Below are positions 1-33,637 of a stretch of 33,637 bases of DNA, one piece after another. The notes under the pieces are model-generated. The model worked only from the letters and a program-made list of their open reading frames with translations, searched no databases and was not told the DNA's origin. Source of the DNA: Candidatus Sherwoodlollariibacterium unditelluris. Its GTDB lineage: Bacteria > Omnitrophota > Gorgyraeia > Gygaellales > Profunditerraquicolaceae. How positions within the stretch are numbered: position 1 is the stretch's first letter; every line of letters begins with the position of its first letter. The stretch is taken from positions 1 through 33,637 of the forward strand of contig PCRK01000026.1 in the NCBI GenBank assembly GCA_002771995.1. Direction: 5' to 3'. A program made the position numbers and the translations under genes.

Positions 1-2
1 AA

Positions 3-1223
3 AAGCCGGGAGTAACAATAGAGGAGGTTATTGAAAATATTGATATTGGCGGGCCTTCTATGCTGCGCTCAGCTGCGAAAAATCACCGTTTTGTCGCAGT
101 GGTTTGTAATCCCGCTCGGTACAGCCAGATTATTGATGAGCTAAGAAGAAATAAGGGGAGTCTTTCTGAAGAAGTGATGCGGGCAATGGCGATTGAGGTA
201 TATGGCCGCACTAGCGAATACGACGAGGCAATCCATAAATATCTTAGTAATTATTTTGGCGGCAAAAAGATAACGGAAAAATTTCCCAAAGAGATAACTT
301 CTATTTTCGAGAAGGTCCAGGATTTGCGTTACGGAGAGAATCCGCACCAGGAGGCAGCTTTCTATAAAGAGAAAGGCAAGGCTAAAGGGATAATCAACGC
401 CAAGCAACTTCAGGGGAAGGAGTTATCTTTTAATAACATTTTAGATTTAAATTCAGCCTGGGAATTAGTGCGTGAATTCAGTAACCCGGCTGCGGTGGTT
501 GTAAAACACAGTAATCCCTGCGGCGTGGCTGAGGATAAATTATTAGATAGGGCGTTTTTCTGCGCTTGGAAATGCGATACGCTTTCTGCTTTTGGCGGGA
601 TTGTCGCCTTAAATCGGAAGATGGATTTAAAGACTGCTAAGCGCGTTGCTAAAAGCGGATTTTTAGAGTCCATTATTGCTCCCGGGTTTAATCAGGAGGC
701 CTTGGAGTTATTTAAGGGAAAGAAGAACCTGCGCATATTAGAATTTTATGATTTAGATCCTATAAGTGAACCGGATATGAAGAGGGTGGCAGGCGGGCTC
801 CTGCTTCAGGATAAGGATCTGGCAACCTTGGATTTAAATAATTTAAAAGTCGTGACTAAAAAGAAACCGAATAAACAACAGCTGGTTAGCCTTATCTTTG
901 GCTGGAAAGTGGCTAAACATGTCAAATCCAATGCCATTGTTTTAACTAAAGGTACAAAGACTGTCGGCATCGGTGCGGGGCAAATGTCCCGAGTTGATTC
1001 GGTAATGCTCGCCAAGAAGAAGTCCGGCGTTTTAAGCAAAAAATCCTGCCTTGCCTCCGACGGTTTTTTCCCTAAGCCGGATGCTATCTTTTGGGCGCAT
1101 AAGGCTGGAGTTTCTGCCATAATCCAGCCCGGAGGATCAATTGCCGACGAGAATATCATTAAGGCCTGCAATAAATATAAGATTGCCATGGTTACAACCG
1201 GCATAAGGCACTTCAAACATTAG
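3..1223 (+). CDS. purH: Bifunctional AICAR formyltransferase/IMP cyclohydrolase, 5'-truncated by the window edge
   Basis: The frame is open from position 3 (ENIDIGGPSMLRSAAKN). It contains LRYGENPHQ, GKELSFNN, KHSNPCG, GAGQMSRVD, ASDGFFP, IIQPGGS and the terminal RHFKH. Confidence 0.97.
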   Translation, partial: KPGVTIEEVIENIDIGGPSMLRSAAKNHRFVAVVCNPARYSQIIDELRRNKGSLSEEVMRAMAIEVYGRTSEYDEAIHKYLSNYFGGKKITEKFPKEITSIFEKVQDLRYGENPHQEAAFYKEKGKAKGIINAKQLQGKELSFNNILDLNSAWELVREFSNPAAVVVKHSNPCGVAEDKLLDRAFFCAWKCDTLSAFGGIVALNRKMDLKTAKRVAKSGFLESIIAPGFNQEALELFKGKKNLRILEFYDLDPISEPDMKRVAGGLLLQDKDLATLDLNNLKVVTKKKPNKQQLVSLIFGWKVAKHVKSNAIVLTKGTKTVGIGAGQMSRVDSVMLAKKKSGVLSKKSCLASDGFFPKPDAIFWAHKAGVSAIIQPGGSIADENIIKACNKYKIAMVTTGIRHFKH

Positions 1224-1284
1224 GTTTTAGGTGTTAGGTTTTGGGTTTTACCTAACACCTATCACCAAACACCTATTACCTAAT
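1221..1284. repeat. Inverted array of degenerate heptamers (4x TAGGTKT-like, then 5x ACCTAWY-like)
   Basis: taggttt taggtgt taggttt tgggttt t acctaac acctatc accaaac acctatt acctaat. It fills the purH-folC spacer and can fold back on itself. Confidence 0.85.
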
Positions 1285-1286
1285 AA

Positions 1287-2603
1287 ATGACCTACCCTGA
1301 AACAGTCAAATACTTAGAATCATTTATCAATTACGAAAAAACTACGGCCTACCGCTATAAAGAATCTTTGGGGCTTACGCGTATCAAGGAATTTTTAACT
1401 CTCCTCGGCAATCCGCAGGATGACCTTAAATGCATACATGTCGCGGGGACAAAAGGCAAAGGTTCTATTTGCGCTTTTATTGCCTATATATTAAAAGAAG
1501 CCGGATTTAAGGTAGGCCTTTATACCTCTCCTCACCTCTTAGATTTTAGGGAAAGAATAAGGATTTTAAACCCGCTAAGCGATAAACGACAAGCACTAAG
1601 TGAGTTCGAGGGGATAATCCCTAAGGCCGCGTTAAAGGCCATAGTGGAGAGGTTAAGGCCTAAAATAGAAAAATATGGCCGCAGTTCGCCTTATGGCCCG
1701 CTTACTTTTTTTGAGGCCTACACTGCTTTAGCCTTAGTTTATTTTAAAGAGAAGAAAGTTGACTTTGCCGTCTTAGAGACGGGTTTAGGCGGCAGGCTTG
1801 ACGCTACAAATGTGGTCAATGCCTTGGTCTCTGTGATTACGCCGATAAGTTATGACCATATGGATAAACTTGGGCATACCTTAAAAAAGATCGCGAAGGA
1901 GAAGGCGGGAATTATTAAAACCAAGAAATCAATAGCAATTAGCGCTCCGCAGGAAAAAGAGGCAAGGGAGGTTATACGTGCACGATGCAAGGCGTTTGAT
2001 GTTAAACTATATGAGGTAAATAAATATAAAAAGTTAAAATTAAGGCTCCTTGGCAGGCATCAGTTAATTAACGCGGCAGTAGCCATAAGCGCAGTCAAGG
2101 CTTTAAATGGTTACGGTATTAGGGTGGGGGTTGATTCTCTGATGCGCGGGCTTTATAATACCCTTTGGCCAGGTAGGTGCGAGGTGATTTCACGAAATCC
2201 TTTGGTGGTGCTGGACGGCGCACAGAATGTCGCCTCTGTTAAAGCTTTAAAAGAGGCCATCAGGAAAAATTTTTCCGCCGCAGGCGGATCCGCCTTTGGC
2301 GAAAAATACAAAAAAATGATTTTAGTATTGGGTATTTCCAATGACAAGGATATTAAGGGCATATGCTCAGAGCTTTATGATTTAGCGGATAAGGTTATAT
2401 TAACTAAAGCCAATTCCTTAAGGGCAGCTGATCCTAAAATTCTGGCGGGTTATTTTAACGGCAAGGAAAGATATATCACCGATGGTGTAGGGCCTGCCAA
2501 GAATTTAAGCAGGCGCTTGGCGGAAAGAGGAGATTTAATCTTAGTTACAGGTTCTTTATTTGTGGTAGGTGAATTTAAATATGGCAGGAGACAATTTAAC
2601 TGA
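1287..2603 (+). CDS. folC: Folylpolyglutamate synthase/dihydrofolate synthase
   Basis: HVAGTKGKGS P-loop, YTSPHL, ETGLGGRLDATN, WPGRCE, LDGAQN, TGSLFVVGE. Confidence 0.95.
   Translation: MTYPETVKYLESFINYEKTTAYRYKESLGLTRIKEFLTLLGNPQDDLKCIHVAGTKGKGSICAFIAYILKEAGFKVGLYTSPHLLDFRERIRILNPLSDKRQALSEFEGIIPKAALKAIVERLRPKIEKYGRSSPYGPLTFFEAYTALALVYFKEKKVDFAVLETGLGGRLDATNVVNALVSVITPISYDHMDKLGHTLKKIAKEKAGIIKTKKSIAISAPQEKEAREVIRARCKAFDVKLYEVNKYKKLKLRLLGRHQLINAAVAISAVKALNGYGIRVGVDSLMRGLYNTLWPGRCEVISRNPLVVLDGAQNVASVKALKEAIRKNFSAAGGSAFGEKYKKMILVLGISNDKDIKGICSELYDLADKVILTKANSLRAADPKILAGYFNGKERYITDGVGPAKNLSRRLAERGDLILVTGSLFVVGEFKYGRRQFN
2274..2303. repeat. 30-bp double-hairpin palindromic element inserted in frame in folC
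   Basis: TCCGCC-GCA-GGCGGA-TCCGCC-TTT-GGCGAA encodes SAAGGSAFGE. A sister copy is at 6869-6898. Confidence 0.85.
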
Positions 2604-4032
2604 TACAATTGCGGCAATATCCACGCCTGTAGGGGGAGGTGGTATTGGGATTGTGCGGCTTAGCGGCAAAGACGCGCTAAAAATTGCCGAGAAGATTTTT
2701 GTTGCCAAAGACGGTAAAAAAGCATCAGACTTCAAGACTTATACCACGCATTACGGATGGATCATTAATTCGTTCTCGAGTTCTCGAGTTCTCGAGTTCA
2801 ATAAATCAAACCCACGAACTAAAGAACTTACGAACTCGCGAACTGAGGTTATTGATGAAGTAATTTTGACCGTAATGCGCGCGCCAAAATCTTACACCAA
2901 AGAGGATATTGTAGAGATTAACTGCCACGGTGGAATTGTGGCTTTGCGGCGGGTATTGGATTTAGTTTTAGAAAACGGCAGCCGGTTAGCAGAGCCAGGA
3001 GAATTTACTAAACGTGCTTTTTTAAACGGAAGAATTGATTTAGCTCAGGCAGAGGCGGTTTTGGATATCATTCAAGCTAAAACCGATTTCGCGCTAAAGA
3101 TAGGAACCGAGCAATTAAAAGGGGCGCTTTCTCAAAGGATAAATGTTATTAGGGGATCCTTATTGGATATTCTTACTTTATTAGAAGCAAATATTGATTT
3201 TCCCGAAGAAGAAATAATTTCTGTTGAGCTAAGGGGGATGAGAGAAAAATTAGAAAAAATTGACGCTGAGCTTAAAAATCTTTTAGAAACCTCAAGACAT
3301 GGCCGGATCCTACGCGAAGGCATACATGTAGTTATCTGCGGTAAACCCAATGTTGGTAAGTCCTCGCTTTTAAACGCCCTGCTTAAAGAAGAACGTTCCA
3401 TAGTTACTCCTATCGCCGGGACTACCCGCGATACAATAGAAGAGACAATTGACATAAGAGGTATTCCGGTAAAGATTGTGGATACTGCCGGGACCCTAGA
3501 GCCGAGAGATTTAATAGAGAAGAAAGCTCTGATGCGTTCAAGGAAAGAGATTGATGCGGCGGATTTAGTGATTATTTTATTTGACGGCAGCAAGAGGTTG
3601 TCGCAAGAAGATGTATTTCTTATTAAGAAGCTAAAAACAAAACCCGCTATTGCGGTTATAAATAAAATTGACCTTAAGCAGAAGATTGAACGGGAGAAGG
3701 TCTGTGGGTATTTTAAGAATATTGTAGATATTTCGGCTAAGAAGGTTAAGAATATAGAATTATTGGAGAAAATAATCGCAGATTTAATCTATGGCGGATT
3801 AGTTTTAAGTTCTGAATCTATAATGGTGAGTAATCTAAGGCATATACAATTAATCCGCAAGGCGCAAAAAAACATTGCAAAAGCAGGAAAATCATTGGAT
3901 AATAGGTTATCTATAGAATTTATTGCCTGCGATATAAGGGAAGCGTTAGGTTCCTTGGATGATGTTTTGGGTAAAAGATTTTCCGAAGATTTATTAGATA
4001 AAATATTCAGCGAGTTCTGCATAGGAAAATGA
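2581..4032 (+). CDS. mnmE: tRNA modification GTPase MnmE (TrmE); probable start at ATG 2581
   Basis: [68 protein letters not shown], terminal FCIGK. Confidence 0.97.
2768..2844. repeat. Inverted octamer array inside mnmE
   Basis: (GTTCTCGA)x3+GTTC, then CACGAACT AAAGAACT TACGAACT CGCGAACT. It encodes a low-complexity insert, FSSSRVLEF...[10 protein letters not shown]. Confidence 0.8.
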
Positions 4033-4033
4033 C

Positions 4034-4591
4034 ATGGATAAGAAAAAAATAGAAAAAGCAGTCCGGGATATTTTAGAGGCGATAGGCGAAGACCCTAAGA
4101 GGAAAGACCTTTTAGATACCCCTAAGCGCGTAGCTGAAATGTATGAAGAGATTTTTGCCGGAATAAAGCAGAATCCTGAAAAAGAGCTGGAAGTTGTCTT
4201 AGAACAGAAGCACCATGAGATAATCTTGCTTAAAGGCATTCCCTTATACAGTATCTGCGAGCACCATCTCACACCATTTATCGGCAAGGCGAATATCGCT
4301 TATATCCCTAAAAATGGCCGGGTTACCGGTTTAAGCAAGTTAGCGCGGGTGGCGGAAATTTTATCACGCCGGCCGCAAGTGCAGGAACGTTTGACTACGC
4401 AGATCGCCGATATTGTTATGGCAAAATTAAAGCCCTTAGGGGTTATGGTGGTTATTGAGGCAGAGCACCTTTGTCTGTCTATGCGCGGGGTAAGAAAGCC
4501 CGGGACCACGACTGTTACATCGGCAGTGCGTGGCATATTTAAAGATAATGAAAAGACGCGCTCAGAAGCCTTGGCGTTAATTAAACCTTAA
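4034..4591 (+). CDS. folE: GTP cyclohydrolase I
   Basis: [38 protein letters not shown]. Confidence 0.97.
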
Positions 4592-4592
4592 A

Positions 4593-4777
4593 ATAACACC
4601 CGGTTTTATCGGCATCTTGGCATAAAGGATTGCCAAGTGCGCCCTTTTTGGGCTGATAGGCCGGTACTTCGACATAGATGAATGTCGAGTATCCCGCTTC
4701 TGCGGGATGTGCACTTACTGTGCAATACCTGGCCCTAAAGGATGGGCCAGTATGCGTTTCTGCGCAAGAAGGAGAGT
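4593..4777 (+). repeat. Multi-hairpin intergenic element, related to 9464-9560
   Basis: Starts ATAACACCCGG. Hairpins include CTTGGCA-TAAAGGAT-TGCCAAG, TCGACAT/ATGTCGA, TCCCGC-TTCT-GCGGGA, GCAC-TTACT-GTGC and CTGGCCC-TAAAGGAT-GGGCCAG. Confidence 0.7.
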
Positions 4778-5116
4778 ATGGATGTAAAGGATTTGGGCAA
4801 AACATCCTTAGGGATGGAGGCAAATGTCGCTGCTCTCTTAAGTTACTTGTTAGGTTTTATCACCGGGATTATTTTCTATGTTTTGGAGAAGGAAAATAAA
4901 TTTGTGCGTTTCCACGCCATGCAGTCTATTTTAGTCTTTGGCTCGCTTTTTGTCTTAGCCATAGTTGTAGGTATTATGCCTTTTATGGGCTGGGCATTGG
5001 TAAACATTATTTGGATTCTTGATATAATACTCTGGGTAATACTTATGGTTAAGGCTTATAGGGGGGAATATTTTAAGCTTCCTATTGCCGGGGATATAGC
5101 TGAGGAAAATTCTTAA
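4778..5116 (+). CDS. DUF4870-like small membrane protein; probable start at ATG 4778
   Basis: An AAGGAGAG Shine-Dalgarno sequence precedes ATG 4778. Motifs NVAALLSYLLG, ENKFVRFHAMQS and YFKLPIAG; three hydrophobic segments. Confidence 0.8.
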   Translation: MDVKDLGKTSLGMEANVAALLSYLLGFITGIIFYVLEKENKFVRFHAMQSILVFGSLFVLAIVVGIMPFMGWALVNIIWILDIILWVILMVKAYRGEYFKLPIAGDIAEENS

Positions 5117-5218
5117 TAAAAGAAAACGCTTCCTTTAAAGTCGTGAATAAGCTTGCAACCGCGTATTAATATGTGGCATACTTATATCAGAAAATTTTAA
5201 AAAAGGAATGCCTAAACA

Positions 5219-5560
5219 ATGCCTAAAGAAGAGTTTTCTGAAAAGAGAAAGTTTGTTCGTTTCTTAATTTCTATTCCTTTAAAATATGCCAAAATAAGTA
5301 TTAAGCAATCCACTGATGCCTCAACTAAGGATATTAGCGCCGAAGGGCTAGGTTTAATTACTGCTGAGGAGCTCCCGGTAAACGCACCCCTAAAGATATG
5401 CCTTACTATACTGGATAACGACGAAGAAATTCCCTTAAATGCCGAGGTTATCTGGTCTAAGGGCAAGAGCATTGGTTGCTATCATTCGGGGCTAAGGCTA
5501 AAAGATACCAAGCTAAAACCAATCTCGCTAGTTTTAAGGACCGTAGACTCTAGATTGTAA
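5219..5560 (+). CDS. Single-domain PilZ protein (putative c-di-GMP receptor)
   Basis: EKRKFVR (RxxxR) and DISAEG (DxSxxG) motifs, plus AEVIW. Confidence 0.85.
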   Translation: MPKEEFSEKRKFVRFLISIPLKYAKISIKQSTDASTKDISAEGLGLITAEELPVNAPLKICLTILDNDEEIPLNAEVIWSKGKSIGCYHSGLRLKDTKLKPISLVLRTVDSRL

Positions 5561-5599
5561 AAACCTTACCTTGTCCAATCTTCATCCCGTAATTTAAAA

Positions 5600-5628
5600 T
5601 TGACATCTTAGTCCATAAGGGGTAAAAT
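5600..5628 (+). promoter_or_regulatory. Putative sigma70 promoter, probably giving a leaderless transcript
   Basis: TTGACA-N17-TAAAAT ends 6 nt before GTG 5635; no Shine-Dalgarno sequence. Confidence 0.6.
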
Positions 5629-5634
5629 AACATC

Positions 5635-6615
5635 GTGAAGAAATTTTATATAATATTAGTTTTAAGCATATTATTATCCGGATGCGCTGCTTATAAGATA
5701 CAGCAAGGTAAATCTCCGCATGAGGGGGGTTTTGTTGTTTCAAGGTATAATAAAGTAATACCGGAATATAGTATCGGTGTTAATAATTCCTTCCCGGGCA
5801 AAGAGATCGCTGAGAAACGTTTTAAAAGACGCAGGTCTAAGGTTGAGTATTATTATAAAAAAATCGGCTTTATAGATAATCGTTTTAAGCAAACCTTTGT
5901 AGAACCTCCACTCTTATTCGTTCAGTTTGTTGCCGGTATATTCCGTATGCCTTTTATTGCCGTATCAGATTATAGGTATAATCATAATCCACAATATAAG
6001 GAGAAGATGGATAAGCTTGAGGATGAGCAATACTATGCCGAAAGGGCCCGAGTTAAAGGGTTAAAGGATAGATTAAGTGAATATATACAGGAAGATTTAG
6101 CCAAGGAATCTCCCGCTAAGGTTAACGAGCAGCCTAAACCAAAAGAAGAAGTTAAGATGGCAGAGCTTGCGCAGGAACCTGTCAAAGAAGTTCCTGCGGC
6201 AGCCCCGGTAGAGGTTAAGCCGGTTGAGACAATAAAGCCAGAGGCCCAAGAAAAGGCTATCGCTATTCAGGAAAGCTTGGAGGCAGTGCCTATAGTTGAA
6301 GAACCCAAATCTCAGGATATAAAATTACAGCCTTCTTTATTTAAGCCAACCGCTATAATTATTGCCAAACCGCAAAACGGCCCATCTCCCTTAAGGGTAA
6401 ATTTCTATGGCTACAAATCTTCATCGCCCAATGGGAAAATAGTCTCTTATTTCTGGGATTTCGGCGATGGAGATAAATCTAATAAGCCAAATCCTTTGAA
6501 TACCTACTGGAGCACTACCTACGGCGCAAGGGAATTTACCGTCACCCTTACTGTGACAGATAATAAAGGTATGGCCTCTTCCTCTAACGTCATTATTCAG
6601 GTAATAAATAAATAA
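5635..6615 (+). CDS. Lipoprotein with Glu/Pro/Lys-rich linker and C-terminal PKD domain
   Basis: Lipobox LSGC; PKD motifs YFWDFGDG and TVTLTVTDNKG. Confidence 0.8.
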   Translation: MKKFYIILVLSILLSGCAAYKIQQGKSPHEGGFVVSRYNKVIPEYSIGVNNSFPGKEIAEKRFKRRRSKVEYYYKKIGFIDNRFKQTFVEPPLLFVQFVAGIFRMPFIAVSDYRYNHNPQYKEKMDKLEDEQYYAERARVKGLKDRLSEYIQEDLAKESPAKVNEQPKPKEEVKMAELAQEPVKEVPAAAPVEVKPVETIKPEAQEKAIAIQESLEAVPIVEEPKSQDIKLQPSLFKPTAIIIAKPQNGPSPLRVNFYGYKSSSPNGKIVSYFWDFGDGDKSNKPNPLNTYWSTTYGAREFTVTLTVTDNKGMASSSNVIIQVINK

Positions 6616-6625
6616 TTTAAATTAT

Positions 6626-8176
6626 TTAGCGCCTATCTAAACTCCTATATTGCACTGCTTCCGAGATATGTTCTGCTAGTATCGTCTCACTCCCAGCCAA
6701 ATCTGCGATGGTCCGAGCGATCTTTAAAATTTTATCATAAGCCCTTGCCGATAAGCCCAATTCGGTCAAGGCAAGGCGCAACAAATCTTTTGCCTCGTTT
6801 CCTAAGGCGCAGTATTTCTTAATAAGTTTACCATTCATCTGGGCGTTGTAGAAGATACCCTTGTTTTTTCCGCCATAGGCGGATCTACCTTCGGCGGAAA
6901 AGCGTTCCCTTTGTACGGAGCGGGCTTTTTCGATCCTGGCTTTTATTGCTACGGACGCCTCTGCTTCCTTTATCTCAACCAACTCCTTATATTTAACCCT
7001 CGGCAATTCAATATGAATATCAATCCTGTCTAATAGCGGCCCGGAGATTTTTCCTATATAATTATCTATTTTAGTGGTATTGCAATGGCAGGCCTTCCGG
7101 GGGTCGCCAAGATATCCGCAGGGGCAGGGGTTGAAAGCTACAACAAGAATAAAAGAAGCAGGGAAGGTCAGGCTCTTTTTGATACGGCAGATGTTTATCT
7201 TTCCGTCTTCAAGCGGTTGACGCAGGGCCTCTAAGCTTGCGCGTTGAAATTCCGGGAGCTCGTCTAAAAATAATACGCCTTGGTGCGCAAGGCTGATTTC
7301 TCCGGGGATGGGCAATGGCCCGCCTCCGACTAAGGCCACACTTGATATGCTATGATGTGGAGCGCGGAATGGGCGGGTGGAGATTATACCATTTTGGTTA
7401 GTTAGGTTTCCGGTTACTGAATGTATCTTGGTTACTTCTAGCGCTTCTTCTAAAGTTAGTTCAGGCATAATGGTAGGGATTCTTTTGGCAAGCATGGTCT
7501 TGCCGCTCCCCGGAGGCCCGATCATGGCGATATTATGCCCTCCTGCCACAGCTACTTCAATTGCCCTCTTAGCCAGATATTGTCCTTTTACTTCTGAAAA
7601 GTCAATATTATAGTGGTTACTTTCTTGAAATAAGTTCCCTAAGTCTATTTTAAAAGGGGGCATTTGAGGATTATTCAGGAATTCTACAGTTTCTCTGAGG
7701 GTTTTAACCGGGAATACATTAACCCCGGAAACTATCGCTGCTTCTTTGGCGTTCTCCCAAGGGATAATAATATTTCGCCTGCCGCATTTAGCTATTTCCA
7801 TAGCTATAGGTAAAACTCCCCGCCCCGGCCGTAGTATGCCATCCAAGGAAAGCTCGCCTAAAATGAAATAATCGTTTAGCTTTAAGCCGTTAATTTGCTC
7901 GGTAGCGTAAAGTATGCCTAGGGCTATACCTAGGTCAAAGCAAGCGCCCTCTTTTTTTACCCCCGAAGGAGCTAAGCTTACGGTTATCCTTTCTGTCGGC
8001 CAGTTAAACCCTGAGTTCTTAATCGCGGATTTAACTCTTTCCCGGCTCTCTCTGATTGCTGAATCCGGTAAGCCGACCACGTTTATTGCCGGAAGCCCCC
8101 ATGAAACATCCACCTCTATCTCTATAGGATACGCCTCAATACCCTGCAAGCCAAAACTTAAGACTTTTGCGGTCAT
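6626..8176 (-). CDS. comM: ComM/YifB family Mg-chelatase-like AAA+ ATPase
   Basis: VGLPDSAIRESRERV, GELSLDG, GPPGSGKT, PFRAPHH, GEISLAHQGVLFLDE, NPCPCG, SGPLLDRID, ARTIADL. Confidence 0.93.
   Translation of the reverse strand: MTAKVLSFGLQGIEAYPIEIEVDVSWGLPAINVVGLPDSAIRESRERVKSAIKNSGFNWPTERITVSLAPSGVKKEGACFDLGIALGILYATEQINGLKLNDYFILGELSLDGILRPGRGVLPIAMEIAKCGRRNIIIPWENAKEAAIVSGVNVFPVKTLRETVEFLNNPQMPPFKIDLGNLFQESNHYNIDFSEVKGQYLAKRAIEVAVAGGHNIAMIGPPGSGKTMLAKRIPTIMPELTLEEALEVTKIHSVTGNLTNQNGIISTRPFRAPHHSISSVALVGGGPLPIPGEISLAHQGVLFLDELPEFQRASLEALRQPLEDGKINICRIKKSLTFPASFILVVAFNPCPCGYLGDPRKACHCNTTKIDNYIGKISGPLLDRIDIHIELPRVKYKELVEIKEAEASVAIKARIEKARSVQRERFSAEGRSAYGGKNKGIFYNAQMNGKLIKKYCALGNEAKDLLRLALTELGLSARAYDKILKIARTIADLAGSETILAEHISEAVQYRSLDRR
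6869..6898. repeat. 30-bp double-hairpin palindromic element inserted in frame in comM
   Basis: TCCGCC-ATA-GGCGGA-TCTACC-TTC-GGCGGA encodes SAEGRSAYGG on the minus strand. Same family as 2274-2303. Confidence 0.85.
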
Positions 8177-8383
8177 TTTTATCCCCTCCCAATGTTCCCG
8201 CCTCTTGCCCCGCAGAATGCGGGGCGGCGGGATTATACTTGCTTACTTCGCAAGCAAGTATTTCACTAAATCAAAACTTAAGGTGTTCAAGTTCGGGCAG
8301 ATAAGTTATGGAATCCCGCCAACGGCGGGACGACATAACTTATGCCCTCACTTAAATAGACGCAGGAGGAGGTAAAATCTAAC
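8177..8383 (-). promoter_or_regulatory. Structured 5' leader and putative alternative-sigma promoter of comM, homologous to 33417-33540
   Basis: Shared + strand blocks: CCCTCC, TGTTCCCGCC, GGCGGGAT, AAGTTCGGGCAGATAAGTTATG, CATAACTTATGCCCTCA and TTAAATAGACG-N15-TCTAAC. Confidence 0.65.
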
Positions 8384-8443
8384 TAATAAATTTTAGCTAT
8401 AATGCTTAGCTAGGTAAAATCCCTGCAGTAACCAAGAAAAGAC

Positions 8444-8471
8444 TTGCAATTTAATCCAGGGATTATATAAT
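8444..8471 (+). promoter_or_regulatory. Putative sigma70 promoter, probably giving a leaderless transcript
   Basis: TTGCAA-N16-TATAAT ends 8 nt before ATG 8480; no Shine-Dalgarno sequence. Confidence 0.5.
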
Positions 8472-8479
8472 ATTTTCCT

Positions 8480-9019
8480 ATGAACAATAGATTTCTTAAG
8501 AACATACTAATTCTCCTCTTGGCTAGCGCTTTGGTCTTTGTGGTATTCAGATATATTTCTTATTTAAGAGAAAATATCAGAAGCCTTGAAGGCCAGAAAC
8601 AAAGCCTTGAATACCAGAAACAAAGCCTATCACAGGAGCTAGAGAAAGAAAAGAATACCGTAGAGCAGCTTAAGCTAAAAAATGACAGCCTGAAAGGTAA
8701 CTTAAAGGCTGCTCATAAAAGATTAAATAAGTCATTTTTAGCCTTAAGCCAATCAGAAAAGAGGGCTGAGGAGTTAAGTTCGCAAGCAGACATATTAAAA
8801 GCAGAAAACAACGCCCTTTCAGAAGAGAAGGCTAGGCTTGTAGGGGATAATGAAGCTTTTAAATCTAGGCTGACTTCTATCCCCGAACTCAAGAAAGCAA
8901 TCCAAGAGTTAAAAAGACAAGCGAGGTTGGAAGGTAATCGGGGTTTCTTGATTAAAAATGGTAAGAGCACATCTGTTGTTAAAGTCAAGATAGAGGTAAC
9001 TCCGGCTTCGGGTAAATAA
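8480..9019 (+). CDS. Membrane-anchored coiled-coil hypothetical protein
   Basis: N-terminal hydrophobic helix followed by heptad-rich sequence; a 21-bp tandem repeat at 8581-8628 encodes SLEGQKQ SLEYQKQ SL. Confidence 0.7.
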   Translation: MNNRFLKNILILLLASALVFVVFRYISYLRENIRSLEGQKQSLEYQKQSLSQELEKEKNTVEQLKLKNDSLKGNLKAAHKRLNKSFLALSQSEKRAEELSSQADILKAENNALSEEKARLVGDNEAFKSRLTSIPELKKAIQELKRQARLEGNRGFLIKNGKSTSVVKVKIEVTPASGK

Positions 9020-9020
9020 T

Positions 9021-9467
9021 ATGAAAGAGATATTTGTTCAGACGGTCCAGAATAAGATTTTTATGACTACGCTCTCGGCTTGGCTTATCGCCCAGATAAT
9101 AAAAGTAACCATAGGTATAATCCGCGAAAAAAGGTTTGATTTCCGCTGGTTTATCGGTACCGGTGGTATGCCTTCATCTCATGTCGCAGGCGCTTCCTGT
9201 TTGGCTGCGGCTATGGGTTTTGAATATGGTTTCAGCAGCCCTTATTTTGCCTTAGCCGCGGCATTTGCCATTGTGGTTATGTTTGATGCTCAGGGCGTGC
9301 GCCGGGCAACCGGAAAACAGGCAGGCATTTTAAATAAAATAACCGAAGATATTTATTGGAAAGGTAGAATTCCCGAAGGCCGGCTGCGTGAACTCATTGG
9401 GCATACCCCGGTTGAGGTTATCGCAGGTTTTATAGTTGGGGTTACCATAGCGGTATTAGCAAGATAA
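9021..9467 (+). CDS. Divergent PAP2 family (DUF212) membrane protein
   Basis: AQIIK, GGMPSSH, VMFDAQGVRR, LRELIGHTPVEV. Confidence 0.9.
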   Translation: MKEIFVQTVQNKIFMTTLSAWLIAQIIKVTIGIIREKRFDFRWFIGTGGMPSSHVAGASCLAAAMGFEYGFSSPYFALAAAFAIVVMFDAQGVRRATGKQAGILNKITEDIYWKGRIPEGRLRELIGHTPVEVIAGFIVGVTIAVLAR

Positions 9468-9560
9468 CACCCGGCCTTATTTGAGAGGCCGGTGTGCGCT
9501 TCTGCGCAACACCCCGCACTTAAAGGAATTGCGCGGGTGTGCACTTATTGTGCTAGGAGG
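9464..9560 (+). repeat. Multi-hairpin intergenic element, related to 4593-4777
   Basis: ATAACACCCGGCCTT...AGGCCGGTGT, TGCGCTTCTGCGCA, CCCGCAC-TTAAAGGAATT-GCGCGGG and GTGCACTTATTGTGC, followed by an AGGAGG Shine-Dalgarno sequence. Confidence 0.7.
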
Positions 9561-9566
9561 ATTTAA

Positions 9567-10385
9567 GTGGTTAAGAAAACTTTAATTATATGGGGCGTTG
9601 TAATATTAACCCTGTTCGTTGCTTTAGCTTTTTTCTTTAAGAAGGATAGCGGTAATAGCGCCTCGCGAAAAGAAGGTAACCCAATTTCTGCTTCAGCGCT
9701 CTTAAATAAAGCAAGGGGCCTAGAGGCCAAGGGAGATTTAGTAAATCTTAAGGATGTATATCAGAAGTTAGTGAATGATTTCCCGAATTCTAATGAGGTA
9801 ATGAATTGGCAGAAAAAAGCCGAGGACATAAATATAAAGCTGCTATTTTCTCCGGCGATAACTGCTAAAAGCGCCCTTTATGAAATTAAACCCGGTGATA
9901 CCCTGGCTAAGATTGCCCGGGAATTTAAAACTACCGTGGATTTAATTAAGAAGAGTAATAATTTAAGCGATGATAGGATTGTTGGGGGTAGGAAGATAAA
10001 GGTTTGGACTGCGCCTTTTAGCATGCTGGTGGATAAATCCCAAAACATATTGATTCTTAAAAGCGATGAAGAGATTATAAGGACTTATATTGTTTCAACG
10101 GGAAAGAATAACTCTACTCCCATAGGTAATTTTAAGATTATCTCTAAGTTGGTCAATCCTGCCTGGTTTAAGTCCGGTACGGTTGTTCCCGCGGGAAGCC
10201 CGGAAAATATTCTGGGGACGCGTTGGATGGGAATTGATTTTCCCGGTTACGGCCTGCACGGAACAACCGATCCCAAGAGCCTTGGTAAACAAGTTACTCA
10301 AGGATGCGTGCGCTTGAGCAATTCTGATGTTGAGGAGCTCTATACTATTGTCCCCATTGGCACAGAAGTAGTTATTGTCGACTAA
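9567..10385 (+). CDS. LysM-domain L,D-transpeptidase (YkuD family)
   Basis: N-terminal membrane anchor; LysM YEIKPGDTLAKIA; catalytic HGT...TQGCVRL. Confidence 0.92.
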   Translation: MVKKTLIIWGVVILTLFVALAFFFKKDSGNSASRKEGNPISASALLNKARGLEAKGDLVNLKDVYQKLVNDFPNSNEVMNWQKKAEDINIKLLFSPAITAKSALYEIKPGDTLAKIAREFKTTVDLIKKSNNLSDDRIVGGRKIKVWTAPFSMLVDKSQNILILKSDEEIIRTYIVSTGKNNSTPIGNFKIISKLVNPAWFKSGTVVPAGSPENILGTRWMGIDFPGYGLHGTTDPKSLGKQVTQGCVRLSNSDVEELYTIVPIGTEVVIVD

Positions 10386-10399
10386 GTGAAGCCACAACC

Positions 10400-10510
10400 C
10401 CCCCATCACTTTCAATATAGCATAGGCTAAATACGAAAGTGATGGGGGATTAATTCGCGCAAATAACTTACGCTGCACTTCGTGCTGCCGTAAGTTATGC
10501 GCTCATTAAA
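10400..10510. repeat. 14-bp inverted repeat (10400-10448) followed by a hairpin-family element (10452-10510)
   Basis: CCCCCATCACTTTC/GAAAGTGATGGGGG; then AATTC-GCGCA-AATAACTTACG...CGTAAGTTA-TGCGC-TCATTAAA. Confidence 0.7.
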
Positions 10511-11458
10511 ATGGCCAGACTTGATTTTGAAAAACCCATTGTTGAGCTTGAGAAGAAAATTCAAGAACTCAAGCATTTTATTTCAGATAAGAAGATCGAT
10601 CTTTCTTCCGAGGTTAAAAAGCTGGAAGATAAGCTTGAGGACTTAAAGAAAGACACCTACACTAATCTTACCCCTTGGCAGATGGTTCAACTTGCCCGGC
10701 ATCCTCAAAGGCCATACACATTAGATTACATAAATATTTTGATGACAGATTTTATGGAACTCCACGGAGATAGGCTTTTCTCCGATGATAAGGCTATTGT
10801 TTCAGGGTTAGCAAGGTTAGATAAGCAGAAGGTTGTGGTTATTGGGCATCAAAAAGGCCGGGATACAAAAGAAAATCTTAAGTGTAATTTCGGCTGCGCT
10901 CATCCGGAGGGTTATCGTAAGGCCTTAAGGATGATGCAGCTGGCCGAAGAATTTAATCTCCCGGTTATAATTTTTATTGATACACCCGGGGCTTATCCGG
11001 GGATAGGAGCGGAAGAGCGCGGGCAGTCTCAGGCAATCGCTACCAATTTAAGAGAGATGGTTTCTATAGCTACTCCGATAATCTCTATAGTCATTGGCGA
11101 GGGCGGATCAGGGGGGGCATTGGGGATAGGGGTTGCGGACCGAGTTTATGTATTAGAAAATTCGTATTATTCAGTTATATCTCCTGAAGGTTGCGCCGCT
11201 ATATTATGGAAAGATGGATCAAAGGCTCCTGAGGCAGCGGCAGCTTTGAAACTAACCGGGGAAGATCTTTTAAGGCTTAAGGTTATTGATGCGGTTATCC
11301 CCGAGCCCTTAGGCGGGGCGCATCGCAATCCTGAAAAGACAGCGCAGAATATAAAAGAAGTTTTGGTTAAAGAGATAAAAGAGCTAAAAAATTTTAAGAA
11401 AGAAGACCTCCTTAAGGCTAGGTATAATAAATTTCGCGGTATGGGAGTTGTGGCATGA
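10511..11458 (+). CDS. accA: Acetyl-CoA carboxylase carboxyltransferase alpha subunit
   Basis: LDFEKPI, ARHPQRP, ELHGDR, PEGYRKA, DTPGAYPG, GEGGSGGAL, YSVISPEGCAAILW. Confidence 0.97.
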   Translation: MARLDFEKPIVELEKKIQELKHFISDKKIDLSSEVKKLEDKLEDLKKDTYTNLTPWQMVQLARHPQRPYTLDYINILMTDFMELHGDRLFSDDKAIVSGLARLDKQKVVVIGHQKGRDTKENLKCNFGCAHPEGYRKALRMMQLAEEFNLPVIIFIDTPGAYPGIGAEERGQSQAIATNLREMVSIATPIISIVIGEGGSGGALGIGVADRVYVLENSYYSVISPEGCAAILWKDGSKAPEAAAALKLTGEDLLRLKVIDAVIPEPLGGAHRNPEKTAQNIKEVLVKEIKELKNFKKEDLLKARYNKFRGMGVVA

Positions 11459-11970
11459 TTGAACAAGAGTTATTACTATTGGGGCTTTTACGCGAAGGCC
11501 CTAAGCATGGCTATGAGATAAAAATTAAAGTTAAGCAGATCCTTTTTTTGTTTGCCGGGATTGAGCTTAAATCCGTATACTATCCCTTAAAAGTATTGGA
11601 ACAAAAAGGCTTGATAGCCAAAAGAATAGCTAAGCTTGGCAGAAGGCCACAGCGCATTGTTTATACCTTGACCGTAAAGGGTAGGAGCCGTTTTGACGAT
11701 CTATTAAGTAAGAGCATTCTACAGCTTAAGCGTCCGCAGTTTAGCCTGGACCTAAGCCTATATTTCATGCATTATTTAAAACCTTCCTCTGCCCGGCGCC
11801 GGGTTCGCGCCAGGCTGCGTATTTTGAATAAGATAGCGTTTGGTTTAACGCAGATGTCTAAGTCTAAGGCAGGTAAGAAACCATTTTCTTTAGCCCGGAT
11901 TCTTGAGCATAATCTTAAAATGCTTCAGGCCGAATCCGATTTCCTCTCTAATTTAATTAAAACCCTATAG
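11455..11970 (+). CDS. PadR-family transcriptional regulator
   Basis: LLGLLREGPKHGYEI, YYPLKVLEQKGLI, VYTLTVKGR; overlaps the accA stop codon (ATGA). Confidence 0.88.
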   Translation: MIEQELLLLGLLREGPKHGYEIKIKVKQILFLFAGIELKSVYYPLKVLEQKGLIAKRIAKLGRRPQRIVYTLTVKGRSRFDDLLSKSILQLKRPQFSLDLSLYFMHYLKPSSARRRVRARLRILNKIAFGLTQMSKSKAGKKPFSLARILEHNLKMLQAESDFLSNLIKTL

Positions 11971-12012
11971 AGAACAGTGTATTGTTTGCAATTTCCCATT
12001 GTATTTTTTCTC

Positions 12013-12072
12013 TTGACAAAGGTTGAACTATTTTTATAATATAATTAAATTTAAATAGTAAAATTTTACTAT
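12013..12072 (+). promoter_or_regulatory. Consensus sigma70 promoter plus perfect 18-bp palindromic operator
   Basis: TTGACA(12013-18)-N16-TATAAT(12035-40); ATAGTAAAA|TTTTACTAT at 12055-12072, 3 nt before ATG 12076. Confidence 0.75.
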
Positions 12073-12075
12073 ATC

Positions 12076-12351
12076 ATGATTATGAATTGGGACTCTGCTA
12101 CAGAAACTAAATTCCGTTTATTTATCTCCAAGATACCGGTTTTCCACCGCCATATTACTGAAGAAGCCGTGGTTAAGAAAGCTGCGGAAAATGCCGGGGC
12201 AAGAGGTTCGGTCCTTGTTGAGGAGCAGGACGTGCTATGCGCATTTTTTTCCGATGTGCCTTCCCCGTTTTACAGTATGATGTGCAGGCTTCTTGAGCAG
12301 ACCGGGTTTGATTATAAGAAATACGGTTTTCCCAAGAATGTAAATAAATGA
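12076..12351 (+). CDS. Small PCP_red/DUF2621-like helical protein
   Basis: The pattern MNW...ISKIPVFHR...AENAGARGSVLVEEQDV resembles the PCP_red fold family. Confidence 0.55.
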   Translation: MIMNWDSATETKFRLFISKIPVFHRHITEEAVVKKAAENAGARGSVLVEEQDVLCAFFSDVPSPFYSMMCRLLEQTGFDYKKYGFPKNVNK

Positions 12352-13355
12352 AAATCGCTGTCATTGGCGCAGGCGCAATAGGCGCCTTAATTGCAGGCTA
12401 CCTTAAGCTAAAGGGCGAAGATGTATCATTAGTCGGCCGGCCTGAGGCAGTTTGTATTATTAATAAAGAAGGACTTAAGATATCGGGGGTAAGGGGGAAT
12501 TTTAAGGTTGATATATTCGCCCATGAAGTCCTAACTTATAAACCTGAGCTCCTGATTTTAGCGACCAAGACACAGGATATTGAGTCTGCGCTAAAGGATA
12601 ACTTAAGCCTGATTAAAGATTCCATTATTGTAACTACGCAAAATGGAGTTCAGGCGGATAATATCGTATCCCGCTATTTACCGCAGGGGAATATTATTTC
12701 GAGCATCGTGATGTTTGGCTCTACTTATTTTTCACCGGGAAAGGTGGTGCATAATTTTGAGGGGAGTTGGGTCTTAGGGGATATTTTCAAGAAAATATCC
12801 GATTCTAGAATACTCTCCGTAAGTTTAACCCTGGATAAAGCATTTACTACAATTATCAGCGAAGATATCTTGGGGATGAAGTATTTAAAGATTTTTGTTA
12901 ATGCTAACAATTGCATTCCTGCGATATTGGGCTTAAGTATGCAGGAGGCTTTTTCTGATCCTGAGGTTAGCCGCGTAAGCATTGGCATCTGGAAAGAGGG
13001 TTTTGATTTACTGTCTCAAGCAGGGATAAAATTGGTTTCTTTACCGGGTTTTCCCGTAGAAAATATAACCAGGCTTATTTCTATCCCTTCAAACGAAGCC
13101 GCGAAGGCATTCTCGGGAATAATGACAAAATTGAGCAAGGATCCTTTATACGGCTCAATCTTGCAGAGTATTAAGCGTGGCCGGAGTTCGGAAATAGATT
13201 ATATTAACGGCGAATTCGTAAGTTTGGCAGAAAGGCATAGATTAACCGCGCCGCTGAATAATAAACTAGTAAGCATGGTGCATGAAGTTGAAGAAACAAA
13301 GAAGTTTTTTAGCAAAGAGGGGCTTTTTAATAGCGTGAAATTATTATTAAACTAA
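12348..13355 (+). CDS. Ketopantoate reductase (ApbA/PanE)-like NAD(P)-dependent reductase
   Basis: KIAVIGAGAIG, ATKTQD, TQNG, KIFVNA, GSILQSIKRGRSSEIDYING. Confidence 0.85.
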   Translation: MKIAVIGAGAIGALIAGYLKLKGEDVSLVGRPEAVCIINKEGLKISGVRGNFKVDIFAHEVLTYKPELLILATKTQDIESALKDNLSLIKDSIIVTTQNGVQADNIVSRYLPQGNIISSIVMFGSTYFSPGKVVHNFEGSWVLGDIFKKISDSRILSVSLTLDKAFTTIISEDILGMKYLKIFVNANNCIPAILGLSMQEAFSDPEVSRVSIGIWKEGFDLLSQAGIKLVSLPGFPVENITRLISIPSNEAAKAFSGIMTKLSKDPLYGSILQSIKRGRSSEIDYINGEFVSLAERHRLTAPLNNKLVSMVHEVEETKKFFSKEGLFNSVKLLLN

Positions 13356-13356
13356 G

Positions 13357-13998
13357 ATGAGCGAAATAAACCCCGTTAGAAATACCGAAAAGACAGGAAG
13401 AGGAAATGAAATTTCTAACGGGGTAAATACTCCTTTCCCAAGATTAAAACTAACCGTAACCGGAGTTTTCGGCGAATGTTACCATGGATATAAAATCGGC
13501 GATGAGATAATCTTGGAGGATTTTACGCATGCGCCAAAACATTTTTGTTTAGGCCTTGTCCACGCGCTGTTTCCGGTAATTTATGCCTTAAGTTTTGGGG
13601 CAAAATTCGGCTTTCGCGATAACCAACGTTCGCTTTTAATCACTTGCCCTGACGGAGGTAAATTAGAGTTTAAGGCAGAAATCTTGGATAAAAATGGTAT
13701 TGTAGAGAACCTTTCCAGGGACCCCAGCCATAAATTTAATCCTAAAAAAATGGTTATTGAAGTAGTCCAGTCTAAAGGCAAATGTACATTTGGCTATAAG
13801 GTGGGGGATAAATGGGAAACCACCGGGTTAAAATGTATTCCCGGGTTTTGCGGAGCGGCATTTCATACCGCATTTCCGGCTTTATTCGCCTTGAATTTTG
13901 GGGCTAACTTCTTTTTTATGGATAGCCCTAATTCCATAGATACGGTCACTTGCCCTGACGGCGGGAATATTATATTTAAGATTACGAGAGTGGAATGA
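13357..13998 (+). CDS. Tandem two-domain TIGR04076-like Cys-rich protein
   Basis: Two internal repeats: GECYHGYKIGD...FC...CPDGG and GKCTFGYKVGD...FC...CPDGG. Confidence 0.75.
   Translation: MSEINPVRNTEKTGRGNEISNGVNTPFPRLKLTVTGVFGECYHGYKIGDEIILEDFTHAPKHFCLGLVHALFPVIYALSFGAKFGFRDNQRSLLITCPDGGKLEFKAEILDKNGIVENLSRDPSHKFNPKKMVIEVVQSKGKCTFGYKVGDKWETTGLKCIPGFCGAAFHTAFPALFALNFGANFFFMDSPNSIDTVTCPDGGNIIFKITRVE
13370..13424. repeat. 14-bp terminal inverted repeat element with a 27-nt spacer, translated in frame
   Basis: ACCCCGTTAGAAAT-N27-ATTTCTAACGGGGT; identical arms at 21160-21214. Confidence 0.9.
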
Positions 13999-13999
13999 T

Positions 14000-15259
14000 A
14001 TGAAAAGAAGAGTGGTTATCACCGGCATAGGGACTATTTCGCCTAACGGTATAGGTAAAGAAGCTGTTTGGCAGGGGATGTCATCCGGAAAATCGGGGGT
14101 AAAATTAGTCGATGGCTTTGATGTTTCAGTCTTTAATACTAAAATTGCCGCCGAAGTACGTGATTTTAATCCTTTTAAATTAGGGTTAAATCACGAAGAA
14201 GCCATGCGCATGGATAGATATGTGCAGTTTGCTGTAGTCGCGGGGAATATGGCGATTAAAGACAGTAAATTAAATTTTGTAAAAGAGGATCCGCAACATA
14301 TTGGGGTTTCTCTGGCTAATGCCATCTGTGGCACAAAATATATGGAAGAGGAATTTGCCCTCGTAACTGATAGCGGCAAAAAGCCAATTGATCCGTCTTT
14401 AGTCAGGCCGGATCTTTATGATGCGGCAATGTTTAATACGCCTTCAATTGAGTTATCCGCAAAATACGGATTAAAAGGGGTATGCAATACACTTTCCACC
14501 GGCTGTACTGCCGGGACAGATTCTCTCGGGTTTGGCTTAGAGACAATTCAGGACGGCGAACAGGATATTATGATTTGCGGCGCGGCAGAAGCGCCGCTGA
14601 CTCCGATTACTTTCGGCGCATTTGATGTAATTAATGTTTTGTCTGTGCATAACGATGAGCCGCAAAAAGCTTCGCGTCCGTTTGACAATAAACGCGACGG
14701 GTTTGTTTTGGCCGAGGGCGCAGGAATCCTGGTTTTAGAGGAATTAAATCATGCTTTAAAGCGCAATGCCAGAATTTATTGCGAAGTCCTTGGTTTCGGC
14801 ACAAGTTGCAATGCATATCACATGACAGATTTACCTTCAGACGGTAGGGCGATGGAGACTTGTATTTCGCTTGCCTTAAAAGATTCCGGGATAAGCCCTA
14901 AAGAGATAGATTATATTAATGCCCATGGATCATCCACGCGCATGAACGATATCTTCGAGACCAGCGCATATAAGGCGATTTTTGGGGATTACGCCTATAA
15001 GTTGCCTATCAGCTCTTTTAAATCTATGATTGGCCATCCTTTGGCTGCGGCAAATGCCATTGAGCTGACTGTAGTTGCGATGATCTTTGACAAAAACATT
15101 CTTCCTCCCACCATTAATCAGGAAGAAAAAGACCCGCAGTGTGATTTATATTATATCCCCAACGAAGCAATACAAAAAAAAGTAAACACGATTATTAAGA
15201 CCAGCAGCGGTTTTTCAGGGATTCATTCATCTTTGGTTTTAAGGAGATATGATGGATAA
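14000..15259 (+). CDS. Type II PKS ketosynthase alpha (KSalpha)
   Basis: Active site LSTGCTAG (KSalpha-type STGCT), SRPFD, DGFVLAEG, YINAHGSST, KSMIGH, SGFSG; overlaps a CLF-like gene. Confidence 0.9.
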   Translation: MKRRVVITGIGTISPNGIGKEAVWQGMSSGKSGVKLVDGFDVSVFNTKIAAEVRDFNPFKLGLNHEEAMRMDRYVQFAVVAGNMAIKDSKLNFVKEDPQHIGVSLANAICGTKYMEEEFALVTDSGKKPIDPSLVRPDLYDAAMFNTPSIELSAKYGLKGVCNTLSTGCTAGTDSLGFGLETIQDGEQDIMICGAAEAPLTPITFGAFDVINVLSVHNDEPQKASRPFDNKRDGFVLAEGAGILVLEELNHALKRNARIYCEVLGFGTSCNAYHMTDLPSDGRAMETCISLALKDSGISPKEIDYINAHGSSTRMNDIFETSAYKAIFGDYAYKLPISSFKSMIGHPLAAANAIELTVVAMIFDKNILPPTINQEEKDPQCDLYYIPNEAIQKKVNTIIKTSSGFSGIHSSLVLRRYDG

Positions 15260-16481
15260 GATTGCGGTTACGGGTATAGGTGTCGTTGCGCCTTCCGGAA
15301 TTGGCAAGCGTCAGTTCTGGGCGAATATTAAAAGCGGCCGCTCTTTTATTAAAGAAATCACCCGTTTTGATTCCTCTAAATACCCATCGCGTATCGCCGG
15401 CCAGATTGATGACTTAGAAAAATATAGCCACATATCAGAGAGGCTCTTAAAGAAGATTGATGCCTTTTCGCATATGGCGCTGATTGCTTCGGAAATGGCC
15501 TTGCAGGATGCTGGTATTGATATTAAGAATGAGGATCCCAGCCTGATCGGGATTTTCTTAGGCAATGCCATCGGCGGTTGGCTTTATGCCGAGACAGAAT
15601 TAAGGGACCTCTATTTAGAAGGCCGTGAAGGAGTTTCCCCTTATATGGCTTCCGCGTGGTTTCCCGCGGCCCCGCAAGGGCAGGTTTCTATTTATTACGG
15701 GATAAAAGGATTTTCTAAAACTGTAGTCGCGGACAGGGCCAGTTCTTTAATGGCTTTAGGCTATGCCCGGAAAGTTTTAGCTAAAAATAAATTAAATATG
15801 ATTTTAGCCGGAGGCATGGAAGCGCCGGTTACGCCCTACGCTTTATTATGCTGTAATACTTATGGCGCGCTTTCCAAGAATAATAATGACCCGGAACATG
15901 CTTACCGGCCATTTGATAAAAAGCGCGACGGTTTTGTTTTAGGGGAGGGGGCAGGTATCGTGGTTATGGAGAGTGTTAACCGGGCTAAGCAAAGAGGAGC
16001 TAATATTTTAGGCTATATCAGCGGTTACGCCACTACCTGCGACGCGGTGGATAGAATAAATTGTGCTCCGGATGGTAAAGAACTGGCCTGGACAATAAAT
16101 AACGCGTTCTCTGAAGCCAAAGTAAACCCGGGGGAGATTGATTATATCAGTTTAGATGGTTTAGCTATTGATTTATGGGATAATTCTGAAATTAACGCCC
16201 TGAAATTAGTTTTCGGGCATAGGTTAAAAGATATTCCTTTAAGCTGCCCGAAATCAATGTTTGGAAATTTGTTGGGGGCATCAGGGGTAGTGGATATGAT
16301 TACTACTATTTTAGCTATGGAGCATAGCCTTGTTCCGATTACCTTAAACTTGGACGCGCCCAGTGTAAATGGGCTAAATTATGTTACCAAAGAAGCTAAA
16401 GAATACAAAATAGATAAAGCCTTAATTATTTCCCGCGGTCGTGGCGGGATTAACGCGGTACTGGTGGTTGAAAAAGCTTAA
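15249..16481 (+). CDS. Type II PKS chain-length factor (KSbeta/CLF)
   Basis: KS fold lacking the catalytic Cys and His residues (VVADRASS, ISLDG, KSMFGNL); CLF-type PYMASAWFPAAPQGQVSI and YRPFD; terminal SRGRGGINA. Confidence 0.88.
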   Translation: MMDKIAVTGIGVVAPSGIGKRQFWANIKSGRSFIKEITRFDSSKYPSRIAGQIDDLEKYSHISERLLKKIDAFSHMALIASEMALQDAGIDIKNEDPSLIGIFLGNAIGGWLYAETELRDLYLEGREGVSPYMASAWFPAAPQGQVSIYYGIKGFSKTVVADRASSLMALGYARKVLAKNKLNMILAGGMEAPVTPYALLCCNTYGALSKNNNDPEHAYRPFDKKRDGFVLGEGAGIVVMESVNRAKQRGANILGYISGYATTCDAVDRINCAPDGKELAWTINNAFSEAKVNPGEIDYISLDGLAIDLWDNSEINALKLVFGHRLKDIPLSCPKSMFGNLLGASGVVDMITTILAMEHSLVPITLNLDAPSVNGLNYVTKEAKEYKIDKALIISRGRGGINAVLVVEKA

Positions 16482-16491
16482 GGAGGATTTA

Positions 16492-17952
16492 ATGAAGATT
16501 TTATTTGTTATGCCAAAAGTCGGTGCTTGGGCAACGCATGGGATACATCGTTCTCCAAATCAGTTATATGCGCATTGGGCAGCCTATATTCGGGAGAGAG
16601 GTTATACAGATGTGGCGGTAATTGACGGAAAAGCTGATCAGATACCTATGGAGCAACTGGTTGAACAGGTGAAGCTTAAAGCACCTGATATTGTGGTAAT
16701 GGGTGAGCAGTTACACGGTTATGGCGGATACGGGGTTTTACGACATTTTAAAGATGCTGCCATTGGGATTAAAAAAGCGCTGCCTAAGACAAAAATAATT
16801 CTCGGTGGGTTATGGTATTCGGCAATGCCTGTGCCTACATTAGAGGAGAATCCTGCAGTTGACTTTGTGGTTATGGGTGAAGAGGAATCTTTTGGAGATT
16901 TAATCGAAGCAATAGATAAAAACAAGCCCCTTAAAGATGTGGCTGGCGTTACTTCCCGTGTCGATGGGCAGATTGTTATGGGGCCGCATAAGCCGCTGAT
17001 GCAAGATTTAGATAAACTCCCTTTACCGGCTTATGATTTGTTCCCGATGGATAAATATGTAGGTCATACTTATTGGAAACCATTTGTAGATATGGTTACC
17101 TCCAGAGGTTGCCCTTCGGCGTGCACCTTTTGTTATGAGTGGGACCAGTTTGACCCACGCTCTCCTTCAGATTTCTTAAAATGGCGGGCTAAATCTCCGG
17201 AAAGAGTTATGGAAGAGTTGAATCTTTTGCATAAAAAATACGGGGTTAAAGTCGTGGTTATTCAGGATGACAATTTTAATGTCGACCCTAAAAGAGTGCA
17301 GAAGTTCTGCAAACTTAAAAAGGCGTCGAATAATCCGATTAAATGGGTATCTTTAGGACGCGCGATTGACTGGGTTAATTGTGAATCAATCCTGCCGCTG
17401 ATGAAGGAGAATGGTTTATTCATGGGTGTTTTTGGCATTGAGGTTACAACTCAGTCAGAGCTTAAGAAAATCGCTAAAGGCATCACTATTGATCAGATTA
17501 AGAGAACCATAGAGATCTTGCGCAAAAATGATATCGCGATTGTCGCGGATATTATGATGGGTTTTGATTATGACACTGAAGAGATTATCAAGCAGCGTTT
17601 TGAGTTTACTGATCAGGTTGATCCGGATATTTTGTGGGTGGGCTATGTTACTCCTGCCCCGAATTCGCCGATGTGGAGAATTGCTTTAAAGAAAAACTGG
17701 ATTGATCCTAAGAAGGTAGATTTTAGCCAATGGGATTTTCTCCACCCGGTAATCCCTACGGATCATCTTACTACGGAAGATCTCGGTCGGCTTGGCTCAT
17801 GGTGTATGCGCGAATTTTTCTCTAAACCCGGGAGAATCAACCGGATTATGGAGAGCAACTTTGACCCGTTAGCCAAACTTTGTTTTAAGGATGTTATGGA
17901 TGGTATCAATAAATGGGAAGCAGCCGCAACTAAAGGTGAAGTACAAATCTAG
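16492..17952 (+). CDS. Cobalamin-binding radical SAM enzyme (BchE/class B methylase-like); probable start at ATG 16492
   Basis: AAGGAGG precedes ATG 16492. N-terminal B12-binding-type domain (IILGG, DFVVMGE), DLDKLPLP, TSRGCPSACTFC (CxxxCxxC), DDNF. Confidence 0.9.
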   Translation: MKILFVMPKVGAWATHGIHRSPNQLYAHWAAYIRERGYTDVAVIDGKADQIPMEQLVEQVKLKAPDIVVMGEQLHGYGGYGVLRHFKDAAIGIKKALPKTKIILGGLWYSAMPVPTLEENPAVDFVVMGEEESFGDLIEAIDKNKPLKDVAGVTSRVDGQIVMGPHKPLMQDLDKLPLPAYDLFPMDKYVGHTYWKPFVDMVTSRGCPSACTFCYEWDQFDPRSPSDFLKWRAKSPERVMEELNLLHKKYGVKVVVIQDDNFNVDPKRVQKFCKLKKASNNPIKWVSLGRAIDWVNCESILPLMKENGLFMGVFGIEVTTQSELKKIAKGITIDQIKRTIEILRKNDIAIVADIMMGFDYDTEEIIKQRFEFTDQVDPDILWVGYVTPAPNSPMWRIALKKNWIDPKKVDFSQWDFLHPVIPTDHLTTEDLGRLGSWCMREFFSKPGRINRIMESNFDPLAKLCFKDVMDGINKWEAAATKGEVQI

Positions 17953-17980
17953 GGACTGTCCCCGGAGGGGACTGTCCCTA
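17950..17980. repeat. Tandem GGGACTGTCCC palindromes (REP-like); third copy at 22537-22549
   Basis: TAGGGACTGTCCCC-GGA-GGGGACTGTCCCTA. Confidence 0.8.
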
Positions 17981-17996
17981 AAATAGGGAGGTTGCT

Positions 17997-18233
17997 ATGG
18001 AGGTAAAGACTAAGATCAAAGAAGTGTTAGTCAATTTATTAAAGGTAAAACTTGATGAATTAAAGGATGAGTTGTCTTTGCAGGATTCAATCGGCGTAGA
18101 TTCAACCGAAATGGTAGAGTTGGTTATCGCGCTTGAGAAGGCTTTTAACGTTAAGCTTTTCCCGAAAGAGGTTACCAAATTTTCTGCTATTAACGATATT
18201 GAGAAAGTTATTAATTCTAAATCCGGAAAATAA
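17997..18233 (+). CDS. Acyl carrier protein
   Basis: 78 aa; phosphopantetheinylation motif IGVDSTEMVEL; GGGAGG Shine-Dalgarno sequence. Confidence 0.93.
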   Translation: MEVKTKIKEVLVNLLKVKLDELKDELSLQDSIGVDSTEMVELVIALEKAFNVKLFPKEVTKFSAINDIEKVINSKSGK

Positions 18234-19036
18234 TGAGAATTATTGATTTAAGTTTGCCAATTGACGAGAAGGCCTTTGAGGTGCATAAGGTTGATATCGA
18301 GCGCGTAACTCACAAGGCCGGTATTGATAAATTTAATCGGATAATAATGGGTAAGACGTTATCAGGTAAGTTAAGCTACCTTTTGGGTAAACGCATACTT
18401 AGGCCTTGTGATGTCCCGGACGGTGAATTCTTATCGCTGGAAATAGTGCATTCGCCTGTCCATGTCGGAACCCACCTGGATTATTCTTTTCATTACGGTT
18501 CTAAGTCAGAAGGCAGGGCTGCAAAAACCGCCGATGAAATCCCGCTTGAATATTGCTATCAGTATGGAGTGCGCTTGGATTTAAGGCATAAAAAACCAGC
18601 AGAGGCGATAACTGCCGCAGATATGGAAGCGGCATTAAAAAGGATTAATTATAATCTGAAGCCGCTGGATATTGTATTACTCTGGACAGGCGCGGATAAA
18701 TTTTACGGGAGGCCCGAATATTTTACTGATTATCCGGGCGTAGATACTTCGGCGATAGATTACCTTTTAGATTGCGGGATCAAGGTTTTCGGCACCGATA
18801 CCATGGGTATAGATCGGCCGTATAAATTTATGCTCAAAGAATTCTTAGATTCCAAAGATCCTCGTAAATTCTATCCAGCGCATTTTTACGGCAGAAAGCG
18901 TGAGTTTATTCACATCGAGAGGCTTGGCAGGTTGGAAAATTTGCCTGCTGCAGCCGGCTTTAAAATTATTTGTTTTCCGGTACGCATTAGGCAGACCGGC
19001 GCCGCCTGGTCGAGAGTGGTTGCTCTTTTAGATTAA
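18233..19036 (+). CDS. Metal-dependent cyclase family (PF04199-type), DpsY/OxyN/ZhuJ-like polyketide ring cyclase
   Basis: IIDLSLPI, HVGTHLDYSFHYG (HxGTHxD), GTDTMGID, HIERL, GAAWSRVVA; adjacent to the ACP gene. Confidence 0.85.
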   Translation: MRIIDLSLPIDEKAFEVHKVDIERVTHKAGIDKFNRIIMGKTLSGKLSYLLGKRILRPCDVPDGEFLSLEIVHSPVHVGTHLDYSFHYGSKSEGRAAKTADEIPLEYCYQYGVRLDLRHKKPAEAITAADMEAALKRINYNLKPLDIVLLWTGADKFYGRPEYFTDYPGVDTSAIDYLLDCGIKVFGTDTMGIDRPYKFMLKEFLDSKDPRKFYPAHFYGRKREFIHIERLGRLENLPAAAGFKIICFPVRIRQTGAAWSRVVALLD

Positions 19037-19039
19037 CAG

Positions 19040-19112
19040 TTTAAGCGCTTCCTGTCACGGGGCGCTTCTTGCGCTCACGCGCTGCGAAGCATCTCCGTGC
19101 CACCCGCTTTAA
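19040..19112. other. GC-rich intergenic stem-loop
   Basis: CACGGGGCGCTTC...GAAGCATCTCCGTG imperfect stem between the two cyclase genes; no U-tract directly after it. Confidence 0.5.
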
Positions 19113-19152
19113 GATTTTAATCTAAAAGAGCATAATATTTAAGGAGGGTTAG

Positions 19153-19593
19153 ATGGGACATACTTGCAATGCAATAGTAATAAACGCGCCTTATGATCTG
19201 GTTTTTGATATTTCTAATGATATACCGCGCTGGACGGAATTGTTCGGCGGTGAATATAAGAAGGCAGAGATTATAAGTAAGGAAGGCGACAAAATAACCT
19301 TTCGCCTTACTGACGACGAGGATAAATCTTGGGTATCCTGGCGGCTGCTTTTTAAGGATAAGTATTTTACTTATTCCGAAAGGCATGAGCCAAAGTTTCC
19401 GTTTAAGTATATGAAAATTATTTGGCTCTATACGCCTAAGCCTGAAGGCATTGAGCTGACCTGGATTCAGCATTTTGCAATGGACGATAAAGCTAAATTT
19501 AGCGATGAACAGGTTGAGGGTTTCATCAATAAACACTCTAAAGAAAATTTACTGGTTTTTAAGCAATTAATTGAGAAACAAGTTAAATTATAA
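19153..19593 (+). CDS. TcmN/WhiE-type monodomain polyketide aromatase/cyclase (SRPBCC)
   Basis: HTCNAIVINAPYDLVFDISNDIPRWTELF.EY..AEI...ITFRLT...WVSWR closely follows the TcmN N-terminal pattern; AAGGAGG Shine-Dalgarno sequence. Confidence 0.9.
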   Translation: MGHTCNAIVINAPYDLVFDISNDIPRWTELFGGEYKKAEIISKEGDKITFRLTDDEDKSWVSWRLLFKDKYFTYSERHEPKFPFKYMKIIWLYTPKPEGIELTWIQHFAMDDKAKFSDEQVEGFINKHSKENLLVFKQLIEKQVKL

Positions 19594-19610
19594 AATAGGG
19601 GAGGTTTATA

Positions 19611-20387
19611 ATGAGCGAAAATTTAAAAGGTAAAGTGGCGATCGTTACTGGTGCCAGCCGCGGAATTGGTAAGGCCTTAGCCTGCACTGCGGCAAGCTTA
19701 GGGATTAATTTAACCATTGCCGCTCGCCAAGAAGGGCCCTTGAAGGAGACCGCAGATGAAATCGCCAAGAAATACAAGGTTGAGGTACTCGCGGTTCCTT
19801 GCGATGTTACAAAATTAGAGGATTTGGAAAATCTGGTGAATAAGACTAAGGGAAAGTTCGGCAAGATTGACATTTTGATTAATAACGCCGGAGTATCCTC
19901 GCAATATCCTTTTCAAGAACAGCCGATGGAGGATTTTGAGAGGTTGGCGTATACGAATTACTTAGGTTACGTGCGTTTAATCCGCCTGGTAATCAATGAT
20001 ATGATTAAAAATAAGTCGGGAGCGATTATCAATATGGTTTCAGGGTCAACGCTTTGCGATCCGCTGCCGAGAAACTTTATTGTTTATAGTTCGCTTAAAG
20101 TAGGCTTACGCGCCTTTTCCAAAGGCCTGTTCTGGGAATTGCGTGACCATGGGATTAAGGTTACCTCAATATTGCCCGGGGTAACCGATACGGACTTAAC
20201 CGGCAAATTAAAAGAGATAACCCAGGATACTTCGCGCCTGATGACTACCGAGGCAATTGAAAACGCGGTCAGATTTGCTTTAACCGTTCCGCAAAATGTC
20301 TGCCCTCTGGAGATCGCCGTGATTAACCAGCAGACGCCGTGGACTGCGCCGGTTATACCGTTTAAACAGCAGCACCCGGGGAGATAA
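19611..20387 (+). CDS. Short-chain dehydrogenase/reductase (putative ketoreductase)
   Basis: TGASRGIG, CDVT, INNAG, YSSLK (YxxxK), PGVTDT. Confidence 0.9.
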   Translation: MSENLKGKVAIVTGASRGIGKALACTAASLGINLTIAARQEGPLKETADEIAKKYKVEVLAVPCDVTKLEDLENLVNKTKGKFGKIDILINNAGVSSQYPFQEQPMEDFERLAYTNYLGYVRLIRLVINDMIKNKSGAIINMVSGSTLCDPLPRNFIVYSSLKVGLRAFSKGLFWELRDHGIKVTSILPGVTDTDLTGKLKEITQDTSRLMTTEAIENAVRFALTVPQNVCPLEIAVINQQTPWTAPVIPFKQQHPGR

Positions 20388-20407
20388 CGGTAAAGGACTT
20401 AGGAAAG

Positions 20408-20533
20408 ATCCCTCGCTTAACCACTTGAAAATTTCTACGAAATTTTCTGCGTAAGCTCGGGATAAATTCGCAGACGGCCTCGCGGCCTACAACTTACGTC
20501 ACTATCGTTCCGTAAGTTGTCTGCTCATTTAAA
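20408..20533. repeat. Hairpin (20408-20463) followed by a hairpin-family element (20465-20533)
   Basis: ATCCC...GAAAATTT/AAATTTTC...GGGAT; then AATTC-GCAGAC...CAACTTACG...CGTAAGTT-GTCTGC-TCATTTAAA. Confidence 0.65.
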
Positions 20534-20544
20534 GGAGAGAATAA

Positions 20545-21156
20545 ATGAAAAAGGCTTTAGTTTTTGCGGCAGTGTTGGTTTTAGGATTAGCCGGAGTTTG
20601 CCTTGCCGCGGAGAATAATTTACTGATCGATGATATGGAGAAAGCTGTGGTTGGCGGGCCGCAAGGAACAGTCGATTTTGGCGCAGGGAATGGTTCAGCG
20701 GTAGATGTATCAAATTCAAGCGATATCAAATATTCCGGAGATAGGGCGATTAAGATTTCCTTTAGCGCTATCCCCGGAGGGTATATGTATGTGGCTAAGG
20801 GCGATAAACTTGATGCCAAAAATGCCGGGTGGCAGGTAAGTCCCGCGGATATCAAGTGGGATGAATATAAGGCTATTTCTTTTTATATGTACGGCTCGGA
20901 TTCTAAGGTAAATATCGCTATTGATATAAAAGACAGCGGCAATGAAATATGGCGCTATATTATTCAGGATAATTTCAAGGGCTGGAAGCAGATAATTTGT
21001 AATTTCAGCGATTTTACTGCCCGTTCAGACTGGCAACCGGATAATGCCGAGAAAGACGCTATACTCGCTTTTCCTTTGACAAGTTTCCAATTTGAGCCTT
21101 TACCTGAATCAAAAGGCACAATTTATATCGACAAAGTGGAGTTGGTCAAGAAATGA
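20545..21156 (+). CDS. Secreted CBM11-like carbohydrate-binding domain protein
   Basis: Signal peptide; LLIDDME, WDEYKAISFYMYG, DNFKGWKQI..FSDF, GTIYIDKVEL. Confidence 0.75.
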   Translation: MKKALVFAAVLVLGLAGVCLAAENNLLIDDMEKAVVGGPQGTVDFGAGNGSAVDVSNSSDIKYSGDRAIKISFSAIPGGYMYVAKGDKLDAKNAGWQVSPADIKWDEYKAISFYMYGSDSKVNIAIDIKDSGNEIWRYIIQDNFKGWKQIICNFSDFTARSDWQPDNAEKDAILAFPLTSFQFEPLPESKGTIYIDKVELVKK

Positions 21157-21605
21157 TGAACCCCGTTAGAAATTTTGTTCAAATATTAGATAAGAGTGAT
21201 ATTTCTAACGGGGTGAATAAGAGGGATGTTAAGAATCTAAAGAAGCGCTATCTGATCTGGTTTTATAAGGCAGCCAAAGAAGCACTGGATAAAATTGAAC
21301 GCAAGTTTACTCAAGTTGAGATTGACCGGGTTATTCTTAAAGAATTAAAGAAAGCGGATAAGAAGGTTCCCATTGAAAACTTGGTGCAGCAATTTGAGGA
21401 TTACATAACCAAGAAAGAGCAGGATGGTTTAAGTTTAAAGTATGAAAATAAAAAGTTTAAACCGCATTATGTTTTTTTGATAAAAAAACTTGAGGCAATT
21501 GAGAAGGCCATAACCGTAGAATTAGGCAAGGATGCTTTAAAAGAGATAAAACTTCTCTACGAAATTGAGATGACCGAGCGTATATTAAGGAGCACGGAAC
21601 ATTAA
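21153..21605 (+). CDS. Hypothetical helical protein
   Basis: Translationally coupled at both ends; no recognised motif; the N-terminus contains the repeat-derived NPVRN...ISNGVN. Confidence 0.7.
   Translation: MMNPVRNFVQILDKSDISNGVNKRDVKNLKKRYLIWFYKAAKEALDKIERKFTQVEIDRVILKELKKADKKVPIENLVQQFEDYITKKEQDGLSLKYENKKFKPHYVFLIKKLEAIEKAITVELGKDALKEIKLLYEIEMTERILRSTEH
21160..21214. repeat. 14-bp terminal inverted repeat element with a 27-nt spacer, translated in frame
   Basis: ACCCCGTTAGAAAT-N27-ATTTCTAACGGGGT; the spacer is unrelated to that of the 13370 copy. Confidence 0.9.
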
Positions 21606-22513
21606 TGATTATTGACGCGCATAGCCATTGGCTGCCGGAGGGAATAATCAACAATGCCCATTTTTATCATAAGGGCTGGGGCGATATTGAAGCGCAACTT
21701 AAGATGATGGATGAGGCAGGAATCGATAAGGCGGTTTTGTCATATCCGACTTCTGATGCGCATTTAAAATTGGGAAGTATCTCCGAAGTTGTGCGTATAT
21801 TTAATGATCACATTGGGAAAATTATCAAAAAATATCCGGATAGATTTATTGGTGCCGCAATTTTGCCTATAGATCATGAGCCGGATATGCTTAAAGAGTT
21901 AAAGCGTTCAACAGAAGAATTAGGTTTTAAGGCAATTTCTCTGGCCTCAAGCTATAACGGGGTTTATCTGGATGATACCAGGTTTCTTGGGATATACAAA
22001 ATTGCGCAAAACAAAAACCTTCCTATTTTTGTACATTCGCAGATTGTAAAGCCCATAGGCAGCGAACGCGTGGAAGACCCCTTGCTTACGCCGGTGATCG
22101 AGTATGTTTTTGATACTACAATATGCATAGGCAAACTTTTGATGTCGGATATTTTGCGTGATTACAAAGCAAAGTTAATTTTTGCTTATTTCGGCGGGGT
22201 AATTCCGTTTTTGGCCAATCGTTTTGACGCTACCTATCAGATGCTGCGCGGGATAAATTTTGTCAAAGACTTAAAAGGTAACCCTACGGATTATCTAAAG
22301 AATATTTATGTGGATACTAGCGGCGATAAAGGCAAGGCAAATTTTCAAGCGGCACTGGAGTTTTTAGGTTCTAAGCATATCTTATGGGGTAGTGACTGGC
22401 CGGCAAAAAAAGATATCGCAGGCAGCATTCAAGCAATCAAAGATTTAGATATATCCGCAGAAGATAAGAATAATATTTTAGGCGGTAATTTACAAGCAAT
22501 ATTAGCTCTTTAA
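21605..22513 (+). CDS. Amidohydrolase_2 family protein (ACMSD/aromatic acid decarboxylase-like)
   Basis: IIDAHSH, MDEAGIDKAVLS, PDRFIG, PIFVHS, YVDT, WGSDWP, ILGGN. Confidence 0.82.
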   Translation: MIIDAHSHWLPEGIINNAHFYHKGWGDIEAQLKMMDEAGIDKAVLSYPTSDAHLKLGSISEVVRIFNDHIGKIIKKYPDRFIGAAILPIDHEPDMLKELKRSTEELGFKAISLASSYNGVYLDDTRFLGIYKIAQNKNLPIFVHSQIVKPIGSERVEDPLLTPVIEYVFDTTICIGKLLMSDILRDYKAKLIFAYFGGVIPFLANRFDATYQMLRGINFVKDLKGNPTDYLKNIYVDTSGDKGKANFQAALEFLGSKHILWGSDWPAKKDIAGSIQAIKDLDISAEDKNNILGGNLQAILAL

Positions 22514-22577
22514 GAATTTTGCGTTTGTGACGTTGCAGGGACTGTCCCTAAGGTTTGCTATTACAAAGGAGTAATAA

Positions 22578-23327
22578 ATGCAAATGGTTAAGGATGTGCA
22601 TTTAACAGGAAAAGATTTGACCCAGATGGTGCAGTTAAGGCCGGAAGACGTGGGAAAATATGCGATTGTGCCCGGGCCAAGAGATAGGCTTGACGTTTTA
22701 TTAAAGAAATTTGAGAATCCGGTGAAGAACTTTACCTTTATGGAATATTCTATGTATACCGGGACAGTGGAAGGAATAAAGGTAACTGCGATTAATGGTG
22801 GAAGATTTTCAACCGATACCTCAATTACTACTGAGGTTATGTGTAATGCGCAAATTCAGAATATTATTCGCGTAGGCACTTGTGGTTCGTTAGACGAAAA
22901 TATCAAAATTGGCGATTTGTTTGTGGTTGATGAGGTTATCCGTGGCGACGGAGTTACGCCGTATTATGTAGATAAGAATTTTAAGACCATAGCTGATAAA
23001 AAAATCGCTGATACTTTATATGAAGTTGCTAAAGGCATGGGTTTAACCATTCATCGCGGGAAAGTCTGGACTACGGATGCGCTTTTACGCGAAACAAGAG
23101 AGATTGTAGAAGCCAAGCGTAAAGAAGGTGCCAAGGCAGTAGATATGGTTTCTGCGACCATGTTAACTATTGCGCAGACTTACAATATCAAGGCCGGCTC
23201 AATCTTAGCAGTAAGCGATAATGTTATTACCGGCGAGATGGGCTTTATGAATCCATTATATTATATGGCAGAGTCAAATATTTTAAAAATAGCTTTAGGA
23301 ACAGTGAAAAAGTTGGAAGGAAAATGA
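22578..23327 (+). CDS. Nucleoside phosphorylase (PNP_UDP_1 family) with atypical motifs
   Basis: IIRVGTCGSL, IRGDGVT..Y, WTTDALLRE, AVDMVSA, LAVSDN. Confidence 0.85.
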   Translation: MQMVKDVHLTGKDLTQMVQLRPEDVGKYAIVPGPRDRLDVLLKKFENPVKNFTFMEYSMYTGTVEGIKVTAINGGRFSTDTSITTEVMCNAQIQNIIRVGTCGSLDENIKIGDLFVVDEVIRGDGVTPYYVDKNFKTIADKKIADTLYEVAKGMGLTIHRGKVWTTDALLRETREIVEAKRKEGAKAVDMVSATMLTIAQTYNIKAGSILAVSDNVITGEMGFMNPLYYMAESNILKIALGTVKKLEGK

Positions 23328-24250
23328 AATTTTCTCCGTTATTCTGGCCGATTCAGCTAAAAGGAAATATCATTTATATTTTAGATGAGACACTTCTGCC
23401 GCATAAACTTTCCTATATAAAGGTGCGTAATTACAAAGAGGCATGCCGCGCCATTAAAGAGATGAAGACGCGCGCTGTGGGCCAGGTTTTGTTAGTGATG
23501 TATATATTCTTGCAACTAATTAAGCAGAATAAGCAGAGAGATTTGCTTAAGGTTGCTCGTGCCATAAATTCTACCCGGCCCACGCTCTCTTTTAAGTATT
23601 TGACTGATATGGTTATAGGTTGGTCAAAGGGTAAGGCGTCATTAGAAAAGTGTATCTTAGGATTCTTAGAGGGTTTAAAATATAGCCGGATGAAGCAGGC
23701 GGAAGAGGCAAGCAAGCTGTTAAAAGACGGCGATGCCATTCTCACGCATTGTAATGTCAGCGGTCTGATGCCTTTAATCGGAGAATTCGCCAAGAAACAA
23801 GGCAAGAGAATAAGTTTTTTTGCCACCGAAACGCGGCCGTATTTACAAGGCTCGCGCCTGACTGCTTGGGAATTGCAAAGGGCAGGGTTGGGTGTTACCA
23901 TAATTACCGATGGTATGGTTGCGGCAGTGATGTCGCAGCATAAGGTTAATAAAGTTATCGTCGGCGCAGACCATCTTACGCTTAATGGAGATATCGCTAA
24001 TAAAATCGGGACATATCAGATTGCGATTACGGCGAAATATTTCAAGATTCCTTTTTATGTCCTATGTCCTCCTGCGTCAGGCTTAAAGAGAGGAAGGGAT
24101 ATAAAAATTGAGATCCGGCCGGACAAGGAGATGTTAGAATATCAGGGTTTGCGCCTTGCGCCAAAAGTAGCGAAAGGTTATTACCCGGCATTTGATGTGA
24201 CACCGGCAAAATTGATTACTAAACACATTCATTTGGAGATTAAAAGATGA
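23324..24250 (+). CDS. mtnA: Methylthioribose/5-deoxyribose-1-phosphate isomerase-like (MtnA/eIF2B family)
   Basis: TRPT, THCN, ETRPYLQGSRLTAWEL, GADH..NGDIANKIGTY, PAFDVTP. At 308 aa it is short and divergent. Confidence 0.82.
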   Translation: MKFSPLFWPIQLKGNIIYILDETLLPHKLSYIKVRNYKEACRAIKEMKTRAVGQVLLVMYIFLQLIKQNKQRDLLKVARAINSTRPTLSFKYLTDMVIGWSKGKASLEKCILGFLEGLKYSRMKQAEEASKLLKDGDAILTHCNVSGLMPLIGEFAKKQGKRISFFATETRPYLQGSRLTAWELQRAGLGVTIITDGMVAAVMSQHKVNKVIVGADHLTLNGDIANKIGTYQIAITAKYFKIPFYVLCPPASGLKRGRDIKIEIRPDKEMLEYQGLRLAPKVAKGYYPAFDVTPAKLITKHIHLEIKR

Positions 24251-25251
24251 TTTTTAGCAAAGAGAGAGCCCTAAAGAATGAAATTATCAAGGTCGGCCTG
24301 CGTCTCTATCAGACTGGTTTGGCTGTGGCTAAGTCCGGGAATATCAGCGCCTGCCTCAACGATAATAAACATATCCTTATTACTGCCAGCGGAACATCTT
24401 TAGGGAGCTTAAAACACAAAGATATAGTGAAAGTGGACCTAGATTCAGGAAAAGCCTTCGGCGATGTTAAGCCAAGTTCAGAGTTACTGCTGCACGTCTT
24501 AGTTTATAAGAATTTTAAAGCCAAAACCGTTATCCATTGTCACCCGCCTTTGATTAACGGATATTTCGCGGTTAGCTCTGATTTAAGAGCCCTAACCTTT
24601 GAGACTAAATTTTATTTAGGAAATGTTCCTGTTGTCGAGCAGGATACCCCGACCGTAACTAAACCGGAATTAGTAATTAGCGCCTTAAAGACTAACAATT
24701 TAGTTGTGCTTGAAAATCACGGCACAATAGCTATAGCGGATAAATTTTCTGATGCCTTAAGTTTAACTGAAGCTTTGGAAGAAGCAGTGCGCACCGCAGC
24801 AGTAGCCAGGATTTTTAAGAAAGAAGTACTGGATGATTTAGATAAGGCGATAAAATCAGACTTAACCGGCAATTTGAGCTTACCTATGTTTTCCCGCGAG
24901 CACATACAGGCAATCGTAGATTTGGTAAATAAAGATGAACTCATTGCCCAAAAAGGTAAAGAGCTGGATTTAACCGTAAAACTGGCCATAAAGCTCGACG
25001 GAAGCGATAAATGCTATAAGTTTAATTTTGAAAAAGGTAAAATCGCGCGTTTAGATTTTGACAGCGACGCGCCTTTTGTTATTTCAGCACCGGCTGAAGT
25101 ATGGGAACAGGTATTTTTAGGCAAGCTCGATTCATTTGTAGCCGTAACGCAGGGTAAGATGAAATTATCCGGACAGCTAGGACTTCTTTCTAAATGGTAT
25201 GTCCCGTTTACCCGTCTGTTTGCCTTATTTAGGGAAGTTAAAATAAAATGA
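24247..25251 (+). CDS. Class II aldolase/adducin domain fused to a C-terminal SCP2 sterol-carrier-like domain
   Basis: GNIS, ITASG, PSSELLLH, IHCHPP, LENHG; C-terminal WEQVFLGKLDSFVAVTQGKMKLSGQL (SCP2 pattern). Confidence 0.82.
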   Translation: MIFSKERALKNEIIKVGLRLYQTGLAVAKSGNISACLNDNKHILITASGTSLGSLKHKDIVKVDLDSGKAFGDVKPSSELLLHVLVYKNFKAKTVIHCHPPLINGYFAVSSDLRALTFETKFYLGNVPVVEQDTPTVTKPELVISALKTNNLVVLENHGTIAIADKFSDALSLTEALEEAVRTAAVARIFKKEVLDDLDKAIKSDLTGNLSLPMFSREHIQAIVDLVNKDELIAQKGKELDLTVKLAIKLDGSDKCYKFNFEKGKIARLDFDSDAPFVISAPAEVWEQVFLGKLDSFVAVTQGKMKLSGQLGLLSKWYVPFTRLFALFREVKIK

Positions 25252-26735
25252 TGCCGCTTTATCCGCTATATATAAACGGAAGATTTATTGAAACTAGCGA
25301 ACGGCAAAATGTGCTTAATCCGTCTACGGGTAAAGTAATCGCTCAAGCTTGCCTGGCTAAGGATTCGGATGTGGATCTGGCTATAGCCAGCGCACGGGAG
25401 GCCTTTGATAAAGGTAGTTGGCCTAAGCTGCCTTTAGATGAGCGCAAGAAATTTATCTTTAAGATTGCTCAAGGAATCCTCAATAAGGCGGGGGATTTAG
25501 CAAAGTTGGAGACGGAAAATGCCGGTAAGCCCATTAAGGAAACCACCTTTATGGATGTGCCTTCAGCTGCCAAGGCTTTTGAGTATGTGGCTAATAATTT
25601 TGAAAGCTATCTGGTTAGTGAAAACTTGAATATTTCAGAAGAGGCCAAGGCAAAGTTATCCCGCGAGCCTATGGGTGTAGTGGTTTTGATTATTCCCTGG
25701 AATTATCCTTTGCTAATTGCTTCTTGGAAACTAGCTTCAGCGCTTGCCGCAGGCAATACTGTAGTCTTAAAGCCGTCCAGCTTGACCTCTTTGACTGCGT
25801 TTGAGTTAGGTAAAATTATCCACCAGGCAGGTTTACCCGCGGGAGTGGTTAATATCGTAAACGCGAGCGGCACAAAGATAGGCGAGAAACTCTGTTCTGA
25901 TAAAAGAGTGGATATGGTTTCTTTTACCGGGAGTAACGAGGTAGGTAAACATATCTTAGAGTATTCTTCCAAGAATGTTAAGAAATTAATTATGGAACTG
26001 GGTGGAAAGTCCGCAAGCTTAATCTTTTCCGATGTTGATATAGATATGGTAGTGAACAGCTCTCTTTGCTCCATATTTTTAAATCAGGGCCAGATGTGTA
26101 CGGCCATGTCGCGCATATTTGTGCAGGATAGCCTGTATAATAAATTTGTAGCTAATTTTGTTGAGAAGGCCCAGCGCATAAAGCTTGGGGTAGCTAGTAA
26201 CCATGAGACTCAGATGGGCCCTTTAATTACCGATAGCCAGCGTAAGAAAGTCATTGTCTACTTAGAGAAAGCCAAGGCGGAAGGGGCAAAGATATTATGC
26301 GGAGGAAAGATTCCTCAGGCCCCGGAATTAAAGAACGGTTATTTCTTTGAGCCTACGGTTATAACCGGGGTAAATCCGCATATGCATATTTTTAAGGAAG
26401 AAGTATTTGGGCCCGTAGCTATAGTCGGTAAATTTTCTAGTGCTGAAGAAGCAGTAGAATTAGCTAATGATTCGGATTTTGCTTTAGCCAGTTGTATCTG
26501 GAGTAGGGATTTAAGCCTAGCCGAGGGTTTAGCTAAAAGAATTAATGCCGGGACTATCTGGATTAATACTTATGGCATGTTTTATAATCGGGCCCCTTAC
26601 GGAGGGTTTAAGCAAAGCGGGTTTGGCAAGGAGCTTGGTAAAGAAGGATTCTTAGAGTATACCCGTCTTAAGAATGTGGTGCTGGATCAATCTCCTGATG
26701 CAAAGCCGCTGGTTAATTATTGGTACGGATTCTAA
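25248..26735 (+). CDS. NAD(P)-dependent aldehyde dehydrogenase
   Basis: IPWNYP, LKPS, FTGS, MELGGKS, NQGQMC, EEVFGP, GGFKQSG. Confidence 0.95.
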   Translation: MMPLYPLYINGRFIETSERQNVLNPSTGKVIAQACLAKDSDVDLAIASAREAFDKGSWPKLPLDERKKFIFKIAQGILNKAGDLAKLETENAGKPIKETTFMDVPSAAKAFEYVANNFESYLVSENLNISEEAKAKLSREPMGVVVLIIPWNYPLLIASWKLASALAAGNTVVLKPSSLTSLTAFELGKIIHQAGLPAGVVNIVNASGTKIGEKLCSDKRVDMVSFTGSNEVGKHILEYSSKNVKKLIMELGGKSASLIFSDVDIDMVVNSSLCSIFLNQGQMCTAMSRIFVQDSLYNKFVANFVEKAQRIKLGVASNHETQMGPLITDSQRKKVIVYLEKAKAEGAKILCGGKIPQAPELKNGYFFEPTVITGVNPHMHIFKEEVFGPVAIVGKFSSAEEAVELANDSDFALASCIWSRDLSLAEGLAKRINAGTIWINTYGMFYNRAPYGGFKQSGFGKELGKEGFLEYTRLKNVVLDQSPDAKPLVNYWYGF

Positions 26736-26741
26736 ATAATT

Positions 26742-33637: not shown

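Follow-up and report, generated by a model that had tools for sequence, protein, structure and literature searches.

In streptococci, late competence genes are transcribed from ComX/SigX promoters, and SigH serves competence genes in Staphylococcus and Lactobacillus sakei (available text of PMC7665891, PMC3486894 and PMC3364868). The system described here resembles these, as far as that text presents them, in combining a putative alternative sigma factor with one box before comEA-comEC, dprA, recA and radC-type genes. It differs in the type of the sigma factor, which here is of the ECF type, in its likely control, a zinc-finger anti-sigma taking the place of pheromone, adaptor or proteolysis, in the sequence of the box, and in the host, which belongs to an uncultured phylum of the diderm type. 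In addition, comM is the best-conserved target here, many targets are mobile or defence genes, and the sites examined did not include any pilus, comF or ssb gene. The likeness is one of regulon logic.

In the competence regulons of Haemophilus and Vibrio, the activator Sxy/TfoX acts together with CRP at a sigma-70 promoter. The regulon content overlaps with the one described below (comM, comEA, comEC, dprA, radC), whereas the genes described here would depend on a dedicated sigma factor that reads a two-box promoter of its own. SigR-RsrA and SigH-RshA are modules of an ECF sigma factor and a ZAS anti-sigma. As in these modules, a two-domain sigma factor is encoded beside an anti-sigma that has no obvious membrane segment and whose H-x3-C-x2-C motif is invariant, the putative promoter consists of two boxes with CGTC in the -10 element, and a gene of the module itself, that of the anti-sigma, is a candidate target. 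General background on ECF sigma factors is given in the available text of PMC7826278 and PMC8103513. Unlike SigR-RsrA and SigH-RshA, the module found here would act on DNA uptake and recombination and not on thiol or oxidative stress, its promoter-like box is situated between the sigma and anti-sigma genes and not upstream of the sigma gene, and the -35 box is GTTAGATT.

A third comparison concerns repeats. REP and REPIN elements are mobilised by RAYT (Y1/HUH) transposases, while ERIC and Correia elements are orphan structured repeats or MITEs. The hairpin repeat found here is likewise a short extragenic imperfect palindrome present in tens of copies in either orientation, with frequent inverted doublets and a patchy distribution among close relatives, and it also breaks short-read assemblies. 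It differs from REP/REPIN in that no link to a Y1 transposase was found, in its unusually conserved GA/GA internal loops and in a fixed 2-nt bulge.

The window, that is, the whole stretch of 33,637 nucleotides analysed, contains two minus-strand genes 25 kb apart which, according to the first-pass annotation, share GTTAGA and CGTCTA boxes with different spacers of fixed length. Reading both loci confirmed this: on the minus strand GTTAGA-N15-CGTCTATTTAA is found at 8383-8352 and 33540-33509, and the spacers, TTTTACCTCCTCCTG and AAAATGATAAGTTTA, are unrelated. The same minus-strand reading bore out the identical hairpin arms (..TGAGGGCATAAGTTATG / CATAACTTATCTGCCCGAACTT), the inner hairpins being different, and the elements 3' of the arms, which at both loci are ATCCCGCC..GGCGGGAACA, a GGAGGG Shine-Dalgarno sequence and AAAATG, with the start codons at 8176 (516-aa ORF) and 33416 (255-aa ORF). 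The comM copy is longer by about 80 bases, which form another hairpin placed after the first one and before ATCCCGCC (Table 1).

The assignment of the first gene to comM was correct, the TIGR00368 match of the 516-aa ORF scoring 625 bits with the domains Mg_chelatase, ChlI and Mg_chelatase_C. The second gene had been called a tRNA-linked endonuclease-like gene. Its link to a tRNA stands, as the last ~25 codons of the 255-aa ORF traverse tRNA-Ala in antisense. Its sole domain match is a weak N-terminal helix-turn-helix (Terminase_5, 22.5 bits), and its structural neighbours in the Atlas include a cluster named 'LAGLIDADG homing endonuclease domain-containing' (TM 0.82); hence "endonuclease-like" is kept here as a lead only.

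Table 1. Features of the two loci and further repeat copies in the window
Feature	Positions	Strand	Basis or remark
comM (YifB/ComM Mg-chelatase-like AAA+ ATPase, 516 aa)	6626..8176	-	NCBIfam and Pfam matches
Promoter-like box GTTAGATT-N13-CGTCTATT, 5' of comM	8355..8383	-	exact to the 16-base consensus
P1 hairpin, comM copy	8283..8359	-	5' end adjoins CGTCTATT; covariance model R1, 74.9 bits
Remaining inserted segment, comM	8193..8282	-	short hairpin, 12-bp hairpin (~8235-8261) and P2
P2 hairpin ATCCCGCC..GGCGGGAACA, comM copy	8193-8233	-	sequence and fold
Shine-Dalgarno GGGAGGGG of comM	8183..8190	-	aligns with GGAGG of orthologues
Further P1 copy	10445..10514	-	R1, 63.3 bits; antisense to + strand YkuD/LysM gene and accA
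Weak degenerate repeat copy	20458..20536	-	R1, E = 0.014; antisense to both flanking + strand genes
255-aa ORF: N-terminal HTH and possible LAGLIDADG-like domain	32649..33416	-	3' end antisense to tRNA-Ala
tRNA-Ala	32663-32736	+	overlapped antisense by 3' end of the 255-aa ORF
Shine-Dalgarno GGAGGG of the 255-aa ORF	33421..33426	-	sequence
P2 hairpin ATCCCGCCGAAGGCGGGAACA, 255-aa ORF copy	33430..33450	-	sequence and fold
P1 hairpin, 255-aa ORF copy	33445..33516	-	R1, 82.9 bits, top-scoring copy of the genome
Promoter-like box GTTAGAAA-N13-CGTCTATT, 5' of the 255-aa ORF	33512..33540	-	2 mismatches to consensus

We consider it likely that two independent elements adjoin each other at these loci, the target promoter of an ECF sigma factor and an inserted dispersed hairpin repeat. 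If so, GTTAGATT-N13-CGTCTATT would be the target promoter of a 201-aa ECF-type sigma factor (contig C63), held in check by the adjacent 233-aa zinc-finger anti-sigma, and the sigma factor, once released, would act at some 15-20 promoters, a small regulon. Its conserved core would consist of genes for DNA uptake and recombination (in this genome comM, comEA-comEC and spoVG-aroK-dprA, in relatives also recA and radC), mobile or defence genes would join the targets in a changing set, and the anti-sigma gene, being a target as well, would provide negative feedback. At comM, comEA and the 255-aa ORF the hairpin repeat would have entered downstream of the -10 box and ahead of the ribosome-binding site, at a point adjoining a TTAAG-like sequence that is frequent at this position in promoters of this class.

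Within the window alone, the number of boxes is not beyond chance (three matches at two mismatches or fewer, 1.46 expected, three being reached in 13 of 100 shuffles), whereas genome-wide it is. In the 1.35-Mb genome, the 16 specified bases GTTAGATT..CGTCTATT occur 11 times exactly, 14 times with up to one and 19 times with up to two mismatches, compared with 0, 0 and 1-2 matches, respectively, in three block-shuffled genomes. The exact box is present in 29 of 41 related genomes, including all ten of the same genus; the reversed control pattern has no matches in the 41 genomes. In an even GTDB sample of the phylum it was found in 9 of 121 genomes, mostly of the window's family, and hence is not phylum-wide.

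The position of the box is conserved too. Among 80 orthologous comM loci, the box precedes the gene in 48 of the 57 of Omnitrophota type, usually beginning at -48 from the start codon, and in none of the 23 from other phyla. GTTAGATT and CGTCTATT hardly vary among the 48 sites and the 13-nt spacer is unconstrained, and in genomes without an exact site comM nonetheless bears GT(T/G)AGA(T/A)T-N13-CGTCT (5 of 5). The box is non-palindromic and strictly oriented, its spacing is fixed at 13 nt, an A-rich tract lies on its 5' side, and 87 of 128 distinct exact sites have a start codon with a Shine-Dalgarno-like sequence 15-24 nt downstream. From this position and conservation we infer that the box is a promoter. 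Classical ECF promoters have a CGT(C)-type -10 element and an AAC-type -35 element; here CGTC is invariant in the -10 box, and the -35 box has no AAC. The box gives no sigma-70-type promoter score.

Two other interpretations of the box were dropped. If its pyrimidine-rich spacer formed an RNA hairpin sequestering the Shine-Dalgarno region, the pairing should be specific to the site. The duplex energies are -8.27 for own pairs, -7.13 for shuffled spacers and -7.86 for the downstream region of another site, hence the effect is compositional, and distant comM sites have no pyrimidine-rich spacers. An attC/integron reading of GTTAGAT was discarded because the place of the box before comM is fixed across genomes and a paired inverse site is missing.

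The genes behind the box were surveyed at 60 exact sites from ten relatives (all non-junction exact sites of seven genomes and three single sites), together with the sites of this genome at up to two mismatches. The first downstream ORFs fall into clusters, whose names are upheld by Pfam: Y1_Tnp (n = 12), BNR/Sortilin-like (n = 8), ComM (n = 8), ORF6N (n = 7), ComEA-type HHH_3 (n = 6), RecA (n = 5) and SpoVG (n = 2), with DprA and RadC as singletons. In this genome the box heads comM, comEA-comEC and spoVG-aroK-dprA, and in relatives also recA and radC. It precedes comM in eight genomes, recA in five, dprA operons in four and radC in one; dprA lies 3' of (spoVG-)aroK in two relatives and in this genome. 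The first gene after the box is comEA in seven genomes, this one counted, and comEC follows it in all five complete loci. A shared promoter-like box before genes of DNA uptake and processing is what would be expected of a competence regulon, and it lends support to the alternative-sigma, competence-like regulon postulated by the first-pass annotation. Of the genes upstream of which it had proposed to look for the motif, dprA, comEA-comEC and, in relatives, recA do carry the box, whereas no pilin or other type IV pilus/pseudopilus gene, comF or ssb was found among the 60 sites and those of this genome. This genome has no SSB Pfam match, and its own recA (with only 199 nt of upstream sequence available) and radC are not preceded by the box.

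Mobile and defence-type genes behind the box comprise Y1/IS200-like transposases, ORF6N, RhuM, DNA methylases and Gp49-like toxins. Since their share is large, "competence" may be too narrow a term, and a DNA-damage or stress response may fit the box regulon equally well.

The candidate for the sigma factor that the first-pass annotation had left to be identified is physically tied to the box. The 201-aa protein passes the NCBIfam model TIGR02937 (sigma70-ECF; 55.5 bits, cut-off 42.9, residues 17-191), with no match to Pfam Sigma70_r2 or Sigma70_r4 at E<=0.01. The neighbouring gene encodes the 233-aa anti-sigma, for which zf-HC2 scores 20.5 bits, just below the cut-off of 22.2, and RsrA is a weak NCBIfam match; the protein is apparently soluble, and all 24 orthologues compared keep H52, C56 and C59 of its zinc motif. 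The box is situated at the sigma stop codon, directly 5' of the anti-sigma gene, at 29 of the 30 orthologous loci. ECF autoregulation is usually placed upstream of the sigma gene; in the 30 loci there is no box at that place, and the anti-sigma gene alone is preceded by one. Across the 41 genomes, motif and sigma co-occur in 27, the motif alone is present in two, sigma alone in six and neither in six.

A predicted complex of the two proteins supports their binding. Its score is 0.85, while the best of three controls reached 0.11, although for a textbook pair such as sigma and anti-sigma the score may reflect likeness to solved structures; in calibration, 58 of 80 solved complexes attained the mark used, as did 2 of 110 mismatched pairs. 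Contact agreement between runs was at least 83%, and the pLDDT of the partner was 86.

Two further sigma candidates were rejected: a 174-aa ECF-like protein (contig C134) has no association with the motif (the corresponding counts are 17, 12, 7 and 5), and a 'region 4' match on contig C160 is a NarL-type response regulator. Other proteins of the sigma family in this genome are RpoD (523 aa) and a 271-aa RpoD/RpoS-like factor, and sigma-54 was not found in it.

In the window, approximately 160 nt have been inserted into the comM leader, downstream of the -10 box and before the ribosome-binding site, as three orthologous comM leaders lack ~8191-8352. The covariance model R1 of the P1 hairpin finds 23 loci at E<1e-3 in this genome, none inside a long ORF, and we count about 24 copies altogether. 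The comM P1 folds at -40.8 kcal/mol (z -7.9), the two window hairpins having z of -7.9 and -5.2 relative to shuffles. P1 is built of AAGU, a GA.GA loop, GGGC, a 2-nt bulge, a 10-bp stem and a variable apical hairpin; it is conserved across copies, and P2 is variable. An alignment of 49 copies fitted to the model has 98.7% of its cells paired, with compensatory changes at 13 of 18 pairs; in a MAFFT alignment of eight copies the respective values are 99.3% and 5 of 18. The arm GGGCATAAGTTATG occurs exactly twice within the window. Matches to R1 are present in 26 of the 41 related genomes (0 to 56 each) and in five of the ten of the same genus; none were found in the same-genus genomes G001 and G006 (95-96% complete).

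DNA contigs of four runs on 7000-11500 stop at the hairpins, and none spans the comM hairpin, hence no empty-site form was seen in these runs. One contig joint connects 8313 with 10446 on opposite strands, as a repeat would give. Little weight can be placed on these contigs.

The element is an extragenic, palindromic, many-copy repeat that forms inverted pairs at about 12 of the 30 loci read in relatives, and its composite copies end in inverted TTAA(G/T)GAG.. / ..CTCATTAA. Mobilisation of the RAYT-REP/REPIN type was rejected by the distribution: R1 matches are found at none of 14 Y1_Tnp loci, five genomes (G005, G007, G027, G028 and G032) have 9-42 hairpin matches and no Y1_Tnp, and four (G001, G006, G008 and G015) have Y1_Tnp and no hairpins. 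GIY-YIG was rejected as a partner as well, R1 being found at none of the five GIY-YIG loci of this genome (E<0.1); the one on contig C43 is flanked by another inverted repeat. No autonomous partner element was found among the Y1_Tnp and GIY-YIG loci, and a comparison of filled and empty sites revealed no clear target-site duplication at comM. A gene-specific riboswitch or leader is not supported either, as the hairpin precedes 3 of 55 comM loci, 8 of 24 copies are antisense to neighbouring genes, and no Rfam family matched: at the gathering threshold Rfam gives nothing in the window except two tRNAs, the comM leader has only microRNA-like chance-level matches at E<=10, and four other hairpin copies have no match.

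Several observations bear on who reads the box and on what the hairpin does there. The box could serve another regulator as its operator or activator site, or be a promoter read by some other sigma factor. The G028 genome (94% complete) retains six exact sites with the sigma orthologue undetectable even by a 23-sequence profile, and G009 has one site and only a weak sigma profile match; the box missing upstream of the sigma gene and a -35 box unlike the classical ECF ones point in the same direction. However, an oriented, non-palindromic box with 13-nt spacing and a distance of 15-24 nt to start codons looks like a promoter, the placement at the sigma/anti-sigma junction is nearly universal among the orthologous loci, and the other sigma-family proteins found are RpoD, the 271-aa factor and a 174-aa protein that does not track the box, with sigma-54 not found and no sigma-70-type score. 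We therefore regard a different reader of the box as unlikely.

Still less probable, in our opinion, is that the hairpin leader regulates these genes in cis as an RNA dedicated to the regulon (a riboswitch, an attenuator or a 5'-terminal stabiliser) and co-selected with the promoter. All three GGGC-stem copies of this genome begin directly after CGTCTATT, box and hairpin also stand side by side in G007 (in the sigma/anti-sigma spacer) and G020, transcription starting a few bases past the box would put P1 at the extreme 5' end of the mRNA, and the unpaired GA/GA loop and 2-nt bulge of P1 are conserved. Yet 21 of 24 copies lie elsewhere, near unrelated genes (dxs-like, GH57-like, Skp-like, accA), eight are antisense to their neighbours, six of 26 extend over the preceding gene's stop codon, 52 of 55 comM leaders have no hairpin, and whole genomes of the same genus lack the hairpin and keep the box. 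Moreover, a box precedes only 2 of 25 hairpin starts in a set of 30 loci (the best matches of relatives and the copy of the 255-aa ORF), and inverted doublets are common. Hence it is not supported that the 5' leader, which the first-pass annotation had included in the regulon signal, belongs to it: the finding which that annotation had named as refuting, a dispersed repeat irrespective of gene orientation and function, is true of the hairpin leader and not of the GTTAGA/CGTCTA boxes. Three of about 24 copies in this genome adjoin a box, against an estimated 0.3 expected, and since this is commoner than chance, such copies may have a domesticated role. If, finally, box and hairpin were one composite mobile cassette, a promoter-carrying MITE copied before comM and the 255-aa ORF, their contiguity at three loci of this genome and the near-identical P1 arms would be explained; but the box keeps a constant place before comM in 48 mostly hairpin-free loci, the window spacers are unrelated despite the identical arms, other hairpin copies have no CGTC box upstream, and in the alignment of orthologues the insertion is confined to the part 3' of CGTCTATT. 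This variant is already contradicted, and we give it hardly any credence.

A bolder extension of our preferred explanation of two independent elements, which we regard as rather doubtful, is that natural competence in these ultra-small, uncultured Omnitrophota is switched through an ECF sigma factor and its zinc/thiol-sensing anti-sigma in the cytoplasm, and that mobile DNA has plugged into this switch in two ways. On the one hand, genes of Y1 transposases, ORF6N, toxins and methylases would have acquired the promoter; on the other hand, one hairpin subfamily would prefer to land or be retained at the first transcribed bases, and the resulting 5'-terminal stem-loop would alter the stability or translation of the comM and comEA-comEC mRNAs. 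To our knowledge, control by a zinc/thiol anti-sigma and an ECF sigma factor has not been described for competence.

Omnitrophota are very small, abundant bacteria that have not been cultured, and how they live is debated. A literature search of abstracts and main texts found no published description of the box promoter, the regulon or the hairpin repeat, and the main text of a phylum-wide study of Omnitrophota genomes does not mention competence, comEC, transformation or promoters, "sigma" appearing there as the name of a supplier (PMC10066038). For annotation, the lesson is to read such identical leaders as insertions of a repeat and not as regulatory RNA; the same hairpin repeats also break assemblies. 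The box is probably used by an alternative sigma factor of these uncultured bacteria to switch on genes of DNA uptake and recombination, and the list of parts to be assayed is short: one sigma factor, one anti-sigma and one 29-bp box. By tying comM, comEA-comEC, dprA and recA to a single ECF pair, the box predicts regulated DNA uptake in the lineage; if this is true, an ECF-type factor would join the few known "competence sigmas".

On the minus strand, both comM and the 255-aa ORF are preceded by GTTAGA-N15-CGTCTATTTAA with unrelated spacers, then by the same hairpin arms around different inner hairpins, and downstream of the arms by ATCCCGCC..GGCGGGAACA, GGAGGG and AAAATG; in all these points our reading of the sequence agrees with the first-pass annotation. 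That annotation had taken motif and leader together as shared by the two genes. Here the two parts have to be separated: the leader is a dispersed repeat, found in either orientation and beside unrelated genes, whereas the two boxes stand as a separate, conserved element.

The assembly (G000; 1.35 Mb, 190 contigs, 41% G+C, 95% complete) has its nearest comM loci among public genomes in entries titled Candidatus Omnitrophota. The comM product (516 aa) matches TIGR00368 at 625 bits. In the product of the 255-aa ORF, a weak helix-turn-helix match lies at the N terminus, and a LAGLIDADG-named cluster is among its structural neighbours; the last ~25 codons of the ORF cover tRNA-Ala(GGC) in antisense, and the real product is probably of ~225 aa, matching the size of the Atlas look-alikes. 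A tRNA-Leu(CAA) lies just past tRNA-Ala(GGC) at the 3' end of this ORF, and an Rfam search of the window gave the two tRNAs and no further match. The stretch between the DUF212 (divergent PAP2) and YkuD/LysM genes contains two GC-rich hairpins belonging to a further small repeat family, of which the genome has nine partial copies in other places; in four metagenome runs the summed contig depth of this stretch was roughly tenfold that of its flanks.

Loci with the box or the hairpin in this genome (G000), and other features discussed
Feature	Location	Element or remark
comM	C81 (window), box at 8383-8352, minus strand	box + hairpin
255-aa ORF	C81 (window), box at 33540-33509, minus strand	box + hairpin
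comEA-comEC	C103 ~13600-13960 (L003, L241)	box + hairpin
spoVG-aroK-dprA	C175	box
anti-sigma gene	C63	box
two Y1_Tnp genes	C5 1191-1219; C38 774-802	box
two DNA methylase genes		box
RhuM gene		box
ORF6N gene		box
Gp49-like gene		box
truncated four-helix-bundle-like ORF (named by eye)		box
secreted BNR/Sortilin-like protein gene		box
further hairpin copy	window 10445-10514	R1; antisense to neighbours
weak further hairpin copy	window 20458-20536	R1; antisense to neighbours
tRNA-Ala(GGC) overlap	window 32649-32736	
GC-rich hairpin pair	window 9465-9570	
GIY-YIG mini-element	C43 ~1260-1530 (L237)	
174-aa ECF-like gene	C134 1108-1632, minus strand (L119)	
recA	C45 1-210	

The hairpin was followed with a covariance model (R1) made from eight copies that a loose pattern had found in the genome. 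In their stem alignment 99.3% of cells were paired and 5 of 18 pairs were changed on both sides, a covariation score matched by none of 500 shuffles. The model detected 23 loci in the genome at E<1e-3. When 26 matches were checked against a crude ORF map, none lay inside a long ORF and six overlapped the stop codon of the gene before them; among the best 24 copies, 16 were oriented like an adjoining gene and 8 were antisense to their neighbours. The genes behind the hairpins appear unrelated by eye (comM, the 255-aa ORF, comEA, dxs-like, GH57-like, Skp-like, accA). R1 matches occur in 26 of 41 related genomes (0 to 56 per genome) and in 5 of 10 genomes within the genus, where G007 has 18, and the search of G001 and G006 (95-96% complete) gave no copy. 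In an alignment fitted to the model, 49 copies from 35 sources were 98.7% paired, with compensatory change in 13 of 18 pairs.

The repeat consists of P1 followed by a variable second hairpin, and inverted doublets are seen in many loci. Several copies add a short inverted P1-like hairpin, which closes these composite copies, so that they end in inverted TTAA(G/T)GAG. In four copies (L002, L004 and L005 on C69, C111 and C118, and one on C112) P1-P2 is followed by a near-identical hairpin of ~45 nt (TTAATTCGCCCCGAC...GTCGGGGCTCATTAA), directly 5' of the next gene's start; this hairpin has the look of a short P1 unit in inverted orientation. No Rfam family matched the hairpin copies. In type the repeat is close to REP/REPIN or orphan structured repeats. 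It does not pass the RAYT test: Y1/IS200-like transposases were rejected as its movers, as the distributions do not match. GIY-YIG proteins were rejected too, no copy adjoining the five GIY-YIG loci of the genome. One of the contigs (C43) carries a ~90-aa GIY-YIG ORF between two genes, flanked by an inverted repeat of ~20 bp (GATGAATCCTGTTAGACCTC / its complement); this is a mini-element distinct from the hairpin repeat.

At comM the hairpin is the exception, being present upstream in only 3 of 55 Omnitrophota-type loci searched. Against three orthologous leaders (protein identities 84, 76 and 71%), the window comM leader carries an insertion of ~160 nt between CGTCTATT and the Shine-Dalgarno sequence. 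The ribosome-binding site is left free by the hairpin at comM, comEA and the 255-aa ORF (the comEA locus, with its leader, is partly N and was read in part), and neither window locus has a terminator-like run. At these three genes the repeat would have landed right behind the -10 box. A TTAAG-like sequence often follows the box, and the repeat itself starts with TTAAG; the recurrent box/hairpin junction, present in G007 and G020 too, would therefore be explained by a target preference of the repeat. The hairpin may also have a secondary role as a putative 5'-terminal stem-loop.

The box behaves differently from the repeat. Scanning the genome for GTTAGA-N15-CGTCTA gave 13 sites, only 3 of them with the hairpin. 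For the 16 conserved bases GTTAGATT..CGTCTATT (N13 between the two parts) we observed 11, 14 and 19 sites at 0, ≤1 and ≤2 mismatches, vs 0, 0 and 1-2 in shuffled genomes. The box is upstream of comM in 48 of 80 retrieved loci: 48 of the 57 titled Omnitrophota/Omnitrophica, 'uncultured Planctomycetales' or plain 'bacterium', vs none of the 23 whose titles name other phyla. Its usual starting point is 48 nt ahead of the comM start codon, with an A-rich tract upstream and a spacer of freely varying sequence; among 128 distinct exact sites, 87 have a start codon 15-24 nt past the box. Among 41 related genomes, 29 have exact boxes (10/10 in the genus, 1-12 each), and none has the reversed control pattern. 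In an even GTDB phylum sample only 9 of 121 genomes, mostly of the window's family, have the exact box. The exact box is a feature of the window's order or family; variants may be in use in more distant lineages, and five relatives that lack any exact site retain GT(T/G)AGA(T/A)T-N13-CGTCT at comM. The box does not score as a sigma-70-type promoter, and canonical TTGACA/TATAAT-like pairs are visible elsewhere, e.g. upstream of recA.

Sixty exact sites from ten relatives (all sites of seven genomes and three single sites, sigma/anti-sigma junctions left out) yielded a downstream ORF by the rule used in 56 cases. Together with G000, the clusters were Y1_Tnp (12), BNR-like (8), ComM (8), ORF6N (7), ComEA-type (6), RecA (5) and SpoVG (2), and singletons include DprA, RadC, shikimate kinase and a second zf-HC2 protein. 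In all five complete loci comEC lies 3' of comEA, and dprA follows aroK in two relatives. The expectation of boxes upstream of competence genes held for comM, comEA-comEC and the dprA operon in G000 and for recA and radC in relatives, but not for recA (199 nt upstream available) and radC of G000, where the box was absent. The G000 recA has a canonical TTGACA-N17-TATAAT-like promoter; in five relatives a box lies 91 nt before recA. The commonest single class, Y1/IS200-like (RAYT-like) transposase genes (L177, L183, L185-L187, L190, L196, L214, L232, L234), has no linkage to the hairpin repeat.

As a candidate for the factor reading the box, a 201-aa sigma-family protein on C63 matches TIGR02937 sigma70-ECF (NCBIfam) at 55.5 bits (cut-off 42.9), while Pfam misses it; the 233-aa protein after it scores 20.5 for zf-HC2 vs a cut-off of 22.2, and its H, C and C are invariant in 24/24 orthologues. 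The module is built like an ECF/ZAS anti-sigma module. A box overlaps the sigma stop codon, upstream of the anti-sigma start, and none lies upstream of the sigma gene itself; with ≤3 mismatches a box is at this junction in 29 of 30 fetched loci. Of the 41 genomes, 33 have a sigma orthologue (two matches weak). Exact box and sigma are both present in 27, box only in 2, sigma only in 6 and neither in 6, the relatives not being independent; five of the six sigma-only genomes have near-exact comM boxes. In G028 (6 box sites) no orthologue was detected, profile search included; this, like the lack of a box upstream of the sigma gene, speaks against the C63 sigma as the reader of the box. Besides this sigma the genome encodes RpoD (523 aa), a 271-aa RpoD/RpoS-like protein and a very divergent 174-aa ECF-like protein (TIGR02937 39.5 bits, under the cut-off); sigma-54 was not found in it. 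The 174-aa gene is preceded by a canonical TTGACA-type promoter, and its occurrence among the relatives (24 of 41) does not follow that of the box (counts 17, 12, 7, 5; no association). A complex model supports predicted binding of the C63 sigma to its anti-sigma (score 0.85 vs 0.11 for the best control, contact agreement at least 83%, partner pLDDT 86; the mark is reached by 58/80 solved complexes and 2/110 mismatched pairs). Pairs of this kind are textbook examples, so the model may have passed only because it resembles solved structures.

We propose that another promoter would drive the sigma, which the soluble zinc-finger anti-sigma would hold until a cytoplasmic signal frees it. RNA polymerase with this sigma would start a few bases past CGTCTATT, giving short-leader mRNAs for DNA uptake (ComEA, ComEC), for guarding and loading the single strands that come in (DprA, RecA) and for branch migration (ComM), and the extra anti-sigma also made would close the loop. 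Such a regulon would work like the ComX/SigX and SigH competence regulons; the literature searched did not describe an ECF-type sigma together with a competence-type regulon in an Omnitrophota host. Where mobile and defence genes have picked up a box, they would ride along.

What the first reader, a model, noticed from the sequence alone, without database searches (positions are those of the whole stretch)
16492..26735. Candidate new chemistry: radical-SAM adenosylation then phosphorylase-isomerase-aldolase-ALDH trimming to install a C2 acid on a hydrophobic polyketide
Seen: four overlapping genes (22578-26735) encode a nucleoside phosphorylase, an MtnA-like isomerase, a class II aldolase-SCP2 fusion and an ALDH, in the same run as the PKS and the radical SAM enzyme. 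Established: this reaction order converts 5'-X-adenosine to X-acetaldehyde plus DHAP in the DHAP shunt (X=H or SCH3), and with an ALDH gives fluoroacetate in Streptomyces cattleya. Radical SAM enzymes such as HpnH and MqnE add the 5'-deoxyadenosyl radical to substrates, and HpnG then removes adenine. Inference: here X could be the aromatic polyketide, giving aryl-CH2-CHO and then aryl-CH2-COOH from SAM ribose C5'/C4'. The SCP2 fusion and the divergent active sites favour a bulky substrate. The simpler alternative is disposal of 5'-deoxyadenosine made by a B12 methyltransferase.
Basis: inference. Interest (0 to 1): 0.88.

Follow-up and report, generated by a model that had tools for sequence, protein, structure and literature searches.

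The report
Nucleoside-trimming module in PKS cluster
Four genes that copy a known route for breaking down SAM by-products are a fixed part of a polyketide gene cluster in uncultured Omnitrophota bacteria, which suggests (but does not prove) that they build or trim a pathway intermediate and do not merely recycle waste.

Summary
Genes at 22578-26735 encode a PNP/UDP-type phosphorylase, an MtnA paralogue, a class II aldolase-SCP2 fusion and a hydrolytic-type ALDH, joined by ATGA overlaps, downstream of KSalpha/KSbeta, a B12-binding radical SAM enzyme, an ACP-like gene, cyclases and a KR.

The window comes from a 1.35 Mb Omnitrophota genome that also has canonical MtnA and MtnP elsewhere. In a sample of 151 Omnitrophota genomes, the fusion aldolase and the KSbeta orthologue occur in the same 23. 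The phosphorylase occurs in 22 of those 23 and in 0 of the other 128. The gene set survives three different gene orders.

So this is a cluster-dedicated, diverged DHAP-shunt-like module, not a stray salvage operon.

The central chemistry remains untested: adenosylation of the polyketide by the radical SAM enzyme. No B12-binding radical SAM enzyme that I know of adenosylates its substrate (recalled). A 33%-identical fusion homologue stands alone in another phylum. Disposal of 5'-deoxyadenosine remains a serious rival.

Verdict: a new variant of a known kind, of moderate to high interest.

The parts
11455..11970 (+). PadR-family regulator. Sits next to the AMP ligase in other gene orders.
   Evidence: Pfam PadR 46.9 bits. 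Orthologue beside the AMP ligase in L060 and L062.
12076..12351 (+). Conserved 91-aa protein of unknown family. Travels with the radical SAM and ApbA genes.
   Evidence: No Pfam match. Orthologues lie between B12-rSAM and ApbA in L059, L063 and L064, and beside ApbA in L065.
12348..13355 (+). ApbA/PanE-like NAD(P)H ketoreductase.
   Evidence: Pfam ApbA 104.2 and ApbA_C 70.6 bits. TIGR00745 168.6 bits. Conserved in rearranged clusters.
13357..13998 (+). Protein with two TIGR04076 domains in tandem. Function unknown.
   Evidence: TIGR04076 98.9 bits in 2 stretches. Orthologues in L032, L059 and L065.
14000..15259 (+). Ketosynthase alpha with a Cys-His-His triad.
   Evidence: Pfam ketoacyl-synt and its C-terminal domain. 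Alignment shows C169 and both His.
15249..16481 (+). Ketosynthase beta (CLF-like). Active-site Cys replaced by Arg/Lys, not Gln.
   Evidence: Pfam. Arg in 17 and Lys in 4 of 21 sequences.
16492..17952 (+). B12-binding-domain radical SAM enzyme. The only SAM-cleaving enzyme conserved in the cluster.
   Evidence: Radical_SAM 75.9 and B12-binding 37.0 bits. BchE 213.5 and HpnJ 159.7 bits, both below their cut-offs. CxxxCxxC motif visible. 87-97% identical across gene-order A loci.
17997..18233 (+). Acyl carrier protein (inferred).
   Evidence: 78 aa with a DS motif. Conserved after KSbeta or the radical SAM gene in related loci. Not scanned against a family library.
18233..19036 (+). Cyclase (PF04199).
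   Evidence: Pfam Cyclase 100.2 bits.
19153..19593 (+). SRPBCC polyketide cyclase/dehydrase.
   Evidence: Polyketide_cyc2 27.4 and Polyketide_cyc 25.9 bits.
19611..20387 (+). SDR ketoreductase.
   Evidence: adh_short 172.4 bits.
21605..22513 (+). Amidohydro_2 protein. The family includes aromatic-acid decarboxylases and lactonases (recalled).
   Evidence: Pfam 81 bits. Conserved in all three gene orders.
22578..23327 (+). Diverged purine-nucleoside-phosphorylase-like enzyme. Not MtnP.
   Evidence: PNP_UDP_1 119.3 bits. Best NCBIfam match is uridine phosphorylase, 109.5 bits (cut-off 280.3); MTAP is not among the 15 families matched. Active-site comparison. Found in 22 of the 23 cluster genomes and 0 of the other 128.
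23324..24250 (+). MtnA paralogue (aldose-1-P/ketose-1-P isomerase), 308 aa.
   Evidence: IF-2B 186.8 bits. TIGR00524 198.4 bits, above its cut-off of 185.85. TIGR00512 221.7 bits, below its cut-off of 279. 39% identical to the genome's canonical MtnA. Cys and Asp kept.
24247..25251 (+). Class II (metal) aldolase fused to an SCP2 domain.
   Evidence: Pfam. The His97/His99/His158 and Glu79 columns are invariant in 49 sequences. AF2 model: pLDDT 91.7, pTM 0.82. Foldseek top hits are YgbL, FucA and DrdA.
25248..26735 (+). NAD(P)+ aldehyde dehydrogenase of the hydrolytic type.
   Evidence: Aldedh 553.6 bits. ELGGK (Glu250) and GQMC (Cys284) motifs present.
29308..30810 (+). AMP-forming acyl ligase. 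Lies beside the module in every gene order seen.
   Evidence: AMP-binding 281.6 bits. Directly after ALDH in L019. Directly before the phosphorylase in L060, L062, L064 and L065.

Best explanation
The four genes are a diverged, pathway-dedicated copy of the DHAP-shunt reaction order with an aldehyde dehydrogenase added. They are an integral, co-inherited part of a type II PKS / B12-binding radical SAM cluster that is conserved across one class-level lineage of Omnitrophota.

Most likely mechanism:
1. The phosphorylase removes the purine from a cluster-specific 5'-substituted 5'-deoxyadenosine, giving a 5-substituted ribose-1-phosphate.
2. The MtnA paralogue isomerises this to the ribulose-1-phosphate.
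3. The metal aldolase cleaves it to DHAP plus a 2-substituted acetaldehyde. The SCP2 domain may hold a hydrophobic part of the substrate or product.
4. The ALDH oxidises the aldehyde to the acid.
5. The co-conserved AMP ligase activates that acid.

The most likely source of the 5'-substituted nucleoside is the cluster's only SAM-cleaving enzyme, the B12-binding radical SAM protein, adding the 5'-deoxyadenosyl radical to an sp2 carbon of a pathway intermediate. This follows the logic of the HpnH/HpnG and futalosine pathways.

What is shown: gene content, the catalytic residues, the paralogy, and the strict co-occurrence with the PKS. What is inferred: the direction of the pathway, the identity of the 5' substituent, and the adenosylation step.
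For: 1. Domain order and ATGA overlaps.

2. Catalytic residues are kept.
- Isomerase Cys and Asp.
- Aldolase three His plus Glu, invariant in 49 sequences.
- ALDH Glu and Cys.
- Phosphorylase Gly33, Arg37, Arg98 and Thr/Ser101, with an invariant SDN.

3. The genome already has a canonical MtnA (427.3 bits on TIGR00512, cut-off 279) and a canonical MtnP (318.7 bits on TIGR01694, cut-off 274.85) at housekeeping loci. The cluster copies are therefore extra paralogues; the two isomerases are 39% identical.

4. Co-occurrence in a sample of 151 Omnitrophota genomes.
- The fusion aldolase is in 23 genomes, and the KSbeta orthologue (at least 54% identity) is in the same 23.
- The phosphorylase is in 22 of those 23 and in 0 of the other 128.
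- A second MtnA-like copy is listed in 22 of the 23.

5. All 34 of 34 related loci with at least 6 kb upstream carry PKS-side genes.

6. The gene set survives three different gene orders. In one of them the phosphorylase lies about 11 kb from the other three genes, with the PKS genes in between.

7. The AMP ligase abuts the module in every order.

8. At least 15 same-class genomes have a canonical MtnA but no class II aldolase at all. Canonical salvage in this lineage therefore does not need this aldolase.

9. In E. coli, relief of 5'-dAdo/MTA toxicity needs only the nucleosidase, not the rest of the shunt (PMC10986504, passages). MtnP alone should therefore suffice for detoxification here.

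10. All three sugar-handling enzymes differ from their canonical forms.
- Phosphorylase: Arg to Met and Glu to Val.
- Isomerase: shortened N-terminal domain.
- Aldolase: added SCP2 domain.

11. No fluorinase/DUF62-type SAM enzyme and no HpnH above cut-off were found in the genome.
Against: - No substrate was tested.
- I know of no B12-binding radical SAM enzyme that adenosylates its substrate (recalled). HpnH and MqnE belong to other subfamilies. This protein scores best on BchE and HpnJ, and its nearest solved relative is the diol dehydratase AprD4.
- A full-length homologue of the fusion (33% identity, labelled Thermodesulfobacteriota by its source) lies among housekeeping genes, with no PKS, phosphorylase, MtnA or ALDH within 10 kb. 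The aldolase-SCP2 architecture is therefore not specific to this cluster. Only one context was examined, seen on two contigs.
- Another relative of the aldolase domain is fused directly to a NirJ/AhbD-like radical SAM/SPASM enzyme. That fits by-product disposal.
- The phosphorylase is of the DeoD/UP type, and its N-terminal His8 is conserved in 40 of 41 orthologues. This could be the 5'-OH ligand of ordinary nucleosides.
- The 23 cluster-bearing genomes are related to one another, so the co-occurrence counts overstate independence.
Confidence: 0.42

Rival explanations
1. By-product disposal. The B12-binding radical SAM enzyme is a methyltransferase or an oxidising/cyclising enzyme that releases 5'-deoxyadenosine. 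The module is a cluster-embedded DHAP shunt that converts 5'-dAdo (or MTA) to adenine, DHAP and acetaldehyde. The ALDH gives acetate, which the AMP ligase may recycle, perhaps as an acetyl starter, because KSbeta lacks the priming Gln.
For: - The reaction order is identical to the DHAP shunt and to DrdK/I/A (PMC6079011 and PMC10986504, passages).
- DrdA is among the top structural matches.
- This is the only class II aldolase in the genome. In 21 of the 23 cluster genomes the fusion is the only PF00596 match.
- The genome has 17 radical SAM matches.
- A relative of the aldolase domain is fused to a radical SAM/SPASM enzyme.
- A distant fusion homologue stands alone in another phylum.
- KSbeta has Arg/Lys in place of Gln.
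Against: - A 1.35 Mb genome keeps MtnP and MtnA as well as these paralogues.
- The module follows the PKS cluster, not radical SAM content. It is in 0 of the 128 genomes without the cluster.
- Detoxification needs only the first step (PMC10986504).
- The conserved changes in the phosphorylase and the isomerase, the SCP2 domain and the dedicated ALDH are left unexplained.
- At least 15 same-class genomes run a canonical MtnA without any class II aldolase.
Confidence: 0.3
2. Supply of a building block from an ordinary or small-substituent nucleoside. Adenosine or inosine (X = OH) would give ribose-1-P, then ribulose-1-P, then DHAP plus glycolaldehyde, then glycolate. MTA or a C5'-methylated 5'-dAdo would give a short substituted acetate. 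The AMP ligase loads this acid on the ACP as a non-acetate starter.
For: - The phosphorylase is DeoD/UP-like, with a conserved His8 and a purine-type SDN motif.
- There is a weak match to the haloarchaeal ribulose-1-phosphate aldolase (62.2 bits).
- The AMP ligase is always beside the module.
- KSbeta lacks the Gln that primes with acetate (the role of this Gln is recalled).
- Starter loading by an AMP ligase is known in type II PKSs (EncN, recalled).
Against: - The isomerase is an MtnA-type paralogue, not the ribose-1,5-bisphosphate isomerase type (121.6 bits, cut-off 314.1).
- The SCP2 domain is unexplained.
- The ribose-binding Glu of the phosphorylase is lost.
- This reading gives the radical SAM enzyme no role.
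Confidence: 0.12
3. The 'aldolase' does not act as an aldolase. Class II aldolase-fold enzymes also act as dehydratases (MtnB), epimerases (AraD), decarboxylases (OtnC, PhtC) or dioxygenases. The module would then make a different sugar-phosphate-derived product, or run in the synthetic direction.
For: - The top structural match is YgbL/OtnC, a decarboxylase.
- NCBIfam matches to OtnC (86 bits) and MtnB (58-65 bits) are all below their cut-offs, as are the aldolase matches.
- Aldol cleavage by DrdA is reversible (PMC6079011).
Against: - The best family matches are aldolases (NF006413, 108.8 bits).
- An ALDH translationally coupled immediately downstream fits an aldehyde product.
- The phosphorylase-isomerase-aldolase order is the known cleavage route.
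Confidence: 0.1

Closest known systems
DHAP shunt (MtnP, or MtnN plus MtnK; MtnA; Ald2) of Rhodospirillum rubrum and ExPEC E. coli
   Same: Same three-step order: base removal giving a ribose-1-phosphate, aldose/ketose isomerisation by an MtnA-family enzyme, then class II aldolase cleavage to DHAP plus an aldehyde (PMC10986504, passages).
   Different: - The phosphorylase is DeoD/UP-like, not MtnP.
- The isomerase is a shortened paralogue that scores below the MtnA equivalog cut-offs.
- The aldolase carries an SCP2 domain.
- An ALDH is coupled downstream.
- The genes are embedded in, and co-inherited with, a PKS cluster, while canonical MtnP and MtnA sit elsewhere in the genome.
5-Deoxyribose disposal DrdK/DrdI/DrdA of Bacillus thuringiensis
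   Same: An isomerase plus a class II aldolase in an operon. DrdA (6btd, 6btg) is among the top structural matches at 26-27% identity. The products are DHAP plus acetaldehyde (PMC6079011, abstract and passages).
   Different: Here a phosphorylase replaces the kinase, an SCP2 domain and an ALDH are added, and the context is a PKS cluster.
Fluoroacetate pathway of Streptomyces cattleya (fluorinase, 5'-FDA phosphorylase, isomerase, aldolase, aldehyde dehydrogenase)
   Same: A 5'-X-5'-deoxyadenosine made on purpose from SAM is trimmed to X-CH2-CHO and then X-CH2-COOH. [quoted passage not shown] The ALDH step is recalled.
   Different: No fluorinase/DUF62-type enzyme was found in this genome. The only candidate maker of the nucleoside is a radical SAM enzyme.
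HpnH/HpnG in hopanoid side-chain synthesis
   Same: A radical SAM enzyme adds 5'-deoxyadenosyl to an olefin, and a PNP homologue then removes adenine from the lipid-linked adenosine (PMC13459092, passages).
   Different: - No HpnH above cut-off in the genome.
- The phosphorylase scores 50.8 bits on HpnG (cut-off 187.1).
- Hopanoids keep the ribose carbons, whereas here an isomerase and an aldolase would cut them down to C2.
Futalosine pathway (MqnE, MqnB, MqnC, MqnD)
   Same: 5'-Deoxyadenosyl is added to a vinyl group and the base is removed. Only part of the ribose carbon is kept in the final aromatic product (the MqnE reaction is described in PMC13459092; the rest is recalled).
   Different: Futalosine hydrolase scores only 32.6 bits (cut-off 124.7). 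The radical SAM enzyme is of a different class. The known pathway has no phospho-sugar steps.

Membership tests
DHAP shunt / 5-deoxyribose disposal | MtnP (TIGR01694), or an MtnN-type enzyme, acting on MTA/5'-dAdo | tested here: not met
   The cluster phosphorylase matches 15 NCBIfam families, all below their cut-offs. The best is uridine phosphorylase at 109.5 bits (cut-off 280.3). MTAP is not among them. The genome's true MtnP is on contig C26.
DHAP shunt / 5-deoxyribose disposal | MtnA-family isomerase with catalytic Cys and Asp | tested here: inconclusive
   The subfamily model TIGR00524 is passed (198.4 bits, cut-off 185.85). The equivalog TIGR00512 is not (221.7 bits, cut-off 279). Cys and Asp are conserved. 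The N-terminal domain is shortened.
DHAP shunt / 5-deoxyribose disposal | Class II metal aldolase with three His ligands and a catalytic Glu | tested here: met
   PF00596 115.7 bits. The columns are invariant in 25 and in 49 sequences. The fold matches FucA and DrdA.
DHAP shunt / 5-deoxyribose disposal | Substrate is 5'-dAdo or MTA, and the product is acetaldehyde or methylthioacetaldehyde | not testable with these tools
   Needs enzyme assays.
HpnH/HpnG-type adenosylation and base removal | HpnH-family radical SAM enzyme and HpnG-family phosphorylase | tested here: not met
   Best HpnH match in the genome is 44.8 bits (cut-off 225.05), and it lies outside the cluster. HpnG scores 50.8 bits (cut-off 187.1).
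Futalosine pathway | MqnB futalosine hydrolase (TIGR03664) | tested here: not met
   32.6 bits (cut-off 124.7). MqnE, MqnA and MqnD were not searched.
B12-binding (class B) radical SAM enzymes | N-terminal B12-binding domain plus a radical SAM core with CxxxCxxC | tested here: met
   PF02310 37.0 bits (cut-off 32.1) and PF04055 75.9 bits. The CPSACTFC motif is in the translation. Whether the protein binds cobalamin cannot be tested here. The nearest solved relative, AprD4, is a diol dehydratase.
BchE / HpnJ equivalogs | Score above the curated equivalog cut-off | tested here: not met
   BchE 213.5 bits (cut-off 481.35) and HpnJ 159.7 bits (cut-off 577.6).
Aromatic type II PKS | KSalpha with Cys-His-His, a Cys-less KSbeta, an ACP and cyclases | tested here: met
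   The ACP is inferred from its motif and position only.
Aromatic type II PKS | Gln at the KSbeta (CLF) active-site position, for decarboxylative priming (recalled) | tested here: not met
   Arg in 17 and Lys in 4 of 21 orthologues.
Fluorinase-type 5'-X-adenosine synthesis | SAM_HAT (PF01887) enzyme | tested here: not met
   No match in the genome, which is 94.8% complete.

The most novel reading that the evidence does not exclude
A B12-binding-domain radical SAM enzyme adds the 5'-deoxyadenosyl radical to a polyketide or other hydrophobic pathway intermediate. A dedicated phosphorylase, MtnA paralogue, aldolase-SCP2 and ALDH then cut the adduct back to a -CH2-COOH group plus DHAP. The net result is a carboxymethylation that uses C5'/C4' of the ribose of SAM. 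The AMP ligase then activates the new acid for ring closure or conjugation. This would be a third, mechanistically distinct use of radical adenosylation after hopanoids and futalosine, and the first in polyketide biosynthesis.
Probability: 0.2. Interest if true: 0.9.

Novelty: new variant of a known kind. Interest (0 to 1): 0.62.

Why it matters
If the module is biosynthetic, it shows that DHAP-shunt chemistry, known as salvage, has been recruited into a polyketide pathway. In the boldest reading, SAM can serve as a donor of a two-carbon acid through radical adenosylation.

The module also marks a conserved, lineage-wide and wholly uncharacterised gene cluster in Omnitrophota, a phylum with no cultured model. 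The genome is small (1.35 Mb), so keeping about 20 kb of cluster implies an important product.

Even the salvage reading would be a clear case of a biosynthetic cluster carrying its own by-product recycling set.

The searches of the held paper library found nothing on an aldolase-SCP2 fusion or on this module. Omnitrophica KS-CLF pairs are only catalogued (PMC10132072, passages).

Tried and rejected
Loss of the phosphorylase in a subclade. In 11 related loci the phosphorylase seemed to be missing. This was an artefact of the 10 kb flank. In 5 of 5 such genomes tested, an orthologue (41-46% identity) lies further upstream on the cluster's contig; in one of the five it is split between that contig's end and a second contig. 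I rejected the idea.

Loss of the 5'-OH-binding His. HMMER aligned the His of the Streptococcus uridine phosphorylase to Met17. But a His8 conserved in 40 of 41 orthologues sits in a motif like that of E. coli uridine phosphorylase (the E. coli motif is recalled). I dropped the claim.

A novel quinone pathway. No UbiA-family prenyltransferase was found in the genome. I did not pursue this further, and nothing supports it.

Fluorinase-type origin of the nucleoside. No PF01887 match.

Structure search. The AF2 model was good, but Foldseek only returned generic class II aldolase-fold enzymes at 20-29% identity. This does not discriminate between substrates. I could not inspect coordinates, so I did not examine how the SCP2 cavity is oriented.

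Context of distant fusion homologues. Two alignment queries were not usable. A single-protein scan with P0139 found nothing. The scan with P0313 gave one context on two contigs. The contexts of the relatives labelled Binatota and Deltaproteobacteria could not be reached.

Not done:
- A phylogeny of MtnA paralogues against canonical copies.
- A complex-prediction job.
- Read mapping for expression.
- A search for cobalamin uptake or synthesis genes.

Supplementary files of papers were not opened. The supplements of PMC10132072 may list these Omnitrophica clusters.

Full report
**Observation.** The window is contig C81 of a 1.35 Mb genome in 190 contigs, 94.8% complete. Related loci place it in Omnitrophota.

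On the + strand, ORFs 22578-23327, 23324-24250, 24247-25251 and 25248-26735 are joined by ATGA start/stop overlaps. They encode:
- a PNP_UDP_1 protein (119.3 bits);
- an IF-2B/MtnA-family protein (186.8 bits);
- a class II aldolase (115.7 bits) with a C-terminal SCP2 domain (27.5 bits, cut-off 21.3);
- an aldehyde dehydrogenase (553.6 bits).

Upstream in the same run are:
- a PadR regulator and a conserved 91-aa protein;
- an ApbA/PanE-like reductase and a tandem TIGR04076 protein;
- KSalpha and KSbeta;
- a B12-binding-domain radical SAM enzyme;
- a 78-aa ACP-like ORF;
- a PF04199 cyclase, an SRPBCC cyclase and an SDR;
- two genes found only in gene order A, and an Amidohydro_2 protein.

Downstream are a PlsC-like acyltransferase, a DUF748 protein, an unknown protein, an AMP ligase, RlmN and a GDSL lipase.

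**What the four proteins are.**
- The phosphorylase is not MtnP. All 15 of its NCBIfam matches are below their cut-offs. The best are uridine phosphorylase (109.5 bits, cut-off 280.3) and DeoD-type PNP (95.7 bits, cut-off 230). HpnG scores 50.8 and futalosine hydrolase 32.6.
- I compared the phosphorylase with E. coli uridine phosphorylase and 40 orthologues.
  - It keeps Gly33, Arg37, Arg98 and Thr/Ser101, which form the phosphate site.
  - It keeps an invariant Ser-Asp-Asn where DeoD enzymes have their catalytic Asp (recalled).
  - It lacks the uracil-binding loop.
  - It has Met where the neighbouring subunit's Arg48 binds phosphate (39 of 41).
  - It has Val where Glu198 binds the ribose hydroxyls (41 of 41).
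  - An N-terminal His8 is conserved (40 of 41), so I do not claim that the 5'-OH ligand is lost.
- The isomerase passes the MtnA subfamily model (TIGR00524, 198.4 bits, cut-off 185.85) but not the equivalog (TIGR00512, 221.7 bits, cut-off 279). It keeps the Cys and Asp that align to the catalytic pair of B. subtilis MtnA (residue roles recalled). It is about 45 residues shorter than the canonical copy, with gaps in the N-terminal domain.
- The aldolase keeps three His and the Glu in all 49 aligned fusion proteins. Its AF2 model is confident (pLDDT 91.7, pTM 0.82). Its aldolase domain matches YgbL/OtnC, FucA and the 5-deoxyribulose-1-phosphate aldolase DrdA about equally, at 26-28% identity.
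- The ALDH has the ELGGK Glu and the GQMC Cys of hydrolytic ALDHs.

**Is the module a stray salvage operon?** No.
- The genome has a canonical MtnA on contig C60, next to thiL and tsaE (TIGR00512 427.3 bits). It is 39% identical to the cluster copy.
- The genome has a canonical MtnP on contig C26, next to proC and ileS (TIGR01694 318.7 bits, cut-off 274.85).
- The cluster aldolase is the only PF00596 match in the genome.
- The fusion protein recovered 51 species-level loci from genome contigs, most titled Omnitrophota, at 65-82% identity.
  - All 34 of 34 loci with at least 6 kb upstream carry PKS-side genes, and 30 of those 34 show the radical SAM gene.
  - The other 17 loci have less than 6 kb upstream. 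Three of them show a PKS-side gene, and 14 are too short to tell.
- In an evenly drawn sample of 151 Omnitrophota genomes:
  - 23 have a fusion-length class II aldolase;
  - the same 23 have a KSbeta orthologue at 54-100% identity;
  - 22 of them, and 0 of the other 128, have the phosphorylase. The exception, G002, has its cluster split over short contigs;
  - 22 of them are listed with a second, cluster-type IF-2B match, and all 23 have the canonical MtnA.
- These 23 genomes span 10 family-level groups but are related to one another, so the counts are not independent.

**Rearrangements.** Three gene orders exist.
- Order A is that of the window.
- Order B (for example L065) reads: AMP ligase, phosphorylase, 91-aa protein, ApbA, TIGR04076, KSalpha, KSbeta, ACP, cyclases, MFS transporter, SDR, radical SAM, Amidohydro_2, class IV aminotransferase, MtnA-like, a short IF-2B C-terminal-domain protein, aldolase-SCP2 (the ALDH that follows in other order-B loci such as L032 lies beyond the stretch fetched for L065).
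- Order C (G147, G089, G137) reads: PadR, AMP ligase, phosphorylase, MtnA-like, short IF-2B protein, aldolase-SCP2, ALDH, radical SAM, 91-aa protein, ApbA, then the PKS genes.

The apparent loss of the phosphorylase in 11 order-B loci was an artefact of the flank length. All 5 of 5 such genomes tested have it upstream on the cluster's contig; in one it is split across a contig end. The same gene set therefore stays together through reshuffling, and the AMP ligase always abuts the module. This is the strongest evidence that the module, the radical SAM enzyme, the ligase and the PKS work together.

**Why generic salvage is the weaker reading.**
- At least 15 genomes of the same class have a canonical MtnA but no class II aldolase at all. 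Canonical salvage in this lineage therefore does not depend on such an aldolase.
- The own genome has 17 radical SAM matches, yet the module follows the PKS cluster alone.
- In E. coli, protection from 5'-dAdo and MTA needs only the nucleosidase, not the later shunt steps (PMC10986504, passages). MtnP already provides that step here.
- All three sugar-handling enzymes carry conserved departures from their canonical forms.

- The radical SAM enzyme has a B12-binding domain and scores best, below the cut-offs, on BchE and HpnJ. Its nearest solved relatives are AprD4, TokK and CysS.
- The known adenosylating enzymes HpnH and MqnE are of other types (PMC13459092, passages). No HpnH above cut-off is present.
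- The aldolase-SCP2 architecture is wider than this cluster.
  - Of the 150 library representatives listed, 20 are full-length fusions only 32-46% identical to the nearest locus I held.
  - One Atlas cluster of such fusions is commonest in Binatota.
  - A homologue labelled Thermodesulfobacteriota, 33% identical over its full length, lies among housekeeping genes. Its neighbours are an FdhE-like protein, metallo-beta-lactamase-fold proteins, an M17 peptidase, a phosphoglucomutase and a small radical SAM protein. No PKS, phosphorylase, MtnA or ALDH gene lies within 10 kb. Only one context was examined, seen on two contigs.
- A relative of the aldolase domain is fused to a NirJ/AhbD-like radical SAM/SPASM enzyme. 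That fits by-product handling.

**Most likely mechanism.**
- I commit, at about 0.42, to a pathway-dedicated trimming route. A cluster-specific 5'-substituted 5'-deoxyadenosine is phosphorolysed, isomerised and cleaved to DHAP plus a 2-substituted acetaldehyde. This is oxidised to the acid, which the neighbouring AMP ligase adenylates.
- The nucleoside most probably arises from the only SAM-cleaving enzyme of the cluster. No fluorinase-type enzyme is present.
- The specific version in which the substituent is the aromatic polyketide itself I put at about 0.2.
- KSbeta has Arg/Lys in place of the priming Gln. This keeps open a variant in which the acid is the PKS starter unit.
- The rivals are 5'-dAdo disposal (0.3), a small building block from an ordinary nucleoside (0.12), and non-aldolase chemistry (0.1).

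**Comparison with the known, and novelty.**
- The module works like the DHAP shunt, the Drd pathway and the fluoroacetate route. It fails the membership tests for MtnP, the MtnA equivalog, HpnG, HpnH and MqnB.
- The held literature only catalogues KS-CLF pairs in 'Candidatus Omnitrophica' (PMC10132072, passages) and reports ladderane-type BGC calls in Omnitrophota MAGs (PMC9902471, passages).
- Searches for an aldolase-SCP2 fusion, for an MtnA paralogue in PKS clusters, and for adenosylated polyketides found nothing relevant.
- I rate it a new variant of a known kind. It would be categorically new only if adenosylation of a pathway intermediate is shown.

Noticed in passing
window 16492-17952 and orthologues in L006-L050: The B12-binding radical SAM protein is the most conserved protein of the cluster. 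It is 87-97% identical across gene-order A loci, where KSbeta is 67-83% and the aldolase fusion 66-82% identical.
   Followed up: partly
window 15249-16481: KSbeta has Arg (17) or Lys (4) of 21 orthologues at the active-site Cys position, not the Gln of classical chain-length factors. Both catalytic His are replaced by Asp.
   Followed up: partly
L062:18597-19124, L065:16557-17000, L059:13041-13529, L064:13871-14497: In gene orders B and C, a short protein (147-208 aa ORFs) matching only the C-terminal domain of IF-2B/MtnA sits between the MtnA paralogue and the aldolase. The Pfam scores are 33.2 bits and 20.0 bits (cut-off 22.4) for the two copies scanned. The window lacks it.
   Followed up: partly
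L065:14829-15641 and the same position in L029, L033, L036, L039: Order-B clusters carry a class IV aminotransferase / PabC-like gene (Aminotran_4, 186.8 bits) between Amidohydro_2 and the MtnA paralogue. An MFS transporter lies between the SRPBCC cyclase and the SDR in many clusters.
   Followed up: partly
window 12076-12351 and 13357-13998: A 91-aa protein with no Pfam match, and a protein made of two TIGR04076 domains, are conserved cluster members of unknown role. The small protein stays beside the radical SAM and ApbA genes after rearrangement.
   Followed up: no
protein P0167 (551 aa): A class II aldolase domain 36-37% identical to the cluster's is fused to a NirJ/AhbD-like radical SAM/SPASM enzyme. 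This natural fusion links the aldolase subfamily to radical SAM chemistry. Its genomic context could not be fetched.
   Followed up: partly
own genome G000: No UbiA-family prenyltransferase was found in this 94.8%-complete genome. The genome may therefore make no prenylated quinone. Whether the polyketide could serve as a redox carrier was not examined.
   Followed up: no
phylum sample, e.g. G008:C43:3675-5151, G142:C90:28861-30380: In other Omnitrophota families (f27, f30, f32), a short stand-alone class II aldolase-fold gene lies directly beside the canonical MtnA. This looks like a conventional MtnA-MtnB or MtnA-Ald2 pair.
   Followed up: no
window 32649-33416 (- strand): A 255-aa ORF with a weak Terminase_5/HTH match (22.5 bits) at the window's end, on the opposite strand. 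It could be a mobile-element or phage remnant.
   Followed up: no
window 20545-21605: A CBM_11-like protein (68.4 bits) with a hydrophobic N-terminus that looks like a signal peptide, and a 150-aa protein of no known family, sit inside the cluster only in gene order A.
   Followed up: no
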